Sequence record: LT961732
Direction: 5' to 3' (one strand)
DNA: 51,811 nt
Origin: Escherichia phage SECphi27
This document shows, one piece after another, positions 1 to 51,811 of the stretch. The number at the start of each line of letters is the position of its first letter. Positions within the stretch are counted from its first letter, which is position 1. Made by a program: the position numbers and the translations under genes. The notes under the pieces are model-generated. The model had not been told where the DNA came from. It searched no databases and worked only from the letters and a program-made list of their open reading frames with translations.

Positions 1-55
1 AAATGGCTAAAGATATTTTAGATAAAGACACCCATGACGCATTCGTTAGCTTTGA
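1..55. repeat. Terminal direct repeat: 1-55 is identical to 51757-51811 (circular or permuted genome overlap)
   Basis: Exact 55-nt identity between window start and end; the dam start codon and its upstream region are duplicated. Confidence 0.9.
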
Positions 56-728
56 GCAGTTGGAGAGAGAAACGTTTATAGGAAATGCTCTTGCAACTGG
101 AGGCCATTACCAGGCAGTAAAGCCAAATCAATATTATAAGGTAAGCGGCAACCGATACGCTGGAAGCACTACGCCGGACGTTGTGCGCGATATGTGGAGC
201 ACGCCTCAAGAGATCGTGGAGTGGATGGAATCAGAATTTGGTGAATACGATCTCGACGCGGCAGCAAGCCAGGAAAACTCAGTTTGCGAGAAGTTCTACA
301 GCAAGGAAACAAATTGCTTAAAGCGTTGGTGGGGTAGCAACAAGCACGTATGGCTTAACCCGCCGTACAGCAACCCAACTCCATTTATCAAGAAAGCAAT
401 TGAGCAAATGGAGCACAACAACCAAATTGATGTTTTGTTGCCAGCCGACAACTCTACAGCATGGTTTTATGAGGCGCAGAAAAACGCGGCTGAAATCATC
501 TGGATCACTGGCGAGGTTTACGAAGAGGGTGGAGTAGAATACTCCCGCACCGGAAGAATCGCCTTTGTGTCTGGATTGACTGGCGAGCCTGTACAGGGCA
601 ACAACAAGGGAAGCGTGATTTTTGTCATGCGCAAACTTAAAGAAGGCGAGGAGCAGAAAACGCGATACGTTAAGATCAGCGATATTTGCCCATCTGTAAC
701 CGAACGCCGCGCGCGCAAACGGAGCTAA
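3..728 (+). CDS. dam: DNA N6-adenine methyltransferase (Dam-like)
   Basis: 241 aa; NPPY catalytic motif (WLNPPYS); RBS GGAG upstream (seen at 51745-51756). Confidence 0.8.
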   Translation: MAKDILDKDTHDAFVSFEQLERETFIGNALATGGHYQAVKPNQYYKVSGNRYAGSTTPDVVRDMWSTPQEIVEWMESEFGEYDLDAAASQENSVCEKFYSKETNCLKRWWGSNKHVWLNPPYSNPTPFIKKAIEQMEHNNQIDVLLPADNSTAWFYEAQKNAAEIIWITGEVYEEGGVEYSRTGRIAFVSGLTGEPVQGNNKGSVIFVMRKLKEGEEQKTRYVKISDICPSVTERRARKRS

Positions 729-732
729 CACG

Positions 733-990
733 ATGAAAAAAGAGAGAAGCGTTTATTTAAATGAAACTGGCGAGTGGTTGTTATTTCGCGCTATGGTGTG
801 CGATGCAATTGATAAAAACCCTAACGTGAAAAAGATGATTGATTGCGATCCGTGGGAATTTTCAAGCGCATTAGATATGAGCTTTGATGAGACAAGAAAA
901 CTCCCTCTTGAAAAATGGCACGAACAAATCAGAAATGATATGCAAGATTTTGTAGATTCGTGGAATTTTCAGAACGGAATGATCCACTAA
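733..990 (+). CDS. hypothetical protein
   Basis: 85-aa ORF; stop abuts conserved intergenic motif. Confidence 0.5.
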   Translation: MKKERSVYLNETGEWLLFRAMVCDAIDKNPNVKKMIDCDPWEFSSALDMSFDETRKLPLEKWHEQIRNDMQDFVDSWNFQNGMIH

Positions 991-1009
991 TAGCACTTTT
1001 TGTTAAAAC
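991..1009 (+). promoter_or_regulatory. Conserved intergenic motif TAGCACTTTTTGTTAAAAC, forward class, followed by hairpin, CATAAT and CATCGAAACGA
   Basis: Motif directly after TAA stop; hairpin gcccggc/gtcgggc 1010-1028; cataat about 1029; tcatcgaaacga 1039-1050. Confidence 0.6.
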
Positions 1010-1059
1010 GCCCGGCATTTTGTCGGGCATAATTATTTCATCGAAACGAACGTGAGGAA

Positions 1060-1245
1060 ATGAAAATGGTAGTATATAGCAAGAAAGCATTTGACCAGGC
1101 GCAACAAGTCGCACGCGAGGCGGTAAAAGGTGGAACGAAAAACAATATGCAGCTTGATTGGGGCGCTGCAATGATTCTACTTCGCGTTGCATATGGTCAC
1201 TACCCATTAGAATTTGCGGAGGCATATTATAAGCATGAAGGTTGA
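1060..1245 (+). CDS. hypothetical protein
   Basis: 61-aa ORF after GAGG RBS; downstream of motif unit. Confidence 0.5.
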   Translation: MKMVVYSKKAFDQAQQVAREAVKGGTKNNMQLDWGAAMILLRVAYGHYPLEFAEAYYKHEG

Positions 1246-1477
1246 GCAAGGTAGAGAGGCGGTATGGAATCACGCTAAAGAATGCGGAATAGCCGACGAT
1301 ATAAAGAAGATCGCGCAATACTTTGATATTGCAGATGTGAGCATAATTAGCGGCGATAAGATGACTTTCCTCAAGGAAAGGCCGCGAAAAATGGTAAGAG
1401 TTCCAGCAGTTCCAACAAAAATTGATTTCAAAGAGGCAATGGCTAAAATCCGAGAGCCTCGCAAATATTATAAATGA
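1235..1477 (+). CDS. hypothetical protein (start uncertain)
   Basis: ORF track 1214-1477 begins at TTG; first ATG about 1235. Confidence 0.4.
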   Translation: MKVEQGREAVWNHAKECGIADDIKKIAQYFDIADVSIISGDKMTFLKERPRKMVRVPAVPTKIDFKEAMAKIREPRKYYK

Positions 1478-1571
1478 GGATAGTTATCATGTGGCGCTTG
1501 TTTGTTCTACCGTTACCCGTTATCATCGCTGTTACAGTTATGTACCATATAGTGATGAGATAGGTAGAAGA

Positions 1572-2687
1572 ATGAAAAATGTAAAAATTACAGATGAGCA
1601 ATTCAAGATCGAGCGGGCGGCGGGTAAGACATATAAACAGATCGCTCAAGAGTACGGAATGAATGTGAGAAGCGTCGAGCGTCGCGCGGCGCGTCTTGCA
1701 AAGCAAGGCCAGGTATCCACCATTGGAGCGCCTGGTTTTGGCGTTCATGGTGAGTCAGTAATGACTGACAAAGAAGGCAACATAATCCTAAAGTGGACTA
1801 AAACCAGCAAGGATAAAGAGCAATTAGAAGCATTAATGCGCGCAGCAATGGAGGCATTTAGCGAGGAAGTGCCGAGATTAGATCCGGTCACATTACAGGA
1901 GCGCGACTATAACGAAACGCTTTCCTTGTATCCGATCTTTGACATGCACTTAGGCGCTATGGCCCATAAGCACGAATGCGGCGAAAATTGGGATACTGCC
2001 ACGGCAGAGCGCGTTATGAATAACTTTATCGACTATGCTTTAATGTGCGCACCGGATAGCGAAAAGGCTGTCATCCTGATTGGTGGCGATATGCTACATA
2101 GCGACGGCCTGGAGGCGGTTACACCTGCAAGCGGTCACGTACTGGATCAAGATAGTCGATATGCAAAATTGGTTTACGTTGCCATCCGTGCAATGCGACG
2201 CGCAATCAATAAAATGTTGTTAAAGCATAAACATGTTGAAGTCCAGATCGTAGAGGGCAATCATGACCAATCAGGAATGATTTGGCTACGCGCAGCAATG
2301 GCGGCAGCATATGAAAACGAGCCGCGAGTTTACGTTGATGTTTCCCCTCGCGTTGTGCACCACACGCAATACGGAAAAACTTTCCTTGCGTACCATCACG
2401 GGCACACAGTGCGTAAACCGGAGACTTTGCTAATGATGTGCGCGTCAGATTGGCGGGAGGACTTCGGAAACTCAAAAACGATGTATGCGCACGTAGGGCA
2501 CTGGCATCACCAGACCGTGACAGAAACGTCGCTTGGCATCGTTGAGGTGCATAGCACCCTGGCGGCAAAAGACGCATACGCCGCGCGAGGTGGCTGGAGA
2601 TCTCGACGCCGTGCGGCGGTTATCATTTACGACAAAGAGCATGGAGAAGTGGGGCGATTTGTTCACTATCCAGAAATGATGAATTGA
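1572..2687 (+). CDS. HTH domain fused to calcineurin-like metallophosphoesterase
   Basis: N-terminal helix-turn-helix-like segment (KTYKQIAQEYGMNVRSVERRAARL); phosphoesterase motifs GDMLHSDG, EGNHDQ, YHHGH, GHWHH; start moved to ATG 1572 after RBS. Confidence 0.6.
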   Translation: MKNVKITDEQFKIERAAGKTYKQIAQEYGMNVRSVERRAARLAKQGQVSTIGAPGFGVHGESVMTDKEGNIILKWTKTSKDKEQLEALMRAAMEAFSEEVPRLDPVTLQERDYNETLSLYPIFDMHLGAMAHKHECGENWDTATAERVMNNFIDYALMCAPDSEKAVILIGGDMLHSDGLEAVTPASGHVLDQDSRYAKLVYVAIRAMRRAINKMLLKHKHVEVQIVEGNHDQSGMIWLRAAMAAAYENEPRVYVDVSPRVVHHTQYGKTFLAYHHGHTVRKPETLLMMCASDWREDFGNSKTMYAHVGHWHHQTVTETSLGIVEVHSTLAAKDAYAARGGWRSRRRAAVIIYDKEHGEVGRFVHYPEMMN

Positions 2688-2734
2688 TGAATTTTTATTT
2701 AAATCAATGACAAATTAAATCAAAAACTTGCAAT

Positions 2735-2762
2735 GGGGCGGCGTTTGTCGCCTCTTTTTTTT
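2735..2762 (+). terminator. Weak intrinsic terminator-like hairpin plus T8
   Basis: GC hairpin followed by tttttttt after the phosphoesterase gene. Confidence 0.4.
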
Positions 2763-2833
2763 GTTTAATTTTTTTACCATGTACGTTTATCATGCGGTCA
2801 ATATATTGACTTTAATTAATATGGAGAATAAAA

Positions 2834-3049
2834 ATGAAAGATTTTATTAACGCAGCTACCGCCGGATCTGGCGGTTCATCTATCGCAAGCGCCGCTACAG
2901 GGCAGTTAACCATTGCTATTGCCAGCTTTGTTTTAATGGCTGCATTCGGTGCATGGGGCGCTTACCTTCGCTGGCGTGATAGTAAAAAATTCCACGAGGC
3001 GATCGAAAAAGGTGATATTCAAAAAGCTATTGAAATCAGGGGCAAGTAA
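2834..3049 (+). CDS. holin (single-TMD, pinholin-like)
   Basis: 71 aa; one hydrophobic helix with charged C-terminus; immediately upstream of endolysin with TAATG overlap. Confidence 0.6.
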
Positions 3050-3540
3050 TGAGCATAAAGAACAGGGTAGCGGCGGCGGCCTTTGGAGTTGCGGTTGCCT
3101 TGACTTCTCCACTTCTTGAAGAGATCGAAGGGGTAAGATACAAGCCATACAAAGATATTGCGGGAGTATGGACGGTTTGCGCAGGAATCACCGGACCAGA
3201 TGTTATCCTGGGGAAAACGTACACTAAAAAAGAGTGTGATGCTTTGTTGGCTAAGCATATCCAGGTTGCTAAAAAGGAAGTTGACAAGCAAGTTAAGGTT
3301 GACATTCCTGATAGTATGCGTGCAGCAATGTACTCATTCACTTACAATGCAGGTGTGGGAGCTTTCAGAAATTCAACAATGCTGAAACTCATCAACCAGG
3401 GGAAATTAAACGAGGCTTGCGATCAGCTTTATCGTTGGACTTATTACCATAACCCAAAAACAGGAAAGCGCGAGAAGTCTAAAGGCTTATTTAACAGGCG
3501 CAAGGTCGAATACAAATATTGCACAATGGATCTTAAATGA
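3049..3540 (+). CDS. SAR endolysin (T4/P21-type lysozyme)
   Basis: N-terminal Gly/Ala-rich weakly hydrophobic SAR-like helix; E-x8-D-x5-T catalytic triad pattern ([16 protein letters not shown]). Confidence 0.75.
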
Positions 3541-3932
3541 TGAAGAAATTTTTACTTACACCAATCGCAATGGCGGTGATCTTGTCTGGATGTTCAAGCG
3601 TTACGCCACTGACCGGATTAATCGGTAGAAAGCCGGAAATCACAGCACAGGCTGGCGCGGAGAACGTGAAGCAGACAGTTGGCATTACAGCAAAGCAGGA
3701 CGCCAGCACAAAACAGGAAACCACAATAAAGGAATCTGCGGTTGACAAGGTGGACACGTCAAGCAAGAAGGATTTCACAACATCAACCATTCAGGCCAAT
3801 ACCATCAAGGCAGACAAAATTCAGGTCGTGCAGGGTAATAACGGCAGATGGTACGATCCAGTAATCATATGCGTGGTTGTGTTAATTGTGCTGATTTGTC
3901 TTTACTGGAGAGAAAAGAAAAAGGAGGCTTAA
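3537..3932 (+). CDS. unimolecular spanin (u-spanin)
   Basis: N-terminal lipoprotein signal with lipobox LSGC plus C-terminal TMD ([16 protein letters not shown]); ATGA overlap with endolysin. Confidence 0.7.
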
Positions 3933-3949
3933 TGCCTCCTTTATTTTTA
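3922..3949. terminator. Bidirectional intrinsic terminator
   Basis: aggaggc-ttaat-gcctcct hairpin flanked by T-runs on both strands, between convergent genes. Confidence 0.65.
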
Positions 3950-4171
3950 TGCGTCGGGCCACATATGAGTTTCGTTTGTTGGCTTGTTCGATTCGTCGTA
4001 CTGCCTTACTTCAATGCTGCAAGTGTCGCCGTACATTTCTGCAATCTTGCGCTCATTTTCAACCGCCGATTGCTCACTCCAGCCTGAATCCTTATCGTAA
4101 ACTGTCGGGATTTCAGAAGAAGATCCATTTGCATGATTGTATACGCGAACTACTAAAAACTTGCTGGACAT
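3947..4171 (-). CDS. hypothetical protein
   Basis: ORF track 3947-4222; start moved to the Met preceded by an AAGGA RBS and a motif unit. Confidence 0.5.
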   Translation of the reverse strand: MSSKFLVVRVYNHANGSSSEIPTVYDKDSGWSEQSAVENERKIAEMYGDTCSIEVRQYDESNKPTNETHMWPDA

Positions 4172-4233
4172 AATTTTTCCTTTTTTGTTGTTTCGTTTCG
4201 ATGAAACAAATATACCCGACACAAGGTCGGGAG

Positions 4234-4253
4234 TTTTAACAAAAAATGCTATT
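4234..4253 (-). promoter_or_regulatory. Conserved intergenic motif (variant TAGCATTTTTTGTTAAAAC), forward class
   Basis: Followed on minus strand by hairpin cccgac/gtcggg (4216-4232), tatatt, catcgaaacga (about 4186-4198), RBS, ATG. Confidence 0.55.
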
Positions 4254-4369
4254 CCATACGCTTTACTGTAACCAATAACACACCATCATCATTGCATAAA
4301 ACGTGTTCATTGGTGCTAAAAGCGCGCATATCTGAATAAAGCAGCGTAAGTAACGCATGAATAAAATCC

Positions 4370-4765
4370 TCATGTGATATTGAATTTACGGCGCAGTGCT
4401 TCAAGATCTTGTCTATTAGCTTTTGCCTGGAACAATTCATCATCGCCCATCTCCCCTATTCTAGCCATATCCCTGATCCAGTCGTTGCGCATACCATCCA
4501 GGCTATACAATTCGAATCCGAAAGGCCGCTTTGACGATCCTTTGGACCAGTATTTACCGCAGACCCCATCTATATAACCAGCCGTCATCATTCTTGCGCA
4601 AAATTCCTTAGATGCAAGGCTGGCGAACATTCGCGGCGTAAGTCCGGCGGCCCGTGCGAGCCGCTCACATTCTCTATGCTGATAGATAAATTTGGCTATG
4701 TGCTGCCTGTTAAACCAGTCGTATGACTCACACCATTTATACAGATCAAGCAAAAACATAATCAT
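4370..4765 (-). CDS. hypothetical protein (cotranscribed with NTPase)
   Basis: 131 aa; ATGA start/stop overlap with upstream 526-aa gene. Confidence 0.55.
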   Translation of the reverse strand: MIMFLLDLYKWCESYDWFNRQHIAKFIYQHRECERLARAAGLTPRMFASLASKEFCARMMTAGYIDGVCGKYWSKGSSKRPFGFELYSLDGMRNDWIRDMARIGEMGDDELFQAKANRQDLEALRRKFNIT

Positions 4766-6342
4766 CCCAGCAGTATTGGATTGACAAAAATAACACCATT
4801 AATCACGCAAACATAATTTCTTTCTTCCAGCATTGGCAGCAAGTGCCCCTCTATCCTCTTCATTACGCCAGCCTGACCAACGAAAGGTTTTACCTTTCTC
4901 GCTGATTCGTACAGGGCGCGAATATTCAGGATCCCTTTGTTAGCCTTGCCGTGCCTCGTGATCAATTCAATCAATTTACCCATTTCAGCATCATCACCAG
5001 CATAACCAGAAGCATTGGCGGCGCTAATGTATGTTTTGCTCAATTCCTGAAACATGATCAACGCCTCTTGCATTGTTTCCACGTCGATCTCTTTCGACTT
5101 CTGCGGGTATCCGGCAGGATTAAACCAGTTACGGATAACATGCAGGACGGAAGCAAGCCTGATCACCTGTTTATCCATTTTACCCAGCGCACCGCGTAAC
5201 ATTGTATGAGAATACTTTCCGCCGTCTGCAAGATGCGGTTCCATATCCTGGCGAGCAATGTTGAGCACTCGCATAGCTGAACGGCTTATTTTCAGCGATA
5301 TATTTGATTCGCTCATGATGTTATGCACCAATTGATAATATTGGGCTTTCAATTCAGAATCCACCGCCTCATAGGTAGAATCACCATTTTCATCAATGAA
5401 TGAGCGACGGCCTAAGAATGATTCCTCGCGGACCAACAAAAAACGCTCACTAACACCGATGCCTCGCGATCCAGCGTCCATGATTCCGCTTATCGTTTCA
5501 TCCTGGGCTATAACGCTCATGCATCCAAGCGCGCGAAAACTCATATTATTGTCAGCATTAGCACGGGCAATTGATACGTGACCATTATCCCACGCCTTAA
5601 GCACTAACTCACTGTTAGTCTTCCTTTCGCTATTTGCATAGGTCAAGCCTAACAGACTGTTAATACTTGTTGCTTCATCAGATATTACGGCAAAGTTACC
5701 TTGCTTGTTGTTGATTTTCGCCAAGCCTTCTGGAGTTGTATCTGAAACAGGAAAAGTTATATCACACATTTTTTCCAGCTTTTCCTCCAGATCCTCTTTT
5801 TCCTGGTATAGAGATTCCATATCAGCGCCGGATCTTTCGCTTTTCATCTCCTTTGCAAGACCTGCCAGCTTTGCCTGTATTTTCTTTCTTTCCTTGCGGC
5901 GTTGCTCGTTGATCTTCTCAACTTCCGCAATCATCGGAGCAATAGCCATGCTGTTGATCGCAGATTTACCAGTTGACGGCGGCTGGCTTGTAACGACGTA
6001 AAGCGCAGTCGGCTGATCGGTTCCGTGATAGTCAACCGTAAAGCGTCCAAGCATAGCGGCAGAAATGCAGCCGATAAAGTGCATGTAAGCCGATGATTCA
6101 GGGAATTGAACGGATCGCGCAATGCTGCGTGATAACTTGCCGACAACATCAATATCATTACCAAGAGAAATAACGGGGTAGCGATCGTGACCGCTATTCA
6201 CATCCTTTACGTCGCCCCAAAAGCTGGACGACTGGCGATAGCCGTTAGCCTGAATTGATACGCGAACTGGTGAAAGGTTCTGGCTTTCAGCCATAGCGAT
6301 TATTTGCTGTGGAGTTAATTTGTTTGTTTCTAATGAAAACAT
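4762..6342 (-). CDS. P-loop NTPase of unknown function
   Basis: 526 aa; Walker A-like PPSTGKS and Walker B-like FAVISDE separated by a charged coiled-coil insert; RBS AAGGAGAAG. Confidence 0.65.
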   Translation of the reverse strand: MFSLETNKLTPQQIIAMAESQNLSPVRVSIQANGYRQSSSFWGDVKDVNSGHDRYPVISLGNDIDVVGKLSRSIARSVQFPESSAYMHFIGCISAAMLGRFTVDYHGTDQPTALYVVTSQPPSTGKSAINSMAIAPMIAEVEKINEQRRKERKKIQAKLAGLAKEMKSERSGADMESLYQEKEDLEEKLEKMCDITFPVSDTTPEGLAKINNKQGNFAVISDEATSINSLLGLTYANSERKTNSELVLKAWDNGHVSIARANADNNMSFRALGCMSVIAQDETISGIMDAGSRGIGVSERFLLVREESFLGRRSFIDENGDSTYEAVDSELKAQYYQLVHNIMSESNISLKISRSAMRVLNIARQDMEPHLADGGKYSHTMLRGALGKMDKQVIRLASVLHVIRNWFNPAGYPQKSKEIDVETMQEALIMFQELSKTYISAANASGYAGDDAEMGKLIELITRHGKANKGILNIRALYESARKVKPFVGQAGVMKRIEGHLLPMLEERNYVCVINGVIFVNPILLG

Positions 6343-6399
6343 TCGTTAGCTTCTCCTTTGTGGGCCGTAAATTTTAACGGCCCAATACTACCCCGTTTT

Positions 6400-6416
6400 G
6401 TCAAAAAGTGCTATTT
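6400..6416 (-). promoter_or_regulatory. Conserved intergenic motif (variant ...TTTTTGAC), forward class
   Basis: aaatagcactttttgac on minus strand, followed by hairpin gggccgt/acggccc 6362-6383 and RBS of the NTPase gene. Confidence 0.5.
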
Positions 6417-6632
6417 GATCCGCTCTATTGCAACCAGAAGTCGATCAGGCTGGCGGTCGCTGTAGCATTCTCCTGTAATCCCATCTTTAAACGTAAAGTA
6501 AAGCGCCTTATGATATGAAAAACCAATCAGCCAACCTACCGCCGTTTTTTTGATGGGCCTGACTATATCGCCAGGCTTGAAAGTCTTTGTGGTAGAATGC
6601 GTTACTTTGTAACGGTTTTCACTGTTTATCAC
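6411..6632 (-). CDS. hypothetical protein
   Basis: 73-aa ORF in early minus-strand block. Confidence 0.5.
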   Translation of the reverse strand: MINSENRYKVTHSTTKTFKPGDIVRPIKKTAVGWLIGFSYHKALYFTFKDGITGECYSDRQPDRLLVAIERIK

Positions 6633-7015
6633 AGATATTTACCCTCAAAAAGATAACAGCCGCCAGCAGAGAATCCGACCTCTTCACGGTACAGGTTCCA
6701 GCGGTCGCCGCACTCATCAAAAACATAACCCGCAACGCTTCCAAGCGGTCGCCCTTTCTCGATCTGGTATCGCTTGCCCTGCTTAAAGTGCTTTTTGCAC
6801 GGCATGTTATGATCTACAAACGTGCAAAGAACGGTTTTTGTGTTAATGGCGCGGTAATCATCTCGGTTTGCTGGAAGCCAGCGGCTACCCTTAACAAGCG
6901 TCTTAACCTGGAACTCTTCCACCTCGATCACATCATCACTTCCTGCAATCTTCTGATAAACCGTTTTAAAACGGCCTTTCATCAATACGTTGGTTTCATT
7001 ACAGATAACATTCAT
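6629..7015 (-). CDS. hypothetical protein
   Basis: 128-aa ORF; 4-nt overlap with downstream gene. Confidence 0.55.
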   Translation of the reverse strand: MNVICNETNVLMKGRFKTVYQKIAGSDDVIEVEEFQVKTLVKGSRWLPANRDDYRAINTKTVLCTFVDHNMPCKKHFKQGKRYQIEKGRPLGSVAGYVFDECGDRWNLYREEVGFSAGGCYLFEGKYL

Positions 7016-7069
7016 GATCAGATCTCCTTTGTTTGTTCGATGTGATTATGCCAGGTTTTTACACCTGGC

Positions 7070-7090
7070 TTTTAACAAAAAGTGCTATTT
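7070..7090 (-). promoter_or_regulatory. Conserved intergenic motif, forward class
   Basis: Minus-strand read: aatagcactttttgttaaaa, hairpin gccaggt/acctggc, cataat, catcgaacaaac, RBS, ATG at 7015. Confidence 0.6.
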
Positions 7091-7801
7091 TGAGTTTGAC
7101 TCAAAGACGGCGCGAGCAAATCCGCGCGGAGTGAGGGAGCGGATCATCTTTGTGCGCGATGACTTACCGCCAGTTTTGGCCCAGCCTGGATTATCTTTGT
7201 CTTCCTCTTTCGGCAGGATTAAAGCGCGCGGAGGAATAACAAAGCCGTTGCCAGTCCAGAGGCACGTTTTCTTAAAATAGCGATCCCGTGCCGGAATAAT
7301 ATCAGGGAAGTCGGGATGTTTATCATCTTCCGGCAGATAGCCAGCGTAATCGCACGGATGGAACGTATAATCAGGCTTTCGCCATAACGTTGACAACTTG
7401 CCAACCGGATTTTCGATCATGTAAGGAACACCGAAATAATCAGCTATATCAGCCGCGATTCTGCAAGTGTCGGCGGCCTCATCCTGGAACGATGGATTCT
7501 CAAGGCGTTTTTTGGCCCAATGGCGAGATCCGCTATTTGCAAGGTCGGTGCACGGCGGAAATGCCATAATAAAGTCAGGAATGACCCATTCCTCCCAGCG
7601 CGCGCGGTGGTAAAATCTTTCATCAATCCAGACGTTAACGTATTCGATATTCTCATGCTGTATGCGCACTGACTGGTAATCACCGTGATCGCCACCGTCA
7701 GCATTAAAGCAAATGCACTTATATCCATTATCAGCCCAATCTTTAACGGCTTTACCAGATCCATCAAATAGGGAGAATATTAAACCTTTATACATCGTCA
7801 T
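7085..7801 (-). CDS. minimal C5-cytosine DNA methyltransferase-like protein
   Basis: About 238 aa; motif I FSLFDGSG, motif IV PPCTDLANSGS, motif VI ENPVG in canonical order; start moved to ATG after GAGG RBS. Confidence 0.55.
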   Translation of the reverse strand: MTMYKGLIFSLFDGSGKAVKDWADNGYKCICFNADGGDHGDYQSVRIQHENIEYVNVWIDERFYHRARWEEWVIPDFIMAFPPCTDLANSGSRHWAKKRLENPSFQDEAADTCRIAADIADYFGVPYMIENPVGKLSTLWRKPDYTFHPCDYAGYLPEDDKHPDFPDIIPARDRYFKKTCLWTGNGFVIPPRALILPKEEDKDNPGWAKTGGKSSRTKMIRSLTPRGFARAVFESNSK

Positions 7802-7805
7802 TACC

Positions 7806-8030
7806 TCAAAACGGAAAACAGCGCGGACAACTAGGATCGAAATCGCATCCACAATCATTAACAATCATAGTGGGATCTGCAAATATTGCGCTTGATTCAA
7901 GATCCATATCCATATCACCTAAAGCCTCATCAAGAGTCTTAATTTTATATGCCACTTCAAGCGCCGCCTCTTTATTTAGTCCGGCATCTTCTGCCATTTG
8001 AAGGCGCTCAAAAAAACCGTCCTGACTCAT
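7806..8030 (-). CDS. small acidic protein with C-terminal Cys cluster
   Basis: 74 aa; about 16 Asp/Glu against 5 Lys/Arg; C-terminus CGCDFDPSCPRC; immediately upstream of the MTase-like gene. Confidence 0.55.
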   Translation of the reverse strand: MSQDGFFERLQMAEDAGLNKEAALEVAYKIKTLDEALGDMDMDLESSAIFADPTMIVNDCGCDFDPSCPRCFPF

Positions 8031-8143
8031 CGCATAACTCCCTTAATAACAGCCAAGATAATAGCCAGGCCAGCAGCAGTAACCAAAAAACCAACCGCGC
8101 CAATAATCGAATAAAAAAAGAAATCAATAGCTTTATCTATCAT
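8027..8143 (-). CDS. hydrophobic micropeptide (about 38 aa)
   Basis: Not in ORF track (under 60 aa); RBS GAGGTGG; single TMD; ATGA overlap with downstream acidic gene. Confidence 0.4.
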   Translation of the reverse strand: MIDKAIDFFFYSIIGAVGFLVTAAGLAIILAVIKGVMR

Positions 8144-8162
8144 TTTCCACCTCATTTAAAAG

Positions 8163-8179
8163 GCGGCAAAACGCCGCCA
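8163..8179 (-). other. GC hairpin (ggcggc-gttt-tgccgcc) between early genes
   Basis: Perfect 6-7 bp stem; short T-run on minus strand; possible attenuator or processing site. Confidence 0.4.
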
Positions 8180-8185
8180 GATTAA

Positions 8186-8413
8186 TTAAAGAGCGCGCCA
8201 ACTTTGAATATAGAAAGCGTTTTCTTCCAGTAATTCTTTTACCTGATCTTTATTGTATTTGCGCACCTTGCCGCCTGGATGGATACCAATAAGATAGCCG
8301 CCTTTGCCCTCGGTGATAGTGATTTGGCTAATTCCGCAGGACTTATCAAGTTTTACAGCCACGCGGTGATGAGCGTCAATAGTTGCCATAATGTTTAAAA
8401 CTTTTGCTTTCAT
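8186..8413 (-). CDS. hypothetical protein
   Basis: 75-aa ORF; GAGGAT RBS upstream. Confidence 0.5.
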   Translation of the reverse strand: MKAKVLNIMATIDAHHRVAVKLDKSCGISQITITEGKGGYLIGIHPGGKVRKYNKDQVKELLEENAFYIQSWRAL

Positions 8414-8568
8414 TTAAATATCCTCAATTGAAATATGAATGACGTGGCGCTCTTTTTCCGTCGCCGCCGTAATGGTCATTTGCAACCGCCACCATCCAGG
8501 CATTTTTGAATATAAAAAGCCTCATTTCTTATTTTTCAGCTTAAATTTATGAAATGGAATACCCGCCA

Positions 8569-8850
8569 TTATGCGATCCCAGTTACGTTAAAACTTACAG
8601 CCTTTGTTGCGCTAAATACATAAGCATCAACAGCGCCGCCAAATACACGAATTTTACCCTGGCCGTACTGCGCATTCATATTTCGCCAAACCGTTCTATT
8701 AGAACAGAATGCGCTACCAGTCTTAATAAGCGTATCCATCTCTTTTCTTAGACCGCGATAGTCCAGCCAGAATCTAAAGGCGCGCTGTTTAATTCGCGCC
8801 GCCTTGATTTTTTCTCTTGCGCTATTGAAATCATTCTTTTCGTATGCCAT
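8569..8850 (-). CDS. hypothetical protein
   Basis: 93-aa basic ORF. Confidence 0.5.
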   Translation of the reverse strand: MAYEKNDFNSAREKIKAARIKQRAFRFWLDYRGLRKEMDTLIKTGSAFCSNRTVWRNMNAQYGQGKIRVFGGAVDAYVFSATKAVSFNVTGIA

Positions 8851-9047
8851 TAAATGATCTCCATGTATGTTTCAAAGCCATTTAACTTAAACAGGCCGTT
8901 TTCACATTTGCGCACGTTCCAAGTTAGCCCTGAGTGGTACGCCTCCATATCATCAAGGTCAATGGTGATTTCAGCGCCTTTCTTAAACAAACCTTTTTCG
9001 TGAGACTTGTCGCGCTTAACAACTTTAACATCAACCTGATTTTCCAT
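8850..9047 (-). CDS. hypothetical protein
   Basis: 65-aa ORF; start/stop overlap with next gene; motif unit upstream. Confidence 0.5.
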   Translation of the reverse strand: MENQVDVKVVKRDKSHEKGLFKKGAEITIDLDDMEAYHSGLTWNVRKCENGLFKLNGFETYMEII

Positions 9048-9103
9048 CTTTAAATCCTCGCTTGTTGTCGATGCGGTAAATATACCAACTTACCGCATAC
9101 GAC

Positions 9104-9125
9104 TTTTAACAAAAAGTGCTTTTTA
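9104..9125 (-). promoter_or_regulatory. Conserved intergenic motif, forward class
   Basis: Follows TAA stop of 9123-9530 gene; hairpin atgcggtaa/ttaccgcat with tatatt in the loop; catcgacaacaa; RBS; ATG 9047. Confidence 0.55.
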
Positions 9126-9530
9126 TTCCGTGGTGTCGATAGTGATTGGCCGCAACTCCTGGAGCGTCACACGATGATCGCGAATAATTGATTCTTTATC
9201 TTTCAGGCCATTGTAGCAATTTTGCGCTCTCTTTTTAAAATGGCCTGCATAACAAAGGGTGGCCCGTCCATTCTCGCGATTCGTTGCAATTACGCGGTAA
9301 ATAGGCCGTAATTCCTCTTCAAATACTGGTCGGAAAGCGTAACTTTCAAAGCCAGTGCCATAGAATCGGTTATCATCGTCACGCGAGATGTAAAGTGGTT
9401 CGCGATAATCATCAAGAACATACTCATCGCCATATTTTTCATCTCGCAATACGGCGTATTCAGCGCCTTTTGTGAAAGTCCATGCGTGAGAGGTGTTTTC
9501 GCCAATGAATTTAATATTCTGCGATACCAT
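9123..9530 (-). CDS. hypothetical protein
   Basis: 135-aa ORF. Confidence 0.55.
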   Translation of the reverse strand: MVSQNIKFIGENTSHAWTFTKGAEYAVLRDEKYGDEYVLDDYREPLYISRDDDNRFYGTGFESYAFRPVFEEELRPIYRVIATNRENGRATLCYAGHFKKRAQNCYNGLKDKESIIRDHRVTLQELRPITIDTTE

Positions 9531-9544
9531 TTTGTGATCTCCTG

Positions 9545-9772
9545 TTAGTAAGTGATTGAAGAAATATCGTCAAAGCCCTGGAATTCCGCATTCCATACCA
9601 GGAAGTTTGAGAGATTCTCACAACGATACCAGCCGCCGCTCAATTCCATGTATGTAGCATAACCGCCAGGGATAGCCTTAACAGCGTAGCGCTTATGGTT
9701 GCGAGTGATGAAAATCGCAAAACGTTTGTCGTTTGTCTGGTCGATTGCTTTCTGGTTGGCGACTACTGACAT
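9545..9772 (-). CDS. hypothetical protein
   Basis: 75-aa ORF after motif unit and AGAGGA RBS. Confidence 0.55.
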   Translation of the reverse strand: MSVVANQKAIDQTNDKRFAIFITRNHKRYAVKAIPGGYATYMELSGGWYRCENLSNFLVWNAEFQGFDDISSITY

Positions 9773-9828
9773 TTTGAAAATCCTCTGTTTCGTTTCGATG
9801 CGCTTACTATACCAATCAGCAGCGCATC

Positions 9829-9851
9829 GTTTTTAACAAAAAGTGCTATTT
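9829..9851 (-). promoter_or_regulatory. Conserved intergenic motif, forward class
   Basis: Overlaps stop of 9850-10113 gene; hairpin gatgcgc/gcgcatc with tatagt in loop; catcgaaacgaaac. Confidence 0.55.
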
Positions 9852-10113
9852 AGTCCAGGAATTCGATTTCACGCTCTCCAGTTAGCGGATCCACAAGCCA
9901 GAATCCGAGCGGTTCGCCGTGAACACCGCCATAGAATCCAAGCGCCGTCAGATCTTCACCTTTAACGAATACCAGGTTTCCGCTACGGCTTACGTGAGAC
10001 ACGTTAACGATAACCGGAAATGTGCGATCCTTAAATGCAGGCCGCAGGGCGTAACATCCGTTGTTGAGCAAACGTGCTTTGCGCTTAACTGGAATAGGTG
10101 CATTAATTTTCAT
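9850..10113 (-). CDS. hypothetical protein
   Basis: 87-aa ORF. Confidence 0.5.
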   Translation of the reverse strand: MKINAPIPVKRKARLLNNGCYALRPAFKDRTFPVIVNVSHVSRSGNLVFVKGEDLTALGFYGGVHGEPLGFWLVDPLTGEREIEFLD

Positions 10114-10339
10114 GGTTATTACTCCTTATCGTAAAGATTTAAAGACGTATAGTTTATTGCGGTAACTATATATCCGCATTGTTATTTCTCGAAGTGCAAT
10201 ATATTCCTTCCTGTTTTCCGGCAGACTGGCGAGCAATAACAGGCAGTATTTATAAGCGCGGTCAAGATTCCTTTCCGTGCCCCTGCAATATCCCTTGTTG
10301 CTCCTGGAGCGGTACAGCCATAACAATTTCTTGAACATT

Positions 10340-10573
10340 TCAGATACGCCCATACAGATCACAGACTTCGTTGATAAAACAGCGTTGAGACTCTTTATCC
10401 TGCTTCTCAAACATCGCACGGCACTCATAGCGGTGATTATGCACGATGACAACAACCATATTTTCAGGCGCTGACGGGTGACGCGCGGAAGCGTCGCAGA
10501 TTGAAACATCCATACCCATCTCATGTGCTTTCTTGATCACATCCAACATTTTTTCTTCTCCTGCAATAAGCAA
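10340..10573 (-). CDS. hypothetical protein
   Basis: 77-aa ORF. Confidence 0.45.
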   Translation of the reverse strand: MLIAGEEKMLDVIKKAHEMGMDVSICDASARHPSAPENMVVVIVHNHRYECRAMFEKQDKESQRCFINEVCDLYGRI

Positions 10574-10803
10574 ACATCATTGATAAAATCAGCACGGCCC
10601 TTAATGTTGCTGATGTGGAACGTCTTTTCAGCGTACAGGCCATCACCTTCAATCACGATCATTACGCGAGTCGGTTTATTCACGGGCGCACACGAAAAGA
10701 GTGGTCGCACCGGAAGAAATTTAGTAGCCACATCCAGGTTAGCCCTGGCGGCCCTGCAAAATGCCTCCGCCAGATCCAAATCATTTTCGGTAATCACCGC
10801 CAT
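10537..10803 (-). CDS. hypothetical protein
   Basis: 88-aa ORF; overlaps neighbour by 37 nt. Confidence 0.45.
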   Translation of the reverse strand: MAVITENDLDLAEAFCRAARANLDVATKFLPVRPLFSCAPVNKPTRVMIVIEGDGLYAEKTFHISNIKGRADFINDVCLLQEKKKCWM

Positions 10804-11075
10804 TACTTCTTGATCTCCTCACTGATAAATTTCAGCACCTGACGCAAGAAAACCTCGTTGTTGATAGTCGCTGGCAATTCTTCTTTCACTTCTTGCGGCA
10901 GATAGATATTGCCGTGCCAGGTCAAGCAATCGTAGTTGATACGATAAGAGCAAAGCCACTCGCAATCGTTATCTGCTTCCCAAATACAGAGTTGCAGAAC
11001 ATCGCCAAAATCTTCAACAGTCAGATCCAGACCGTGACGCTTAGCGAAATTGAAAGTGGTTTTGCTGATGTTCAT
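10803..11075 (-). CDS. hypothetical protein (first gene of minus-strand early block)
   Basis: 90-aa ORF; AGGAGA RBS; motif unit upstream. Confidence 0.55.
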   Translation of the reverse strand: MNISKTTFNFAKRHGLDLTVEDFGDVLQLCIWEADNDCEWLCSYRINYDCLTWHGNIYLPQEVKEELPATINNEVFLRQVLKFISEEIKK

Positions 11076-11135
11076 TGCTATCTCCTGAGCGGTTCGTTTC
11101 GATGTGTGTAATGTACCCGATCAGACGGCCTGAGT

Positions 11136-11156
11136 TTTAACAAAAAGTGCTATTTG
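11136..11156 (-). promoter_or_regulatory. Conserved intergenic motif, forward class, heading the minus-strand early block
   Basis: tagcactttttgttaaaac followed by catcgaaacgaacc (about 11091-11104), RBS and ATG at 11075. Confidence 0.55.
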
Positions 11157-11164
11157 ACGGTTAG

Positions 11165-11290
11165 CGCCAGGATTGTGATCGAAATAATCAAAAGTAATCA
11201 TTCGTAATCAAATCACGTCAAAATGATGATTGCCTTTGCAAATTTGATGAGAAAAGTAATCACGTTTAATCATTGGTTGCATGGGAGATA
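11165..11290. repeat. Iteron-like cluster of TAATCA repeats
   Basis: At least five (A/G)TAATCA copies within about 110 bp in a noncoding divergent region. Confidence 0.5.
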
Positions 11291-11708
11291 GTGAAACCTT
11301 CCCCTCTTGCCTCACTTTTCCGCCTGGCTGTCAGTGGTTGTTGTCTTTTGTTCACCCCTGTTACCGATTTCAGGCGGCGTGTTTCCGCGCGGTTTTCCGG
11401 TGTAGCGAAAACGGAAAAAACAAAGAAAATCCTCTATAATACATTGAAAATAAAGATTATTTATTTATATATATCTATAATGTTTTCTTTTTGTTCTCAC
11501 TGTTACAGTGCTTTTTGTTGGTTATGGTGTGGTTGTGTGTGGGCATATATGGATAGTTGCGCGCGCGGCGGATTGCATATGTATATATACTTTTTCCGGC
11601 GGATTGCGTTAACAGCGTGAACAGAAAAATAACAGCCGCGAAATCAATAACTTGCGCATGATTTTGTAGTTTTTCGATATTGGTAACGTTTTGAATACAA
11701 CAAAAACA

Positions 11709-11736
11709 TTGACACGCACCAAATAGCTTTTATAAT
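11709..11736 (+). promoter_or_regulatory. Near-consensus sigma70 promoter (TTGACA, 16 nt, TATAAT)
   Basis: ttgacacgcaccaaatagcttttataat; about 30 nt upstream of RBS GGAGG and ATG 11768. Confidence 0.65.
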
Positions 11737-11767
11737 GCGCCAACAGTCAACAACTGGAGGAAAGGAA

Positions 11768-12232
11768 ATGGAACAGAAGACCACTAAGGACTATTGCGAT
11801 TGGCTTCGCGAGCTTGGTCGCCGCCTGGCTAGTGGCGATATTGAAGAGTATAAAATGTCACTAATTGACCTGGCCGGAATGTTAAGCGGTGATGACTGCT
11901 ACAAGATCACGCGCAGTTCATCCTACAGCCGGACCATTATCAACCGCGTTCCAGAAGTAAGGGCCGCAGGTCGGGTAAGCATCAAGGTAGAGGAAACGGA
12001 AGATGATAAATTTTACGTTTTCCGCATGGTGCGCGAATCGAAAAGGAAAATCATCACACCCGAAGAATTGCCAGCAATCAAGGCAAGGGCGATCAAAAAG
12101 TTTGCCGATCGCTTACTGGCAGCAATCCCGAACATCGTGGACCTGGAAGGGGATAAACTGGCTGGGGCTTGCGAGGGCGTAAGCCGCTACCAGGATATGA
12201 TCCGCGAAATCATCAAAGAGGAAGAGCAATGA
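11768..12232 (+). CDS. hypothetical protein (first gene of plus-strand block)
   Basis: ORF track 11735-12232; start moved to ATG after GGAGG RBS, because 11735 lies inside the promoter. Confidence 0.55.
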   Translation: MEQKTTKDYCDWLRELGRRLASGDIEEYKMSLIDLAGMLSGDDCYKITRSSSYSRTIINRVPEVRAAGRVSIKVEETEDDKFYVFRMVRESKRKIITPEELPAIKARAIKKFADRLLAAIPNIVDLEGDKLAGACEGVSRYQDMIREIIKEEEQ

Positions 12233-12501
12233 AAAAGGCATTAATCAGCGTTTTGGCGGCAATGGCATTCCTGACCGGATGCAAAGAAGATGGCGCGCAT
12301 GTTGGCAATGTGCAGATGGCTAACCCTGGCGATGACTACAGCGTAAGGGAGCTATTCACCGCTGACGGTTGCACCGTTTACCGATTCTATGACGATCGCA
12401 CTGTTTACTTCACCAACTGTAAGGGCGCTACTAGCTGGGAAGTGTCGAAAAGCAATGGCAAAGGCACGAAGACAGAACATATGACCGTCGAGACAAAATA
12501 G
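12229..12501 (+). CDS. putative lipoprotein
   Basis: Signal peptide with lipobox LTGC; ATGA overlap with upstream gene. Confidence 0.55.
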   Translation: MKKALISVLAAMAFLTGCKEDGAHVGNVQMANPGDDYSVRELFTADGCTVYRFYDDRTVYFTNCKGATSWEVSKSNGKGTKTEHMTVETK

Positions 12502-12517
12502 CACTTTTTGTTAAAAC
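12499..12517 (+). promoter_or_regulatory. Conserved intergenic motif, forward class
   Basis: Begins with TAG stop of upstream gene; hairpin gccaggc/gcctggc; ataat; tcatcgaaacga; RBS; ATG 12574. Confidence 0.6.
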
Positions 12518-12573
12518 GCCAGGCGCGAAGCCTGGCATAATAGCCTCATCGAAACGATATTGGGGAAACAAAA

Positions 12574-12759
12574 ATGGCACGTCGCATCACCAAAGACCTT
12601 AAAGTCCTGAACAAAGAAAACGTAGTTAAAATCCTGGTTATCTGGGGCTACAACGAAGAAACAGCAAAGCAGAAGGTAGAGGCAGGTTATGACCTGGCTG
12701 TAAAAGCAATGCCAAACGATGACGCCAAAGGCATTGCAAACTATGTAGCGTTCTTTTAA
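12574..12759 (+). CDS. hypothetical protein
   Basis: 61-aa ORF after motif unit. Confidence 0.5.
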   Translation: MARRITKDLKVLNKENVVKILVIWGYNEETAKQKVEAGYDLAVKAMPNDDAKGIANYVAFF

Positions 12760-12774
12760 TTAGCAGGTGAATAA

Positions 12775-12960
12775 ATGAAAACGAAATTAGTCCATAAATC
12801 AGAAATCAAGATCGGCGATACTGTGATTCACAACGGCGAGCTTAGAACGGTTGGCAAAGAGTCAATAAGCCACGATGAATTTATGGGGATCTTGTTGTTC
12901 GGTGACTCTTATCGTCTTGGTTACAAGATGGTTGAGCTTGTGGAAGAGGTAAAATTCTAA
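12775..12960 (+). CDS. hypothetical protein
   Basis: 61-aa ORF. Confidence 0.5.
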   Translation: MKTKLVHKSEIKIGDTVIHNGELRTVGKESISHDEFMGILLFGDSYRLGYKMVELVEEVKF

Positions 12961-12961
12961 A

Positions 12962-12980
12962 TAGCACTTTTTGTTAAAAC
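12962..12980 (+). promoter_or_regulatory. Conserved intergenic motif, forward class
   Basis: Follows TAA stop; cataat downstream; RBS GGAG before ATG 13061. Confidence 0.55.
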
Positions 12981-13060
12981 TCAAAAGCGATAACCAGGCA
13001 TAATACACACATAGACGGGCGGCGCGGTGTCGCCCACTAAAACCAATCAGGAGAAATACC

Positions 13061-13954
13061 ATGTTAAAACTTGCTGACATTAAATTCCCGATCACCTTCG
13101 AATCTCGCGGCATTGGTCACTACATTTTTACTGATGAAAAAACATGCCATAAGGTTGATTTGCATAGCTACAAGCGTGCTCCATCAGACATGGATATTGA
13201 TCACTTCATTGATGCACATAACAAGCACTACAACTCGCTTAAAGACTACGGCTACGCAATGCCAGGATATACCAGCTTCCACTACAAGCCATATAAAGGC
13301 CAGGTATTGCCAGTGCGATCGCCGCAGCGCGCAGAGATTCCGATGGTCAACATGAAAACATGCGACTACAAAAAGCTGTGGTGCTTAAGTGTGGACAATA
13401 TCAAGTATCCGATCACGTTCCACACAACTGGTAATTCAACGATTCGCTTCACATCGCGCGACAATGGCGTTTATAGCGATGGTCAGAAATCAGAGTTGAA
13501 AGTTGATTTCTTTGTCAATGCTCACAACGATTTCAATCCGCACAACGAAAAAGATAAAGTGTACTACGTGGAAGACATTACAAAACACTTATTTGGAGAA
13601 ACTCCATTCGGCGGCGGTAAGACGTCAATTCAGAAAATCATTGGCGATGAGATCCACAAAGCGGTTTCCGAAATGAAAGCGCCTGGAGGCTGGCGTATTG
13701 ATAAGAGCGCCTTTGCCAATCAAGAAATCGTAACGCAGGGCGCAATTGAAGATATGCCAGTTGCAGCCACACTAAAAGGAGTCCGGCTTGATGACGGCAC
13801 CTGGTATGAACTAACAGCGAAACCAAAGACGATCGAAATTCATGATGACGTTGTTATCCTCCTGCTTCACTATGGCAGCACAAAAAACCGTACCGTTGCG
13901 GGTGAGATCAACATCAAGCGCGGAACGATGGTTAAGTGGAAGGTCAAAGTGTAA
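13061..13954 (+). CDS. hypothetical protein with internal tandem duplication
   Basis: 297 aa; two related segments (IKFPITFESRG...FIDAHNKHYN and IKYPITFHTTG...FVNAHNDFN). Confidence 0.6.
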   Translation: MLKLADIKFPITFESRGIGHYIFTDEKTCHKVDLHSYKRAPSDMDIDHFIDAHNKHYNSLKDYGYAMPGYTSFHYKPYKGQVLPVRSPQRAEIPMVNMKTCDYKKLWCLSVDNIKYPITFHTTGNSTIRFTSRDNGVYSDGQKSELKVDFFVNAHNDFNPHNEKDKVYYVEDITKHLFGETPFGGGKTSIQKIIGDEIHKAVSEMKAPGGWRIDKSAFANQEIVTQGAIEDMPVAATLKGVRLDDGTWYELTAKPKTIEIHDDVVILLLHYGSTKNRTVAGEINIKRGTMVKWKVKV

Positions 13955-13955
13955 A

Positions 13956-13974
13956 TAGCACGAATTGTTAAAAC
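13956..13974 (+). promoter_or_regulatory. Conserved intergenic motif (variant TAGCACGAATTGTTAAAAC), forward class
   Basis: Follows TAA stop; hairpin gggcc/ggccc with tataat in loop. Confidence 0.5.
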
Positions 13975-14027
13975 TCAAATGTGGGGCCAGGTATAATGGC
14001 CCTACTTTCAACGAAGGAGATAAAACG

Positions 14028-14246
14028 ATGTACATTAAAAAGAAGATGAAATGCGTTTCCGTTAACTATGCTTGCTCTGGCATGTTCAAGCCTGGCGAAA
14101 TCTATACAGCGCAAAAACTGAAATCATCAACCGGATCTTTTTACGTGAGCAATAGTAAGGGGCATCGCATGTTCCTGAACGGCGGCGAAGGCACTAAGGT
14201 TATGGCACACGCTATGGTAATGGCTGAATTTGAGGAAGTGAAATAA
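14028..14246 (+). CDS. hypothetical protein
   Basis: Start moved to ATG after AAGGAGA RBS. Confidence 0.5.
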   Translation: MYIKKKMKCVSVNYACSGMFKPGEIYTAQKLKSSTGSFYVSNSKGHRMFLNGGEGTKVMAHAMVMAEFEEVK

Positions 14247-14248
14247 TC

Positions 14249-14458
14249 ATGGACCAGAACAAAACAGCAAAATATAAATTCACCGACGACTACGGCGACA
14301 CTATCGACGTTTATCAGCGTGGAAATCAGATCTTCATAGATGGCACTTTCGAATATGGTCGGATGCCAGACTTTCGGGGAATACTTTCGGCGGAGAGCGC
14401 GCGACGCATGGCGAACGTGTTAAATAAACTGGCGGCAAATATTGAGCAGTTGCAGTAA
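14249..14458 (+). CDS. hypothetical protein
   Basis: 69-aa ORF. Confidence 0.5.
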   Translation: MDQNKTAKYKFTDDYGDTIDVYQRGNQIFIDGTFEYGRMPDFRGILSAESARRMANVLNKLAANIEQLQ

Positions 14459-14479
14459 AATTCAACAAGAGAGAATGCA

Positions 14480-14659
14480 ATGGAAGATTTTACTATTATT
14501 GTGTTGTGCTGGGCGTTATTCATTTCTGTGTGGCTTATCCACGCGGCGCGGCATAGATTCCGGCTGAATTACGACAATTCGTTTGCGGAGGTGATTTGGA
14601 GCATTCCAGCATTTTCCTTACTAATCGTTATCACGGCTGAATATATCCATAGAGCATAA
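14480..14659 (+). CDS. small membrane protein (about 59 aa)
   Basis: Not in ORF track; two hydrophobic segments; fills intergenic gap. Confidence 0.35.
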   Translation: MEDFTIIVLCWALFISVWLIHAARHRFRLNYDNSFAEVIWSIPAFSLLIVITAEYIHRA

Positions 14660-14671
14660 CAGGGGCGATAG

Positions 14672-15208
14672 ATGAAAAAGTATACTTTCGAACTGTGGGG
14701 CAAGAAGTACGAATTAATCACCAGCAAGCCTATTGTTGTGTGCGATCTCGACGGCACACTATCGGACGGATCGCATCGTTTGCATTTGCTGCCAACTGAA
14801 AACTTGCACCTTACGGAATCGTGGCGCGAGTTTAACAGGGCCGCCGCCGGAGATTCACCAATTAAAAGCACTATCGCGGTTATTAACGGTTTATGGGTGT
14901 CGGGATTTGCCATCGTCATCTTGACCGGACGCAGCGACGAGGTTCGCTATGAAACCTGCAAATGGTTGAATGAGAACGGCGTGAAGTTTGACGAAATCAT
15001 CATGCGCCGCCAGGAGGACAACCGAAAGGATACGGTTATTAAAGAAGAATCCTTGCGCGCTATTGGCCTGGACAACATTGTTTGCGCCTTTGACGATTCG
15101 CCTAACGTGGTTAAGCACTTCCGCAGCTTGGGGATCACAACCTATCAGGTCACGGAATACGACAATCCACACGCTCATATACAATCTCACGGCGTGGAGA
15201 AATTATAG
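14672..15208 (+). CDS. HAD-family phosphatase (polynucleotide 3'-phosphatase-like)
   Basis: HAD motif I CDLDGTLSDG near N-terminus; 178 aa. Confidence 0.6.
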   Translation: MKKYTFELWGKKYELITSKPIVVCDLDGTLSDGSHRLHLLPTENLHLTESWREFNRAAAGDSPIKSTIAVINGLWVSGFAIVILTGRSDEVRYETCKWLNENGVKFDEIIMRRQEDNRKDTVIKEESLRAIGLDNIVCAFDDSPNVVKHFRSLGITTYQVTEYDNPHAHIQSHGVEKL

Positions 15209-15400
15209 ATGGCTGACTTTATGCATCAAATGATTGTTGTATTTAAGGGCAGTGAAGATGAAGAGGTTCGCGAATGCTTCACCATTGAGAAATCATACAG
15301 CGCATCTTTAACCAGTTTTGGCAACATATCTATGATTGATGATAATGGCGATCCGTGGATTTTTGAAGATGATACGGATTGCTTTGAGATTAAAGAATAG
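15209..15400 (+). CDS. hypothetical protein
   Basis: 63-aa acidic ORF; stop abuts motif. Confidence 0.45.
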   Translation: MADFMHQMIVVFKGSEDEEVRECFTIEKSYSASLTSFGNISMIDDNGDPWIFEDDTDCFEIKE

Positions 15401-15416
15401 CACTTTTTGTTAAAAT
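15398..15416 (+). promoter_or_regulatory. Conserved intergenic motif, forward class
   Basis: Begins with TAG stop; tatagt downstream; RBS GAGGA before ATG 15472. Confidence 0.55.
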
Positions 15417-15471
15417 CAACTTTACGGCCTGCGGTATAGTAAGCCCATCAACAACAAACGAGGATTAAATC

Positions 15472-15735
15472 ATGGCTAACAAGATCGAGTTTTTCAAAGC
15501 GGTAGACATTATTGATGGCGCGCATAGCTTCTTTGCCATCCATTCTATTGACGGCAAGGATATTGGGCACAACGTTATCCGTCGAGATGGAATCTCAAAA
15601 CTTAGTGACCTGGTAGGCTATATTGTGTCAAACGGGAAATGCGCATGGCCCGATTCGCCACGAGAGCCACGCCGCCGCGACATGGTAGATCCTGTTCTGC
15701 TTTACACTCTGGTAGTAGAAGGAGAAAATAAATGA
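15472..15735 (+). CDS. hypothetical protein
   Basis: 87-aa ORF. Confidence 0.5.
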   Translation: MANKIEFFKAVDIIDGAHSFFAIHSIDGKDIGHNVIRRDGISKLSDLVGYIVSNGKCAWPDSPREPRRRDMVDPVLLYTLVVEGENK

Positions 15736-15917
15736 TTTGGTTACTTGCTTTTTTGGTTGTTTTTCTTTACATTTCAGGCTTGTTTACGTTCCGCGCGTTG
15801 GTGAAATATTCTGACACGACAGACAAAGACGATAAAATCGTTCTCGCTTTCTGGTTTGTTTGGGTGTGGTTAGCAATTTACGAGATCATCAGAGACAAAC
15901 AGAAATTTGAGTGGTGA
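15732..15917 (+). CDS. small membrane protein
   Basis: 61 aa with two hydrophobic helices; ATGA overlap. Confidence 0.5.
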   Translation: MIWLLAFLVVFLYISGLFTFRALVKYSDTTDKDDKIVLAFWFVWVWLAIYEIIRDKQKFEW

Positions 15918-15972
15918 TTCTTGCTATGGCGCATTCATGCAGTGCGCCATGTTGAGAAAACCTAAAGGGGGA

Positions 15973-16116
15973 ATGATGCGTAACTTTGAAAAAATCATTA
16001 CCAAAAAGAAGCGTCGCGGGTACGATGAGCATGTGGAGTTTGTGAACAAACAGCGCAAGAAGCGCCATAGACGCGAAATGCTGCATAATATAAACTCACG
16101 CTATGGAGAAAAATAA
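15973..16116 (+). CDS. small basic protein (start uncertain)
   Basis: Lys/Arg-rich; AAGGGGG RBS. Confidence 0.4.
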   Translation: MMRNFEKIITKKKRRGYDEHVEFVNKQRKKRHRREMLHNINSRYGEK

Positions 16117-16308
16117 ATGCAATTGCCACCATTTGACAAAAAAAGCGAAGAGATTGCCAAAACTGCATGTCACCTTCGAGACCTTGCCGACATGATAGAG
16201 CGCGGTCAGGTCATGATTGTCAATATGACGATTAAAAGCGAGAATAGAAATTTCAAGGTTTTAAGCGAGACAACAGAAATTACTGTCTTGAAAGCAAGAG
16301 GTGAATAA
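16117..16308 (+). CDS. hypothetical protein
   Basis: 63-aa ORF. Confidence 0.45.
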   Translation: MQLPPFDKKSEEIAKTACHLRDLADMIERGQVMIVNMTIKSENRNFKVLSETTEITVLKARGE

Positions 16309-16310
16309 AT

Positions 16311-16901
16311 ATGAAACGAGACATTATCATCCTTAATGGGCCGCCAGGCTGCGGGAAGGACACTATTGCAGCTTACCTAACGGGCCATCGTTACCCAGCG
16401 GTTAAGGCGTCATTCAAACAGCCGATGTTCGATATTGCGTTTTCCATGCTGGGCGTGTACCGATACGATGAATTTATGGACCTGTACAACGACCGAGAGC
16501 AAAAAGAAAAGCCTCAAGTTATCTTAGGCGGCAAGTCACCTCGACAATTCATGATCTGGATTAGTGAGGATGTAATGAAGCCAGTTTTTGGGGAGCAGTA
16601 TTTCGGGCGTCGAATGGTTGAAGAGATTAACGAGATGTACCGAGATTTGGCGGTTGTGATCAGTGATGGCGGATTCCCCGAAGAAATCAAGCCGCTTGTT
16701 AAGGCAGGGCATGAGGTGCATATTTGCCGATTGCATCGCGACGGCTTCACGTTTGCTGGAGATTCGAGAGACTACATTGACCTGAGCGGTTATCACTATC
16801 GAATCCATCACTATGATTTCCACTTGCAGGAAGGTAAGCCGGAACTGGCTGTAAGCGAGATCGTCAATGCAGTCAAATGGAAGCACACACAGATTAAATA
16901 G
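16311..16901 (+). CDS. P-loop kinase, dNMP kinase-like
   Basis: Walker A NGPPGCGKDT resembling T4 dNMP kinase SGxxxSGKDT. Confidence 0.6.
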   Translation: MKRDIIILNGPPGCGKDTIAAYLTGHRYPAVKASFKQPMFDIAFSMLGVYRYDEFMDLYNDREQKEKPQVILGGKSPRQFMIWISEDVMKPVFGEQYFGRRMVEEINEMYRDLAVVISDGGFPEEIKPLVKAGHEVHICRLHRDGFTFAGDSRDYIDLSGYHYRIHHYDFHLQEGKPELAVSEIVNAVKWKHTQIK

Positions 16902-16917
16902 CACGAATTGCTAAACG
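16899..16917 (+). promoter_or_regulatory. Conserved intergenic motif (variant TAGCACGAATTGCTAAACG), forward class
   Basis: Begins with TAG stop; hairpin gcgggg/ccccgc; tataat; cacatcaaca; RBS GAGGA. Confidence 0.55.
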
Positions 16918-16971
16918 CGGGGTTATCGGCCCCGCTATAATGCTCACATCAACAAGTAAGAGGAAATCACA

Positions 16972-17352
16972 ATGGTTAACATCCGAAAAATCCGCGTCGG
17001 CACTAAATTCTTAGTTACTTACGCAATTCCAGATAGCGGAATGAAGAAGGGCCAGATTGTTAAGGTTGATAGCAAAAGATTCGGAATCCCTGGTATCAAT
17101 GGCTATCTAATCAATAAAGATCTTGGATTCGGCGGCTTCGCTATCCGCTCGCTTGAGGGTATTGTTGTTACCCTCAAGCAAATCACTAACCATCGCGGCT
17201 GCCCAATCAAGACGATTAAAGCGCCAACCAATTACGGCAAACTGGATAATCGTCGAATCCGCCGCCTGGCGCGTAACGCGTTAAAATTCCGTGGCGTAGG
17301 CGATGATTTCTACTATGGATACAAGAGGATTGCGCGCAATGCTGGGAAATAA
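16972..17352 (+). CDS. hypothetical protein
   Basis: 126-aa ORF. Confidence 0.55.
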   Translation: MVNIRKIRVGTKFLVTYAIPDSGMKKGQIVKVDSKRFGIPGINGYLINKDLGFGGFAIRSLEGIVVTLKQITNHRGCPIKTIKAPTNYGKLDNRRIRRLARNALKFRGVGDDFYYGYKRIARNAGK

Positions 17353-17451
17353 CAATAACGCAACGAATCCTAAGCCACCTTTTGATTTTCATTCCGCAAT
17401 GATTGCGGTATTATCAATGCTACTTTTTCTTTATAGCATGAGGGCGCTACT

Positions 17452-17700
17452 ATGGTTTTTAACGCATTGAAACGACTGTTTAAGCCGGAATACCGGATCG
17501 TATTTTGCCGCGACTGTTCTACTTATCATGTGCAGCGACGCAGCTTAGGCGGCAATTGGCACTATGTTACAGACGACTTTTTCGGCATCATTGCCACTGA
17601 ATTTAAGTATTACAGCGATGCTTATATGTACGTCAAGAAGCGCCACCGCTTACGCAAGTGTCGTTTTTCCGTACTGATTCACGTTAATGATTGTTACTGA
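17452..17700 (+). CDS. hypothetical protein
   Basis: 82-aa basic ORF. Confidence 0.45.
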   Translation: MVFNALKRLFKPEYRIVFCRDCSTYHVQRRSLGGNWHYVTDDFFGIIATEFKYYSDAYMYVKKRHRLRKCRFSVLIHVNDCY

Positions 17701-17707
17701 GGTGAAA

Positions 17708-17890
17708 ATGAAGACTGGTATTATTATTCTTTTCCTGATCCTTTTCGGCAGCCATTTAACCATTAACTATGAGGGCATTATGGCCTTTTGGGGCAACTTG
17801 ATGATGTTTGCCGCTGGTTCGATTGCTGGCTACTCTGACGGGAAAAAGGATGGCGTTCGCAAGATGCTGATGGGGCTTAAACAAAAATAA
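17708..17890 (+). CDS. small membrane protein
   Basis: Two hydrophobic helices; start moved to ATG 17708. Confidence 0.45.
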   Translation: MKTGIIILFLILFGSHLTINYEGIMAFWGNLMMFAAGSIAGYSDGKKDGVRKMLMGLKQK

Positions 17891-17901
17891 GGGGATCTGA
17901 A

Positions 17902-18192
17902 ATGGCAAACAAAACTTACCGCAAACTACTGGTTAACGCTTTTGAAAACATCGCGCAGTCTAACAAGTGGAACGACTCTAAACATTCACCAGTCACAATG
18001 AAGCGCGCTGGATTCAAAAATGCTCGTTCATGGGCGCGAGCTTTCGCATCTTGCTATATGCCGGATGGCGGATTAGGAGCGATGAACGAGTTTTTGATCA
18101 ACATGATAGAGGAAGCTGCGCGAGAGGATCGACCGCTGACACAGCGAGATTTTGACGACTTCGCGCGCGATGAGCTTTACTATCTGAGCTAA
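17902..18192 (+). CDS. hypothetical protein
   Basis: 96-aa ORF; stop followed by motif. Confidence 0.5.
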   Translation: MANKTYRKLLVNAFENIAQSNKWNDSKHSPVTMKRAGFKNARSWARAFASCYMPDGGLGAMNEFLINMIEEAAREDRPLTQRDFDDFARDELYYLS

Positions 18193-18211
18193 TAGCACTT
18201 TTTGTTAAAAC
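18193..18211 (+). promoter_or_regulatory. Conserved intergenic motif, forward class
   Basis: Follows TAA; hairpin aagggca/tgccctt 18219-18241; RBS GAGGAAAG before ATG 18268. Confidence 0.55.
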
Positions 18212-18267
18212 TTCCGCAAGGGCATTTGGTAAAGTGCCCTTATTGAAGCGAAACAGAGGAAAGCGCA

Positions 18268-18480
18268 ATGAAAATCAAAATCACCAAAATCGACACTATC
18301 AACGGCGACGGATCAATCACTCTTGAGCAATGTGGCTTGGTTGTTGGTGATGTGCTGGAAGTTGACGGACATTTCAGCGACGGATCTTATTGTGTTATTG
18401 CGCCGCGTAACAGCGAGTTTATCAAGGCTGGCGACAATATTAGTGTTAACCATGACGAATGCGAGGTAGTAGAAGAATGA
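18268..18480 (+). CDS. hypothetical protein
   Basis: 70-aa acidic ORF. Confidence 0.5.
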   Translation: MKIKITKIDTINGDGSITLEQCGLVVGDVLEVDGHFSDGSYCVIAPRNSEFIKAGDNISVNHDECEVVEE

Positions 18481-18740
18481 TCACGATTAACCTGTCAGAG
18501 CAGCAAGCGCGCATTATGTTAGCGGCCTTTGGCTGGCGAGATGATGACGGCATCCAGGCAACGGTTAAAATTCCTGAGCCAGTGGCGCGTGAAGTTTTCA
18601 GCCAGCTAGAACACGCATTTGATCCTGCTGGGACTGAGCAAGCGGAAACTGCCGCATGGTTCGGAGAGAACGGATACAGAGATCAGCAAGTCGAAAACTG
18701 GAAGCGCATAAACGAGACTATGGAGGAATCAGGTTTATGA
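18477..18740 (+). CDS. hypothetical protein
   Basis: ATGA overlap with upstream gene. Confidence 0.5.
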   Translation: MITINLSEQQARIMLAAFGWRDDDGIQATVKIPEPVAREVFSQLEHAFDPAGTEQAETAAWFGENGYRDQQVENWKRINETMEESGL

Positions 18741-19051
18741 TTTATATTCACTACTACCAAATCGGAACGAACGAGAACAAAAAAGAGCATCGTTTCATCC
18801 ATGATGATTTGGACAAGGCAAAGGCACAGCAACAGGTTTTAGGCGGTGTCATTCAGGCTTTTGAGCCTGTAGAAGATATTGAGTACCGCGAGCATTTAAA
18901 AGATGTTGTTATTGATGAGATCTCTTGCTTGATTGATGATATGACAAATCACGGCCCTGGTTCCCCGTGGGAAGACGCAGGATCTGTAACGTGGGATAAG
19001 GCCAAAGTTAAGACGCTAAACAACTTTCGAGAGATTCTCGACGGTTTTTAA
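18737..19051 (+). CDS. hypothetical protein
   Basis: ATGA overlap; about 104 aa. Confidence 0.5.
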   Translation: MIYIHYYQIGTNENKKEHRFIHDDLDKAKAQQQVLGGVIQAFEPVEDIEYREHLKDVVIDEISCLIDDMTNHGPGSPWEDAGSVTWDKAKVKTLNNFREILDGF

Positions 19052-19121
19052 TTAAAAACGCATAGCCGTTAGAGCGCCTCAATCGCATTCTAACGAGCTA
19101 TTTTTCTGGTAAGGTGATTTA

Positions 19122-19250
19122 ATGGATGAGTACAAACAACCTTCGCAATGGTGCAAAGAGAAGCAGGAGGAAGCACTTGAGCGCGGAGATGTAGAAGAAG
19201 CTATGAACTATTTCAAACTTGCGGAAGAATGGAAGGGGAGAGGGTACTGA
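19122..19250 (+). CDS. hypothetical small protein (about 42 aa)
   Basis: Not in ORF track; AAGGTGA RBS; stop overlaps next start. Confidence 0.4.
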   Translation: MDEYKQPSQWCKEKQEEALERGDVEEAMNYFKLAEEWKGRGY

Positions 19251-19480
19251 TGTTCGGCATGAACGAGGCGCAATTCAACGCAGCTAAACGCCAGGCTAAA
19301 AAGTGCGGCGAGGCAATGAAAGCGGATGTGGAAAAGCGCGGGAAGTATGTTGATGAAGTAATGAAGGGCATCATTGCAGAACACTACCAGCCAATCGCGC
19401 CAATGTTGACGATCACTCAATTCATTTGGCTATGTGGTTACTTGCGTGGACGTTGGGGGAACGCTTTCGACAGGGAATGA
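19250..19480 (+). CDS. hypothetical protein
   Basis: Start moved to ATG overlapping upstream stop. Confidence 0.45.
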   Translation: MFGMNEAQFNAAKRQAKKCGEAMKADVEKRGKYVDEVMKGIIAEHYQPIAPMLTITQFIWLCGYLRGRWGNAFDRE

Positions 19481-19509
19481 TTGACAACTCTTTCCTGATT
19501 GGTTAGCAT
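19481..19509 (+). promoter_or_regulatory. sigma70-like promoter (TTGACA, 17 nt, TAGCAT) preceding a structured leader
   Basis: ttgacaactctttcctgattggttagcat; followed by about 130-nt leader with hairpin and T6 at 19571-19629. Confidence 0.5.
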
Positions 19510-19643
19510 GGCGTCGTTTACATAAGAGCGGCTTAGTCCGAACGCGTGACGCGATAGTCACACAACAACGGCGATATGCAGGAGGTTTTTTGCAACGCAA
19601 AATAATCCATAAGACGTATCGCCTTTTTTAATGGAGATCCAAA

Positions 19644-19877
19644 ATGATTAAATACAAATTAACCGTTTCTTTCCGTGATACCGTTATTCATCCTTTCCTA
19701 AAGAGCTTCGTTAAATGCTTTACGGTAGAGGCGACAGAGGGTCAGCTAGACGGTAACGAAACTTGCATTTCTATCGGTAATGTTGCTTACCCGATTCACA
19801 ACATTACCAGCATTAAGCGTGAGGTTGTCGCTGATGAATTACAAAGTGAAGATGACGATCCGGCGAATGGGGCGTAA
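19644..19877 (+). CDS. hypothetical protein
   Basis: 77-aa ORF; GGAG RBS. Confidence 0.5.
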   Translation: MIKYKLTVSFRDTVIHPFLKSFVKCFTVEATEGQLDGNETCISIGNVAYPIHNITSIKREVVADELQSEDDDPANGA

Positions 19878-20019
19878 TTGCCAATCATGCAAACAGGAAT
19901 ATGAATGCGTAGTTGATGCTCTTGATGAACTGGAAGCAGTAGCAAAAGCAAAAGAGCAATCGGGCGCTAATCCTGAAACACATCAATTTTCAATTAATCT
20001 TGTGAGGGCTTTACAATGA
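19867..20019 (+). CDS. hypothetical protein (start uncertain)
   Basis: ORF track 19780-20019; several in-frame ATGs. Confidence 0.35.
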   Translation: MGRNCQSCKQEYECVVDALDELEAVAKAKEQSGANPETHQFSINLVRALQ

Positions 20020-20240
20020 TCGCATTATCTTTCTGCATTGGTTTTATCATGGCTATCATTATCTTTTCCGTTGTCATGCGCTTTGCTTATAAGTTCGTGA
20101 TTAATAAAGGTTGGTACGCTTCTGCCATCTGGAGCGAAAAACAAAAGAAATGGCTTGTACGTGGTCAATACCTGATGATCGGCAGCAAGATCCTAAATTC
20201 CATTCGAGCCAAAGATGGAAAAGTAAAATATACAGCTTAA
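20016..20240 (+). CDS. small membrane protein
   Basis: N-terminal TMD (IALSFCIGFIMAIIIFSVV); ATGA overlap. Confidence 0.5.
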   Translation: MIALSFCIGFIMAIIIFSVVMRFAYKFVINKGWYASAIWSEKQKKWLVRGQYLMIGSKILNSIRAKDGKVKYTA

Positions 20241-20245
20241 AAATT

Positions 20246-20270
20246 ACCCGCCGCACGGCGGGTTTTTTAT
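20246..20270 (+). terminator. Intrinsic terminator
   Basis: cccgccg-cac-cggcggg hairpin followed by T6. Confidence 0.65.
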
Positions 20271-20281
20271 TGCCCGTTGTC

Positions 20282-20290
20282 TGGTATAAT
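20282..20290 (+). promoter_or_regulatory. Extended -10 promoter (TGgTATAAT) upstream of terS
   Basis: tggtataat about 28 nt upstream of terS ATG; no obvious -35. Confidence 0.45.
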
Positions 20291-20318
20291 CAGGCATCTA
20301 ACCAAAGGAGGATTAATA

Positions 20319-20846
20319 ATGGCTAAAAATGTTGAGCCTGCTGTAAAGGCATTAAATTTCAAAGAGTTATACAATAAAACTTATGGCGATATTGTCACGC
20401 TAAACAACCGCCACAAGTACACGCCGGAACAGGTTTTTGATATGGCGATCCGCTATTTCACTTGGGCCGAAGAGAATCACATCCAGGCGGCTGAAACTGC
20501 TTCCTTTCAGGGTGACGTGTACGAGAGCAGAGTTTACAAGCCTCGCGTTTTCACGGTTAACGGATTCAGCTTGTATCTCGGCGTGACTGAGGCTGCCGTA
20601 AGCAAATGGCGTAAAGAGCCTGGATTCTGCGATGTGATGGAGTTTGTTGATAAAGTAATTTACGAGCAAAAATTCCAGCTTGCGGCAAATAACATGATTA
20701 ACGCTGGATTTATCGGTAAAGAGATCGGAGTAGAGAAGCCAGCAACAGTGAGCGTTGAAGCTAGCTCGGCAGCTAATGCAAGCATTGACGCAGTAACTGC
20801 CGATGAGGTGAAAGAGGCTGTTATTGATATTCTGGAGCAACTTTAA
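20319..20846 (+). CDS. terS: terminase small subunit
   Basis: About 175 aa immediately upstream of terL with overlapping stop/start; strong RBS AAGGAGG. Confidence 0.7.
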   Translation: MAKNVEPAVKALNFKELYNKTYGDIVTLNNRHKYTPEQVFDMAIRYFTWAEENHIQAAETASFQGDVYESRVYKPRVFTVNGFSLYLGVTEAAVSKWRKEPGFCDVMEFVDKVIYEQKFQLAANNMINAGFIGKEIGVEKPATVSVEASSAANASIDAVTADEVKEAVIDILEQL

Positions 20847-22414
20847 TGATCATATGGGAAGATTTGACGGCGGCGCAAAAGCGAGCCATTAAAGAAATCA
20901 GTGAGCATTCATTCGAAAAGATGATCAGAATCTGGTTTCAGTTATTGCAGGGGCAAAAATTCCAGAGCAACTGGCATTTTAGCTTATTGTGCAGTGAGGT
21001 AGAGAAAATCATCAATGGAGAGTCGCAGAATGTTATTTTCAACATTACGCCAGGTAGCGGTAAGACTGAGATTTTCTCGATCCACATGTCACCCTACGCG
21101 TCATTGAAAAGTCGTAAGGTGAGAAACCTTAACCTTTCGTTTAGTGATGGACTTGTCCAGCAAAACAGCAACAGGATAAAGGAGATTATCGGTTCTCCTG
21201 AGTGGCAAGAGCTATGGCCAGGAAAACTGGCAAAGGCGAGCGCAAAAGATCTCATAGTTACGGATGGCGGCAAGGTTAAATTGCAAGTTAACTCACGTTC
21301 TATTGGCGGACAGGTAACAGGTTTGCGTGGCGGCTATATGGATGATGGTTTTACTGGTATGCTGGTTCTGGACGATCCAGACAAGCCTGATGATATGCTT
21401 TCTAAGGTCAAGCGTGAGGCGATCCACATGAGGTTAAAAAACACAGTGCGTTCTCGTCGAATGAAAGACACCACGCCAATTGTTATGGTGCAACAGCGAC
21501 TACACGTTAATGATTCCACCTGGTTCATGCTTAATGGCGGGATGGGCGGTATTGAGTTTAAAGTTGTGAGCATTCCTGCGCTGGTTACGAAAGAATACCG
21601 CGAAACGCTTCCTGATTGGTTGAAGCCTGAATTTGATCGTGATGTGTTGTCAAGTAAGCCAGTGATGATAGATGGAGTTGCTCATTATTCATTTTGGCCT
21701 GCAAAGGAAAGCGCGGAGGAATTGCTTGCATTGCGCAATGCAGATCCTTACACGTTCGCCAGCCAATACCAACAACAACCCATCGCGCTTGGCGGCAACG
21801 TGTTTAAAACAGAGTGGTTCCAGTATTACGGCAGCGGCGAAAAATGCGCACTTCCTAAACCGGATCGCTTTGAATACACATTTATTACTGGAGATACAGC
21901 ACAGAAGGCCGGAGAGCTTAACGACTATTCAGTTTTTTGTTATTGGGGGATGTATAAAAATCGCGTTTACTTCATTGATGGCATTCGCGGCAAGTGGGAA
22001 GCGCCAGATCTTGAATTAAATTTTATTGCCTTCGTTAATCAGTGCTGGAAGCGCAATAAGGAGTGTGGCAGCTTGCGACGTATTCACATTGAGGATAAGG
22101 CCAGCGGCACGGGTTTGATTCAGGGGGCCAAAAAGAAGATCCCGATTGATATAAATCCCGTTCAGCGAAGCAATGACAAGGTAACGCGAGCAATGGACGC
22201 CGCGCCAGTAATGAGGGCAGGACGTGTGGCACTGCCAGAAAGTCATCCCATGTTACCTGAGATACTGGCAGAGGTTGCAGCGTTCACTTTTGACGATTCT
22301 CATCCCCATGATGATATTGTCGATAATATAGTTGATGCTGTTAACGTCGAAATGAACTTGGCAGATGATCCGGTAGCAAGGATGAAAAAGCTGGCTGGTC
22401 TACGCAATAAATAG
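20846..22414 (+). CDS. terL: terminase large subunit
   Basis: 522 aa; ATPase-like motifs (PGSGKTE; VLDDPD) and C-terminal nuclease-like acidic residues; gene order terS-terL-portal. Confidence 0.85.
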   Translation: MIIWEDLTAAQKRAIKEISEHSFEKMIRIWFQLLQGQKFQSNWHFSLLCSEVEKIINGESQNVIFNITPGSGKTEIFSIHMSPYASLKSRKVRNLNLSFSDGLVQQNSNRIKEIIGSPEWQELWPGKLAKASAKDLIVTDGGKVKLQVNSRSIGGQVTGLRGGYMDDGFTGMLVLDDPDKPDDMLSKVKREAIHMRLKNTVRSRRMKDTTPIVMVQQRLHVNDSTWFMLNGGMGGIEFKVVSIPALVTKEYRETLPDWLKPEFDRDVLSSKPVMIDGVAHYSFWPAKESAEELLALRNADPYTFASQYQQQPIALGGNVFKTEWFQYYGSGEKCALPKPDRFEYTFITGDTAQKAGELNDYSVFCYWGMYKNRVYFIDGIRGKWEAPDLELNFIAFVNQCWKRNKECGSLRRIHIEDKASGTGLIQGAKKKIPIDINPVQRSNDKVTRAMDAAPVMRAGRVALPESHPMLPEILAEVAAFTFDDSHPHDDIVDNIVDAVNVEMNLADDPVARMKKLAGLRNK

Positions 22415-22430
22415 CACTAATTGCTAAAAA
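22412..22430 (+). promoter_or_regulatory. Conserved intergenic motif (variant TAGCACTAATTGCTAAAAAG), forward class
   Basis: Begins with TAG stop of terL; followed by tatataat. Confidence 0.5.
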
Positions 22431-22443
22431 GTTATATAATCAA

Positions 22444-22468
22444 GGCTGGATTTTTCCAGCCTTTTTAT
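22444..22468 (+). terminator. Intrinsic terminator-like hairpin between terL and portal
   Basis: ggctgga-tttt-tccagcc followed by T5. Confidence 0.5.
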
Positions 22469-22483
22469 TATGGAGATTTGACG

Positions 22484-23776
22484 ATGAGCGAAAAAACAAG
22501 GCTAGTTAAGGCCGATGGATACAACGAGATTTTCAAGGGTAGTAATGGCAATGGGCGTGTAGAGTTGCCTTTCTTTATGCAGGGGTTCGAATACACCACG
22601 CACGCTGATTTTTACATTCGTGACGGCCTAGCAAAACGAATCATCGACGTTGTTCCAGAAGAAATGGTGACGCCTGGATTTAATATTGATGGCGTGGAAG
22701 ATGAGGAAAGTTTTAGATCTTTGTGGGATGAGAAGCGACTAAACGATAAAATCATTGATGCGCTTTGCTGGTCGCGTCTTTTTGGTGGCGCTGCAATCGT
22801 GGCAATCGTCCAGGATGGCAGGTCGTTAAAGTCACCTGTAGCGCCTGGTGCAATCCTTGAAGATGTTCGCGTTTACGATCGCTTTCAGGTTAGGGTAGAA
22901 AAGCGCGAAACTAATCCACGCAAGGTAAGATATGGTGAGCCATTAATTTACACCATTTCACCTGGTGTCGACTTGCCAGAATACCAGGTTCACTATTCGC
23001 GAGTCTGTATTATCGACGGTGAGCGGCTACCAAATCAGCGGCGTCAATCAAATGATGGGTGGGGTGAGTCGATCCTGAATAAGGGACTTGTTGAGGCTAT
23101 TTGTGATTATAACTACTGCGAAAACTTAGCAACTCAATTGTTGCGACGTAAGCAACAGGCGGTATGGAAAGTTAAAGGTCTTGCTGATCTTTGTGATGAT
23201 GATGATGGTGTTAGTGCCGCACGTTTGCGACTTGCTCAAGTTGATGATGAGGGTGGCGTAGGCCGTGCGATCGGCATTGATGCGGAAGATGAGGAATATG
23301 ATGTTTTAAATTCTGATATTTCTGCCGTCGATTCGTTCTTGGAAAAGAAGATGGATCGCATTGTATCTCTTTCCGGCATCCATGAAATCATCCTCAAAAA
23401 CAAGAACGTTGGCGGTGTTAGCGCGAGCCAAAACACGGCGCTTGAAACCTTCTACAAGCTGATCGACCGAAAGCGAAAGGAAGAATACAAACCAATCCTT
23501 GAATTTCTGATCCCGTTCCTTATTCAAGAGGAAGAATGGAGCATTCAGTTTGCGCCGTTAAGCGTTCCAAGCGAAAAGGACCAGGCCGAAATCTTGAACA
23601 AGAACATTGATTCTTTGAGTAAGGCTATTGACGGTCAATTCATGGATGCAGAAGAGGCGCGCGACACATTGCGAGCCATTGCGCCTAACGTTAAACTAAA
23701 AGACGGCAATGACATTAAATTACCTGAGCAAGACGTAGAGCCGGAGCCAGGAACAACCGAGGGTAGCAATCAATGA
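22484..23776 (+). CDS. portal protein
   Basis: About 430 aa directly after terL; acidic C-terminus; start moved to ATG after GGAG. Confidence 0.8.
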   Translation: MSEKTRLVKADGYNEIFKGSNGNGRVELPFFMQGFEYTTHADFYIRDGLAKRIIDVVPEEMVTPGFNIDGVEDEESFRSLWDEKRLNDKIIDALCWSRLFGGAAIVAIVQDGRSLKSPVAPGAILEDVRVYDRFQVRVEKRETNPRKVRYGEPLIYTISPGVDLPEYQVHYSRVCIIDGERLPNQRRQSNDGWGESILNKGLVEAICDYNYCENLATQLLRRKQQAVWKVKGLADLCDDDDGVSAARLRLAQVDDEGGVGRAIGIDAEDEEYDVLNSDISAVDSFLEKKMDRIVSLSGIHEIILKNKNVGGVSASQNTALETFYKLIDRKRKEEYKPILEFLIPFLIQEEEWSIQFAPLSVPSEKDQAEILNKNIDSLSKAIDGQFMDAEEARDTLRAIAPNVKLKDGNDIKLPEQDVEPEPGTTEGSNQ

Positions 23777-24528
23777 TAGTGAAAGGCGTCGTTAAACAAT
23801 GGCGCTTTCCTGAAGCAAGTGAGCGGCAATTGCGCCGCTCAATTCAGGAGGCGATAAGGGATCTTGTTGTGCTGATGCGCAGCAAAACAAAGGAAATGAA
23901 ATTTGACGCGGACACCGAAGAAATCAACGCCGCAGAGGATGAGATTAGTAGCTTCGCGTTAAAGCTAATAGCTGGCATCGCCGCATCACTTCCGGCTATC
24001 GGTCTTGCTGTTTATAAATTCAACGCGAAGCAATTTATTAACGTAGCCAAATCAACGGGAGGCAAGTCAAATTCAGCCGTTATCATCCTTATGGCTATTG
24101 GGGCCAATGCGAATGAGAGTTGGTATAGGACGCTATACGGTCAATGGCATGACATGACGATCGCATCTCTTCAAAAGCTATTTGGAAACATCGTGTCTGA
24201 CTGGTCAACCAATATTAGATTGGCAAACTTTCGCGGAATGAGAGATAGCCAGGTTAATGAATTGGCTGGTAAGAGGTTCGCAGTGTATAGCTCTTGGGGT
24301 AAGACAAGGGCGGAAAACATCATAGGCGCTTGGAATAGTAGACTCATGCGCCAGCGTCTTTATGATTCAAAAGTAACTCATTATTTTTGGCATGGTATGC
24401 TTGATGACAGAGAGCGATTGCAGCATGTACAATGGGAAGGTAAGCGCATTGCGCTAGATTCTGAACATGATTTTCCTGGTGAGCCTTTCGGTTGTCGTTG
24501 TTGGGCCATACCAGATTGGAACAGTTAA
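23773..24528 (+). CDS. head morphogenesis / minor capsid protein (SPP1 gp7 or Mu F-like)
   Basis: 251 aa immediately after portal with ATGA overlap. Confidence 0.6.
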   Translation: MIVKGVVKQWRFPEASERQLRRSIQEAIRDLVVLMRSKTKEMKFDADTEEINAAEDEISSFALKLIAGIAASLPAIGLAVYKFNAKQFINVAKSTGGKSNSAVIILMAIGANANESWYRTLYGQWHDMTIASLQKLFGNIVSDWSTNIRLANFRGMRDSQVNELAGKRFAVYSSWGKTRAENIIGAWNSRLMRQRLYDSKVTHYFWHGMLDDRERLQHVQWEGKRIALDSEHDFPGEPFGCRCWAIPDWNS

Positions 24529-24538
24529 GAGGTATTAA

Positions 24539-25654
24539 ATGAAGGCAAAACAAAGATTTGATAGCGCCAAAGTAAAGGCGCACTTTGATGATAACGGGTT
24601 TTTAGTTGATCGCCCTATCGTGGCGCGAATTGGTTTACAAGTCTATCAGACTCCTTTTGGTGAGCGCCGAGAATTTCGCCCTGCGTCAGAAGTATTCAAG
24701 GCCGACTCGCTCGCCACATTTGCAGGGAAGCCGGTCACGGTTGGTCACGTCACGGTAACTCCAGAAAACGCCGAAAAGGTTGTAGTTGGTTCTTGTGCTG
24801 GCGCTGGTGTGCCGAACGGGATCGGCGTAGAGGTTCCGTTAAGCATTTACTCAAAACGAGCAATCGAAAGCGCAAAGAAGCGAGACACGGCGGAAATTTC
24901 AGTTGGTTATACATCGGTTGATATTGATAAACCAGGCTGGGGCAATAATAAAACTGGTGAGTACGTTTTCGATGAGGACGTTAGCGAAGACTGGAAACCT
25001 GATTCTCCTGATTGGGTTAAGTTTGATGCAATCCAGACTGAAATCAAGGTAAACCACATCGCGTTAGTTTTCCGAGGTCGAGCTGGCATTGCAAAATTAA
25101 ACCTTGATAGCCAGCAAGATTTTCCGTATAGTGACGACGTTATTAACAACAAAGAGGATCAAATCATGATTGTAAAAATTAAACTGGATGGCGCTGTAGA
25201 GTTTGACGTGCCGAAAGCGGTTGCGGATCACATTGAATCACTGAAAGCTGATACCAAAGCGCAGAAAGAAAAGGCTGACAGCCTGGAAGCTGAGCGAGAC
25301 GCACTGAAAACCAAAGTAGATGGCATTCAGGATCAGATTGATGCCGCAGTCAAGAAGGCCAAAGAAGATGCCGAGCAATATGCTCAATTAGTGGCAGACG
25401 CTAAAGAGTTAGGCATCAAGTGCGACGGCCTGGATGCGAAAGCAATCAAGGTTGCATGCATCAAGGAAGTTATGGGCAATGACGTTTCTGATAAAACTGA
25501 TGCCTATATCGAAACAGCTTTCGACATCGCCAAAAACTCTGATAAAATGGCGGCGCAGCGTAAGAGCATTAAAGGTGACTCTTTCGCGAATGAAAAGCAG
25601 GATGACGCAGGTTCTAAGCTGAATCCTAACGCTCGTTTTGAGAAACTGAAATAA
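24539..25654 (+). CDS. capsid scaffolding protein
   Basis: 371 aa; long charged coiled-coil C-terminal half; located between portal/morphogenesis and capsid genes. Confidence 0.6.
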   Translation: MKAKQRFDSAKVKAHFDDNGFLVDRPIVARIGLQVYQTPFGERREFRPASEVFKADSLATFAGKPVTVGHVTVTPENAEKVVVGSCAGAGVPNGIGVEVPLSIYSKRAIESAKKRDTAEISVGYTSVDIDKPGWGNNKTGEYVFDEDVSEDWKPDSPDWVKFDAIQTEIKVNHIALVFRGRAGIAKLNLDSQQDFPYSDDVINNKEDQIMIVKIKLDGAVEFDVPKAVADHIESLKADTKAQKEKADSLEAERDALKTKVDGIQDQIDAAVKKAKEDAEQYAQLVADAKELGIKCDGLDAKAIKVACIKEVMGNDVSDKTDAYIETAFDIAKNSDKMAAQRKSIKGDSFANEKQDDAGSKLNPNARFEKLK

Positions 25655-25666
25655 GGAGTAATTAAA

Positions 25667-26176
25667 ATGGCTAAAATTGGAGCAAGTTATTTTGACACTA
25701 TGGCGCGTGCGCTTCCTGGTCAGGTATCCGACACGTCTGCATATAACATCGACGGCGCCTGCGTTCTTGACAAGGAAGACGGCATCCCAATCCTGGTTGG
25801 CGTGGCTGTTAAGCTAAAAGGCGTTGACTCAATGGGTAATAAGCTGATCGACGCTATTTCTGGTAGTGGTGATGTTCCTTATGGCGTTGGCATCCGTTCG
25901 CACTTTCAAACTACGGCTGATAATGGACGAATGGTTTATGAGGCTGGCGGCGGAATCAACGTTATGACAGAGGGCCGCGTTTGGATGGTTGGCGATGATA
26001 CCGACAAGAGCAAAAAACCATCGTATCGTGAGCCTGTAAAAATTGATGAAAACACTGGCAAGGTGAAAAGTGCTGGCACTATCAATACCAACTGGATTTA
26101 CACGGGAGATAAAACCACATTTGGAACTGGCGATGGTGTGTTGACTTTGTTTGAAGTTCAGGTCTTCCCAAGCTAA
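25667..26176 (+). CDS. head auxiliary/decoration-like protein (paralogue 1)
   Basis: 169 aa; shares YNIDG and TEGRVWMV-type segments with the next gene. Confidence 0.5.
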   Translation: MAKIGASYFDTMARALPGQVSDTSAYNIDGACVLDKEDGIPILVGVAVKLKGVDSMGNKLIDAISGSGDVPYGVGIRSHFQTTADNGRMVYEAGGGINVMTEGRVWMVGDDTDKSKKPSYREPVKIDENTGKVKSAGTINTNWIYTGDKTTFGTGDGVLTLFEVQVFPS

Positions 26177-26182
26177 AATTAA

Positions 26183-26208
26183 GGCGCTCGCTTGAGCGCC
26201 TTTTTTAT
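26183..26208 (+). terminator. Intrinsic terminator
   Basis: ggcgctc-gctt-gagcgcc followed by T6. Confidence 0.65.
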
Positions 26209-26226
26209 TATGTAAGGAGAAATGAA

Positions 26227-27015
26227 ATGGCTAAAGATTATTCATCTGTTATGGGTCTTTCTTGCCCTGGTTGTTTGGTTGATTCTACTCGCTACAATAT
26301 TGATGGAACTGGTGTTTGCGGATCTGAGTCGATCATTGCTGGCAAGGTTGTTTTCTTCAAAGAGAGAGTAGAAGGTTATAACATATTTGTTGATCAAAAA
26401 GAGGATGATGCAGTAGTTGCTGGTATTGCGCTAAGGAGCAACATAACAACAACAGTTAACCAGGATGGCGGCTACTCTGACTACAAAGAAGGTGATCCTA
26501 TTAGCGTTGTAACTCGTGGTCGCGTGTGGGTGTTAACTGAAAGTATTGATGAAGCTCCTTCACACGGTGAAAAAGTATATGTTAATAACGATGGATTTGT
26601 TGGTAAGTCCGGCGACCAGGTTGTTGATGGGTGGATTTTTACAGGTGATTTTATGAAATTTGACAGTAGCATTAACATTGTAGGGATTCATATCAAACCT
26701 GTAATAGTACATGTTCAAAAGTTAACAGCGGCTATTATTGAAGATGTTGATGGTAACAAGCCTGATGGAAACAGACCAAACAATGAGCCTGTTAATCTAA
26801 AGGTTACTGTAGATCCTGAATATGCAACAGATAAAACTGGAACATGGGAGATTTCATTAGGAGGAGAATACGCATCAATTTCGCCAAGTGGTGACACGGC
26901 GCAAGTAACGCCATCAAGCAATGGTGATGTATATGTAAACTGGGTGGCAAATGACGGATCTGGTGTATCTGACACATTTATCATCAACTTTGTAGATCCA
27001 GAGCCTGGCCCTTAA
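26227..27015 (+). CDS. head auxiliary/decoration-like protein (paralogue 2) with C-terminal Ig-like domain
   Basis: N-terminus paralogous to 25667-26176; C-terminal Ig-like (Big_2-type) segment. Confidence 0.5.
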   Translation: MAKDYSSVMGLSCPGCLVDSTRYNIDGTGVCGSESIIAGKVVFFKERVEGYNIFVDQKEDDAVVAGIALRSNITTTVNQDGGYSDYKEGDPISVVTRGRVWVLTESIDEAPSHGEKVYVNNDGFVGKSGDQVVDGWIFTGDFMKFDSSINIVGIHIKPVIVHVQKLTAAIIEDVDGNKPDGNRPNNEPVNLKVTVDPEYATDKTGTWEISLGGEYASISPSGDTAQVTPSSNGDVYVNWVANDGSGVSDTFIINFVDPEPGP

Positions 27016-27033
27016 CATAAAAACATCTTGCAC

Positions 27034-27054
27034 GTTTAACAAAAAGTGCTATCA
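27034..27054 (-). promoter_or_regulatory. Conserved intergenic motif, inverted class, upstream of major capsid gene
   Basis: Plus strand reads gtttaacaaaaagtgctatca, the reverse complement of the motif, although flanking genes are on plus strand. Confidence 0.55.
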
Positions 27055-27057
27055 TCT

Positions 27058-27085
27058 AGGCCGTTACATTTAACGGCCTTTTTTA
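27058..27085 (+). terminator. Intrinsic terminator immediately upstream of capsid gene RBS
   Basis: aggccgtta-catt-taacggcct followed by T6. Confidence 0.6.
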
Positions 27086-27098
27086 TGGAGGAAGCAAA

Positions 27099-28070
27099 AT
27101 GGCTAAAAAATATGATGAACTAGATGCTACGATTGTAGCGAATCATTTGCAGATTCAGGGTGTCAAGACCGACGCTTCTGATATGGGTATTTGGACCGCT
27201 CAAGAGCTACACAAGATCCGCTCAACCGCATACGAGAAAGAATATCCGGCAGGTTCCGCGCTTCGCGTATTCCCTGTAACAAACGAGCTTTCTGATACTG
27301 ATAAGACTTTTGAGTATCAGACTTTTGATAAGGTTGGCTACGCGAAAATTATCGCCGACTACACCGACGATCTGCCGACCGTGGACGCGCTGATGACTTC
27401 TGAATTTGGCAAGGTGTTCCGCCTGGGTAACGCTTTTCTGATCTCCATTGATGAGATTAAAGCAGGTCAGCGAACTGGCAAGAGCCTGTCAACTCGCAAG
27501 GCTAACGCCGCGCAAAATGCACATGATCAGCTGATTAACTTCCTGGTGTTCAAAGGTTCCAAGCCTCATAAGATCGTTTCCGTTTTCGATCATCCTAACC
27601 TTACGAAAATTGTTTCTAAAGGATGGATGAGCCAGGATGGAAACACCAAGTTCCCTGATGTGGCAAGCGATGAACTGGAGGCTGCAATCGAAACGATCGA
27701 GGAAGTAACCAAAGGTCAGCACCGAGCGACTAACATCCTGATCCCGCCGTCCATGCGCAAAGTCCTGACGGTTCGAATGGAAAATACCACTGAAAGTTAT
27801 CTGGAATACTTCCAGAAGCAAAACGGCGGCATCACTATCGACTCTATCGCAGAGCTTGAGGATATTGACGGCAAAGGTACTAAAGGTTGCTTGGTTTACG
27901 AAAAAGATCCAATGAACATGAGCATTGAGATTCCAGAAGCGTTTAACATGCTTCCGGCGCAGCCAAAAGACCTTCATTTCAAGGTTCCTTGCACTTCCAA
28001 GTGTACTGGCCTTACGATTTACCGTCCGTTTACGATGGTGCTTATTACTGGCTTGAAAAAGTCAGTTTAA
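27099..28070 (+). CDS. major capsid protein
   Basis: 323 aa; follows scaffold; strong RBS GGAGG; bracketed by terminators. Confidence 0.75.
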   Translation: MAKKYDELDATIVANHLQIQGVKTDASDMGIWTAQELHKIRSTAYEKEYPAGSALRVFPVTNELSDTDKTFEYQTFDKVGYAKIIADYTDDLPTVDALMTSEFGKVFRLGNAFLISIDEIKAGQRTGKSLSTRKANAAQNAHDQLINFLVFKGSKPHKIVSVFDHPNLTKIVSKGWMSQDGNTKFPDVASDELEAAIETIEEVTKGQHRATNILIPPSMRKVLTVRMENTTESYLEYFQKQNGGITIDSIAELEDIDGKGTKGCLVYEKDPMNMSIEIPEAFNMLPAQPKDLHFKVPCTSKCTGLTIYRPFTMVLITGLKKSV

Positions 28071-28081
28071 TTAGATAACAT

Positions 28082-28110
28082 GGGGAGCCTTAAGGGTTCC
28101 CCTTTTTTTA
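28082..28110 (+). terminator. Strong intrinsic terminator after major capsid gene
   Basis: ggggagcc-ttaa-gggttcccc (one G-U pair) followed by T7. Confidence 0.75.
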
Positions 28111-28127
28111 TTTACGGAGTACACAAA

Positions 28128-28394
28128 ATGAGCAAAAACTTAAAACTTAAAGTAACTGGCGTTTGCATGATCATTATGAACGGTAAGCGTTATCATCCTG
28201 GTGATGAAATTGAAATTGAATCCGATCGCATTAATGATTCCGCAATTGAATACCTGATCGCTCGCGGCGATGTGGAAGTTAAAGACAATTCCGAAATTAA
28301 CGAGCAAATCAAGGAGAAAGCGGAGAAGAAGCGCAAAAAAGATCCTGCAGAGGGCAAGAGCCGCAAAGAGCTAGAGGATGGCGGCGAATATTAA
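28128..28394 (+). CDS. hypothetical head-associated protein
   Basis: About 88 aa; Lys/Glu-rich C-terminus. Confidence 0.5.
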
Positions 28395-28440
28395 TAATTG
28401 GGGCGCTTATGCGCCCCTTGTCATATCTGGAGAAAACAAA

Positions 28441-28860
28441 ATGGTAGATGAATTTTACACAGACGCTGAAATCGTTCAGCAAATCGTAAAGTTGGCCCCA
28501 CCAATGCAGCAGGTTGATCCCGATTTAATTGTGGCATGGATTGAGCTTGCTAAAGAATTTGTTTGCAAAAAACGGTTTAAAAACTCATACCCGAAAGCGG
28601 TTGCGCTTTACACTCTTCACCTTATGACCTTAGACGGGGCAATGAAACAGGAAGGTGAAAGCGTAGAAAGCTACTCCCGCCGCGTTGCTTCGTTCACTCT
28701 GACTGGTGAGTTTAGTCAGACGTTTGATAGAATTTCTTCCGATGCAAGCGGAAAGCAGATCCGACAAACGCCGTGGGGCAAAGTGTACGAAGTGTTAAAC
28801 CGTAAGCACGGTGGCGGCTTTGGCCTTGTAACTGGATTGCGCCGGAGATGTTGCCGATGA
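28441..28860 (+). CDS. head-tail connector / head completion protein
   Basis: Position between capsid and tail genes; start moved to ATG after GGAG. Confidence 0.5.
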
Positions 28861-29231
28861 ACTACAATGAGATTGCAAGAATGGCTACGGCTGGGATTAA
28901 CTTTTTCAGCGACGCTAACGGTATGTTTAAGTGCATCACGCAGCAGGGAGGGGTTGAGATTATCGGCGGAGAGGAAGTTACCAAGCCGGAGATTTCAGTG
29001 ATGATAAAGGGGCTTGTTAGATCCCCGAAAACTAGAGAGGTTGACGGTGAAACAATCAGAGTAACCGACAAGTTGGGGATATTCACCAATGAAACTGAGA
29101 TCAAAAATGGTTATCAGATTGAAATTGATGGCGATCGTTACGTTGTCGTTGAAGCAAGACCAGTCAGGCAGACTAACATCACGGCAGCTTATCGTCCGAT
29201 ATTAAGGAGGATTGCAGTGCATGGCGGATAA
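28857..29231 (+). CDS. head-tail joining protein
   Basis: ATGA overlap; position. Confidence 0.5.
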
Positions 29232-29664
29232 TTATAAGATCAGGGAATTTCACGGTGATATAAGCAGGTGGATTGATTCAGTAAGCAGCGGCCTTGTTGA
29301 TTGCGTTGAAATGTTCGCGACAAACGTCCACGAGGATCTTGTAAAGCGTTCGCCAGTTGATACGGGCCGATATAAAGCTAACTGGCAGGTAACAGCAAAC
29401 AAGCCGCCGCTATATGCTCTCAATCAATACGATCGCGATGGTAGTAAAACAATTGCAGAAGGCAAGCGAGCAATATATGCAATCATGCGGGGCGGTGGCG
29501 CGGTGCGGTCAATCTATTTTTCAAACATGCTTATTTACGCCAATGCGCTTGAATACGGGCATTCAAAACAAGCGCCGTCCGGCGTGCTGGGAATCGTGGC
29601 GGTAAAGCTGCGATCCTATATGACTAAGGCAATAAAGGATTCGAGGGCAAAAAATGCACTATGA
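29221..29664 (+). CDS. tail completion / neck protein
   Basis: About 147 aa; overlapping gene train. Confidence 0.5.
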   Translation: MADNYKIREFHGDISRWIDSVSSGLVDCVEMFATNVHEDLVKRSPVDTGRYKANWQVTANKPPLYALNQYDRDGSKTIAEGKRAIYAIMRGGGAVRSIYFSNMLIYANALEYGHSKQAPSGVLGIVAVKLRSYMTKAIKDSRAKNAL

Positions 29665-30055
29665 TTTAATGTTAGCGGCAAGAAAGGCGCTGGCGGAGGA
29701 ATATGAATCACGATTCAAGATCGCCTATGAAAACGTTGATTTTGTTCCGCCTGGTGATGGTTCGATGTGGTTAAAATTTGACTACATGGAAGCCGACACA
29801 GATCGCATATCTCTTGATAGAAAATGCGTTTCTTATATCGGATTGGTTCAGGTTGGAATTGTTATGCCTCCTGGCGGCGGCACTGATAAAGCGCGTTTGC
29901 TGGCTAAAGAGATTGCGAGATTTTTCTATGATGGTAGAATGTTTGAAACTGGCTATATTAGCGAGGGGGCAAACGTCCACGCATTACTAAAAAGTGAAAC
30001 AGGTTGGTTCTTACCGATCCGTTTCAGTGTTAGGCTTGACACAAAGGAGGAATAA
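29654..30055 (+). CDS. tail terminator-like protein
   Basis: 133 aa immediately upstream of major tail gene. Confidence 0.45.
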   Translation: MHYDLMLAARKALAEEYESRFKIAYENVDFVPPGDGSMWLKFDYMEADTDRISLDRKCVSYIGLVQVGIVMPPGGGTDKARLLAKEIARFFYDGRMFETGYISEGANVHALLKSETGWFLPIRFSVRLDTKEE

Positions 30056-30057
30056 TA

Positions 30058-30720
30058 ATGCACTTGCCTAATGGTTCTCAAATTTTCATCGGCGTTAATA
30101 TGGGTGAGCCAATTAGCGCAACTCAAATCACCAATGCTGATAATCCTGTTTTTACAGCTACAAACACTCAAAGCATCAAAAAAGGCGCTTATGTTCTTAT
30201 TGAAACATCTTCTTGGGGCAAACTTGTTAGTCGAGTGCTTCGAGTTAAGGAAGTATCAGATAACGTAAGTGTTACTCTTGAAGGTGTTAGCACTAAAGAT
30301 ACAAACGTATTTCCAGAAGGAGAGAACACAGCAACTTTCCGAGAAGTGAAATCTTGGGTGGAGGTTCCTTGCGTACAGGATCTTGCGCAGGACGGCGGCG
30401 AGCAACAGTATTACACTTATCAGTGTTTGGCTGATGACCAGGAGCAGCAGTTACCGACCTACAAGAGCGCGGTTTCTCTTACCTACACTTTCGCTCATGA
30501 ATATGATAACCCGATTTATCCGATCTTGCGCGAGGCTGAGGAATCCGGCGACGTAACCGCTTTGCGTATGTACGTGCCGAAAGCTAAAGAGATGCGTTGC
30601 TGGGCTGGCGTATTGTCTTTTAATGACATTCCGCAAACAACTATGAACGAAATGGAAACTGTTTCCCTTTCTGTATCTCTGAAAGGCCGATTCACGTTCT
30701 TACCTTCCGACGTTAAGTAA
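30058..30720 (+). CDS. major tail protein
   Basis: 220 aa; followed by strong terminator, then chaperone pair and tape measure. Confidence 0.7.
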   Translation: MHLPNGSQIFIGVNMGEPISATQITNADNPVFTATNTQSIKKGAYVLIETSSWGKLVSRVLRVKEVSDNVSVTLEGVSTKDTNVFPEGENTATFREVKSWVEVPCVQDLAQDGGEQQYYTYQCLADDQEQQLPTYKSAVSLTYTFAHEYDNPIYPILREAEESGDVTALRMYVPKAKEMRCWAGVLSFNDIPQTTMNEMETVSLSVSLKGRFTFLPSDVK

Positions 30721-30725
30721 AACAA

Positions 30726-30747
30726 GGGGCGTTGCGCCCCTTTTTTC
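30726..30747 (+). terminator. Intrinsic terminator after major tail gene
   Basis: ggggcg-ttgc-gcccc followed by T6. Confidence 0.75.
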
Positions 30748-30786
30748 ATTCCTGTAAAATCAATCTATCAAATAAATTAATTCCAC

Positions 30787-30805
30787 TTTTAACAAAAAGT
30801 GCTAT
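30787..30805 (-). promoter_or_regulatory. Conserved intergenic motif, inverted class, directly upstream of chaperone RBS
   Basis: Plus strand reads ttttaacaaaaagtgctat followed by AAGGAG and ATG 30820. Confidence 0.55.
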
Positions 30806-30819
30806 AAGGAGATCTTAAG

Positions 30820-31137
30820 ATGGCAAAGATGAAACTAACGTTAGGCCCACTGCCTGATTTTAAGCTGCCTGTTTCTTTCGTGCTTCCAAATGGTGATGAG
30901 CAAGTTATTGTTTTTACCGTGCGCCACAAGAAGGCAAGCGAAATTCACGAACGATACACGGCAGAAAAGCCGATGAGCGACGTAGAAATGATCACCTTCC
31001 TTGCTTCCGGTTGGGATCTGGAAGATGAATTTAACGAGGAAAACGTTGCTAAATTGCTGGATTATTACCCGTCTGCGTCATTATCGCTGACTGGTCATTA
31101 TATGAAAGCACTTGCGGGGCAGCGGGTAAAAAACTAA
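30820..31137 (+). CDS. tail assembly chaperone (G-like)
   Basis: 105 aa between major tail and tape measure; ends at slippery site. Confidence 0.7.
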   Translation: MAKMKLTLGPLPDFKLPVSFVLPNGDEQVIVFTVRHKKASEIHERYTAEKPMSDVEMITFLASGWDLEDEFNEENVAKLLDYYPSASLSLTGHYMKALAGQRVKN

Positions 31138-31454
31138 AGCGGGCGGTTTACCTGTTTTACCTCAAGCCGCCAACTGACGCACAATTAGAGGCCGTCGGCC
31201 TATCCCGTTCAGACTACGAAGGGGAGGATCCGCCGGAGGTAATTTTTGATGAATCAATGTTTCAATCTTGGGATCTATTTTGCGCCATGCAGACGCAATG
31301 GAGATCGACTAGCGGCAGTGTGTATGGGTTCGACTATAACGTTTTGCCTATGCTTTTTGACATTTACAAGATTGAGGATCGGGAGATGGCGCTAAATGAT
31401 TTGCGCATCATGGAACAAAAGGCGCTAGAAATGATTCATTCAAACAAAACATAA
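31128..31454 (+). CDS. tail assembly chaperone -1 frameshift extension (T-like)
   Basis: Slippery heptamer A_AAA_AAC at 31128-31134 just before the G stop; the -1 frame is open from 31128 to 31454. Confidence 0.65.
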   Translation, partial: KKLKRAVYLFYLKPPTDAQLEAVGLSRSDYEGEDPPEVIFDESMFQSWDLFCAMQTQWRSTSGSVYGFDYNVLPMLFDIYKIEDREMALNDLRIMEQKALEMIHSNKT

Positions 31455-31476
31455 GCGCCGAGAGGCGCTTTTTTAA
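31454..31476 (+). terminator. Intrinsic terminator-like hairpin before tape measure gene
   Basis: agcgcc-gaga-ggcgct followed by T6. Confidence 0.55.
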
Positions 31477-31493
31477 TATCTGGAGGTTTTAAA

Positions 31494-34175
31494 ATGGCTG
31501 AAAAATACGCTGGCCTAACGCTAGGCGTTGACGTGTCGCAGGTCAACAATGCTGTTAAATCATTGCAGCAATTCAAGAAGGCAAACGACGACGCAAAAAA
31601 AAGCGTTAATGAATTTGTTGATTCTGAGGTTGTGGCGCGACAGCAAGCAAAACAGTTTGCCGAAGAACTGGCGCGCCAGAAAGCAGAATTTAAGAAAATC
31701 CAGGAGTCAATTGATCCCACCGCGTCAAAGATGGATAAGCTGCGAAAGGCAGCGACACAGCTTGATGCGCTATGGAAAAAGGGCATTGTTCCTGATGAGA
31801 CTTTTTTTGAGCTTGGATCAATTCTTGAGACGCAGCAAAACAAGCTGATCGCAACAAAAAAAGCGATGACGGAGGAAGGCCGCGCGGCGCTTGAGGAATC
31901 AAAGAACAAAGCGCGTGCAGCGGAAGAGGCTAAAAAATTCGTCCAGGCTTTGCGTGAGCAGGAAGAAGCAGCCGGAAAAAGCAAGTCTGAATTGCTGGAA
32001 ATGAAAGCGGCACAGCTTGGTGTTAGCCAGGAGGCAGCGCCTTACATCGCAAGGCTGAAAGAGCAGGAAAAGCAGATCCAAAAACTTGGAATTTCTACGG
32101 GCCAATACAAACAAGCAATGGCGCAATTGCCAATGCAGATCACAGACGTGGTGACTTCACTTGCTTCTGGAATGCCTGTTTGGTTGGTCGCAATCCAGCA
32201 GGGCGGACAGATTAAGGATTCTTTTGGTGGCGCATCCAATGCTTTAAAAGCGTTGCTATCTTTCCTGAATCCGGTAAACGTGGCGTTTGGCTTGCTTTCC
32301 GGTACGCTGGCAATTGCTGCATATAATGCCTACAAAACACAGACAGAGTTTGAGGCAATTAAAAAAACCGTTCAGGAAACAACTGGCTTGACTGGTGATT
32401 TTGCCGAAAAGATTGCTACCGGAATCCAGGAGCTTTCCGACAAGACAGGAGAAAGCGCCGAAGATCTGGCAAAGGCTTACATCACCACGAAAGACGGCGC
32501 GAGCGAGGCGATTAAAAAACTGGTTGACGTTGGCATGACTTATGATGATGCAAAAAAGAAAGTCAACGAGTACAAAGGCGCGTCTAGCTTTGTCAGCTTG
32601 AATAACGAAATTGCAAACCACAAAAACAAAGTCCTTGAGTTGGGCGACTCGTGGTATGAAGTTTTGAAAGCGAAGCGTGATTACGCTTCCCCGTCCGGCG
32701 GCCTGTTAGGTAAAGAGCTTGGCTATGTTAATCCTATGCTTAAGTTTGCACTTAACACTTATGAAGACATTGGAAAGGTCGTAAAAGATGCGAATAAGGA
32801 CATGGCTGAACGAGCGGAGCGAATCGACAAAGAAAACCTTGCCTTGAACAGAGTGAGAGCAGCGCAGGAGGCTTTAAACAAAGCCATTGAGGATCAGAAG
32901 GGCGTGGCGCGTTCGGCTGATGAAGAACTGAAAAAGCGTGCGGCTGAGAACGTGGAGTTCAGGCGCAAAGAGCTTGAGGAGATCAAGAAGCAGGAGCAGA
33001 AAAAGAAAGAGGCTAAAGGCGGAATAGTTCGCGGCCCAACTGAGCAGCTTGATAAAGAGTTGTACGTTTTAAAAGCGCAACTGGAAACGCTTAAAGAGCA
33101 TCGCACTGTTAACGATGTTATTTCTCGCCAGCGTAAATCTTTATGGAGCATCGAAAAGCAGATCGAGATCCTGGAGGATGCGCAGAGCAAGCGTAAATTG
33201 ACCGGAGCGGAACAGGCGCTACTAAACGAGCAAAAAGCCGTTCTTGAAATGGCAAGGCAAAAAGCGGAGCTAGGGGATCAGATTGTTTTGCAGGAGCGCA
33301 AAAACAAGCTGGAGCAAGATAGCATTAAGTTTATCCGTGAAACGCAGGCGGCTATTGATGTGCTTGGCCTTAAGCAACTTGGCTACACTGAAAAGCAGAT
33401 CGAGCGTGAGCTAGAGTTACGCAAGCTGCGCACCGACTACGAGGCGCAAGGAGGAAGCGTTAGCGATGAAGTTTTTCAGCAAATGGAGTCGAAACTTAAG
33501 CTGTATTACCAGACACAAGACGAGGCGCAAAGCAACTGGTTAGCTGGAGCAAAGAACGCATGGGAGCTATTTGCGGAAGATGCAAACAATGCCTATGGTA
33601 ATGTTCAGCAGATAGCAAGCGAGGCGTTAAACGGCCTTACAAACCAATTAGCGAATTTTATCGCTACTGGCAAGGCAAACTTTAAAGACTTCTCGACGGC
33701 TATCATCAAAATGATTATTCAGATGATCACGAAAATGGTTGTCTTTAATGCTTTATCTGGCCTGATGGGCGGTCAAACCTGGACGATAGGGAGCTTGCTT
33801 AAGAACATTGGCGGATTTGCTGGCGGTGGATACACTGGCGACGGCGGTAAGTATGAGCCAGCCGGAATTGTCCATAAAGGTGAATTTGTCATGACTAAGG
33901 AGGCGACGCAGCGTATCGGGGTAGGCAACTTGTACCGCATGATGAGAGGCTATGCTAACGGCGGCGTTGTTGGTAGTTCCGGCTATACTGGCGGTGGCGC
34001 TGTCACTGGTGGAACACCTCAGTTTAACATTGGTGGGATTGATGTTAGCATCAATAACGGCAGCGATCCGAAGGGCATCGAAACTGGCGTTAAGATGATC
34101 TTTACTGATATGATTAAACGTTCCTGTATGCAGGGCGGGGAGGTTTACGAATTTGTTATGAGCAAGCGAGGTTGA
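31494..34175 (+). CDS. tail tape measure protein
   Basis: 893 aa; long helical charged N-terminal region; Gly-rich C-terminus; position after chaperone pair. Confidence 0.85.
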   Translation: MAEKYAGLTLGVDVSQVNNAVKSLQQFKKANDDAKKSVNEFVDSEVVARQQAKQFAEELARQKAEFKKIQESIDPTASKMDKLRKAATQLDALWKKGIVPDETFFELGSILETQQNKLIATKKAMTEEGRAALEESKNKARAAEEAKKFVQALREQEEAAGKSKSELLEMKAAQLGVSQEAAPYIARLKEQEKQIQKLGISTGQYKQAMAQLPMQITDVVTSLASGMPVWLVAIQQGGQIKDSFGGASNALKALLSFLNPVNVAFGLLSGTLAIAAYNAYKTQTEFEAIKKTVQETTGLTGDFAEKIATGIQELSDKTGESAEDLAKAYITTKDGASEAIKKLVDVGMTYDDAKKKVNEYKGASSFVSLNNEIANHKNKVLELGDSWYEVLKAKRDYASPSGGLLGKELGYVNPMLKFALNTYEDIGKVVKDANKDMAERAERIDKENLALNRVRAAQEALNKAIEDQKGVARSADEELKKRAAENVEFRRKELEEIKKQEQKKKEAKGGIVRGPTEQLDKELYVLKAQLETLKEHRTVNDVISRQRKSLWSIEKQIEILEDAQSKRKLTGAEQALLNEQKAVLEMARQKAELGDQIVLQERKNKLEQDSIKFIRETQAAIDVLGLKQLGYTEKQIERELELRKLRTDYEAQGGSVSDEVFQQMESKLKLYYQTQDEAQSNWLAGAKNAWELFAEDANNAYGNVQQIASEALNGLTNQLANFIATGKANFKDFSTAIIKMIIQMITKMVVFNALSGLMGGQTWTIGSLLKNIGGFAGGGYTGDGGKYEPAGIVHKGEFVMTKEATQRIGVGNLYRMMRGYANGGVVGSSGYTGGGAVTGGTPQFNIGGIDVSINNGSDPKGIETGVKMIFTDMIKRSCMQGGEVYEFVMSKRG

Positions 34176-34528
34176 TAATGAAGCTGGATCAGTTTAAGTG
34201 GTGTACGCAGGTTCAGAACGGCGGCGGGTCCATGACGTCATCAAATAACGATCGAGAGATTGCATTCGGTAACGGATACACACAGGTAGCATCTGGAGGC
34301 TTTAACACAATCCGGCGAGAGTTTAGCATTGTTTACGCTGGGCTTGATTACAGAGATGTTGTCAAGTTCCTGAATGAGCACAGGCTAAAACCTTTCTTGT
34401 GGATCATGCCAGATGGAAGCCCTGGATTGTTTAGGGTTAAAAGCGGTAGCGTCGGGCTTACCCCATTGTCGCCAACCGTTCAGGAAGTAAAAGCCACTTT
34501 TACGGAACAATTTACATCAATGCAGTAA
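34172..34528 (+). CDS. minor tail protein (lambda gpM-like)
   Basis: 118 aa; ATGA overlap with tape measure gene. Confidence 0.55.
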   Translation: MIMKLDQFKWCTQVQNGGGSMTSSNNDREIAFGNGYTQVASGGFNTIRREFSIVYAGLDYRDVVKFLNEHRLKPFLWIMPDGSPGLFRVKSGSVGLTPLSPTVQEVKATFTEQFTSMQ

Positions 34529-34532
34529 TTTA

Positions 34533-34558
34533 AAGCCGCCTTTGTGCGGCTTTTTTCT
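34533..34558 (+). terminator. Intrinsic terminator
   Basis: aagccgc-ctttgt-gcggctt followed by T-run. Confidence 0.6.
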
Positions 34559-34590
34559 TGATGTTACAATGAGCAAAAAGGAGGTAGAAA

Positions 34591-35352
34591 ATGGCTAATA
34601 AAGAATCAGGTAGAGTTGAATTTGAGAACTGCCTACAAAGTTTGTACCCAGGCGAAATTATAACGCTTGTAGAGATTGACGGGACGAAGTTCGGAGCAAA
34701 TATTTACCGATTTCACAATGAGAACATCTCTTATACTGCCGAGGAATTAATGCAAGCGCAGCAAACCGGAATCTTGCCGCCGAAAGATATTATTTTTCAG
34801 GGTGAGGTTTACGGAGCGCGGCCTTTCGGTGTGAGCGGGATTAACTTCACAAGTAACGGCAGGGCAGATAAGCCTCAGCTTATAGTGTCAAACCTTGACA
34901 GCAGGGTTAGCGCAATGATCAGAAATTACAATGGCATGATGCAAGCAAAGGTGACTTTCTGGATCACGGCAAAGGAATTTATCGGAGAAGGCGGAGCAAT
35001 CAAAGATGGCGCTTACAGAAAATTGGTTTATTACATTGAGCGCCCAAGCCAGTATAATAGAGAGGTGGCGAAATTTGATCTGACATCGCCTTACGATATG
35101 GATGGATTAATGATCCCGCCGCGCATCACTCAAAGCGTTTGCTATTGGGCGCAAAGGGGGTGGTACAGGAGCGGAAAGGGTTGCTCTTATAACGGATCGG
35201 CAATGTTCGATAAAGACAATAAGCCAGTAACAGATCCATCACAAGACTATTGCGCCGGAACTGTAACGGCTTGCAAATTGAGGTTCGGTCAGCAAAACGA
35301 GTTGGATTTCGGCGGTTGCGCGGTGGCGTCACTGCTACGGAGGAATCAATAA
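34591..35352 (+). CDS. minor tail protein (lambda gpL-like)
   Basis: 253 aa; C-terminal Cys cluster. Confidence 0.6.
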   Translation: MANKESGRVEFENCLQSLYPGEIITLVEIDGTKFGANIYRFHNENISYTAEELMQAQQTGILPPKDIIFQGEVYGARPFGVSGINFTSNGRADKPQLIVSNLDSRVSAMIRNYNGMMQAKVTFWITAKEFIGEGGAIKDGAYRKLVYYIERPSQYNREVAKFDLTSPYDMDGLMIPPRITQSVCYWAQRGWYRSGKGCSYNGSAMFDKDNKPVTDPSQDYCAGTVTACKLRFGQQNELDFGGCAVASLLRRNQ

Positions 35353-36083
35353 TGATTAGTGCAAAAATTAAACTTGAAATAATGCAGCACGTTAAAGAGG
35401 AATACCCTAAAGAGGCTTGCGGCGTCATAACTCAAAAGTCACGGGTACAGAAATATCACCGCATAACCAACGTGCATGACGATCCAGAAAATCACTTTGA
35501 AATGGACGCCGTAGAATACGCTGAATCGCTCGACAAAGGCGAATTAATCGCGGTGGTGCATTCCCATTGCGGGGATGGTGCTAGTACGATACCGAGCGCG
35601 CACGACTCATGTATGTGCGATGAAATGGGTGTGTCGTGGATTATAGTGTCATGGCCAGAAGGTGATATGAGAATTGTCGAGCCGCAGGAGAGGCCGCTTA
35701 TCGGTCGCCCGTGGTCGCTGGGGTCGTTCGATTGCTGGGGTCTTATCATGGCATGGCATAAACAGCACGGAGTAGTATTGAATGACTTCCGAAAGCCTTA
35801 CGAGTGGTGGAAGTCAGAATATGGTGAAAATCTTTACCAGGATAATTATTTGAAAGAGGGATTTGTTGAAACTAACGAGCCTCCAAAACCTGGTGATATG
35901 GTGATTATGCAACTATCATCACCAGTCTGGAATCATGCGGGAATTTATTTGGGTAACAACCAGCTATTACATCATGCGTTTGGAAAGCTATCTCGCATCG
36001 ACTTGTATTCTGGATGGTATCAGGAGCACACTGTAAAAATTTGCCGACATAAGGATCTGAAATATGACATTGAAAGTAATTAA
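35352..36083 (+). CDS. tail assembly protein (lambda gpK-like; JAB/MPN plus NlpC/P60)
   Basis: JAMM-like HSHCGDG...SAHD motif and NlpC/P60-like FDCWG Cys; ATGA overlap. Confidence 0.7.
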   Translation: MISAKIKLEIMQHVKEEYPKEACGVITQKSRVQKYHRITNVHDDPENHFEMDAVEYAESLDKGELIAVVHSHCGDGASTIPSAHDSCMCDEMGVSWIIVSWPEGDMRIVEPQERPLIGRPWSLGSFDCWGLIMAWHKQHGVVLNDFRKPYEWWKSEYGENLYQDNYLKEGFVETNEPPKPGDMVIMQLSSPVWNHAGIYLGNNQLLHHAFGKLSRIDLYSGWYQEHTVKICRHKDLKYDIESN

Positions 36084-36660
36084 GCTATCTGGTTCCCTGG
36101 GGCGTAGATTTGGCGTCTTTCACAAAATGGCGGTTGACTCATACCCCGAAGCAATACGTGCGTTATCTTCCCAGGTTGAAGGGTTCAAAGACTACATGCA
36201 AAGCGAAGTAGGATCGCGCATGAAGTACGCTGTATTCGTTGACGGTAAAAACGTTGGTCAGCATGATGAAAAATCATGGAAGTGCGCGCGAGAGGTTCGA
36301 ATAGTTCCCGTTCCAACTGGTTCTAAGTCCGGCGGCCTGTTTAATGTTGTTCTTGGCGCTGCAATTATGGCTACTGCGTTCTTTACTGGCGGTGGAAGCC
36401 TGGCGCTTATGGGCGCTTTTGCATCTTCCGCATTTATGATGGGTGGTGCTATCGCGCTTGGCGGTGTCATGCAAATGATCTCGCCGCAGCAGGGAGGAAT
36501 GAAACTGCAAAGCCAATCAGCAGAAAACAAGCCTTCTTACGCTTTCGGCGGTGCTGTAAATACCACGGCGGCAGGTTATCCGGTTCCTTTGCCATATGGA
36601 TATAGGACAGTAGGCGGCGCAATCTGGTCGGCTGGCAGCTACGCAGAAGATAAAGCATAA
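36064..36660 (+). CDS. tail assembly protein (lambda gpI-like)
   Basis: 198 aa; Gly/Ala-rich hydrophobic C-terminal half; position before J-like gene. Confidence 0.6.
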   Translation: MTLKVIKLSGSLGRRFGVFHKMAVDSYPEAIRALSSQVEGFKDYMQSEVGSRMKYAVFVDGKNVGQHDEKSWKCAREVRIVPVPTGSKSGGLFNVVLGAAIMATAFFTGGGSLALMGAFASSAFMMGGAIALGGVMQMISPQQGGMKLQSQSAENKPSYAFGGAVNTTAAGYPVPLPYGYRTVGGAIWSAGSYAEDKA

Positions 36661-36667
36661 AAAAATA

Positions 36668-36690
36668 CCCGCCTTGCGCGGGTTTTTTTG
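36668..36690 (+). terminator. Intrinsic terminator
   Basis: cccgc-cttgc-gcggg followed by T7. Confidence 0.65.
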
Positions 36691-36738
36691 TGCATTTATA
36701 ATGTGCAAACCAAGAAACAGCACAAAAGGTTAAAAGTC

Positions 36739-39700
36739 ATGGCTAAATATATGATAAGCGGCAGTAAGGGCGGAAGCAAAAAGCCATACGTGCCAAAAGA
36801 GATGGAAGATAACCTGATCTCGATAAACAAGATTAAAGTTTTGCTGGCTGTATCTGATGGCGAGTGCGATCCAGATTTCACGTTGCGCGATCTTTATCTT
36901 GATGATGTTCCGGTTATTGCCAGCGATGGCACTGTTAACTACGAGGGAGTTACGGCTGAATATCGACCGGGTACGCAGACGCAAGATTACATCCAGGGTT
37001 TTACTGACACATCAAGTGAGGTGACAGTTGCAAGAGATATTACCGGAGACAATCCTTATGTTATTTCTGTTACAAATAAAAATCTATCTGCGGTAAGAAT
37101 AAAGATCCTGATGCCAGTAGGCATTAAAACAGAGGATAACGGCGATCTTGTTGGCGTAAGGGTTGAGTATGCCGTAGATATGGCTATTGATGGCGGTTCT
37201 TATAGCGAGGTTATGAGAGATGTAATTGACGGCAAGACAAGATCAGGATACGACCGCAGCAGAAGGATTGATCTTCCTAAGTTTGATGAGCGCGTTTTAA
37301 TCCGAGTAAAGCGACTGACTCCAGACAGCACATCTTCAAAGGTGACTGATAAAATCAAGCTGCAAAGTTACGCTGAGGTTGTTGATGCAAAATTCCGCTA
37401 TCCTCTGACTGGCCTTGTATTCGTAGAATTTGACAGCGAATTGTTTCCTACGCAAATCCCTAACATTTCTATAAAAAAGAAATGGAAGATTATTAATGTG
37501 CCAAGCAACTATGATCCAATATCAAGAGAATATCACGGGTCATGGGATGGGACTTTTAAAAAAGCGTGGTCAAATAATCCCGCTTGGGTTCTTTATGATC
37601 TGGTGACAAATCAGCGTTATGGACTTGATCAGCGAGAGTTAGGAATACAGATCGACAAGTGGAGCTTATACGAGGCGGGCGTTTACTGTGATCAGAAAGT
37701 TCCAGACGGTAAGGGCGGTACTGAGCCTCGCTACCTATGCGATGTGGTGATTCAGAATCAAGTTGAGGCTTATCAGCTAATCCGTGACATTTGCTCAATC
37801 TTTCGCGGAATGAGTTTTTGGAATGGTGAGAGCTTATCAATCGTGATTGATAAGCCACGCGATCCATCATACGTGTTTACTAATGAAAACGTCATCAACG
37901 GTGATTTTCAGTACACAACCGCAAGCGAAAAAAGCATGTACACGCAGTGTAACGTGACGTTTGACGACGAACAAAACATGTATCAGCAGGACGTAGAGGG
38001 GGTTTTTGATACTGAGGCGGCATTACGATTTGGATACAATCCAACAAGCATTACAGCGATCGGGTGTACACGCAGGAGCGAAGCGAATCGTCGCGGTCGG
38101 TGGGTTTTGAAAACAAACCTTAGAAGCACTACTGTAAACTTTGCTACCGGACTAGAGGGGATGATTCCATCAATAGGTGATGTGATTGCTATCGCTGATA
38201 ATTTTCAGAGTAGCAACCTAACGTTAAACCTATCGGGCCGAGTAATGGAAGTTTCAGGATTGCAGGTTTTCGTTCCGTTTAAGGTTGATGCTCGCCCTGG
38301 TGATTTTATTATCATCAACAAGCCGGACGGCAAGCCAGTTAAGCGCACGATCTCAAAGGTTAGCGCAGACGGAAAAACAATTGAGTTAAATATCGGATTT
38401 GGTTTTGATGTTAAGCCTGATACTGTTTTTGCGATTGACCGTACTGACCTTGCGTTGCAGCAATACGTTGTGACAACTATCAGCAAGGGTGATGACGAAA
38501 ACGAGTTTACCTATTCAATCACGGCTGTGGAGTACGATCCGAACAAATACGACGAGATTGATTATGGCGTAAACATTGATGACAGGCCGACTTCAATTGT
38601 TCAGCCTGACGTGATGGCAGCGCCTGAGAACGTTAAGATCTCATCTTATTCTCGCGTCGTGCAGGGTGTTAGCGTTGAGACTATGGTTGTTTCATGGGAT
38701 AAGGTTCCTTACGCATCGCTTTATGAAATGCAGTGGCGAAAAGGTGATGGTAACTGGCTGAATACGCCGCAGACCGCTAACAAAGAGATAGAGGTAGAAG
38801 GGATTTACTCTGGCAACTACCAAGTAAGGGTGAGATCCGTTTCTGCAAGCGGTAACGCTTCCCCGTGGTCAAAGATTGCAACCGCCACTCTGACAGGTAA
38901 AGTTGGCGAGCCAGGAGCGCCGATTAATCTTACTGCTTCTGATAATGAAGTTTTTGGCATTCGTGTCAAATGGGGTATGCCGGAAGGATCAGGCGATACG
39001 GCTTACATTGAGCTTCACCAATCGCCAGACGGAACGGTTGAAAACTCAAGTCTGCTTACGCTGATTCCATATCCTCAATATGAGTATTGGCATAGCACGT
39101 TACCAGCGGGGCAAGTTGTATGGTATAGAATCCGCAGCGTTGACAGAATAGGCAACGTTTCCAGTTGGACTGACTTTGTTCGCGGTATGGCGTCAGATGA
39201 TGTTGAATCTGTTTTGGGCGACATTCTGGACAAGATTTTTGATACAGAAGCTGGTCAAGAAATCAAAGAGAACGCCATAGACAGCGCCAATAAAATCAAA
39301 GACCAGGCACAATCAATCATACAGAACGCGTTGGCAAATGATGCAGATGTGAAGTGGACGAGAGTGCAAAACGGAAAGCGCAAGGCTGAATATGGTCATG
39401 CTCTTGAGCTTATCGCCAATGAAACAGAAGCGCGCGTAACTCAAATCGAAGAGTTAAGGGCATCAATTGATGGCGAGATAACATCAAGCATCAAGACAGT
39501 GCAGGAGGCAATTGCCACTGAATCAGAGACGCGAGCGACTCAAATTCAGCAGCTTGATTCTAAATTCACAAAAGAAATCGACGGCGTGCGCAAGGATACT
39601 TCTGCAAGCATTAGCGATGTAAGGCAGACAATCACTAACGAGTCAGAAGCGCGCGCTCAGGCCGTTCAGCAGCTTGACGCTAAGTTCACGAAAGAGATAA

Positions 39701-40317
39701 ACGACCTTGACGGAGTTATCAAAACAGAAGTCGAGGCTAACATCTCAGAAGTGAAACAGGCGATCGCCAATGAGACAGAGGCAAGGGTTCAGGCTGACCA
39801 GGCATTAACAGCACGATTTGGCGACGTTGAATCTGCATTGGTTGAAAAGTTGGATTCTTGGGCGAGCGTTGATTCAGTTGGCGCTAAATACGCTATGAAA
39901 CTTGGCCTTACTTACAAAGGCCAGCAATACAGCGCAGGAATGGTGATGCAGCTTTCGCAGGGTTCATCCGGCCTTATCTCGCAAATTTTGTTTGATGCTA
40001 ACAGGTTCGCCATTATGACTAGCTCTACTGGAGGGACTTTTACTTTGCCTTTCGTGGTTGAGAATAATCAGGTTTTCATTAATAGTCTTTTGGTGAAGAA
40101 CGGTTCAATCACTAATGCGATGATTGGTAATGTGATTCAGTCAAACAACTTTGTTCAAAACCAGCAAGGATGGAGGCTTGATAAAAACGGAATCTTTGAG
40201 AATTACGGATCAACGCCAGGAGAAGGAGCTACTAAATTCACCAATGAGGGATTGAAGGTAAAAGATGCAAACGGAGTATTGAGGGTTGAAGTCGGAAGGA
40301 TTACCGGAAGCTGGTAA
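36739..40317 (+). CDS. host specificity protein / central tail fibre (lambda gpJ-like)
   Basis: About 1192 aa; fibronectin-III-like segments; repeated ETEARxxQxxQL heptad-like units near C-terminus. Confidence 0.8.
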   Translation: MAKYMISGSKGGSKKPYVPKEMEDNLISINKIKVLLAVSDGECDPDFTLRDLYLDDVPVIASDGTVNYEGVTAEYRPGTQTQDYIQGFTDTSSEVTVARDITGDNPYVISVTNKNLSAVRIKILMPVGIKTEDNGDLVGVRVEYAVDMAIDGGSYSEVMRDVIDGKTRSGYDRSRRIDLPKFDERVLIRVKRLTPDSTSSKVTDKIKLQSYAEVVDAKFRYPLTGLVFVEFDSELFPTQIPNISIKKKWKIINVPSNYDPISREYHGSWDGTFKKAWSNNPAWVLYDLVTNQRYGLDQRELGIQIDKWSLYEAGVYCDQKVPDGKGGTEPRYLCDVVIQNQVEAYQLIRDICSIFRGMSFWNGESLSIVIDKPRDPSYVFTNENVINGDFQYTTASEKSMYTQCNVTFDDEQNMYQQDVEGVFDTEAALRFGYNPTSITAIGCTRRSEANRRGRWVLKTNLRSTTVNFATGLEGMIPSIGDVIAIADNFQSSNLTLNLSGRVMEVSGLQVFVPFKVDARPGDFIIINKPDGKPVKRTISKVSADGKTIELNIGFGFDVKPDTVFAIDRTDLALQQYVVTTISKGDDENEFTYSITAVEYDPNKYDEIDYGVNIDDRPTSIVQPDVMAAPENVKISSYSRVVQGVSVETMVVSWDKVPYASLYEMQWRKGDGNWLNTPQTANKEIEVEGIYSGNYQVRVRSVSASGNASPWSKIATATLTGKVGEPGAPINLTASDNEVFGIRVKWGMPEGSGDTAYIELHQSPDGTVENSSLLTLIPYPQYEYWHSTLPAGQVVWYRIRSVDRIGNVSSWTDFVRGMASDDVESVLGDILDKIFDTEAGQEIKENAIDSANKIKDQAQSIIQNALANDADVKWTRVQNGKRKAEYGHALELIANETEARVTQIEELRASIDGEITSSIKTVQEAIATESETRATQIQQLDSKFTKEIDGVRKDTSASISDVRQTITNESEARAQAVQQLDAKFTKEINDLDGVIKTEVEANISEVKQAIANETEARVQADQALTARFGDVESALVEKLDSWASVDSVGAKYAMKLGLTYKGQQYSAGMVMQLSQGSSGLISQILFDANRFAIMTSSTGGTFTLPFVVENNQVFINSLLVKNGSITNAMIGNVIQSNNFVQNQQGWRLDKNGIFENYGSTPGEGATKFTNEGLKVKDANGVLRVEVGRITGSW

Positions 40318-40346
40318 AAAAGGGGGCATAGCCCCCTTTAATTTTA
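40314..40346. terminator. Bidirectional intrinsic terminator
   Basis: gggggc-ata-gccccc hairpin; T7 on minus strand and a T-rich run on plus strand. Confidence 0.7.
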
Positions 40347-40970
40347 ATCATAGTGTGATGCATTTATAACCAAAACAGATGAAGCGGTGTAAATACCAAC
40401 AGGTCCAGGAGTTTGTGCAACCTGCCTAGAAAAAGAGTAGATCCCGTTACCATACGCGGCAGCTTGAGACTCAAAAATCATGAATCCACCTAAAGCCGGA
40501 TTAGGAACAGAGTTTAATGCTGTCAGTGATGGCATTATGGCGCAAGGATAGCCCATGTTAACATCAAATGCGATCCCGCTTACGCCTACTTGCTTTGCAT
40601 CTAGCGGCCTCATTTTTCCATGATAAACCATTTCACCATGAGCATTATAAAACGCTATGCCGTGACTACCTGGGGGAGTCACCATATTACTAAAAGCATA
40701 AACAATAACCTCACCCTGATTATCAGATCTATCAAGTCTTATTGCGTGCCTTCCACCATTGTTAAATTGCGTGAATGATATGTATGATTTAGCGGTCAAT
40801 CTAACAAAGAAAAAACATACCCTATCAACAGGAATTGACGAAGTAAAAACGGTTCCGGTATTAGCAGATATTACGGCCCGATCAATTAGATTAACTGGAG
40901 TGAAATCTGGACTTAACCATAACGATCCGTCTGATTTTTTTATACTCATCCCGTACATTATCACCCCCAA
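40344..40970 (-). CDS. hypothetical protein (downstream half of homopolymer-split gene)
   Basis: 208-aa ORF beginning at TTG within a C5A5 run; contains GIAFYNAHGEMV repeat related to upstream ORF. Confidence 0.5.
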   Translation of the reverse strand: MGVIMYGMSIKKSDGSLWLSPDFTPVNLIDRAVISANTGTVFTSSIPVDRVCFFFVRLTAKSYISFTQFNNGGRHAIRLDRSDNQGEVIVYAFSNMVTPPGSHGIAFYNAHGEMVYHGKMRPLDAKQVGVSGIAFDVNMGYPCAIMPSLTALNSVPNPALGGFMIFESQAAAYGNGIYSFSRQVAQTPGPVGIYTASSVLVINASHYD

Positions 40971-41239
40971 AAAGTATATATATATCTTGAATCAGATCCA
41001 GAAAGCCCACTCCATGTAACGGTGTCGCCACTTACCCCTAAGTTTGGTGCGCCAGGGTCGCCACCACGCCAGGAATTCATGCCAACATATATTGCTTTCA
41101 ATGATTTACCTGGCGGCCTGTTTTGGTAAGTCTTGCTACCTGATGGCTGAGTGAATTTATCAAGGAAGAAAACAGGCGTTAAAAGTCCTGTAACTTCCCT
41201 TCCTCGATCGTCATATATTGCATAACCATATTGCGCCAT
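40961..41239 (-). CDS. hypothetical protein (upstream half of homopolymer-split gene)
   Basis: 92 aa; YGYAIYDDRGREV YD-like repeat; stop lies in homopolymer run overlapping the next ORF. Confidence 0.5.
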   Translation of the reverse strand: MAQYGYAIYDDRGREVTGLLTPVFFLDKFTQPSGSKTYQNRPPGKSLKAIYVGMNSWRGGDPGAPNLGVSGDTVTWSGLSGSDSRYIYTFWG

Positions 41240-41508
41240 TAATTACACCTCAAATCAATAAATTTACTTTCATTTTGCCAACGGTTGATAAATTTAACTT
41301 CTTTATTGTCAACGCTCAACCTGTATTGCTTTTGGCTGAATCTGTTTTCGCGGACTGCATTAATTTTGACTTCATGGAATCCGTTAACAGGGAATGTTTT
41401 AACGTTAAATTTTGCCGTGCAATCGATCTCCTTGAAGTTTCCAGTAGGCGACGCTGCGCACCCTGTCAGAGCGGCTACAGTGGCGATAACTGCGATTAAC
41501 TTTTTCAT
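41239..41508 (-). CDS. cor: small lipoprotein, Cor-like superinfection-exclusion candidate
   Basis: Signal peptide plus lipobox LTGC; about 89 aa; location beside tail fibre genes as in T1/phi80-type phages (inference). Confidence 0.5.
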   Translation of the reverse strand: MKKLIAVIATVAALTGCAASPTGNFKEIDCTAKFNVKTFPVNGFHEVKINAVRENRFSQKQYRLSVDNKEVKFINRWQNESKFIDLRCN

Positions 41509-41564
41509 CTTTATATCTCCTTAGTTGTTGTTGTTTTCAACTATACACGATCTTGGGCATCGCG

Positions 41565-41585
41565 TTTAGCAAAAAGTGCTATTTG
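41565..41585 (-). promoter_or_regulatory. Conserved intergenic motif (variant ...TTGCTAAACG), forward class
   Basis: Minus-strand read: tagcactttttgctaaacg, tatagt, RBS TAAGGAG, ATG 41508. Confidence 0.55.
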
Positions 41586-41589
41586 TTAT

Positions 41590-41850
41590 TTTTTGTTTTC
41601 CGGTGTTATCGAATTTAAGGCGGCGTAAATTTAGAGCAAATTTTATACAACATAAGATCAATAAACAATCAATAAAATAGATATATACATATAAAATCAA
41701 TAGTTTATTTATTTATGTATGTATATTTGTTTTTTCTTGTTATCTGCGTTTCTTGTGGTTTTGGTTGTTTGTGGTGATTTTTCTTTCTGAGTATCTGTAT
41801 GTGCCATCATTCATGTGTATGTATATAATCCGGCGTATCTGAGAGAACAG
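41590..41850. other. AT-rich noncoding element, paralogous to 11380-11640
   Basis: Shared blocks ttttccggtgt, ggcggcgt, tttatttatttat, T/G-rich gttt..gtggtt and gtatgtatata with the region at 11380-11640. Confidence 0.55.
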
Positions 41851-41951
41851 GGGAACAAGAAAAATAACACATATTAATCATTAACTTATGAGTCAAATCT
41901 GTTTTCTTGCCATCTGAGAACGTTTAGAAAACAGAAAAAACAAAACAGCTA

Positions 41952-41979
41952 TTGACTAAATCAACCAAATGGCTACAAT
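41952..41979 (+). promoter_or_regulatory. sigma70 promoter (TTGACT, 16 nt, TACAAT)
   Basis: ttgactaaatcaaccaaatggctacaat about 30 nt upstream of AAGGAG and ATG 42010. Confidence 0.6.
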
Positions 41980-42009
41980 GCACGCATAAAGCAACAAGGA
42001 GCATTAAAG

Positions 42010-43077
42010 ATGAGTGATTTTAACGCCTACACTAGCGAAGAAATGAGCAACGAGCTTTATCATGATCCTAACGCGTGGACGGCTGAATATGTCAGCGGTT
42101 CCAGCCTGGCGGAGATTTACAGCACTTGCCCGGCGTACTGGAAGTACAAGCCGCGCCAGGAAACTAAAGCACTTGTTTTCGGTACGCAGTCGCATACCAA
42201 CTTTGAAAGCAAGGAGCTATTCGAAAAAACATATCGCCGCGCACCGTCGCAGGATGATTTTAAAGATCTGATCACTAGCCAAACGGCGTTAGCATCAAAG
42301 CTGAAATCTTTTGGCCTGAAAGGTACGACGGGTAAACAATACCCTGAATTACTGGAAATGCTGTACAAGTGCGGCGAGGATCTCAATGTGTGGTGGCTTA
42401 TCGAAATGATGGCAGAATGCCAGGCCGCAGCGGACGGAGTGCAGTTAATAGACGCTAAAGATTATGATGCCTGTGTAGCGATGCGGCGCGTACTTGAGGC
42501 CATACCGGAGCATAACGCTTGCATGAACAGCCCAACCGCGCAGCGTGAAATGTCAATATTTGGGATCATCAACGGCGTAAAAGTAAAAGTGCGTCTTGAT
42601 CACGTTGACGTAAACAAGGATGTAAAGGCAACAATCATTAACGGTTACGACGAAAAAGGCAGGCCGATTTATGAAGAAGTCACCTATCCAGAAGCGGTGA
42701 TTATCACTGACTACAAAACAACGGTTAGCGCAAATCCGGTTGACTTCCAGCGCCTGGCTTACAATCACGGCTATTATCTTAAAATGGCTTTGCAACATGA
42801 CTTATTCAAAAAGGCGTATCCAGACGAGGAAAGGCCAGTAATTGTAAGATTGCTTGCGCAGGAGAAGAAAGAGCCTTACTTGCCGCTCGCATTCCGCATG
42901 AACATTGAGCAATTGAAGATTGGGCGCATCCAGTACATGAGCGTGATCAACAAGTTCAACGTTTGCCAGCAGTTAGATGAATGGCCTTCGTATGCAAACG
43001 GACAACCAGAAATTGATCTTGATACTCCTGATTGGGTTCGTGCTCAATTCAGGCAGTATCTGTGGCAAACTAAATAA
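42010..43077 (+). CDS. PD-(D/E)XK family exonuclease (RecB/RecE-like)
   Basis: 355 aa; RecB-family nuclease motif IITDYKTT; part of exonuclease/annealase/SSB module. Confidence 0.7.
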   Translation: MSDFNAYTSEEMSNELYHDPNAWTAEYVSGSSLAEIYSTCPAYWKYKPRQETKALVFGTQSHTNFESKELFEKTYRRAPSQDDFKDLITSQTALASKLKSFGLKGTTGKQYPELLEMLYKCGEDLNVWWLIEMMAECQAAADGVQLIDAKDYDACVAMRRVLEAIPEHNACMNSPTAQREMSIFGIINGVKVKVRLDHVDVNKDVKATIINGYDEKGRPIYEEVTYPEAVIITDYKTTVSANPVDFQRLAYNHGYYLKMALQHDLFKKAYPDEERPVIVRLLAQEKKEPYLPLAFRMNIEQLKIGRIQYMSVINKFNVCQQLDEWPSYANGQPEIDLDTPDWVRAQFRQYLWQTK

Positions 43078-43140
43078 ATAGCTAAACTTTTATAATGGTT
43101 GGTGATATAATTCACCAACCAGATAACGGGAGAATGATAA

Positions 43141-43398
43141 ATGACAGACAAAGACAATTACACATTATTGCATTTAGAACGATTCATTGATCGAGTAACC
43201 ATTGCAATGAAAGAATTTATTAAGCCGATGAACATTAAAGAGTCGGAAGAAATGAAGACTTATATCAAGGACGTGGTTGCATCCATTGACAACGTTATCC
43301 TTGTTGCAACGATGAGCAAGGGAAACAAAGAGCGCGAGAGGTTGGTTGCTGAATCAACAGAAGAATTTATTAAAATGCTTGAAAGCGAGAAGGAATAA
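43141..43398 (+). CDS. hypothetical protein
   Basis: 85-aa ORF. Confidence 0.5.
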   Translation: MTDKDNYTLLHLERFIDRVTIAMKEFIKPMNIKESEEMKTYIKDVVASIDNVILVATMSKGNKERERLVAESTEEFIKMLESEKE

Positions 43399-44055
<657 letters not shown>

Positions 44056-44060
44056 TAAAC

Positions 44061-44082
44061 GGGGCGCTTGCGCCCCTTTTGT
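44061..44082 (+). terminator. Intrinsic terminator-like hairpin
   Basis: ggggcg-cttg-cgcccc followed by T4. Confidence 0.5.
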
Positions 44083-44099
44083 CATAGGAGAAAACAAAA

Positions 44100-44552
44100 A
44101 TGCACGTTATTACCGGTGAGATCCGAAAAGAGCCAAAAGTAAAGCAAATGCCTAACGGCAGTACGCTATATGTTGTTGAGCTTTCCGAACGATATAAAGA
44201 TCGTGAAGGAAATTGGCAGTATACAAACTATGTGTTTTTCTTTAACGCGAAAACAGACGGCCTGAATGGTTGGTATGCTGAGGCATTCCAGGTAGGCAAG
44301 GTTATTTCTGTTTCCTGCGATACCTTGCGAGTTGAAACGCGAGAATACAACGGAAAGATTTACAGCACCGTGCAGCCTGGCGGATTTGCAAACTTGCTAT
44401 TTAGCCAGAGAGGTGAAAGCCAGCAACAATATCAGCAGCGAACGCAAGGAGGATGGGGGCAACCACAACAGCAACAGCAACAAAATACTCAACAGCAGCC
44501 GCAGCAAAGCAATCAGCCTCCGATTGACTTTGACGACGATATACCATTCTGA
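44100..44552 (+). CDS. ssb: single-stranded DNA-binding protein
   Basis: 150 aa; Gln/Gly-rich linker; acidic C-terminal tail DFDDDIPF. Confidence 0.85.
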   Translation: MHVITGEIRKEPKVKQMPNGSTLYVVELSERYKDREGNWQYTNYVFFFNAKTDGLNGWYAEAFQVGKVISVSCDTLRVETREYNGKIYSTVQPGGFANLLFSQRGESQQQYQQRTQGGWGQPQQQQQQNTQQQPQQSNQPPIDFDDDIPF

Positions 44553-44556
44553 TAAC

Positions 44557-44587
44557 AAAATGCCCCGCATATGCGGGGCATTTTTTA
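44557..44587. terminator. Bidirectional intrinsic terminator between convergent genes
   Basis: tgccccgc-atat-gcggggca flanked by A4 and T6. Confidence 0.8.
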
Positions 44588-44619
44588 GTCTAACGTGGTT
44601 GGTTTGTTTACCAGTGCCG

Positions 44620-45327
44620 CTACAACCGCTTTAGCTCGTCAATTTCTTTTCTCATCTCATCGTTTTCCGCTTTCAGTTTCTTAACGTGGTGAATCAGTGG
44701 AACAGTGAGGCGGTCATACATAACGCCTTCCGCCACCATGCCATTACTTGAAGCAATGGCAGGATCTTCTCCTTCTTGCAGCGGTCGCCAGTGAACGTAC
44801 TCCGGCGCAACCTCTCCAACTTCCTCTGCAATCAGTCCGTACCATCCCCAATCTTTACGGTCGCTTTCACAGGTTGACCGATACCACACAGGACGCATTT
44901 CAAGCATCAGATCCGCATATTCATCAATAACCGATTCTACGCTGCGCTTATAACGAGAAGAGGAAGTGGAGCGTAAAACTTGCGACACTCCAGCATTTGG
45001 ATCAAGCCATAAGTTTGCTGATTGAGCGGTTGTGTTGAGTCTAAACAAATAAAATGCATCGTTACCAGTCAGGGGGTAAAAATTGCCACCATACCTTCCG
45101 CTATCCAACTCGGACGATAGATCATTTTGTTTTAGATACAACTTCAACTTATTGTCAACATCAGTAGTTGATGCTTTTCCTGCAACATCCTGTTTTAGTG
45201 TCGAAACATCACTTTTCAGCTTCGTTATATCACCAGGAATAGTAGCAACATCCTGTTTTAGTGTTGAAACGTCATTTTTAAGATTCGTTATATCACCAGG
45301 AATATTAGTAACTGTAGCCATTTTCAT
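44620..45327 (-). CDS. short tail fibre/spike protein with C-terminal intramolecular chaperone-like domain
   Basis: 235 aa; N-terminal tandem repeat IPGDITxLKxDVSTLKQDVA x2; C-terminal segment resembling peptidase S74 chaperone domain. Confidence 0.55.
   Translation of the reverse strand: MKMATVTNIPGDITNLKNDVSTLKQDVATIPGDITKLKSDVSTLKQDVAGKASTTDVDNKLKLYLKQNDLSSELDSGRYGGNFYPLTGNDAFYLFRLNTTAQSANLWLDPNAGVSQVLRSTSSSRYKRSVESVIDEYADLMLEMRPVWYRSTCESDRKDWGWYGLIAEEVGEVAPEYVHWRPLQEGEDPAIASSNGMVAEGVMYDRLTVPLIHHVKKLKAENDEMRKEIDELKRL
45182..45307. repeat. Tandem direct repeat, 2 x 63 bp, inside short fibre gene
   Basis: Two about 90 percent identical 63-bp units encoding the duplicated N-terminal peptide. 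Confidence 0.8.
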
Positions 45328-45333
45328 AACTCC

Positions 45334-45612
45334 TTAAGCCCATTCTCTAATCGGCTGATCCAACTCAACAACATAATCATTAAAAATTACGGAATCAAAC
45401 TTATTATCAATGATTCGAACATTGACAAAATAACCGTCGTTCTTTTGTGCAATCTCATCGCCATCGTCAGATCGCGCAACTACTGTGTAAGTAGTACCGA
45501 TTACATCGAGCAGGATTGCATTCTGAATATTTTCGTTTTCTTTCCATTCGATTTTTTCAATAAAGGCGGAAAACTCCGCCTTGTCTACAAATTTCAGTGT
45601 TAAATCACGCAT
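45334..45612 (-). CDS. hypothetical protein
   Basis: ORF track 45334-45657; start moved to ATG overlapping stop of upstream fibre gene (TAATG). Confidence 0.5.
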   Translation of the reverse strand: MRDLTLKFVDKAEFSAFIEKIEWKENENIQNAILLDVIGTTYTVVARSDDGDEIAQKNDGYFVNVRIIDNKFDSVIFNDYVVELDQPIREWA

Positions 45613-47605
45613 TATACAATTTCCCCCATTTGGTGATCTGTTAGTGTCTTGTGCCATATGCGGAAGTTTCTTAAGTGTCCGAAAAAGTGACGAGAACCAT
45701 CAGATCCTGCACCACCGAATCTTATTGTCTTACTGGTTGTTGGCTTAAAACCATGCTTAACCTCTGCTTTGTTCCCTTTTACGGAATTTGAAAAGATATA
45801 CGCATAACTCCCGTCGTATACTCCGCCAACTGTTATTGCTCCCTGAGCAGAATCATAATTATTCTTTATTTCAGTGGAAATGTGTACGGTTGGTGACTCG
45901 CCATATCTAGCAATATTCCAGTATGTTGAATGTCTATCGCTTCTTATTGAGCATACCATTGACTCACCAACATCAGGCGCACCAATATCCCATATCCTCG
46001 GCGCTGAATTTGGTAAGGTAGTCCATGTTTTATTTACCTCAAGCAAAAAACTAAGCGGGTGAGATATTAAATTATTAAATGACACGACATTAACTAAGTC
46101 ACTAGCCCTTGTCGCAGGGGTTCCCTCTGTGACGATAAATGACGACGAGCACGCACCACCTTCCACTTGAGGTGTTGAGATGTATATGTAATCATCAACT
46201 TCTGTGCTTCCTCCTTTTCGCGGGGCATATTGCACCATTGCACCAATCATGCTTTCCTGTTCTAATGCTGTGATCGTAGCCTCAAAAAATATCCATTTGC
46301 TTGACTCATCCCTTACCGCTCTTGCTGTTATCCTGTTTGCAGCGCCGCCGGTTTTTTCTATTGACAAATCCTCAAGACCGAGGTAAGCATCACCTAGAAA
46401 GGTATATCCGCTATCATTATAACTTTCAAATCTAAGTCTGCATCTTATGTTTCCTTTACCACCCTTGACTCTGCATGAGATTGTTACTCTTTTTTCTTCA
46501 CCAGTAACATCAAAACCCTTATTACCAGATACTGTAACTATGTTAATAGCCGATGTTTGCCCTACCATTTCTGGCTTCAATGTAAACTTGCCAAATGAAA
46601 AACCGAAATCATCAACTCCTGATTGGTTTAACACCATGTTTGATGACTTGTTCCATTTTGAAGGATTGGTACTATTTATGAGAAGGTTTGTTCTCTGCCC
46701 CTCAATTAGCAAGCCTTCACGTTCAAAACGCGGTTCGTCAATGTCAGCATCAGTAAGAAATCCTGACTTATTAATGTATGTCGCCTTTGATGCTCGCTTA
46801 AAATTTACAACTTTATCCGACGGCATATTGATCACATCATCACCAACTTTTATCTTTTTATACCCAGGCGCAAAACCAGTTATCATATCAAGCGAATCAT
46901 TAAACGGTATCCACACGTCCGGCAACGGTTGCAATAAGTCTTTGTAAGGTTCTGCGGCCTGTTTTGCGTATTCCTCCGCTTGATCTCGCGCGATTTCAGC
47001 ACCTGCCTTTGCGGTGTTCGCAGCATCACGCGCAGTTTCAGCGCCTTCTCTTGCTGTTTCAGCGCCAGCCTTTGCAGTGTTTGCAGCGTCGCGCGCGGAT
47101 TCAGCGGCAGCCTTTGCAGTATCAGCACCTTTCTTGCTATTCGCTGCATTTGTTGCGCTTGTCTTCGCGTTATTCTCGCTGGTTTTAGCTGCCTGCTGGC
47201 TTGCTGCTGCTGCGTCAGCATTTGTCTTTACGTCTTCCTGGATCTTCTGTAGCTTATCCCAATCAAAATCCTTGATGATCTCAATAAATCCAGCAAACTC
47301 CGATTCCTTTCCCTGGTAATAACGCAGCGTTTCCGCTACGTCTTGCGCAAGACCATCAACCGTTAATGAGTCATGAAGCAAGATCAGGTAATTTGTCTTC
47401 TGGACTACCGCGCCGCCAGTAGTAATTGCGCGAATGCTTGTATCGCTAATCACTTCTGTAATCACAGCAGCTTGCAAAGGTTGAGCAAGAAAGAAAATAG
47501 TTGCGCCTGGGCGAATCAAGGTTAATTGCTCACGCCATTTTGTACCGTAACCAGTTACATAACCTTGCGCGTCCATAGACGCTTGGCCTTGTCTGTAAAT
47601 TGCCA
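45612..47605 (-). CDS. tail fibre protein with Ala-rich repeat region
   Basis: About 664 aa; repeats AKAGAETARDAANT; ORF track start 47630 is GTG, ATG 47605 follows AGGAGG RBS. Confidence 0.7.
46970..47230. repeat. Imperfect tandem repeats (about 45 bp units) encoding Ala-rich fibre segment
   Basis: Repeated ttcagcRcc...ctttgcRgt...cgcgc units; also yields long spurious antisense ORFs. Confidence 0.7.
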
Positions 47606-47624
47606 TTTGTAAAATCCTCCTAAA

Positions 47625-47644
47625 TAGCACTTTTTGCTAATGAC
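47625..47644 (+). promoter_or_regulatory. Conserved intergenic motif, inverted class, directly upstream of minus-strand tail fibre RBS
   Basis: Plus strand reads tagcactttttgctaatgac while flanking genes are on minus strand. Confidence 0.5.
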
Positions 47645-47671
47645 AATGCAGATAATAGCATTTTCAAATGC

Positions 47672-47696
47672 AAAAAAAAACCCCGCATAAGCGGGG
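47672..47696 (-). terminator. Intrinsic terminator after primase gene
   Basis: ccccgc-ttat-gcgggg followed by T9 on minus strand. Confidence 0.8.
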
Positions 47697-47713
47697 TAAA
47701 TACTAGCGGAGTT

Positions 47714-48643
47714 TTATAGCAGTGATTCGGGCTTGTAGAGTTTTCTTTCTACGCCCTGTTTAAAATTATCGTTAACAGGCATCATTATGTCAAGACCTCT
47801 TTCCTCTGCCGCGATTATCACATCACGATCATCTTTCCGGCAGACTACGCGCATCCTTCTTTCTCCTTTATATCTATGCGCAACCATTTCAAGATTTGAA
47901 GGGGTAAAGCAAGCCCACACCTCTTGACCAGTTGATAAATGAACATGCTGGGAATCAACCCAATCAAGGCACAAATAGATCGTCTTATCCGTGCTACCTG
48001 TTTTAACAACAGATCCGCGCGTGTAGTCGCGAGCTAAAAACCAATCCTTTCCATCCTCATCAATGAAAAGCACGTTACACATTTCATCATCCAGCCCGTC
48101 ATCATGCACCAGGTGACAAGGTAGCGCGTGAATGTATCGACCATCCTTGACGCCGCAATCATAATGACAATCTTCCGGCGGATATATCCCCTCATAAACG
48201 CTTAAAGGTGTGCGATCGAATTTTAATGTTTTTGCCATCACTTTTTCGCAACATTCATGACTTGCCTGTTTCCCGAACGAGTAACCAGAAGAACGCGAAG
48301 CGCGTTTGTTTGCTCTGATCCTGTAATCTTGTGGCACTTTTCCGAGGAAGCGGCCCAAAATGTTGATGGCCTCGCTGTAAGGTTCGCCAGTTAATTTCAT
48401 TAACCAACCGATCCCCGTGTCGTTGCCGCATACGTTGCAGATCGCGCCGCCGTCGCCCTCTTCATTTAGCTTATCAGTCCATCTAAAACGATCCTTACCG
48501 CCGCAGTGTGGGCAAGGTTGATGCTTTTTGTTGAAAACATCGCTATGCAGTCCGCAAATGCTTTGTAGTGCTTCACGCCATAACCCCTTCATATATGGCA
48601 AAACATCTTCTTTCTGATAGGTCATAAAGTTTTCAGTATTCAT
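47714..48643 (-). CDS. DNA primase (zinc-finger plus TOPRIM-like)
   Basis: CxxC...CxxC zinc-binding segment (CPHCGGKDRF...CNVCG) and acidic TOPRIM-like motifs; start moved to ATG 48643 after GAGG RBS. Confidence 0.65.
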   Translation of the reverse strand: MNTENFMTYQKEDVLPYMKGLWREALQSICGLHSDVFNKKHQPCPHCGGKDRFRWTDKLNEEGDGGAICNVCGNDTGIGWLMKLTGEPYSEAINILGRFLGKVPQDYRIRANKRASRSSGYSFGKQASHECCEKVMAKTLKFDRTPLSVYEGIYPPEDCHYDCGVKDGRYIHALPCHLVHDDGLDDEMCNVLFIDEDGKDWFLARDYTRGSVVKTGSTDKTIYLCLDWVDSQHVHLSTGQEVWACFTPSNLEMVAHRYKGERRMRVVCRKDDRDVIIAAEERGLDIMMPVNDNFKQGVERKLYKPESLL

Positions 48644-48697
48644 GGCAAACCTCAATAAAAAGCCCAGCAAATATTATCATTTCGCTGGGCCTTATCA

Positions 48698-49174
48698 TTA
48701 GCTATTCGTGCTGTTATCACCTTTGTAGAATCGTCCGCCTGGTTCGTAGTCTGAATTTTTGACTACGCGCAACATCTCGTATTTGTCGCAACGGGTAGTA
48801 AGAGGCTTACCGTTAGAATCAAACCGAAGATCTGGACGACAAAATGATGCGCGGTATCCTTTGCATCCATTATATTTGTAGTCGTTATGCACCTTTTGTG
48901 CTCCAGCGGCTGAAATCATACCACGCTTTCGCCACTGGTTAACGACTTGCTGAGATACGCGCAGACGTCGAGCCATAGCAGGAACGCCGCCGTAATACTC
49001 GATCAGAATGTCAAGGCGAGATTTCAGGCTTGCTTTTACCTCATCTCGCAGGATAAGAAATCCGGTTCGGTGTTTTCGTGGTTTTTTGTCTTTACCTCGT
49101 CGCGTTCCGTTGTTACCGTTAATAGTGCGCTTGTCGATCTCACCCGTAGATACTGCAATTCGTGCATCTTTCAT
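48698..49174 (-). CDS. HTH DNA-binding protein (putative regulator)
   Basis: 158 aa; helix-turn-helix-like AMARRLRVSQQVVNQWRKRG; basic N-terminus; divergent from helicase gene. Confidence 0.55.
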   Translation of the reverse strand: MKDARIAVSTGEIDKRTINGNNGTRRGKDKKPRKHRTGFLILRDEVKASLKSRLDILIEYYGGVPAMARRLRVSQQVVNQWRKRGMISAAGAQKVHNDYKYNGCKGYRASFCRPDLRFDSNGKPLTTRCDKYEMLRVVKNSDYEPGGRFYKGDNSTNS

Positions 49175-49186
49175 CTAGTCACCTCA

Positions 49187-49205
49187 TAGCATTTTTTGTT
49201 AAAAC
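49187..49205 (+). promoter_or_regulatory. Conserved intergenic motif (variant TAGCATTTTTTGTTAAAAC), forward class
   Basis: In 88-bp divergent region; tattatatact downstream; precedes helicase ATG 49262. Confidence 0.55.
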
Positions 49206-49261
49206 AGTTTATTGTAATGAGTCTATTATATACTCCAAATGGCATTTTTTAAAGGTTTAAG

Positions 49262-51259
49262 ATGATTCCAAATATCGAAAAACAAATATCAGCATTAGGC
49301 GAGGCAGTAATAAAAAGCATCCAAGAGCGATTCACGGTTGGCAATATAGTGCCTTATCCTTATCAGTGCGTTGCGTATGCAGAGATCGCAAAGCGCATGA
49401 AAAACTATGAGCATCCTTTCTTTGTTAAGGCTTCTGTGTCGGCTGGCAAAACATTGATGTTTGCTATGGTTGCGGCGCAATGCCGCAAAATGGGATTGAA
49501 AATGATGGTCCTTGCTCGCCAGGCTGAAATTGTTGATCAGGATTCGGAAGAGATCAGCAATCTTGGCGTGCCAAACTCAATCTATTGCGCCGGACTGAAA
49601 ACAAAAAGCGCATACTTTCCGATCGTGGTCGGTTCTGAGGGCACTGTAGTAAACGGATTGTTTAAGTCGTTAGGTGATTATGTTCCGCACGTTATCGGTA
49701 TTGATGAATGTCACCAGGTGGATTGGGAGGATCTCGCGGACGCGATAGAAAATAATGAATCTTACCAGCAGATGACCACTAAGAAGGATTTGCCAGTACT
49801 GATTGGAGAAGAACAGCAATTTGATTCCAATGGCGATCCAATGTTCGGAACAGGGCGCACACAGTACACCGTAATAATCATGGAAATGATGCGCAGGTGT
49901 CGCGAGGCATACGGGCACGAATTGCGAATATTCGGTATGACTGGATCTGAATTTCGCGGCGTGGTTCCAATACTGGTTGAAGATAAGAACAAAAAGGGAT
50001 TCTGGCGTGAGCAGGTGACTAACATAGATACAAACTACTTAATCAAATTCGGTTCGGTAGTGCCAACAAACTTCGGCGACGTAGGCGACCTGGGTTATGA
50101 CCTTTCAGAGTTCGAAGCCAGTAGCGAGGATGGCGTTTCAGACTTTGACGCTAAAACATTGCGCAAGATGGAAGAAAAGATCCATCAAGACGCAACAATG
50201 ACACAGAAAATCATGGCTAAAGTCCATGAGATATGCAAAGACAGGAACGGAGTTTTAGTTACATGCGCAGGGGAAAGGCACTGCAAGGAGGCCGCAGCCG
50301 CACTGCCGCCAGGCGTTGAATACAGGATCATAACTGGCAAGACTGGAGATAATCAGCGTAAAGAGTGGCTGAGGGAGGCATACGAGGGAAAAGTAAAATA
50401 CATCTTCCAGGTACAGGCGCTTACCACTGGCGTTAACGTTCCGTTTTGGGATACTTCGGTAATACTGAGAAAGATAGGATCTCTAACATTGCTCATCCAG
50501 CTTTTGGGGCGCGGTATGCGACTGCTTAAGCAATGGCACATTGAGCAGGGATTCAAGAAAAAAGATCATCTTGTATTGGATTTTGCAGGTACTATGGATG
50601 AGTTAGGTGATTTGTATTTCGATCCAATCCTTGAGCAAGCGCAATTCCAAAAGAGATTTACAAACGGGAAAGAGCCTAAGACTTGTCCGATATGTGGAAC
50701 GCTAAACAGTTTTTACGCTCGCCGATGTATGCACGTAGACGATAACGGGAAGCGATGCGAGCATTTTTGGACTTACAGAATTTGCGAGGATCAGGTAGAT
50801 CCGAGAACGAAAAAGATAATCAAGCGCGGTTGCGGAACAAAAAACGACGTAGTGGCGAGAGTATGCCGTTGTTGCGATATTTCTCTTGTCGATCCTAACG
50901 AGAAGTTAAGCGGTAAGCACTACACCAAAAACGATTGGTGCAACGTTAAATCTTTCCGCGTTGATATGACGAAAAACCAGAAAGGAATTATTTTTTGCTA
51001 TGAGCTTGAGGCCAACGGCGACACGTTCAAGGCATACGAAAGATTTTTCCCTGAGTCAGAAAGCAACATTTGCCGGACGATATGGAGAAAAATAGCATTG
51101 CAGCACATAACGGATCGCAAGATTGCTGGTATGGTGGCGAGCTATAGAAATGCGCGTAAAATAATGTCATACGCTCATCACATCATGCCTCCTGTACGCG
51201 TAACGCATCGCAAAAACGGCAAAGGTGAGGATAACATTGCAAAACGGGAGTTTGTTTAA
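49262..51259 (+). CDS. SF2 DNA helicase
   Basis: 665 aa; Walker A SAGKT; DExH box GIDECHQ; Cys-rich zinc-ribbon-like C-terminal segments. Confidence 0.8.
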   Translation: MIPNIEKQISALGEAVIKSIQERFTVGNIVPYPYQCVAYAEIAKRMKNYEHPFFVKASVSAGKTLMFAMVAAQCRKMGLKMMVLARQAEIVDQDSEEISNLGVPNSIYCAGLKTKSAYFPIVVGSEGTVVNGLFKSLGDYVPHVIGIDECHQVDWEDLADAIENNESYQQMTTKKDLPVLIGEEQQFDSNGDPMFGTGRTQYTVIIMEMMRRCREAYGHELRIFGMTGSEFRGVVPILVEDKNKKGFWREQVTNIDTNYLIKFGSVVPTNFGDVGDLGYDLSEFEASSEDGVSDFDAKTLRKMEEKIHQDATMTQKIMAKVHEICKDRNGVLVTCAGERHCKEAAAALPPGVEYRIITGKTGDNQRKEWLREAYEGKVKYIFQVQALTTGVNVPFWDTSVILRKIGSLTLLIQLLGRGMRLLKQWHIEQGFKKKDHLVLDFAGTMDELGDLYFDPILEQAQFQKRFTNGKEPKTCPICGTLNSFYARRCMHVDDNGKRCEHFWTYRICEDQVDPRTKKIIKRGCGTKNDVVARVCRCCDISLVDPNEKLSGKHYTKNDWCNVKSFRVDMTKNQKGIIFCYELEANGDTFKAYERFFPESESNICRTIWRKIALQHITDRKIAGMVASYRNARKIMSYAHHIMPPVRVTHRKNGKGEDNIAKREFV

Positions 51260-51678
51260 TGGCTATAACTGATAAAGGAGATTATCTTGAGTTTTACGAA
51301 AGAGATCCAACCGACACGAGAAAGGAAGTTAATCACCAGATAGATAGCTTTCAGTGGTTGACTTATGCTCATCCTTATTTGCTAGCGTGGCATACGGTAA
51401 ACGAGAATGAGAAGTCGAAAGTAACGGCGATGATTGATCAGCAGTCCGGCTTGGTTAAGGGGGTAAGCGATTTCATCATCCTGATTGGTTCAAACGGAAA
51501 ATACCCCTTTGCAGCGATTGAGATCAAACGAGTGAATAAATCAGGCAAGGGGAAAGCATCACCAGTCAGCGATGAACAAAAGGCTTTTTTGCGTCGCGTT
51601 CGCAGCTTAGGAGGATTCGCTGCGGTCGCCTACGGATTTAATCAGTTTAAGTTAGCTATTGAATACATGCTTAAATAG
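51259..51678 (+). CDS. VRR-NUC domain nuclease
   Basis: 139 aa; D...E-x-K motif (SDFIILIG...AIEIKR) typical of VRR-NUC PD-(D/E)XK nucleases; ATGA overlap with helicase. Confidence 0.65.
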   Translation: MAITDKGDYLEFYERDPTDTRKEVNHQIDSFQWLTYAHPYLLAWHTVNENEKSKVTAMIDQQSGLVKGVSDFIILIGSNGKYPFAAIEIKRVNKSGKGKASPVSDEQKAFLRRVRSLGGFAAVAYGFNQFKLAIEYMLK

Positions 51679-51694
51679 CACTTTTTGTTAAAAC
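51676..51694 (+). promoter_or_regulatory. Conserved intergenic motif, forward class, upstream of dam
   Basis: Begins with TAG stop; hairpin tggcgc/gcgcca 51695-51714; taattc; RBS GGAG; dam ATG at 51759. Confidence 0.6.
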
Positions 51695-51756
51695 TGGCGC
51701 GATGGATTGCGCCATAATTCAATAACACGAGATGGCTTTTAATAGCGGAGAAATGA

Positions 51757-51811
51757 AAATGGCTAAAGATATTTTAGATAAAGACACCCATGACGCATTC
51801 GTTAGCTTTGA
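51757..51811. repeat. Second copy of the terminal direct repeat (same as 1-55)
   Basis: Exact identity with window start. Confidence 0.9.

What the first reader, a model, noticed from the sequence alone, without database searches (positions are those of the whole stretch)
14672..16901. Split kinase and HAD phosphatase separated by five small ORFs
A HAD-type phosphatase (motif DLDGT; 14672-15208) and a dNMP-kinase-like P-loop kinase (GPPGCGKDT; 16311-16901) are encoded separately with five small genes between them, including one small membrane protein. T4 Pnk fuses the two activities and repairs tRNA cut by host anticodon nucleases, but no RNA ligase is visible in this genome. The enzymes may therefore work in nucleotide metabolism or in a different repair or counter-defence route.
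Basis: partly seen in the sequence, partly recalled or inferred. Interest (0 to 1): 0.4.

Follow-up and report, generated by a model that had tools for sequence, protein, structure and literature searches.

The report
Phage dNMP kinase with partner phosphatase
This T1-like coliphage (SECphi27) carries a known type of phage deoxynucleotide kinase and, 1.1 kb upstream, its usual partner phosphatase; the pair is a stretched copy of a widespread nucleotide-pool gene cassette and not a split RNA-repair enzyme, so the finding is largely ordinary, although the phosphatase's substrate is untested.

Summary
A 178-aa HAD phosphatase (14672-15208) and a 196-aa P-loop kinase (16311-16901) are separated by five small ORFs, one of them a two-segment membrane protein. 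The window is Escherichia phage SECphi27, a T1-like Drexlerviridae phage.

The kinase is not a Pnk-type polynucleotide kinase. It is a phage dNMP kinase (DNK). It is 82% identical to the KarlJaspers DNK and 46% identical to Rao1 R1DNK, both shown by Zeng et al. to trigger the Kongming defence. R1DNK phosphorylates all four dNMPs in vitro. The closest solved fold is T4 gp1 (1DEK).

The HAD does belong to the T4-Pnkp-phosphatase clade. It also shares PHROG 415 with T5 Dmp, a 5'-deoxynucleotidase.

HAD→DNK is a conserved cassette. In 70 of 80 related phage loci the HAD lies upstream on the same strand, from a 1-bp overlap to 2.2 kb away, and two natural HAD–DNK fusions exist. The intervening ORFs are variable passengers. 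No RNA ligase is detectable.

Best reading: a deoxynucleotide-pool module. One open point remains: the Rao1 HAD ortholog does not protect that phage from Kongming, so the HAD's substrate (3'- or 5'-phosphate) is unresolved.

The parts
14672..15208 (+). HAD-superfamily Mg-dependent phosphomonoesterase (178 aa). It belongs to the T4-Pnkp-phosphatase / T5-Dmp clade and is mis-annotated in databases as 'polynucleotide kinase'. It is the upstream member of the HAD->DNK cassette.
   Evidence: Pfam HAD_PNKP E 1.6e-20 and Acid_phosphat_B 39.3 bits, both above cutoff. phrog_415 E 1.8e-65. PDB sequence hits: Pnkp1 1.1e-7, T4 Pnk 5.4e-5. hhalign to T4 Pnk 96.9% and to T5 Dmp 89%. Foldseek best hit 5UJ0, the T4 Pnkp phosphatase, E 1.7e-9. 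Catalytic residues D25, D27, R36, R87, K124, D141, D142 are invariant across the T1-type, T5 Dmp and T4 Pnk sequences.
15209..15400 (+). Small acidic ORF s1 (63 aa), a passenger gene. In many close relatives a different ~58-aa domain is fused to the C-terminus of the HAD instead.
   Evidence: phrog_11551 E 7.9e-42. It lies between HAD and DNK in only 3 of 77 loci and upstream of the HAD in six of them (L080-L083, L086, L087). The 236-aa HAD variants are P0267 and P0293.
15472..15735 (+). Small ORF s2 (87 aa), a passenger gene of unknown function.
   Evidence: phrog_25318 E 7.6e-6. Between HAD and DNK in 19 of 77 loci.
15732..15917 (+). Small membrane protein s3 (61 aa, two hydrophobic segments). 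It is the most persistent spacer gene.
   Evidence: phrog_9755 E 2.4e-22. Hydropathy segments at residues 1-24 and 36-53. Between HAD and DNK in 25 of 77 loci.
15973..16116 (+). Small, very basic ORF s4 (47 aa from the ATG at 15973; the frame is open from 15907). Passenger gene.
   Evidence: The ATG at 15973 follows AAAGGGGGA. Relatives annotate a 153-nt gene here. Pfam Phage_1_1 (T7 gene 1.1 protein) scores 20.9 bits against a cutoff of 21. Between HAD and DNK in 12 of 77 loci.
16117..16308 (+). Small ORF s5 (63 aa), a passenger gene of unknown function.
   Evidence: phrog_16293 E 1.1e-8. Between HAD and DNK in 11 of 77 loci.
16311..16901 (+). Phage deoxynucleoside monophosphate kinase (DNK, 196 aa), the downstream member of the cassette.
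   Evidence: phrog_139 E 1.3e-51. 82% identity to the KarlJaspers DNK and 46% to Rao1 R1DNK, both experimentally active. AlphaFold model pLDDT 91. Foldseek best hit T4 gp1, 1DEK, E 2.8e-7, TMq 0.71. hhalign to T5 DNK 95.5% over 66 columns.

Best explanation
The two enzymes form a conserved phage deoxynucleotide-pool cassette in the order HAD phosphatase then dNMP kinase. In SECphi27 and its subfamily the cassette has been pulled apart by insertion of variable small passenger genes. The kinase (DNK) uses ATP to convert dNMPs to dNDPs, which host Ndk then converts to dNTPs for phage DNA synthesis. T1-like phages have no DNA polymerase or nucleotide-synthesis genes and recycle host DNA, so such dNMPs would plausibly come from host DNA breakdown. 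This kinase step is shown experimentally for orthologs and is inferred here. As a side effect the DNK should make the phage a trigger of the Kongming defence, which needs a phage DNK to make dITP (inferred from an 82%-identical ortholog). The HAD is a Mg-dependent aspartyl-phosphatase with the full T4-Pnkp / T5-Dmp catalytic set. I infer that it acts on deoxynucleotides in the same pathway as the DNK and does not heal broken tRNA. Whether it removes a 5'-phosphate, as a selective Dmp-like nucleotidase that trims the pool, or a 3'-phosphate, as T4-Pnkp-like chemistry that feeds 5'-dNMPs to the DNK, is unresolved. I rate the two about equally likely.
For: Kinase: membership of phrog_139; 82% and 46% identity to DNKs that trigger Kongming. 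R1DNK phosphorylates dAMP, dGMP, dCMP and dTMP in vitro and its K15A mutant is inactive. The residues changed in Kongming escapers (R1DNK M45, R61, L136) correspond to M46, R62 and L141 here, of which R62 and L141 are invariant in the family. The nearest solved fold is T4 gp1. Linkage: the HAD lies upstream on the same strand in 70 of 80 IMG/VR loci, never downstream or opposite, with a gap from -1 to 2167 bp. The genes overlap by 4 bp in Webervirus KpV522, lie 49 bp apart in Rao1, and overlap in an Aeromonas Autographiviridae phage. Two independent intact HAD-linker-DNK fusions exist. No + strand terminator-like site lies between the genes. Small-molecule reading of the HAD: it shares a PHROG with T5 Dmp, a proven 5'-dNMPase, and has a Dmp-length loop after motif I that T4 Pnk lacks. 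In Vequintavirinae the same DNK is overlapped by a different HAD of the NT5C 5'(3')-deoxynucleotidase family, inside a ThyA/RNR cluster. Context: no ligase or Pnk-type kinase in the window. T1 and TLS degrade host DNA and reuse the nucleotides (PMC11447400).
Against: No enzyme from SECphi27 itself has been assayed. By sequence and structure the HAD is closer to 3'-phosphatases that act on polynucleotide ends (T4 Pnkp 96.9%, 29% identity; 5UJ0 and 4XRP are the top fold hits) than to T5 Dmp (89%, 22% identity; HMMER E 0.001-0.07). It also lacks an obvious cap domain. A 5'-dNMPase fused to a dNMP kinase would run a futile cycle. Rao1 carries a 58%-identical HAD (gp57) next to R1DNK, yet it is restricted by Kongming and is rescued by T5 Dmp supplied in trans. 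This argues that the T1-type HAD is not an efficient dAMP phosphatase in vivo. Deleting dnk in Rao1 had no measurable fitness cost, so the salvage benefit may be small under laboratory conditions.
Confidence: 0.62

Rival explanations
1. Split Pnkp-like end-healing system. The HAD removes 3'-phosphates or 2',3'-cyclic phosphates from broken tRNA or DNA, the P-loop kinase phosphorylates the 5'-OH, and a host ligase seals the break, countering anticodon nucleases or 3'-P-generating nucleases.
For: The HAD's closest solved relatives are the T4 Pnkp and Pnkp1 3'-phosphatases, and all T4 catalytic residues are kept. HAD plus a P-loop kinase in a single polypeptide exists. In Webervirus, Rao1 and an Aeromonas phage the cassette follows a metallophosphoesterase annotated as a DNA repair exonuclease.
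Against: The kinase is a dNMP kinase by orthology to assayed enzymes. Its fold matches T4 gp1 and not T4 Pnk, and it shares only the P-loop with Pnk. No RNA or DNA ligase is present. Phages that do carry an RNA-repair module (Vequintavirinae: phosphoesterase + pnk + RNA ligase) encode it separately, about 12 kb from their DNK.
Confidence: 0.1
2. The HAD is a T5-Dmp-type general 5'-deoxynucleotidase. Its main role would be anti-defence: it drains dAMP so that Kongming-like systems cannot use the phage DNK to make dITP.
For: It shares PHROG 415 with T5 Dmp. [quoted passage not shown] The tight HAD-DNK linkage would fit an antidote travelling with its liability.
Against: Rao1 has the ortholog gp57 beside R1DNK and is still strongly restricted, and escape requires dnk mutations. 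T5's protection is attributed to pre-early expression of Dmp before DNK, whereas here both genes lie in one co-oriented block, with the HAD directly abutting or fused to the DNK in many relatives. The T1-type HAD lacks the Dmp C-terminal ~65 residues and falls at or below the paper's homology threshold.
Confidence: 0.15
3. The two genes are functionally unrelated neighbours in a block of early accessory genes, and their proximity in SECphi27 is coincidental.
For: Five unrelated small ORFs lie between them, and promoter-like matches in the region are at chance level, so co-regulation is not demonstrated.
Against: Order and strand are conserved in 70 of 80 loci. The genes overlap in several genera and in a different phage family, and two independent fusions exist.
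Confidence: 0.03

Closest known systems
Phage dNMP kinases that trigger Kongming: Rao1 R1DNK and Escherichia phage KarlJaspers (Bas06) DNK (Zeng et al., bioRxiv 10.1101/2024.12.20.629578)
   Same: Same protein family and motifs (LNGPPGxGKDT, SFKxPMF, DRExKE, FMIWISE, DGGF, GDSRxY). 82% and 46% identity respectively. Same T1-like genomic setting, with a HAD gene upstream.
   Different: The SECphi27 enzyme itself is untested. Here the HAD is 1.1 kb away with five ORFs in between, against 49 bp in Rao1.
T5 Dmp (5'-deoxynucleotidase) plus T5 Dnk
   Same: A HAD phosphatase and a dNMP kinase in one phage. Dmp and the SECphi27 HAD share PHROG 415, the catalytic residues, and a long loop after motif I. 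The kinase aligns with T5 DNK beyond the P-loop.
   Different: T5 dmp is a pre-early gene in the terminal repeat; Zeng et al. state that dnk enters the cell later. Dmp is 244 aa with a C-terminal extension and is only about 22% identical to the SECphi27 HAD. T5 DNK is 250 aa and aligns over only the first ~70 residues.
T4 polynucleotide kinase/phosphatase (Pnkp; 1LTQ, 5UJ0) and Capnocytophaga Pnkp1 (4XRP)
   Same: The phosphatase domain is the closest solved relative of the HAD in sequence and fold, with all essential T4 residues conserved and the shared segment DNRKDTxIKEE / GDTRKDDVVKEE.
   Different: The kinase partner belongs to a different family (a dNMP kinase, not a 5'-OH polynucleotide kinase). 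The gene/domain order is reversed, phosphatase first. There is no ligase partner. The HAD has a ~14-residue longer loop after motif I.
T4 gp1 dNMP kinase (1DEK)
   Same: Best structural match of the kinase model (E 2.8e-7, TMq 0.71), and it shares the GKDT P-loop.
   Different: Only 15-18% identity. No significant sequence-only match in the PDB.
DNK plus NT5C-family HAD pair in Vequintavirinae (HeinrichReichert, PVP-SE1), seen here
   Same: The same DNK family is translationally coupled to a HAD-superfamily phosphatase.
   Different: The HAD family differs (PF06941, 5'(3')-deoxyribonucleotidase type), it lies downstream of the DNK, and the pair is embedded in a thymidylate synthase / ribonucleotide reductase cluster.

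Membership tests
Phage dNMP kinase (DNK; PHROG 139; T5 Dnk / T4 gp1 / R1DNK type) | Walker A motif GxxxxGKDT with the catalytic lysine | tested here: met
   GPPGCGK16DT is present. G15, K16, D17 and T18 are invariant across 20 family members. K16 aligns with R1DNK K15, whose K15A mutant is inactive.
Phage dNMP kinase (DNK; PHROG 139; T5 Dnk / T4 gp1 / R1DNK type) | Significant sequence membership and orthology to assayed DNKs | tested here: met
   phrog_139 E 1.3e-51. 82% identity to the KarlJaspers DNK and 46% to R1DNK over the full length. hhalign to T5 DNK 95.5%.
Phage dNMP kinase (DNK; PHROG 139; T5 Dnk / T4 gp1 / R1DNK type) | NMP-kinase fold closest to T4 gp1 | tested here: met
   Model pLDDT 91. 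Foldseek rank 1 is 1DEK, E 2.8e-7, TMq 0.71.
Phage dNMP kinase (DNK; PHROG 139; T5 Dnk / T4 gp1 / R1DNK type) | ATP-dependent dNMP to dNDP activity | not testable with these tools
   Shown in vitro only for R1DNK, and by Kongming triggering for the KarlJaspers, VAC2, T5 and XZ1 DNKs.
T4-type bifunctional polynucleotide kinase/phosphatase (as a split version) | HAD 3'-phosphatase domain with DxDxT and the equivalents of R176, R213, K258, D277 and D278 | tested here: met
   D25, D27, R36, R87, K124, D141 and D142 align with the T4 residues. Pfam HAD_PNKP scores 74.1 bits. The best fold match is 5UJ0.
T4-type bifunctional polynucleotide kinase/phosphatase (as a split version) | 5'-OH polynucleotide kinase domain of the Pnk family | tested here: not met
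   Only 22 P-loop columns align with T4 Pnk. T4 Pnk is not among the top 50 fold matches. tblastn with the T4 Pnk kinase domain finds nothing in the window.
T4-type bifunctional polynucleotide kinase/phosphatase (as a split version) | Companion RNA ligase to seal healed ends | tested here: not met
   No hit to two phage RNA ligases or two DNA ligases. None is annotated in a 95%-identical relative.
T5 Dmp-type 5'-deoxynucleotidase (anti-Kongming) | Homology to T5 Dmp | tested here: inconclusive
   Same PHROG 415 and hhalign 89%, E 2.2e-6. However, BLASTP gives only E 0.015 and HMMER gives E 0.001-0.07 at Z=10000, at or beyond the 1e-3 threshold used by Zeng et al..
T5 Dmp-type 5'-deoxynucleotidase (anti-Kongming) | Dmp architecture (~244 aa with a C-terminal extension) | tested here: not met
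   The protein is 178 aa and ends about 65 residues before the Dmp C-terminus. It also lacks the Dmp insertions around motif III.
T5 Dmp-type 5'-deoxynucleotidase (anti-Kongming) | 5'-dNMP phosphatase activity and protection from Kongming | not testable with these tools
   Indirect evidence is negative. Rao1 carries a 58%-identical ortholog (gp57) beside its DNK, yet it is Kongming-sensitive and is rescued by T5 Dmp in trans.

The most novel reading that the evidence does not exclude
The T1-type HAD is neither a Dmp-like dAMP drain nor an RNA-repair enzyme. It would be a 3'-phosphatase, with T4-Pnkp chemistry, physically coupled to the dNMP kinase (co-translated, or fused in some phages). Together they would form a two-step salvage line that converts 3'-phosphorylated deoxynucleotides from host-DNA breakdown (3',5'-bisphosphates or 3'-P oligonucleotide ends) into dNDPs. 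This would be an undescribed phage nucleotide-recycling route. It would also explain why the Rao1 ortholog does not protect against Kongming.
Probability: 0.2. Interest if true: 0.55.

Novelty: new member of a known kind. Interest (0 to 1): 0.3.

Why it matters
This result removes a tempting but wrong reading, a split T4 Pnk for tRNA repair. It also corrects a widespread annotation error: HAD-only proteins of PHROG 415 are labelled "polynucleotide kinase".

It predicts that SECphi27, a phage widely used in defence-system screens, triggers Kongming through its DNK.

It documents that the HAD→DNK cassette is very tightly linked across phage families. The cassette occurs as overlapping genes, as fusions, and in an analogous form with an NT5C-type HAD.

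It isolates one real open question. The T1-type HAD is the constant partner of a kinase that is a liability under Kongming, yet the Rao1 ortholog apparently does not act as the antidote.

Tried and rejected
- Sequence-only searches for the kinase gave nothing useful. Pfam had no family above cutoff, NCBIfam had no hit, and PDB sequence and profile searches matched only the P-loop. The family was identified through PHROGs, the fold search and the literature.
- The promoter scan was uninformative: 14 sites against 12.8 expected.
- I looked for Kongming fold-protection values for T1-like phages (T1, tonn and Bas03-13 were in the panel). They exist only as figure images.
- The idea that the five small ORFs, especially the membrane protein, are components of the system was rejected because their presence is variable.
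- I considered a 5-hmdU DNA kinase role in thymidine hypermodification, from my own knowledge. I rejected it because the relatives annotate no thymidylate-synthase-like or hypermodification genes and the orthologs are proven dNMP kinases.
- I considered a role in NAD+ salvage (NR kinase plus NMN phosphatase). No fold or family support was found.
- The catalytic residues do not discriminate 3' from 5' specificity, because T4 Pnkp, T5 Dmp and the T1-type HAD all share them.
Full report
**What is there.** The window is Escherichia phage SECphi27. The kinase ORF is 100% identical to that phage's "ATP-binding protein", found on a 51,811-base contig. The region is 92-96% identical to T1-like Drexlerviridae of the genus Warwickvirus.

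- a 178-aa protein with the HAD motif I CDLDGT (14672-15208);
- a 196-aa protein with GPPGCGKDT (16311-16901);
- five small ORFs between them.

The third small ORF (15732-15917) has two hydrophobic segments. The fourth most likely starts at the ATG at 15973, behind a Shine-Dalgarno-like AAAGGGGGA.

**The kinase.** Pfam, NCBIfam and PDB sequence searches recognise only the P-loop. PHROGs places the protein in phrog_139, "deoxynucleoside monophosphate kinase" (E 1.3e-51). A confident AlphaFold model (pLDDT 91) has T4 gp1 dNMP kinase (1DEK) as its best solved match (E 2.8e-7, TMq 0.71). Adenylate kinases follow, and T4 polynucleotide kinase is not in the top 50. Profile comparison aligns 66 columns with T5 DNK (95.5%) but only the 22-residue P-loop with T4 Pnk. 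I verified the T4 Pnk sequence as identical to 1LTQ.

The literature settles the kinase's identity. Zeng et al. (bioRxiv 10.1101/2024.12.20.629578) showed that phage DNKs trigger the Kongming defence. In that system KomA deaminase, a phage DNK and host Ndk together make dITP, which activates the KomBC NADase. Their tested DNK from Escherichia phage KarlJaspers (Bas06) is 82% identical to the SECphi27 protein. Rao1 R1DNK is 46% identical; it phosphorylates dAMP, dGMP, dCMP and dTMP in vitro and its K15A mutant is inactive. The R1DNK residues changed in Kongming escapers (M45, R61, L136) correspond to M46, R62 and L141 here, of which R62 and L141 are invariant in the family. The kinase is therefore a DNK and not a 5'-OH polynucleotide kinase.

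**The phosphatase.** The HAD passes the Pfam cutoffs for HAD_PNKP (74.1 bits) and Acid_phosphat_B (39.3 bits). Its best PDB sequence hits are Pnkp1 and the T4 Pnk phosphatase domain. Its model has a confident core but poorly modelled residues 37-49 and 164-178. The model's best structural matches are 5UJ0 (T4 Pnkp phosphatase), 4XRP and 1LTQ.

The HAD also falls in phrog_415, which is labelled "polynucleotide kinase". The experimentally characterised T5 5'-deoxynucleotidase Dmp is a full-length member of that same PHROG (E 3.6e-57). Profile-profile comparison gives 96.9% probability and 29% identity to T4 Pnk, against 89% and 22% to the Dmp family. A joint alignment shows the catalytic set invariant in all three groups. 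D25, D27, R36, R87, K124 and D141/D142 here correspond to T4 D165, D167, R176, R213, K258 and D277/D278. The T1-type protein shares the long loop after motif I with Dmp and the DNRKDTxIKEE segment with T4 Pnk. It is a sister family to both, and homology alone does not fix its regiospecificity.

When I emulated the paper's homolog definition, T1-type HADs were the best non-Dmp hits, but only at E 0.001-0.07. They were probably not counted as "Dmp homologues".

**Are the two genes partners?** Yes. Among the 80 IMG/VR loci that best match this kinase, 70 have the HAD upstream on the same strand. It is never downstream or on the opposite strand. The gaps run from a 1-bp overlap to 2167 bp.
- In Webervirus KpV522 the genes overlap by 4 bp.
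- In Rao1, gp57 (58% identical to the SECphi27 HAD) precedes R1DNK (gp58) by 49 bp.
- In an Aeromonas Autographiviridae phage the genes overlap again.
- Two independent intact ORFs fuse HAD, a conserved linker and DNK. One of them lies on a 60.7-kb phage-like contig.
- In three lineages a metallophosphoesterase ("DNA repair exonuclease") precedes the pair. In SECphi27 its ortholog lies at 1572-2678.

The five intervening ORFs are passengers. None is universal, about 35 of 77 loci have none, and the membrane protein is the most frequent, in 25 loci. No terminator-like site separates the two enzymes.

**An analogous pair.** In Vequintavirinae the same DNK is overlapped at its 3' end by a different HAD of the NT5C 5'(3')-deoxyribonucleotidase family, next to thymidylate synthase and ribonucleotide reductase genes. 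The RNA-repair module of those phages (phosphoesterase, pnk, RNA ligase) lies elsewhere. This recurrent pairing of a DNK with a nucleotidase-type HAD favours deoxynucleotide substrates for the HAD partner.

**Mechanism.** The DNK most likely turns dNMPs into dNDPs for a phage that has no polymerase or nucleotide-synthesis genes and is known to recycle host DNA (PMC11447400). [quoted passage not shown]

I infer that the HAD acts on deoxynucleotides in the same pathway. The open point is which phosphate it removes. Rao1 carries the HAD ortholog yet is restricted by Kongming and is rescued by T5 Dmp in trans. This argues against an efficient dAMP 5'-phosphatase and leaves two options: a selective nucleotidase, or a 3'-phosphatase that feeds the DNK.

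The split-Pnkp RNA-repair reading is unlikely. The kinase belongs to the wrong family and no ligase is present.

**Verdict.** The locus is an ordinary, expanded copy of a widespread HAD→DNK cassette whose kinase is already characterised. The partner phosphatase is mis-annotated, its substrate is untested, and that is where the modest residual interest lies.

Noticed in passing
window 14672-15400; proteins P0267, P0293: Most close homologs of the HAD (93-98% identical) are 236-237 aa. They carry an extra ~58-aa C-terminal domain (…IKITKRARFVGSKDS…DDSG…W.F.H.DGDFVNA). SECphi27 instead stops at 178 aa and has a separate 63-aa acidic ORF (s1) with a loosely similar ending (…DDNGDPWIFEDDTDCFEIKE). 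So this small domain is fused to the HAD in some relatives and free-standing in others.
   Followed up: partly
window 14480-14659 (+): A 59-aa ORF with two hydrophobic segments lies immediately upstream of the HAD gene. It has no tblastn match (E<=1e-4) in any of the other 76 loci that carry the cassette. It may be an insertion specific to SECphi27.
   Followed up: partly
window 15973-16116 (+): The 47-aa, very basic spacer ORF s4 scores 20.9 bits against Pfam Phage_1_1 (T7 gene 1.1 protein), just under the cutoff of 21. It has no PHROG match.
   Followed up: no
window 1572-2678 (+); L003 1342-2472; L005 36693-37826; L089 16454-17428: A metallophosphoesterase, annotated as a 'DNA repair exonuclease', directly precedes the HAD->DNK pair in Webervirus, Rao1 and an Aeromonas Autographiviridae phage. 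In SECphi27 its ortholog (57-62% identical) lies about 12 kb away. This may be a three-gene module that has been broken up here.
   Followed up: partly
L088 17230-18431; L090 19998-21198: In Vequintavirinae the DNK gene overlaps a downstream NT5C-family HAD (PF06941; 26.3 bits in HeinrichReichert, 19.9 bits in PVP-SE1). The pair sits inside a thymidylate synthase / ribonucleotide reductase cluster. It looks like an independent, analogous kinase-nucleotidase pairing.
   Followed up: partly
window 14780-14818 and 15161-15205 (HAD residues 37-49 and 164-178): Two strongly conserved HAD segments (LLPTxDLHLTESW and PHxHLQSHGVE) are modelled with pLDDT below 50. In the natural fusions the C-terminal segment leads into a conserved linker (…AAGxxMxKxGxFxGPELHG) that matches phrog_2741. 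These could be a substrate flap or a contact surface for the kinase.
   Followed up: no
search results: Database annotations of these two families are inconsistent. HAD-only proteins are called 'polynucleotide kinase', '3'-phosphatase, 5'-polynucleotide kinase' or 'acid phosphatase'. DNK homologs are called 'phosphomevalonate kinase', 'replication factor C large subunit' or 'ribulose-phosphate 3-epimerase'. Nine records labelled Campylobacter phage (host C. jejuni) match this coliphage region at the nucleotide level, which suggests mislabelled or contaminant T1-like genomes.
   Followed up: no

What the first reader, a model, noticed from the sequence alone, without database searches (positions are those of the whole stretch)
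19481..19643. sigma70-like promoter followed by a 130-nt structured leader with terminator-like hairpin
This is the longest intergenic gap inside the plus-strand accessory block. It begins with TTGACA, 17 nt, TAGCAT immediately after the upstream stop codon, and the leader ends in a long-range stem (ggcgata...tatcgcc) followed by T6 just before the RBS of the 19644 gene. This looks like an attenuator, riboregulator or small RNA rather than a simple spacer, and it lacks the otherwise common conserved motif.
Basis: seen in the sequence. Interest (0 to 1): 0.4.

Follow-up and report, generated by a model that had tools for sequence, protein, structure and literature searches.

The report
Conserved structured small RNA of T1-like phages
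The gap holds a previously unannotated, promoter-driven, folded non-coding RNA of about 113 nt that is conserved, with compensating base changes, across the whole family of T1-like phages, so it is a real RNA element rather than spacer, although what it does is still unknown.

Summary
TTGACA, 17 nt, TAGCAT (19481-19509) is followed by a 128-nt untranslated stretch ending in a long hairpin (19570-19623) plus T6, just before the RBS of the 19644 gene.

The window is a Warwickvirus (Drexlerviridae). A homologous unit lies at the same place in every complete relative examined: 78 of 79 IMG/VR loci (the other is truncated), plus T1, Tlsvirus, Webervirus, Rogunavirus and Loudonvirus. That place is after a conserved 76-aa gene and upstream of a CxxC gene, DUF7299 and terS.

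- **Promoter:** geometry is fixed, with a 17-nt spacer in 77 of 77 regex-parsed loci and a 6-7 nt discriminator.
- **Structure:** three stems show compensatory changes (95% of cells paired against 23-52% in slid controls; 12 of 22 pairs change on both sides).
- **Strand:** a U·G wobble dominates one pair, so the fold exists only in plus-strand RNA.
- **Known families:** no match in Rfam, E. coli genomes or plasmids, and the 2024 TLS re-annotation does not list it.

Most likely it is a discrete ~113-nt RNA ended by a leaky terminator, which also serves as leader of the three small downstream genes. Trans-acting versus cis-acting function is unresolved. It is a new RNA family of a known kind. 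Interest 0.6.

The parts
19250..19480 (+). Upstream 76-aa gene (phrog_303; labelled 'ipe' or 'putative fusion protein' in some records). It is the conserved left-hand neighbour of the element. Its stop codon abuts the -35 hexamer.
   Evidence: tblastn finds it in 833 phage records. Function is unknown. The AF2 single-sequence model has pLDDT 57 and is uninformative.
19481..19486 (+). -35 hexamer TTGACA.
   Evidence: It reads TTGAC(G/A/T) in 76 of 77 related loci.
19495..19502 (+). CTGATTGG octamer inside the promoter spacer, ending 1 nt before the -10. It may be a protein-binding site.
   Evidence: CTGAYYGG is present in the spacer of 73 of 77 loci. The same octamer is 6- to 11-fold over-represented genome-wide in the window, T1 and PKP126.
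19504..19509 (+). -10 hexamer TAGCAT, 17 nt after the -35.
   Evidence: It fits TAnnnT, and the spacer is exactly 17 nt, in 77 of 77 loci representing 41 distinct promoter sequences.
19510..19515 (+). Discriminator. This is the only poorly conserved stretch of the gap.
   Evidence: It is variable in the alignment. Its length is 6-7 nt in all loci.
19516..19528 (+). Predicted transcription start (G19516) and conserved single-stranded 5' tail GUUUACAUAAGAG.
   Evidence: Conservation resumes exactly here. The family consensus is GU-N-N-A-C-A-N-A-A-G-A-G. It is unpaired in folds of 30 or more relatives. The start site is inferred, not measured.
19529..19540 (+). Stem-loop A: CGG / CCG, 3 bp in the window and 4-5 bp in relatives.
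   Evidence: At least 8 different arm sequences across the family all form the hairpin. All 5 pairs show changes on both sides in the model-fitted alignment.
19546..19561 (+). Stem-loop B: GUGAC, loop GCGAUA, GUCAC, preceded by the conserved AACG.
   Evidence: 100% of cells are paired and 4 of 5 pairs have compensatory changes (GUGAC/GUCAC, GUGGC/GCCAC, GUAGC/GCUAC, CCAG/CUGG and others).
19562..19569 (+). Conserved single-stranded linker ACAACAAC, made of AAC repeats.
   Evidence: Nearly invariant in the class I alignment. Its role is inferred only; an Hfq distal-face type A-R-N motif is one possibility.
19570..19623 (+). Stem-loop C, the terminator hairpin. It has a 9-10 bp base (GGCGAUAUGC / G-A-CGUAUCGCC), an inner helix GGA/UCC, an inserted hairpin UUUUGC-AAC-GCAAAA, and the conserved CCAUAAGAC motif (CCGUAAGAC in relatives).
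   Evidence: dG -17.1 kcal/mol, z -3.9. 99.7% of cells are paired and 6 of 10 pairs have compensatory changes. U·G is the commonest pair at columns 67/106, so the helix exists only on the plus strand.
19624..19629 (+). U6 tract directly after stem C. This is the predicted 3' end of a roughly 113-nt RNA.
   Evidence: By reading the alignment, all 31 class I sequences carry 4-9 T here. The length varies between near-identical phages, which argues against coding.
19633..19636 (+). RBS (GGAG) of the first downstream gene, 7 nt before ATG 19644.
19644..20240 (+). Three small genes that can only be reached by read-through of stem C/U6: a 77-aa ORF (19644-19877), a 50-aa CxxC ORF (19867-20019, phrog_2919), and a 74-aa DUF7299 membrane-type ORF (20016-20240).
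   Evidence: The first gene is lineage-specific. The CxxC gene follows the element directly in Webervirus, BEK7, L053, L061 and L114.
20246..20269 (+). Strong intrinsic terminator that closes the unit: ACCCGCCGCACGGCGGGT followed by T6. It is followed by the extended -10 promoter TGGTATAAT (20282-20290) of terS (ATG 20319).
   Evidence: It is annotated as a terminator in phage Sip and as T28 in TLS.

Best explanation
The gap is a transcription unit for a structured non-coding RNA that is conserved throughout Drexlerviridae.

**Proposed mechanism**
- Host sigma70 RNA polymerase starts at about G19516, from TTGACA-17-TAGCAT.
- The nascent RNA has a 13-nt single-stranded 5' tail, two short hairpins (A and B), an AAC-rich linker, and a long branched hairpin (C).
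- Hairpin C is followed by U6, which acts as an intrinsic terminator. Most transcripts therefore end as a discrete RNA of about 113 nt.
- The fraction that reads through becomes the mRNA of the three small genes 19644-20240, up to the strong terminator at 20246.
- The same hairpin also stops transcripts coming from the upstream operon.

**What is shown and what is inferred**
- Shown: the conserved promoter geometry, the RNA secondary structure with covariation, its strand, its fixed genomic position, and its absence from known families.
- Inferred: the start site, the efficiency of termination, and the function.

**Functional guess.** The released RNA probably binds a partner (a host or phage RNA, or a protein) through its conserved unpaired segments: the 5' tail, loop B, and the CCGUAA motif. 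I judge this more likely than not to be its main role, but it is unproven.
For: **Identity and spread**
- The window is a Warwickvirus.
- The same unit lies after the same gene in 78 of 79 IMG/VR loci found through that gene; the other locus, L059, is truncated.
- It is also present in T1, Tlsvirus, Webervirus, Rogunavirus and Loudonvirus.

**Promoter**
- The spacer is 17 nt in 77 of 77 loci, the -35 is TTGAC(G/A/T) in 76 of 77, the -10 is TAnnnT, and the distance to the conserved 'GU' is 6-7 nt. These cover 41 distinct promoter sequences.
- The only variable stretch of the gap is the untranscribed discriminator.

**Structure**
- RNAalifold finds 10 of 13 pairs compensatory.
- For the named structure on an unbiased MAFFT alignment of 31 sequences, 95.0% of cells are paired, against 23-52% when partners are slid. 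Twelve of 22 pairs change on both sides. The covariation score is 0.334 against 0.03-0.11, and 0 of 500 shuffles reach it.
- On the wider model-fitted alignment, 17 of 22 pairs change on both sides.

**Strand.** U·G is the commonest pair at one position of stem C, and G·U variants occur elsewhere. These would be C·A mismatches on the minus strand.

**Selection.** Window versus morffagbaw: the RNA is 84.6% identical, while third codon positions of the flanking genes are 66% and 46% identical.

**A discrete product is plausible**
- The hairpin has dG -17.1 kcal/mol and z -3.9, and is followed directly by U6.
- By reading the alignment, all 31 class I relatives keep a U-tract.
- In Webervirus the RNA is cut down to the 5' tail, stem A and a GC hairpin plus U-tract, about 60 nt in all.
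- In Rogunavirus, Loudonvirus, L106 and L085, tRNA genes sit directly after the last hairpin. RNase P processing would release the RNA there.

**Independence from the next gene.** Similarity to the 'Campylobacter'/BEK7 phages stops within or just after the hairpin, and at least four different gene families follow the element.

**One copy per genome.** This holds in the window and in T1.
Against: - No transcript data exist: no RNA-seq, 5' end or 3' end has been measured.
- Tlsvirus, T1 and several other lineages keep the RNA but have no U-tract after the last hairpin. There it is a 5' UTR unless it is processed. This argues that the family-wide function does not depend on termination, and it favours a cis role.
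- The unit is always followed by same-strand genes with an RBS only a few nt after the hairpin, as expected for a leader.
- The -10 hexamers are non-consensus (TAGCAT, TATCGT, TAACGT and others).
- The 5' tail has no better complementarity to phage translation-initiation regions than shuffled tails do (best -11.6 kcal/mol against a shuffled mean of -12.1).
- Host targets could not be scanned.
- The hairpin loop is too large for the simple terminator scan to report it.
Confidence: 0.6

Rival explanations
1. Purely cis-acting leader. The conserved RNA acts only on its own transcript or its own polymerase. Options include:
- an attenuator that sets the expression level of the CxxC/DUF7299 cassette;
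- a binding site for a phage protein, in the manner of a nut site;
- a put-like RNA that makes RNA polymerase terminator-resistant, so that it passes stem C/U6, the 20246 terminator and the many terminators of the late region.
For: - The position is fixed, about 0.75 kb upstream of terS, in all subfamilies.
- Same-strand genes always follow, and their RBS lies a few nt after the last hairpin.
- Tlsvirus and T1 lack a U-tract, so there the RNA is a 5' UTR.
- Several unpaired segments are conserved, not only one seed. This is more typical of a protein- or polymerase-binding RNA.
- The late region 20-37 kb has at least 9 strong same-strand intrinsic terminators. The TLS re-annotation found very few promoters there (PMC11447400).
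- An octamer is conserved between the -35 and -10, the place where the lambda Q-binding element lies (the lambda comparison is from established knowledge).
Against: - No mutually exclusive antiterminator pairing was seen by inspection, nor in the consensus fold.
- There is no Rfam riboswitch or leader match.
- terS has its own promoter right after the 20246 terminator.
- tRNA genes inserted directly after the RNA in four lineages would cut the RNA off the nascent transcript. That is hard to reconcile with a tethered put- or nut-type mechanism.
- Model R1 does not hit the HK022 put regions.
- No Q- or N-like protein was recognised among the neighbours.
- The gene immediately downstream is not conserved.
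Confidence: 0.27
2. Ordinary operon boundary. Stem C/U6 is just the terminator of the upstream operon, and TTGACA-17-TAGCAT is just the promoter of the downstream genes. The sequence in between has no function of its own.
For: - T1-like genomes are built of short transcription modules bounded by terminators (PMC11447400).
Against: - The order is promoter then terminator, not terminator then promoter as at terS.
- Stems A and B and the 5' tail are not needed for either signal, yet they are conserved with compensatory changes across subfamilies.
- Lineages without the U-tract still keep the RNA.
- The RNA is more conserved than synonymous sites of the flanking genes.
Confidence: 0.05
3. DNA-level element, such as a pac site, a replication origin or a protein-binding array, rather than an RNA.
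For: - It lies near the packaging genes.
- It contains the genome-wide over-represented octamer CTGATTGG.
Against: - Wobble pairs are tolerated only in the plus-strand sense (U·G is the majority pair at one position), which points to RNA and not to a DNA cruciform.
- There is no GC-skew switch nearby; the switch is at about 11 kb.
- In T1 the terminal repeat is at 1-2800 and the element at about 7.6 kb.
- A promoter with fixed geometry precedes it.
Confidence: 0.04
4. Coding sequence: a small ORF, or an N-terminal extension of the downstream gene. The latter is how it is annotated in slyngel gp06, herni gp51 and pSf-1 gp57, whose CDS starts at the AUG inside stem C.
For: Those three records annotate a 303-nt CDS starting at locus position 927-929.
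Against: - The T-run varies from 5 to 9 nt, and the hairpin carries an 18-21 nt indel between close relatives. Both shift the reading frame.
- There is no RBS before that AUG.
- Substitutions are paired across stems rather than showing codon periodicity.
- Most records annotate the short form.
Confidence: 0.02

Closest known systems
Hfq-type trans-acting small RNAs of enterobacteria and their phages (for example RybB or OmrA/B with 5'-end seeds; prophage DicF, IsrK)
   Same: - It has its own sigma70 promoter.
- Its length is about 60-115 nt.
- It has a conserved single-stranded 5' end followed by hairpins.
- It has a Rho-independent terminator with a U tail.
- It has an A-A-C repeat linker.
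   Different: - There is no sequence or model match to any of them.
- Several unpaired regions are conserved, not only one.
- Some lineages lack the terminator.
- It is encoded by virulent phages, directly in front of genes that need read-through.
- No target has been identified.
Lambda PR'-6S RNA-tR' unit (a short constitutive transcript terminated upstream of the late genes unless Q modifies the polymerase)
   Same: - A constitutive-looking promoter is followed about 110 nt later by an intrinsic terminator.
- The unit lies just upstream of small genes and then the terminase and structural genes.
- A conserved element sits between the -35 and -10.
   Different: - No Q homologue was recognised.
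- The transcript itself is structurally conserved with covariation; the lambda 6S RNA is not known for that.
- terS has its own promoter.
- Many relatives have no terminator at this point.
HK022 put RNAs (cis-acting, promoter-proximal two-hairpin RNAs that make RNA polymerase terminator-resistant)
   Same: - It is promoter-proximal.
- It has two short conserved hairpins.
- Terminators lie downstream on the same strand.
- No dedicated protein is apparent.
   Different: - The covariance model finds no similarity to the put regions.
- It carries an additional long hairpin and a 13-nt 5' tail.
- tRNA genes are inserted right after it in some lineages.
Phage T4 small stable RNAs (species 1 and 2, rnaC/rnaD), co-transcribed with the tRNA cluster; function unknown
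   Same: - It is a structured phage RNA of unknown function.
- It shares a transcription unit with tRNA genes, in Rogunavirus, Loudonvirus, L085 and L106.
- It could be released by tRNA processing.
   Different: - In the window and most relatives there is no tRNA, and the 3' end is made by a terminator or not at all.
- No homology was tested or is expected.

Membership tests
Any Rfam 15 family | Covariance-model match at or near the gathering score | tested here: not met
   There are no gathering-score hits in the window. With E up to 10 on 19300-19800, only two chance hits outside the element appear. In ten related loci only tRNAs and chance hits appear.
Trans-acting Hfq-type sRNA | Own promoter and a defined 5' end | tested here: inconclusive
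   The promoter consensus and its geometry are conserved in 77 of 77 loci. No transcript mapping is available.
Trans-acting Hfq-type sRNA | Rho-independent terminator with a U tail as 3' end and Hfq-binding module | tested here: met
   In the window the hairpin has dG -17.1 kcal/mol and is followed by U6. All class I relatives keep 4-9 U, read from the alignment. This is not met in Tlsvirus or T1.
Trans-acting Hfq-type sRNA | Conserved single-stranded seed with complementary targets | tested here: inconclusive
   The 5' tail is conserved and unpaired. No phage target stands above the shuffled background. Host genomes could not be scanned.
Trans-acting Hfq-type sRNA | Binding to Hfq or ProQ and regulation in trans | not testable with these tools
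   This needs co-immunoprecipitation or RIL-seq during infection.
Transcription attenuator / riboswitch | Intrinsic terminator between the promoter and the regulated gene | tested here: met
   Stem C plus U6 ends 3 nt before the RBS of the 19644 gene (GGAG at 19633).
Transcription attenuator / riboswitch | Conserved alternative (antiterminator) pairing that excludes the terminator | tested here: not met
   None appears in the consensus fold. Candidate pairings examined by eye do not covary: loop B with the 3' arm, and the 5' tail with the CCGUAAGAC loop. This is my reading of the alignments, not a formal test.
Transcription attenuator / riboswitch | Leader peptide or known aptamer | tested here: not met
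   No ORF is conserved, because indels shift the frame. There is no Rfam aptamer hit.
put-like processive antiterminator RNA | Promoter-proximal hairpins upstream of same-strand terminators | tested here: met
   Stems A and B lie at +14 to +46. Terminators lie at 19624, at 20246, and at 9 or more sites in 20-37 kb.
put-like processive antiterminator RNA | Sequence or structure relatedness to HK022 putL/putR | tested here: not met
   Model R1 on the whole HK022 genome gives one weak hit (E 0.06), on the wrong strand inside the holin gene.
put-like processive antiterminator RNA | Increase of terminator read-through in cis, dependent on the RNA polymerase beta' zinc-binding domain | not testable with these tools
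   This needs reporter or in vitro transcription assays.
Lambda Q / PR'-type late control | A Q-family antiterminator gene next to the promoter | tested here: not met
   The neighbouring proteins match only families of unknown function (phrog_303, phrog_2919, DUF7299). There are no hits to Q families.
tRNA / tmRNA | Cloverleaf detected by ARAGORN | tested here: not met
   No tRNA or tmRNA is found in the window.

The most novel reading that the evidence does not exclude
The RNA is a family-wide phage device that acts on the host transcription or RNA machinery.

One version is a put-like RNA that stays with the polymerase that made it and carries it through the chain of same-strand terminators into the late genes of T1-like phages. 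This might work together with a factor that recognises the CTGAYYGG octamer in the promoter spacer.

The other version is an early host-takeover RNA that sequesters or redirects a host factor.
Probability: 0.15. Interest if true: 0.85.

Novelty: new member of a known kind. Interest (0 to 1): 0.6.

Why it matters
T1 is one of the classical coliphages, and its relatives (Drexlerviridae) are among the commonest E. coli and Klebsiella phages in therapy collections and in laboratory contaminations. Their gene regulation is still almost unknown.

The 2024 re-annotation of TLS found only three sigma70 promoters. Among its open questions it asked how these phages shut off host synthesis, and what their intergenic repeats do (PMC11447400).

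A promoter-plus-RNA unit that is conserved in every subfamily, shows textbook covariation, and sits just before the packaging genes gives a concrete, easily testable handle on that regulation. It is also a new candidate family for Rfam.

There is a practical annotation point too. Several deposited genomes start a CDS inside the RNA.

Tried and rejected
- **Rfam.** Gathering and permissive searches on the window and on ten relatives found nothing except tRNAs in relatives.
- **tRNA/tmRNA scan of the window.** None found.
Not significant, and so not used as evidence.
- **Host mimicry.** blastn of the gap against all complete E. coli genomes and against PLSDB plasmids gave no match and one chance match respectively.
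- **Second copy in the window.** The R1 hit at 27011-27096 (E 0.0045) is only a promoter, terminator and RBS look-alike.
- **Phage targets of the 5' tail.** RNAduplex against 140 translation-initiation regions did no better than shuffled tails.
- **Tertiary pairings (5' tail with the CCGUAAGAC loop; loop B with the 3' arm or the CCGUAA motif).** The variable positions do not covary. This is my reading.
- **The long-range helix UAGAC/GUCUG predicted in Webervirus.** It is broken in L100, L107 and L090 without compensation.
- **Origin of replication.** There is no GC-skew switch here.
- **pac site.** The T1 terminal repeat is elsewhere.
- **Neighbouring proteins.** Pfam, PHROGs, NCBIfam and PDB sequence searches gave only unknown-function families. 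The word-index homologue search gave 3 near-identical hits. The AF2 single-sequence model was low-confidence (pLDDT 57), so no fold search was run.
- **HK022 put similarity.** None.
- **Literature.** Eight full-text searches found no description of an RNA at this locus, and no transcriptome of a T1-like phage. The T1 genome paper is not held.

Full report
**What is in the sequence.** The finding sits between a 76-aa ORF (19250-19480; the start was corrected from the alignment) and a 77-aa ORF (19644-19877).

- TTGACA 19481-19486 lies directly after the stop codon, followed by a 17-nt spacer and TAGCAT 19504-19509.
- GGCGAUAUG 19570-19578 pairs with CGUAUCGCC 19615-19623, followed by T6 at 19624-19629.
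- GGAG is at 19633-19636 and the ATG at 19644.

Taken alone, this is not statistically striking. Promoter-like sites are not enriched in the region (21 against 15.5 +/- 4.2), and folding 19481-19650 gives z = -0.35. Limited to the predicted transcript (19516-19629), z is -2.3. For the hairpin alone, dG is -17.1 kcal/mol and z is -3.9. ARAGORN and Rfam find nothing.

**Where the window comes from.** The region is 96-98% identical to many Escherichia phages of the genus Warwickvirus (Drexlerviridae, Tempevirinae). It is 74-80% identical to Hanrivervirus. terS (ATG 20319) and terL (20846-22414) follow about 0.7 kb downstream.

**Conservation.** An alignment of 21 distinct relatives shows that the gap is better conserved than the gene after it.

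- The -35, the spacer and the -10 are almost invariant.
- The 6-7 nt after the -10 are variable.
- Conservation resumes at CGUUUACAUAAGAG. This is the pattern expected for a promoter, an untranscribed discriminator and a functional transcript starting at about G19516.
- Against phage morffagbaw, the RNA is 84.6% identical, while third codon positions of the flanking genes are 66% and 46% identical.
- Similarity to one group of phages (BEK7 and the 'Campylobacter' records) ends within or just after the hairpin. There, and in Henuseptimavirus, a different gene follows the T-run. The element is therefore not tied to the 19644 gene.

**Family-wide distribution.** The upstream gene occurs in 833 phage records, covering Escherichia, Klebsiella, Shigella, Salmonella, Citrobacter and others.

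- Downstream of it (one gene further along in T1), the same kind of unit is present in T1, Tlsvirus, Webervirus, Rogunavirus and Loudonvirus.
- Of 79 IMG/VR loci fetched through that protein, 78 carry it and one is truncated.
- In the 77 loci that a regular expression can parse, the spacer is 17 nt in all, the -35 is TTGAC(G/A/T) in 76, the -10 is TAnnnT, and the distance to the conserved GU is 6-7 nt. This holds over 41 distinct promoter sequences.

The RNA is modular. Its parts are a conserved 12-13 nt 5' tail (GU..ACA.AAGAG), hairpin A, AACG, hairpin B with a GCGAUA-like loop, variable hairpins, and a last hairpin carrying a CCGUAA motif. The 3' end differs by lineage.

- In Warwick-, Hanriver- and Henuseptimavirus a U-tract follows.
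- In Webervirus a minimal ~60-nt form ends in a GC hairpin plus U-tract.
- In Tlsvirus and T1 there is no U-tract.
- In Rogunavirus, Loudonvirus, L106 and L085, one to six tRNA genes lie directly after the last hairpin.

**Structure.**

- On a plain MAFFT alignment of 31 class I sequences (A2), RNAalifold predicts stems B and C, with 10 of 13 pairs compensatory.
- For the structure I named (stems A, B and C), 95.0% of cells are standard pairs, against 23-52% when the 3' partners are slid by 1-3 columns. Twelve of 22 pairs change on both sides. The covariation score is 0.334 against 0.03-0.11, and no shuffle out of 500 reaches the observed values.
- A covariance model built from it (R1) recovers Tlsvirus, T1 and other distant members at E 1e-5 to 1e-11. 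It finds a single true copy in the window and in the whole T1 genome.
- On the wider alignment, which is fitted to the model and therefore leans towards it, 17 of 22 pairs change on both sides, including all five pairs of stem A.
- Independent single-sequence folds of 33 representatives give the same two 5' hairpins and an unpaired tail in nearly all of them.
- U·G is the majority pair at one position of stem C, and G·U variants occur at others. These would be C·A on the other strand, so the structure belongs to the plus-strand transcript.
- This also argues against a DNA-level element. So do the absence of a GC-skew switch and the position of the T1 terminal repeat.
- It is not coding. The T-run varies from 5 to 9 nt and the hairpin has an 18-21 nt indel among close relatives. 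Three deposited genomes nevertheless start the downstream CDS at the AUG inside stem C.

**How it probably works.** The layout is promoter, then structured RNA, then hairpin plus U6, then RBS. This is the reverse of the terminator-then-promoter layout seen at terS. It predicts a short primary transcript of about 113 nt. Read-through supplies the mRNA for 19644-20240, which ends at the strong terminator at 20246. Three independent ways of making a 3' end just after the last hairpin (terminator, minimal terminator, tRNA processing) suggest that a discrete RNA is the product. That is why I rank the stand-alone RNA plus leaky terminator first, at 0.6.

The main rival is a purely cis-acting leader (0.27).

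- In its favour: lineages without a U-tract, the constant presence of downstream genes, several conserved unpaired segments, and the many same-strand terminators of the late region.
- Against a tethered put- or nut-like mechanism: the tRNA insertions, the terS promoter, and the lack of similarity to HK022 put.
- Against a classical attenuator: no conserved alternative pairing was found.

**Comparison with what is known.**

- Nothing matches in Rfam 15.
- There is no homologue in E. coli chromosomes or plasmids.
- The 2024 TLS re-annotation lists three sigma70 promoters and 21 terminators, and none of them is this unit. Its T28 is the terminator before terS.
- Full-text searches found no transcriptome of a T1-like phage and no RNA described here.
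- The element works like a phage sRNA/leader, with analogies to Hfq-type sRNAs with 5' seeds, lambda PR'-6S-tR', HK022 put and the T4 small stable RNAs. It is not a member of any of these families.

**Limits.**

- There are no expression data.
- The start site, the termination efficiency and the function are all inferred.
- Host targets could not be scanned.
- The neighbouring proteins are of unknown function.

**Verdict.** It is a new RNA family of a known kind. Interest 0.6.

Noticed in passing
window, 26 sites (for example 2076, 9812-, 11117-, 19495, 21612, 25008, 43028, 46619, 51481); also L122 (T1) and L123 (PKP126): The octamer CTGAYYGG occurs 26 times against 3.95 +/- 1.97 expected.

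Apart from words that are pieces of the known 21-nt repeat (and TATATATA in T1), CTGATTGG or CTGACTGG is the most over-represented 8-mer in three divergent Drexlerviridae genomes:
- window: 13 and 8 copies observed, against 1.9 and 1.6 expected;
- T1: 11 and 15, against 2.2 and 1.7;
- PKP126: 15 and 9, against 1.4 and 1.7.

It lies on both strands, mostly inside genes, often in frame as Pro-Asp-Trp. It also sits just upstream of the -10 in the element's promoter and in two repeat-type promoters.

Function is unknown.
   Followed up: partly

It occurs 20 times against 1.6 expected. [quoted passage not shown]

It corresponds to the 21-nt direct repeat reported for TLS, T1 and Rtp, whose function is still open (PMC11447400).
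   Followed up: partly
window 20246-20321: A strong bidirectional terminator (ACCCGCCGCACGGCGGGT plus T6) is immediately followed by an extended -10 promoter TGGTATAAT (20282-20290) and the terS start at 20319.

The ORF lister's TTG start at 20277 is probably too far upstream.

The same terminator-then-promoter layout is seen before terS in L069, L101 and L112.
   Followed up: partly
window 20000-37000, + strand: At least nine strong intrinsic terminators lie in the direction of transcription inside the late (structural) region: 20246, 22442, 26181, 27058, 28082, 30724, 31453, 34532 and 36667.

Most are followed by TTTATTAT-like sequence. How late transcription passes them is unknown.
   Followed up: no
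window 27011-27096: This stretch holds an inverted copy of the 21-nt repeat and a promoter-like TTGCAC-17-TATCAT. A terminator hairpin (GGCCGTTACATTTAACGGCC plus T6) follows directly after the -10, and then the RBS of the 27099 gene.

It gave a weak hit with model R1 (E 0.0045) but is not homologous to the element.
   Followed up: partly
L041 1526-1601, L042 1631-1708, L106 1802-1886, L085 1610-2254: In Rogunavirus, Loudonvirus and two IMG/VR lineages, tRNA genes are inserted exactly after the last hairpin of the RNA element, in the same transcription unit. They are tRNA-Arg CCU or UCU, and in L085 a cluster of six tRNAs.
   Followed up: partly
L018 927-1229, L023 927-1229, L024 929-1231: Salmonella phage slyngel gp06, phage herni gp51 and Shigella phage pSf-1 gp57 are annotated with a start codon inside stem C of the RNA. 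This is probably a mis-annotated N-terminal extension of about 23 codons.
   Followed up: yes
window 16117-16308: A 63-aa ORF with a good RBS fills a roughly 200-nt stretch that is left unannotated in phage tiwna.
   Followed up: partly
MG065xxx 'Campylobacter phage' records (for example L025): About 20 unverified 'Campylobacter jejuni phage' GenBank records are Tempevirinae coliphage-like genomes that carry this element. Their host assignment looks doubtful.
   Followed up: no

What the first reader, a model, noticed from the sequence alone, without database searches (positions are those of the whole stretch)
40344..41239. Homopolymer-split gene with YD-like repeats next to the Cor-like lipoprotein
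Two minus-strand ORFs (92 aa and 208 aa) overlap by 10 nt exactly at a C5A5 run (40961-40975) next to a (TA)5 tract (40975-40984). Both halves carry related YD-like units (YGYAIYDDRGREV and GIAFYNAHGEMVYHG). A one-base change in the homopolymer would fuse them into one protein of about 300 aa. This could be a sequencing indel, a recent pseudogene, or slipped-strand phase variation or programmed frameshifting of a gene sitting between the tail tip gene and the superinfection-exclusion lipoprotein, a position where host-range or exclusion factors are expected.
Basis: seen in the sequence. Interest (0 to 1): 0.5.

Follow-up and report, generated by a model that had tools for sequence, protein, structure and literature searches.

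The report
Two-gene phage receptor-binding cassette, not split
The two overlapping reading frames are not a gene broken by a homopolymer: they are two old, separately translated genes of a T1-like coliphage that most likely form its BtuB receptor-binding protein, which some other phages encode as one gene.

Summary
The ORFs and the C5A5 and (TA)5 tracts exist as described. The 10-nt overlap depends on a TTG start. The conserved start is the ATG at 40958 (Met-Tyr-Gly invariant), 2 nt after the TGA of the 92-aa gene. The tracts encode the conserved C-terminus Y-I-Y-T-F-W-G, and the G-run also serves as the Shine-Dalgarno site of the next gene.

The small and large genes are separate in T1, 933W, JenP2, LAU1, Bas04-07 and others, with different junctions and all three relative frames. 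Sixty listed phage records and three environmental contigs show no tract-length change. Both genes are under purifying selection (dN/dS 0.06-0.14). A pseudogene, phase variation or a conserved programmed frameshift is therefore not supported.

The cassette is 98.5-98.9% identical to that of Bas04, a BtuB-dependent phage. It is the known receptor-specificity locus downstream of gpJ. The shared motifs are a real internal repeat, but not YD/RHS repeats.

The parts
36739..40317 (+). gpJ-like central tail fibre (tail tip) gene. The cassette lies directly downstream of it, on the opposite strand.
   Evidence: ORF list. BLASTP aligns residues 18-1209 of the listed ORF with residues 1-1192 of Bas05 J at 95.9% identity, and with T1 gp33 at 66.9%. 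This puts the start at the ATG at 36739.
40319..40339 (.). G+C-rich hairpin between the convergent J gene and the cassette. It is a likely bidirectional terminator.
   Evidence: Terminator scan. On the minus strand GGGGGC-TAT-GCCCCC is followed by TTTTTT (read).
40344..40958 (-). Large subunit gene (204 aa; PHROG 425, labelled 'membrane associated protein'). It is the predicted receptor-binding body of the RBP.
40956..40984 (-). Gene junction. It holds codons Y-I-Y-T-F-W-G of the small gene (the TA tract plus the T5G5 run), the TGA stop, a 2-nt spacer and the ATG of the large gene. GGGGG sits 5 nt before the ATG and is Shine-Dalgarno-like.
   Evidence: Sequence. Junction comparison in 8 phages. 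No indel in 60 listed records. Tract statistics.
40961..41239 (-). Small subunit gene (92 aa; PHROG 557, labelled 'outer membrane protein'). It is homologous to the N-terminal domain of single-chain RBPs.
   Evidence: PHROG 557 at E 4e-20, residues 3-92 on profile positions 2-92 of 100. hhalign against the N-terminus of the fused homologues gives Prob 95.8%, E 6.9e-9. 98.9% identical to bas04_0024. GAGGTG lies 6 nt upstream of the ATG, and the ATG overlaps the TAA of the lipoprotein gene (TAATG).
41239..41508 (-). Lipoprotein gene (89 aa, lipobox LTGC), the first gene of the cassette. It is the probable cognate superinfection-exclusion protein.
   Evidence: PHROG 1119 (Cor) at E 8e-8 and a weak Pfam LPAM_1 match. 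98.9% identical to bas04_0025. Similar to Cor of T1, Bas05 and Bas07 only over residues 1-34. AAGGAG lies 8 nt upstream of the ATG.

Best explanation
The region is an ordinary three-gene cassette (lipoprotein, then the 92-aa gene, then the 204-aa gene). It is transcribed convergently to the gpJ tail-tip gene of a Warwickvirus-like T1-type coliphage.

The 92-aa and 204-aa genes are separate cistrons that are translationally coupled. The first pair shares TAATG. The second pair is TGA, 2 nt, then ATG, with the G-run acting as the ribosome-binding site.

The homopolymer and TA tracts are by-products of the conserved C-terminal codons Tyr-Ile-Tyr-Thr-Phe-Trp-Gly.

Inferred mechanism: the two proteins assemble into one receptor-binding protein at the tail tip. 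The small protein plays the part that is the N-terminal domain in single-chain versions. The large protein is the beta-sandwich body that engages the outer-membrane receptor. By near-identity to phage Bas04, that receptor is BtuB. The lipoprotein would block the same receptor in infected cells.

Shown: the gene structure, its conservation, the fused homologues, the fold similarity, and identity to a BtuB-dependent phage. Inferred: physical association of the two proteins, which part docks on J, and BtuB binding itself.
For: Two genes, conserved:
- T1 gp32/gp31, 933W p64/p65, JenP2 gp22/gp21, LAU1, tonijn, BubbaBully, PTXU06 and Bas04-07 all carry the pair.
- The PHROG profiles are separate and matched nearly in full.
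- The junctions differ (TGA-TA-ATG, TAA-C-ATG, TAG-C-ATG, TAA-GTGTT-ATG, TAATG, TAA-ATG) and the frame offset is 0, 1 or 2.
- The 80-nt junction has no indel in 60 listed records.
- dN/dS is 0.055 and 0.076 against tonijn, and 0.137 and 0.132 against BubbaBully.

One functional unit:
- Twelve clusters of 309-325 aa proteins match the large-protein profile from about residue 95-115 onward.
- Their N-termini match the small family (hhalign Prob 95.8%, E 6.9e-9; hmmsearch).
- They lie immediately after J in the 18 of 20 genome loci that extend upstream of the fused gene, and in phages Vid5 and Sabo.

Receptor-binding fold:
- hhalign of the large family against DUF6453 gives Prob 82%, E 1e-5, with an offset of 117 residues. 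Since 204 + 117 = 321, this equals the length of the Oekolampad RBP.

Receptor:
- The three proteins are 98.5, 98.9 and 98.9% identical to the Bas04 cassette.
- Bas04 and Bas06, which share this inverted arrangement, are BtuB-dependent. Bas05, Bas07 and T1, which have the other arrangement, are FhuA-dependent (BASEL S5 Table; PMC8594841).
- The link between this locus and receptor specificity is stated in PMC8594841 and in bioRxiv 10.64898/2026.04.02.716166.
Against: - There is no direct evidence here that the two proteins bind each other, are in the virion, or bind BtuB.
- The profile-level link to DUF6453 is moderate (Prob 82%), and the fused-family profile gave no significant match to it.
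- One paper (PMC13164509) assumes the homologous FhuA-type pair acts in superinfection exclusion.
- Stx phages such as 933W carry a 44%-identical pair. They are, to my knowledge, not BtuB-dependent, so family membership alone does not fix the receptor.
Confidence: 0.72

Rival explanations
1. A single gene of about 300 aa was recently broken by a one-base change in the C5A5 run. This would be either a sequencing error or a fresh pseudogene.
For: A one-base change would join the frames. Fused homologues of 309-325 aa exist.
Against: The same split, with its own ATG and Shine-Dalgarno site, is present in relatives down to about 20-45% identity and with different junction sequences. Sixty listed records have the same tract length. 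Both ORFs are under purifying selection. The fused forms carry a linker of about 10 aa that is absent here.
Confidence: 0.01
2. Slipped-strand phase variation, or a programmed -1 ribosomal frameshift at G-GGG-UGA, makes some fused 298-aa protein in addition to the two separate products.
For: The large ORF is in the -1 frame. A P-site tRNA-Gly could re-pair on GGGGG next to a stop codon (sequence). A covalently joined protein is viable in other phages.
Against: There is no canonical X-XXY-YYZ heptamer in frame. Close relatives with 64-72% identical proteins (Bas06, BubbaBully, PTXU06) have a 1-nt spacer, so the large gene is in the +1 frame. Bas05 and LAU1 are in frame 0. The stop codon is always kept, and no tract-length polymorphism is seen. 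The G-run is explained by the Trp-Gly codons and the ribosome-binding site.
Confidence: 0.04
3. The two proteins are membrane proteins that work with the lipoprotein in superinfection exclusion and are not virion receptor-binding proteins. PMC13164509 assumes this for the homologous FhuA-type pair, and the PHROG labels suggest it.
For: They are co-transcribed with the lipoprotein here. [quoted passage not shown] That paper found no structural match.
Against: Neither protein has a signal peptide or a hydrophobic segment (maximum KD19 of 0.55 and 1.18). The only strong structural match is an experimentally proven RBP. In the LptD cassette a single 321-aa RBP occupies the same position next to the exclusion lipoprotein. 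Fused forms directly follow J on the same strand.
Confidence: 0.1
4. Only the 204-aa protein is the receptor-binding protein. The 92-aa protein is a non-structural assembly chaperone or specificity accessory that is not retained in the virion.
For: The preprint 10.64898/2026.04.02.716166 calls the neighbours of the RBP 'accessory proteins'. Separate tail-fibre chaperones are common in phages (own knowledge).
Confidence: 0.13

Closest known systems
BtuB-type receptor-specificity cassette downstream of gpJ in Drexlerviridae (Bas04 FritzSarasin bas04_0023-0025; Bas06 KarlJaspers), as described in the BASEL collection paper PMC8594841
   Same: The position, the inverted orientation and the three genes of 204, 92 and 89 aa are the same. 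Identity to Bas04 is 98.5-98.9% and to Bas06 56-72%.
   Different: Essentially nothing differs. The window is another isolate of the same allele. Receptor use of this particular phage was not tested.
FhuA-type cassette of T1 (gp32, gp31, Cor), N15 gp22/gp23, HK022, Bas05 and Bas07
   Same: It has a homologous small and large pair directly after J plus an exclusion lipoprotein. HMM E-values are 1e-6 to 2e-12 for the large proteins and 1e-7 to 5e-3 for the small ones, over nearly the full length. The hairpin motif recurs in the same way.
   Different: Identity is only about 20-26%. The pair is on the same strand as J and cor is on the opposite strand. The lipoprotein differs beyond its signal peptide. 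The receptor is FhuA, not BtuB.
LptD-binding RBP of phage Oekolampad / Rtp44 (Pfam DUF6453, PDB 9rpt chain C)
Single-chain ('fused') homologues in Pantoea phage Vid5, Pectobacterium phage Sabo and prophages of Pseudescherichia, Erwinia, Pantoea and Enterobacter
   Same: They hold the same two modules in the same order, directly after J.
   Different: The modules are joined by a linker of about 10 aa, and there is an extra C-terminal tail (...YDxYYxQALG). Their receptors are unknown. Identity to the window proteins is 18-25% over the concatenated small and large sequences.

Membership tests
Receptor-specificity ('bona fide RBP') locus downstream of gpJ, BtuB allele | [quoted passage not shown] | tested here: met
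   J ends at 40317 and the cassette spans 40344-41508. The layout is the same in Bas04 and Bas06.
Receptor-specificity ('bona fide RBP') locus downstream of gpJ, BtuB allele | More than 30% identity over the full length to the RBP of phages with an experimentally determined BtuB requirement | tested here: met
   98.5% identical to Bas04 and 64% to Bas06 over 204 aa. The receptors are given in the BASEL S5 Table.
Receptor-specificity ('bona fide RBP') locus downstream of gpJ, BtuB allele | Infection depends on BtuB, and the protein binds BtuB | not testable with these tools
   This needs plating on a btuB deletion host, or a binding assay or structure.
YD / RHS repeat proteins | Several tandem YD repeats recognised by the Pfam RHS_repeat model | tested here: not met
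   No Pfam family matches either protein at E <= 1. The shared unit occurs once in the small protein and twice in the large one, about 100 residues apart and not in tandem.
Programmed -1 ribosomal frameshift site | A slippery X-XXY-YYZ heptamer in the zero frame, and a frame relationship conserved among homologues | tested here: not met
   The zero-frame sequence is ACU-UUU-UGG-GGG-UGA. The frame offset between the two genes is 0, 1 or 2 in different relatives.
Phase-variable contingency locus (simple-sequence slippage) | Tract-length polymorphism among isolates that switches the reading frame | tested here: not met
   All 60 listed phage records align without indels across the 80-nt junction. 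Three environmental contigs also carry T5G5.
DUF6453 (PF20051), LptD-type siphophage RBP | Matches the Pfam model | tested here: not met
Cor superinfection-exclusion lipoprotein | A lipoprotein signal with lipobox, plus similarity of the mature part to Cor | tested here: inconclusive
   The lipobox LTGC is present and PHROG 1119 matches at E 8e-8. BLASTP to Cor of T1, Bas05 and Bas07 aligns only residues 1-34.

The most novel reading that the evidence does not exclude
The BtuB-, FhuA- and LptD-specific receptor-binding proteins of small siphophages have been described as unrelated families. On this reading they are one ancient superfamily built from a thrice-repeated hairpin-led module. In the BtuB and FhuA alleles the first module has become a separate, translationally coupled gene, giving a two-subunit RBP. 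Fusion and fission have happened more than once, for example in Pectobacterium phage Sabo (fused) against phage Amona (split with an ATGA overlap). The detached small subunit would be the adaptor between the J tip and the receptor-binding body.
Probability: 0.5. Interest if true: 0.45.

Novelty: already known. Interest (0 to 1): 0.25.

Why it matters
As first stated (a homopolymer-switched host-range gene) it would have been a new way for a lytic phage to vary its receptor protein. The evidence says that is not what is here.

What remains useful is modest:
- The current database labels ('outer membrane protein', 'membrane associated protein') are probably wrong.
- The small 'accessory' gene is best read as the detached first domain of the receptor-binding protein.
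- The fold link to the solved LptD-binding protein offers a template for modelling BtuB and FhuA recognition and for swapping cassettes to retarget phages.

Tried and rejected
- Pfam on the two split ORFs: no hit at E <= 1. The lipoprotein gave only two sub-threshold hits (DUF6491, LPAM_1).
- PDB sequence searches with both window proteins and with the fused-family profile: nothing meaningful.
- hhalign of the fused-family, small-family and large-family profiles against the single Oekolampad sequence: not significant.
- hhalign of the fused and small families against the DUF6453 profile: not significant. Only the deeper large-family profile gave a signal.
- Scans for tract-length variants in IMG/VR and in metagenomes: only 1 and 2 contigs, all wild type. 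This is too few to say much alone.
- First assumption that the cassette is the FhuA/Cor type, based on the PHROG Cor hit and the T1 homology: dropped after the BASEL S5 Table and locus comparison showed it is the BtuB allele.
- Promoter scan upstream of the lipoprotein gene: no minus-strand consensus promoter. The promoter of the cassette is not identified.

Full report
**What is in the sequence**

On the minus strand there are three consecutive ORFs between the gpJ-like tail tip gene (36739-40317, + strand) and an exonuclease gene:
- 41239-41508: an 89-aa lipoprotein with lipobox LTGC.
- 40961-41239: a 92-aa protein.
- 40344-40970 or 40344-40958: a 208-aa or 204-aa protein, depending on the start chosen.

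The 10-nt overlap arises only because the mechanical ORF list starts at a TTG. In 15 homologues down to 39% identity the N-terminus M-Y-G is invariant. The start is therefore the ATG at 40958. The mRNA reads ...UAU AUA UAU ACU UUU UGG GGG UGA UA AUG UAC GGG.... This is a stop codon, two bases, then a start codon, with GGGGG five bases upstream of the AUG as a Shine-Dalgarno-like element. The 92-aa gene in turn starts within TAATG, which overlaps the stop of the lipoprotein gene, and has GAGGTG 6 nt upstream. This is the usual look of translationally coupled phage genes.

**Is the tract more than chance?**

Homopolymer runs of five or more are common in this A+T-rich genome: 288 observed against 272 +/- 16 expected. 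Two adjacent runs occur three times against 2.6 expected. Only (TA)5 is unusual, at one occurrence against 0.08 expected.

The explanation is in the coding. The small protein ends in Y-I-Y-T-[F/Y]-W-G in the window, tonijn, BubbaBully, PTXU06, JenP2 and 933W. TAT-ATA-TAT gives the TA tract. ACT-TTT-TGG-GGG gives T5G5. Relatives that use other codons (ACG TAT TGG GGG, or ACA TTC TGG GGA) lose the T-run or the TA tract but keep the protein.

**Split gene or two genes?**

The window is 99.8% identical over this locus to Escherichia phages EC195 and EC125, and 99.7% to tunus, which the records place in Warwickvirus, Drexlerviridae. The two ORFs hit two different PHROG families nearly end to end: 557 for the small one and 425 for the large one.

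The pair is annotated as two genes in many phages:
- T1 (gp32 of 101 aa, gp31 of 229 aa), 933W, JenP2, Enterobacter phage LAU1, tonijn and PTXU06. BubbaBully also encodes the pair, but its record annotates only the small gene over that stretch.
- Bas04, Bas05, Bas06 and Bas07.

The junctions differ: TGA-TA-ATG, TAA-TA-ATG, TAA-TT-ATG, TAA-C-ATG, TAG-C-ATG, TAA-GTGTT-ATG, TAATG and TAA-ATG. The large gene therefore sits in the -1, +1 or 0 frame relative to the small one in different phages. A stop codon and a start codon are always present.

An 80-nt probe across the junction found 65 phage records. The 60 that were listed align without any indel, and 35 are identical. Three environmental contigs also carry T5G5.

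dN/dS is 0.055 (small) and 0.076 (large) against tonijn. It is 0.137 and 0.132 against BubbaBully.

None of this fits a sequencing error, a recent pseudogene, a phase-variable tract or a conserved recoding site. A rare -1 slip on G-GGG before the UGA cannot be excluded from sequence alone. Nothing in the comparative data calls for it.

**The halves do belong together**

A profile of the large protein was searched against 1.84 billion representative proteins. It found 125 relatives. Most are 200-235 aa. Twelve clusters are 309-325 aa, with the match starting at about residue 95-115.

Their N-terminal 80-90 residues are homologous to the small protein. hhalign gives Prob 95.8%, E 6.9e-9, with small residues 10-79 aligned to fused residues 11-79. 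hmmsearch hits are collinear. The motifs GSGSKxY and SGNTVSW line up.

These single-chain genes are continuous ORFs. They lie immediately downstream of a J-like gene on the same strand in prophages of Pseudescherichia, Enterobacter, Erwinia, Pantoea, Kalamiella, Rosenbergiella and Lonsdalea. They occur in 128 IMG/VR contigs, and in Pantoea phage Vid5 and Pectobacterium phage Sabo.

Phage Amona has the same flanking sequence as Sabo but a divergent allele that is split, with an ATGA stop/start overlap. Fusion or fission has therefore happened more than once in this family. The split in this lineage, however, is shared with relatives as distant as T1, 933W and JenP2, so it long predates this phage.

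**What the proteins are**

Neither protein has a signal peptide or a hydrophobic segment. The 'membrane protein' labels therefore have no support in the sequence.

In Oekolampad the cassette has the same layout as here: J on one strand, then the RBP gene and an exclusion lipoprotein gene on the other. The difference is that one 321-aa gene stands where the window has the small and large genes.

A profile of the large family aligns to the DUF6453 family of that RBP with Prob 82%, E 1e-5. Window residues 79-152 align to Oekolampad residues 196-266. That is an offset of 117 residues, and 204 + 117 = 321. This is consistent with the small protein corresponding to the N-terminal part of the single-chain RBP.

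The cryo-EM work behind 9rpt shows that the Oekolampad protein inserts into the extracellular face of LptD. It also shows that the neighbouring lipoprotein of phage Rtp blocks binding from the periplasmic side (bioRxiv 10.1101/2025.07.07.663478).

**Which receptor?**

I first assumed FhuA, because of the Cor-like hit and the T1 homology. The BASEL S5 Table corrects this.
- Bas04 FritzSarasin and Bas06 KarlJaspers carry the inverted cassette (204 aa, 92 or 91 aa, 89 aa). Both need BtuB.
- Bas05 and Bas07 carry J, then small, then large on one strand and a 75-aa Cor on the other, the same layout as T1. Both need FhuA. T1's own FhuA dependence is taken from the literature, since it is not one of the Bas rows in the S5 Table.

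The window's three proteins are 98.5%, 98.9% and 98.9% identical to those of Bas04. They are 64%, 72% and 56% identical to those of Bas06.

The window's J protein is closest to that of the FhuA phage Bas05, at 95.9%. The cassette, not J, therefore tracks the receptor. This agrees with the published view of this locus as an exchangeable receptor-specificity module (PMC8594841; bioRxiv 10.64898/2026.04.02.716166).

The FhuA-type pair is a distant homologue of the window's pair. HMM E-values are 1e-6 to 2e-12 for the large proteins and 1e-7 to 5e-3 for the small ones.

**The 'YD-like' units**

The motif [Y/H]G-h-x-h-x-[D/N]-x-x-G-x-h occurs at three places:
- the start of the small protein (YGYAIYDDRGREV),
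- the start of the large protein (YGMSIKKSDGSLW),
- residue 99 of the large protein (HGIAFYNAHGEMV).

It occurs at the same three places in LAU1, and at the small-protein start and mid-large positions in T1 by the regular expression used. In the fused-homologue model the equivalents of the two large-protein copies form beta-hairpins.

Profile comparisons give these results:
- small against the N-half of large: Prob 88%, E 3e-6 over 51 columns;
- small residues 3-16 against the start of the C-half: Prob 86%;
- N-half against C-half of large: Prob 85%, E 6e-6 over 45 columns.

Several phage proteins of about 95 aa in BFVD superpose on half of the model. It is not an RHS/YD repeat (no Pfam match).

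**Comparison with what is known, and verdict**

The cassette is the already described BtuB allele of the receptor-specificity locus downstream of gpJ, and it is nearly identical to that of a published phage.

Two points that I did not find in the papers I read are secondary to the finding:
- PMC13164509 reports no structural match for the homologous FhuA-type pair of KanT1/T1 and guesses an exclusion role.
- The 2026 preprint calls the four RBP families unrelated and calls the neighbours 'accessory proteins'.

Against these, my results suggest that the small gene is the detached first domain of the RBP. They also suggest that the BtuB, FhuA and LptD types share a fold.

The homopolymer story is not supported. 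The 'one unit of about 300 aa' idea is supported in an evolutionary and probably structural sense.

Noticed in passing
L001:3717-3995 (phage 933W, record 43701-43979): The 933W homologue of the small gene most likely starts at a TTG preceded by AGGAGG and encodes 92 aa (LEYGFAIYNRNN...). The RefSeq CDS NP_049524 starts 51 nt later at a GTG and is only 75 aa.
   Followed up: partly
L112:2480-3420 (Pectobacterium phage Amona): A 94-aa small gene (2480-2764) is not annotated. The large gene probably starts at 2761 (ATGA overlap), not at 2710 as deposited. The neighbouring phage Sabo (L111:2480-3436) has a fused 318-aa allele between identical flanks.
   Followed up: partly
window 36739-40317 versus 40344-41508: The J protein is 95.9% identical to that of the FhuA-dependent phage Bas05. 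The cassette next to it is 98.5-98.9% identical to that of the BtuB-dependent Bas04, whose J is only 88.5% identical and shorter. This is a clear case of cassette exchange at the J boundary.
   Followed up: partly
window 40150-40317 (C-terminus of J) and L001:3600-3700 (C-terminus of the 933W tail fibre p63): The last residues of J (GWRLDKNGIFENYG...GLKVKDANGVLRVEVGRITGSW) and of 933W p63 (IEVYDQNGRLAVRIGRLR) carry hairpin-like units. These resemble the unit repeated in the small and large proteins and might reflect how the RBP docks on the fibre tip.
   Followed up: no
L001:3717-4618 and many Stx-converting phage records: Short-tailed Stx phages (933W, Sakai VT2 and about 100 records) carry a 44%-identical small/large pair between their tail fibre gene and lom. 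Its role there is unclear, because these phages are reported to use a different receptor (BamA, from my own knowledge).
   Followed up: no
hits H56 and H114-H117 (MG065643 and related 'Campylobacter phage' records, 49,946 bp): Records labelled Campylobacter jejuni phages carry a T1-like cassette whose large protein is 64% identical to the window's. The host label looks doubtful.
   Followed up: no
window 41239-41508: The 89-aa lipoprotein matches the PHROG Cor family. By BLASTP it resembles Cor of T1, Bas05 and Bas07 only in the signal peptide and lipobox (residues 1-34). Its mature part is specific to the BtuB-type cassettes.
   Followed up: partly
window 41509-42010: The roughly 500-nt A+T-rich spacer between the cassette and the divergent exonuclease gene has no minus-strand sigma-70 consensus match in the scan. 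The promoter of the cassette is therefore not identified.
   Followed up: no

What the first reader, a model, noticed from the sequence alone, without database searches (positions are those of the whole stretch)
41239..41508. Cor-like lipoprotein candidate for FhuA-type receptor blocking
An 89-aa secreted lipoprotein (lipobox LTGC) is encoded on the minus strand opposite the tail module, with its own motif-driven expression unit. In T1, phi80 and N15-type phages a small lipoprotein in this position (Cor) inactivates the receptor to exclude superinfection. The assignment here rests on size, lipobox and position only.
Basis: inference. Interest (0 to 1): 0.35.

Follow-up and report, generated by a model that had tools for sequence, protein, structure and literature searches.

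The report
Receptor-blocking phage lipoprotein, probably targeting BtuB
The small lipoprotein gene is real and sits exactly where T1-like phages keep their receptor-blocking gene, but the cassette around it is the one carried by phages that use the vitamin B12 transporter BtuB, so it most likely blocks BtuB rather than FhuA; this is an ordinary, largely anticipated feature.

Summary
An 89-aa lipoprotein ORF (41239-41508, minus strand) has a strong RBS, the lipobox LTGC and a phage promoter motif, and is under purifying selection (dN/dS about 0.06).

The window is a Warwickvirus (Drexlerviridae). The gene occupies the cor slot: its promoter, RBS and signal-peptide codons align with the cor genes of FhuA phages. 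Homology to Bas05 (FhuA, same genus) breaks one codon after the lipobox Cys.

The swapped block (40320-41454) holds the mature lipoprotein domain, two putative receptor-binding genes (92 and 204 aa) and a terminator. All three genes form one minus-strand operon. Bas04, Bas06, JK16, RB36 and Kalemo/Kameto are reported to use BtuB. I confirmed this cassette in the first four of those with deposited sequences; RB36's sequence was not examined. JLBYU warwickviruses that carry it were reported not to be FhuA-dependent.

The mature domain fails the curated Cor model (19.2 vs 31 bits). It is only a remote relative of Cor, T5 Llp and BF23 Llp.

Best reading: an outer-membrane, periplasm-facing superinfection-exclusion lipoprotein that jams BtuB. 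It is a new member of a known kind, already anticipated in the literature, and never tested experimentally. Interest is low.

The parts
41540..41579 (-). Promoter-like motif GCACTTTTTGCTAAA + 19 nt + TATAGT (-10-like hexamer at 41545-41540)
   Evidence: The motif is 19 copies in the window against 0.6 expected, each followed at a fixed distance by a -10-like hexamer and then an RBS. This copy is conserved in Bas04, Bas05, Bas06 and Bas07.
41517..41522 (-). Ribosome-binding site AAGGAG, 8 nt before the ATG
   Evidence: Conserved in the Tempevirinae relatives aligned (Bas04-Bas07); T1 diverges at this site.
41461..41508 (-). Signal peptide codons 1-16 (MKKLIAVIATVAALTG). Together with the promoter it forms the conserved flank shared with cor genes of FhuA phages.
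   Evidence: Homology to Bas05 (FhuA) runs from upstream down to 41455.
41458..41460 (-). Lipobox cysteine codon (Cys17, lipidation site). The cassette breakpoint lies one codon further into the gene.
41239..41457 (-). Mature lipoprotein domain after the lipid Cys (72 aa plus stop). C30 and C88 are invariant among the 13 closest homologues. The model has five beta strands. This is the predicted receptor-blocking part.
40961..41239 (-). 92-aa protein (phrog_557, annotated 'outer membrane protein'). It has no signal peptide and is translationally coupled (TAATG). Accessory or part of the receptor-binding module.
   Evidence: It is 99% identical to Bas04 and 72% to Bas06, and weakly similar to the FhuA-type homologues.
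40344..40958 (-). 204-aa protein (phrog_425, annotated 'membrane associated protein'), starting at the ATG used in relatives. Putative BtuB receptor-binding protein.
   Evidence: The literature assigns the locus to BtuB specificity.
40312..40339 (.). GC-rich hairpin with T-runs on both strands. It is a bidirectional terminator that closes gene J (plus strand) and the lipoprotein operon (minus strand).
36739..40317 (+). J-like central tail fibre (context). It is homologous to Bas05 J right up to its stop codon, so the swapped cassette begins immediately after it.

Best explanation
The gene encodes a superinfection-exclusion (receptor-blocking) lipoprotein of a BtuB-specific host-recognition cassette.

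Shown from the sequence:
- It is transcribed from a phage promoter motif, together with the two putative receptor-binding genes.
- It has a Sec/LspA-type lipoprotein signal peptide.

Inferred from the +2 rule and by analogy with T5 Llp and Rtp45:
- It is exported, lipidated at Cys17 and sorted by Lol to the inner leaflet of the outer membrane.

Inferred from the invariant Cys pair and the T5 Llp precedent:
- Its 72-aa beta-rich domain is tied by a C30-C88 disulfide.

Inferred mechanism:
- The domain binds the periplasmic face or plug of the TonB-dependent transporter BtuB and locks it in a state whose extracellular loops no longer accept the phage's receptor-binding protein.
- This would prevent superinfection and stop progeny being lost on cell debris.

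BtuB specificity is inferred from genetic linkage. The mature domain is exchanged as one block with the receptor-binding genes, and phages with this block use BtuB.
For: 1. Gene anatomy and conservation.
2. Same slot as cor: the promoter, RBS and signal peptide align with cor of Bas05, Bas07 and T1. Homology to Bas05 ends at the J stop (40319) and resumes at 41455, one codon after the lipobox Cys.
3. Cassette type: the all-minus-strand layout (about 204, 92 and 89 aa) is identical in Bas04 (98-99% aa) and Bas06 (56-72% aa). The FhuA phages T1, Bas05 and Bas07 have two plus-strand genes and a 75-aa cor.
4. Receptor data: Bas04 and Bas06 are BtuB-dependent in the BASEL table. btuB is listed among the gene hits, with sdaC and dcrB, in the genome-wide screens of Bas04, Bas06, JK16 and RB36, and it has the highest value of the three in the JK16 and RB36 rows shown. 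Kalemo/Kameto is assigned BtuB. The window's locus is 99.1% identical to JK16 and 95.9% to Kalemo.
5. JLBYU01, 07, 10, 16, 19 and 26 carry the same lipoprotein (95-99%) and were reported not to be FhuA-dependent.
6. Superfamily signal in the mature domain only: hhalign against Cor gives 75.7% probability, E 2.4e-5, end to end with the Cys pair aligned. The family HMM scores Bas05 Cor 13.4 bits and phiR2-01 g145 9.8 bits, each beaten by 0 of 1000 Cys-fixed shuffles.
7. Fold: the AF2 models of this protein and of Cor have the same order of elements (five strands, with a short helix before the last). They share Foldseek neighbours, including the receptor-blocking protein of the BtuB phage phiR2-01.
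8. Mechanistic precedents: T5 Llp-FhuA and Rtp45-LptD structures and the BF23 BtuB-blocking lipoprotein.
Against: - No experiment on this protein or any close homologue was found in the library.
- Receptor specificity rests on linkage, not on a demonstrated interaction.
- Sequence similarity to the known BtuB blocker (BF23 Llp) is marginal once the signal peptide is removed (6.4 bits; hhalign probability 15-20%).
- No PDB structure matched the model, including T5 Llp. Model confidence is only moderate (pLDDT 72.8 overall, about 80 for the mature part).
- The gene is co-transcribed with putative virion genes. T5 llp and T1 cor are separate from theirs.
- Distant family members sit in contexts unrelated to tail genes: Privateervirus early regions and conjugative plasmids.
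Confidence: 0.7

Rival explanations
1. One reading: it is a Cor orthologue that inactivates FhuA and excludes T1, phi80 and T5.
For: - It occupies the same genomic slot and has the same promoter and signal peptide as cor.
- It hits PHROG 1119 'Cor' at E 8e-8.
- hhalign against Cor gives 75.7% probability on the mature domain.
Against: - The PHROG and full-length profile matches are carried mainly by the signal peptide. The A1-A3 hhalign aligns only residues 1-36, and pairwise similarity ends at residue 34.
- PHROG-based annotations also label the BF23-type BtuB blockers 'Cor', so the name says nothing about the receptor.
- The protein scores 19.2 bits on NCBIfam Cor against a cut-off of 31, whereas T1 Cor scores 55.8.
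- The linked cassette is the BtuB type, and phages with it use BtuB and not FhuA.
Confidence: 0.05
2. It is an exclusion or envelope-modifying lipoprotein aimed at something other than the outer-membrane receptor. Candidates are DcrB, SdaC, TonB or another step of DNA entry.
For: - Bas04, Bas06, JK16 and RB36 also need sdaC and dcrB.
- Distant homologues occur away from tail genes, in Privateervirus early regions and on conjugative plasmids.
- No direct evidence of BtuB binding exists.
Against: - dcrB dependence is shared by the FhuA phage Bas05.
- The mature lipoprotein domain nevertheless differs completely between Bas05 and this phage and is swapped together with the receptor-binding genes. 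This pattern is expected for a receptor-specific factor.
- All structurally characterised members of this kind bind the cognate receptor.
Confidence: 0.15
3. It is a lysis (outer-membrane spanin) or virion-assembly component, not an exclusion factor.
For: - It is a small outer-membrane lipoprotein.
- It has a weak phrog_812 'Rz-like spanin' hit (E 0.084, residues 1-23 only).
- It is translationally coupled to putative tail-tip genes.
Against: - A complete lysis cassette (holin 2834-3049, endolysin 3049-3540, spanin 3537-3932) lies elsewhere in the window.
- The spanin hit covers only the signal peptide.
- A protein exported and lipid-anchored in the envelope cannot join cytoplasmic tail assembly (established knowledge).
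Confidence: 0.03

Closest known systems
Cor of T1, phi80, N15 and HK022 (FhuA-directed exclusion lipoprotein; NCBIfam NF047972, PHROG 1119)
   Same: - Same genomic slot between the J-linked host-recognition genes and recE.
- Homologous promoter, RBS and signal peptide.
- Lipobox, and the same pair of N-proximal and C-terminal cysteines.
- Same predicted order of five strands.
- Remote profile similarity of the mature domain.
   Different: - The mature domain is 14 residues longer and has no significant pairwise similarity.
- It is below the curated family cut-off.
- It is linked to a BtuB-type rather than a FhuA-type cassette.
- It is co-transcribed with the receptor-binding genes rather than standing alone on the opposite strand.
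BF23 Llp and phiR2-01 g145 (receptor-blocking lipoproteins of BtuB-dependent T5-like phages)
   Same: - Probably the same target (BtuB) and the same modular linkage to the receptor-binding gene.
- Similar size (87-88 aa).
- Cys pattern and motifs such as C-T-[AG], VK[TS]F and VR..[DN]RF.
- Foldseek hit to phiR2-01 g145 (E 0.02).
   Different: - Sequence relationship is marginal without the signal peptide.
- The partner receptor-binding protein is unrelated (pb5/Hrs-like, about 590 aa, against 204 aa here).
- Different phage family.
T5 Llp (FhuA-Llp crystal structure, 8A60)
   Same: - Small outer-membrane lipoprotein facing the periplasm, with a disulfide that ties its termini.
- It is the mechanistic template: it binds the plug of a TonB-dependent transporter and refolds extracellular loops.
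   Different: - It targets FhuA.
- There was no significant match in the PDB fold search.
- The family HMM scores it only 4.3 bits.
Rtp45 / Bas18 SE lipoprotein (LptD-directed, cryo-EM complex)
   Same: - Same kind of gene in the same variable locus downstream of gpJ in small siphophages.
- About 6 kDa lipoprotein with an intramolecular disulfide that binds the periplasmic side of the cognate receptor.
   Different: - Different receptor (LptD, which is not a TonB-dependent transporter).
- No sequence or fold match was seen here.

Membership tests
Cor (phage exclusion lipoprotein Cor, NCBIfam NF047972 equivalog) | Scores above the curated whole-protein cut-off of the family model | tested here: not met
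   The window protein scores 19.2 bits against a cut-off of 31. T1 Cor scores 55.8.
Cor (phage exclusion lipoprotein Cor, NCBIfam NF047972 equivalog) | Lipoprotein signal peptide with lipobox, plus a conserved N-proximal and C-terminal cysteine pair in the mature protein | tested here: met
   The lipobox is LTGC. C30 and C88 are invariant in the 13 closest sequences and align with the Cor cysteines in hhalign.
Cor (phage exclusion lipoprotein Cor, NCBIfam NF047972 equivalog) | Gene sits between the J-linked host-recognition genes and recE, transcribed away from recE | tested here: met
   The upstream region, RBS and signal-peptide codons align with cor of Bas05, Bas07 and T1. Layouts are shown.
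Cor (phage exclusion lipoprotein Cor, NCBIfam NF047972 equivalog) | Carried by FhuA-dependent phages, next to the FhuA-type two-gene module | tested here: not met
   The cassette matches the BtuB phages Bas04, Bas06 and JK16. Their receptors were determined experimentally. JLBYU carriers were reported as not FhuA-dependent.
Cor (phage exclusion lipoprotein Cor, NCBIfam NF047972 equivalog) | Expression confers resistance to FhuA-dependent phages, colicin M and albomycin | not testable with these tools
   This needs a wet-lab assay.
Cor/Llp-like receptor-blocking lipoprotein superfamily (PHROG 1119 in the broad sense) | Detectable homology of the mature domain, not only of the signal peptide | tested here: inconclusive
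   - Mature-only hhalign against Cor: 75.7% probability, E 2.4e-5.
- HMM scores of 13.4 bits (Bas05 Cor) and 9.8 bits (phiR2-01) beat all 1000 Cys-fixed shuffles; BF23 (6.4) and T5 (4.3) are marginal.
- The full-length profile match covers residues 1-36 only.
Cor/Llp-like receptor-blocking lipoprotein superfamily (PHROG 1119 in the broad sense) | Shared small beta fold | tested here: inconclusive
   - The two AF2 models have the same order of secondary-structure elements.
- They share BFVD neighbours: phiR2-01 g145, PSTCR5, Stubb and 3H10_20.
- There was no direct Cor hit and no PDB hit to Llp.
BF23-type Llp (BtuB-blocking lipoprotein of T5-like phages) | Significant sequence similarity to BF23 Llp or phiR2-01 g145 | tested here: inconclusive
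   - BLASTP E 2e-5, largely the signal peptide plus scattered motifs.
- The reciprocal tblastn with BF23 Llp listed no carrier of this family among the 40 rows shown; the only Drexlerviridae hits shown were weak 73-76-aa Cor-like matches.
- Mature-only scores are low.
BF23-type Llp (BtuB-blocking lipoprotein of T5-like phages) | Encoded next to the receptor-binding gene of a BtuB-dependent phage and inherited with it as a module | tested here: met
BF23-type Llp (BtuB-blocking lipoprotein of T5-like phages) | Blocks BtuB function and BtuB-dependent phage adsorption | not testable with these tools
   This needs expression and plating, colicin and B12 assays, or a complex structure.
Outer-membrane spanin (o-spanin) | Located in the lysis cassette with an i-spanin partner | tested here: not met
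   The lysis cassette, with its own spanin, is at 2834-3932. The phrog_812 hit covers only residues 1-23.

The most novel reading that the evidence does not exclude
This family would be a second type of BtuB 'jammer', only marginally related in sequence to the BF23 type. Its mature domain travels with the receptor-binding genes as a plug-in block. The recombination arms would be the end of gene J on one side and the cor promoter plus signal peptide on the other, with the breakpoint one codon past the lipobox cysteine. That would allow receptor and anti-receptor to be swapped in one event between genera. Homologues on conjugative plasmids of Enterobacter, Citrobacter and E. coli could then act as plasmid-borne protection against phages or colicins that use TonB-dependent transporters.
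Probability: 0.3. Interest if true: 0.4.

Novelty: new member of a known kind. Interest (0 to 1): 0.22.

Why it matters
Getting the receptor right changes what the protein is expected to do. It should protect against BtuB-dependent phages and colicins and should impair B12 uptake, not ferrichrome uptake.

It would add a second BtuB-directed blocker, of a sequence type not yet characterised, to the short list of characterised receptor-jamming lipoproteins (Llp/FhuA, Cor/FhuA, Rtp45/LptD, BF23 Llp/BtuB). That would help test whether periplasm-to-surface 'reverse allostery' is general among TonB-dependent transporters.

The exact cassette boundaries are useful for engineering receptor-swapped T1-like phages. 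The principle itself is established, and the assignment has already been suggested in recent papers.

Tried and rejected
- Pfam gave nothing above threshold (DUF6491 and LPAM_1 were sub-threshold).
- The PDB fold search gave no match at E <= 0.001, and no Llp hit.
- The profile search of 1.8 billion representatives found only about 23 small lipoproteins of the same family and no Cor or Llp. Its two long hits (a PKD-repeat protein and a TACC3-like protein) are artefacts of summed repeats.
- Cluster look-ups gave only 'hypothetical protein' or 'lipoprotein' names.
- The simple sigma-70 scan found no minus-strand promoter upstream. The phage motif has a non-canonical spacing of about 19-22 nt between TTG(T/C)TA and the -10 hexamer.
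- The spanin and virion-component readings were rejected.
- The PHROG 'Cor' hit was rejected as evidence for FhuA, because the 'Cor superinfection exclusion protein' label is also applied in deposited annotations to BF23-type BtuB blockers.
- The Rtp genome paper (PMC1367250) is not held in the library.

Full report
**1. The observation**

ORF 41239..41508 (minus strand) encodes 89 aa, MKKLIAVIATVAALTGCAASPTGNF...RCN.
- AAGGAG lies 8 nt before the ATG.
- The N-terminus is a textbook lipoprotein signal peptide with lipobox L-T-G-C (Cys17). Ala at +2 predicts Lol sorting to the outer membrane (established E. coli rule).
- The gene is convergent with the J-like tail-tip gene (ends 40317) and divergent from recE (starts 42010).

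It is a conserved gene.
- tblastn finds it in 90 phage records.
- dN/dS against Kalemo and Bas04 is 0.06-0.07.
- Homologues at 53-56% identity in Hanrivervirus (Bas06) and Dhillonvirus (PTXU06) keep the frame.
- Cys17, C30 and C88 are invariant among the 13 closest sequences.

**2. Expression unit**

- GCACTTTTTG(T/C)TAAA occurs 19 times in the window against 0.6 expected.
- It usually sits just after a stop codon and is followed 19-22 nt later by a -10-like hexamer and then an RBS.
- The copy at 41579-41565, with TATAGT at 41545-41540, precedes this gene.

The unit is a three-gene operon.
- The lipoprotein stop overlaps the ATG of a 92-aa ORF (40961-41239, phrog_557).
- That ORF is followed 2 nt later by a 204-aa ORF (40344-40958, phrog_425).
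- A GC hairpin with T-runs on both strands follows at 40339-40312.

**3. Identity of the window and of the locus**

The region is 99% or more identical to Warwickvirus phages (tunus, tonn, swan01, XY3, JK16) of Drexlerviridae.

T1, Bas05 and Bas07 are all FhuA phages. In them, gene J is followed on the same strand by a protein of about 101 aa and one of about 197-229 aa, then by a 75-aa cor on the opposite strand.

Bas04 and Bas06 are BtuB phages. In them, as in the window, proteins of 204, 91-92 and 89 aa all lie on the opposite strand. Identities to the window are as follows.

| Protein | Bas04 | Bas06 | FhuA-type counterparts |
|---|---|---|---|
| Lipoprotein (89 aa) | 98.9% | 56% | similarity ends at residue 34 |
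| 92-aa protein | 98.9% | 72% | 32-33% over partial alignments |
| 204-aa protein | 98.5% | 64% | 21-26% over partial alignments |

**4. Receptor evidence from the literature**

- The BASEL table lists BtuB for Bas04 and Bas06, and FhuA for Bas05 and Bas07.
- A 2026 preprint's genome-wide screens list btuB, together with sdaC and dcrB, among the gene hits for Bas04, Bas06, JK16 and RB36. In the JK16 and RB36 rows shown, btuB has the highest value of the three.
- The same preprint assigns BtuB to the 50,469-bp warwickvirus Kameto, which has the same length as Kalemo.
- The window's 1.7-kb locus is 99.1% identical to JK16 and 95.9% to Kalemo.
- A J Virol paper states that the warwickviruses JLBYU01, 07, 10, 16, 19 and 26 are not FhuA-dependent. 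These phages carry this lipoprotein at 95-99% identity.
- Both BASEL papers and the preprint describe the locus downstream of gpJ as encoding receptor-binding proteins with cognate exclusion factors.
- The KanT1 paper explicitly notes Cor-like proteins in BtuB-using Tempevirinae.

**5. Positional orthology and cassette boundaries**

The 630 nt upstream of and into the gene were aligned across the window, Bas04, Bas06, Bas05, Bas07 and T1.
- The intergenic region, promoter motif, RBS and signal-peptide codons are conserved whatever the receptor type.
- Similarity collapses right after the lipobox Cys codon.

blastn against Bas05 (same genus, FhuA) shows homology through the J stop codon (40319) and again from 41455 upward.
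- The exchanged block is therefore 40320-41454.
- It contains the terminator, both putative receptor-binding genes and only the mature part of the lipoprotein.
- This is the pattern expected if the mature domain is matched to the receptor recognised by the neighbouring genes.
- It also argues against a target shared by both phage types. One such candidate is DcrB, which Bas05 also needs.

**6. Relationship to known blockers**

- PHROG 1119 'Cor' matches at E 8e-8.
- The full-length profile-profile alignment to a Cor alignment covers only residues 1-36.
- NCBIfam's curated Cor model gives 19.2 bits against a cut-off of 31, so the protein is not a Cor equivalog.
- PHROG-derived annotation also labels the BF23-type BtuB blockers 'Cor'. 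The label therefore carries no receptor information.

With signal peptides removed:
- A 37-sequence family profile aligns end to end with a Cor profile (hhalign 75.7%, E 2.4e-5, cysteines in register).
- The family HMM scores Bas05 Cor 13.4, phiR2-01 g145 9.8, T1 Cor 7.6, BF23 Llp 6.4 and T5 Llp 4.3 bits. The numbers of 1000 Cys-fixed shuffles reaching the real score were 0, 0, 4, 3 and 16 respectively.

AF2 models:
- This protein has pLDDT 72.8 overall and about 80 in the mature part. Cor has pLDDT 79.7.
- Both have five strands in the same order, with a short helical turn before the last strand.
- Foldseek finds no PDB match.
- Both models hit an overlapping set of BFVD entries. These include the 'receptor-blocking protein' of the BtuB-dependent T5-like phage phiR2-01 and lipoproteins of Providencia and Proteus phages.

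I read this as a divergent branch of a loose Cor/Llp superfamily. It cannot be assigned to any characterised subfamily by sequence.

**7. Mechanism**

Precedents:
- T5 Llp is a periplasm-facing lipoprotein with a Cys11-Cys58 disulfide. It binds a non-native plug conformation of FhuA and folds two extracellular loops over the pb5 site.
- Rtp45 binds LptD from the periplasmic side and displaces loops needed by the receptor-binding protein.
- BF23 has a BtuB-blocking lipoprotein inherited with its receptor-binding gene.

By analogy, and from the linkage shown above, the window's protein most likely jams BtuB from the periplasmic side.

Steps shown here:
- the gene, its signal peptide, the operon and the cassette linkage;
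- the receptor of the carrier phages (from the literature).

Steps inferred:
- localisation, the disulfide, binding to BtuB and the allosteric effect.

**8. Rivals**

- FhuA-blocking Cor: contradicted by sections 3-6.
- A non-receptor target (DcrB, SdaC, TonB): possible, but it does not explain the co-swap.
- Spanin or virion role: a complete lysis cassette lies at 2834-3932, and an exported lipoprotein cannot assemble into tails.

**9. Novelty and score**

The kind of element is well known. The specific assignment has been anticipated, and identical proteins are already in GenBank as 'hypothetical protein'.

No experimental test of this family was found. It is a new, uncharacterised member of a known kind. 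Interest is low. The main value of this check is correcting the predicted receptor from FhuA to BtuB.

Noticed in passing
window 993, 4249, 6411, 7085, 9119, 9846, 11150, 12501, 12964, 15400, 18195, 41579, 49189, 51678 (motif starts; strands as): A phage-wide promoter-like motif, aTAGCACTTTTTGTTAAAa, is followed after 19-22 nt by cATAAT or TATAGT. It sits directly after stop codons and 55-75 nt before the next start codon. The spacing is too long for TTGTTA to act as a normal -35 element.
   Followed up: partly
window 27035-27049 (-), 30788-30802 (-), 47627-47641 (+): These are orphan copies of the same motif with no gene behind them. Two lie antisense inside the late structural region. The copies at 30802 (minus strand) and 47627 (plus strand) run into a GC hairpin plus T-run within about 50 nt, which could give tiny or antisense transcripts.
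   Followed up: no
window 40320-41454, compared with L004 (Bas05): The exchangeable receptor cassette has sharp borders: the stop codon of J on one side and the codon after the lipobox Cys on the other. J itself stays about 92% identical to the FhuA phage Bas05 right to its end. In this pair the J C-terminus is therefore not part of the swap.
   Followed up: yes
window 40344-41239, compared with L003 28607-29601 (T1), L004 and L006: The two putative receptor-binding genes keep their order (about 92-101 aa, then about 200-229 aa) but are inverted relative to J in the BtuB-type cassette. They are therefore transcribed from the cor-type promoter instead of reading on from J. How late-stage supply of these putative virion proteins is secured is unclear.
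   Followed up: partly
L009 3220-4121 (Stx phage P27); many Stx2a phage records: Homologues of the 92-aa and 204-aa pair (204-aa protein 44% identical) follow the tail fibre gene of short-tailed Stx-converting phages. They are followed by lom, and no lipoprotein is annotated beside them in P27. The pair is a widely shared tail-tip module.
   Followed up: partly
L012 6001-6264; plasmid hits H191-H199 (e.g. NC_014108.1, E. cloacae ATCC 13047, 84.6 kb): A true family member (P0018, 87 aa) keeps the VDC, INA[MV]R.DRFG, WQ and C-terminal Cys motifs. It sits on conjugative plasmids of about 80-86 kb in Enterobacter, Citrobacter and E. coli, near Hha, DnaB-like and TraG/TraH genes. It may be a plasmid-borne receptor blocker.
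   Followed up: partly
L013 4528-4776 (Proteus phage 3H10_20, Grimontviridae): Homologues at about 30% identity in the 90-kb Privateervirus and Cronobacter phages lie among tRNA, RNA ligase and other non-structural genes, not next to tail genes.
   Followed up: no
window 41509-42009: The 500-bp AT-rich divergent region between the lipoprotein and recE is conserved across Warwickvirus and Hanrivervirus whatever the receptor type. It contains short ORFs (41566-41700, 41709-41810) that some GenBank records annotate as genes. Their coding status is doubtful.
   Followed up: no
literature supplement: BtuB-type warwickviruses and hanriverviruses also require sdaC and dcrB. As I recall, this matches the classical phage C1 requirement for BtuB, DcrA (SdaC) and DcrB. 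I did not check that recollection.
   Followed up: no
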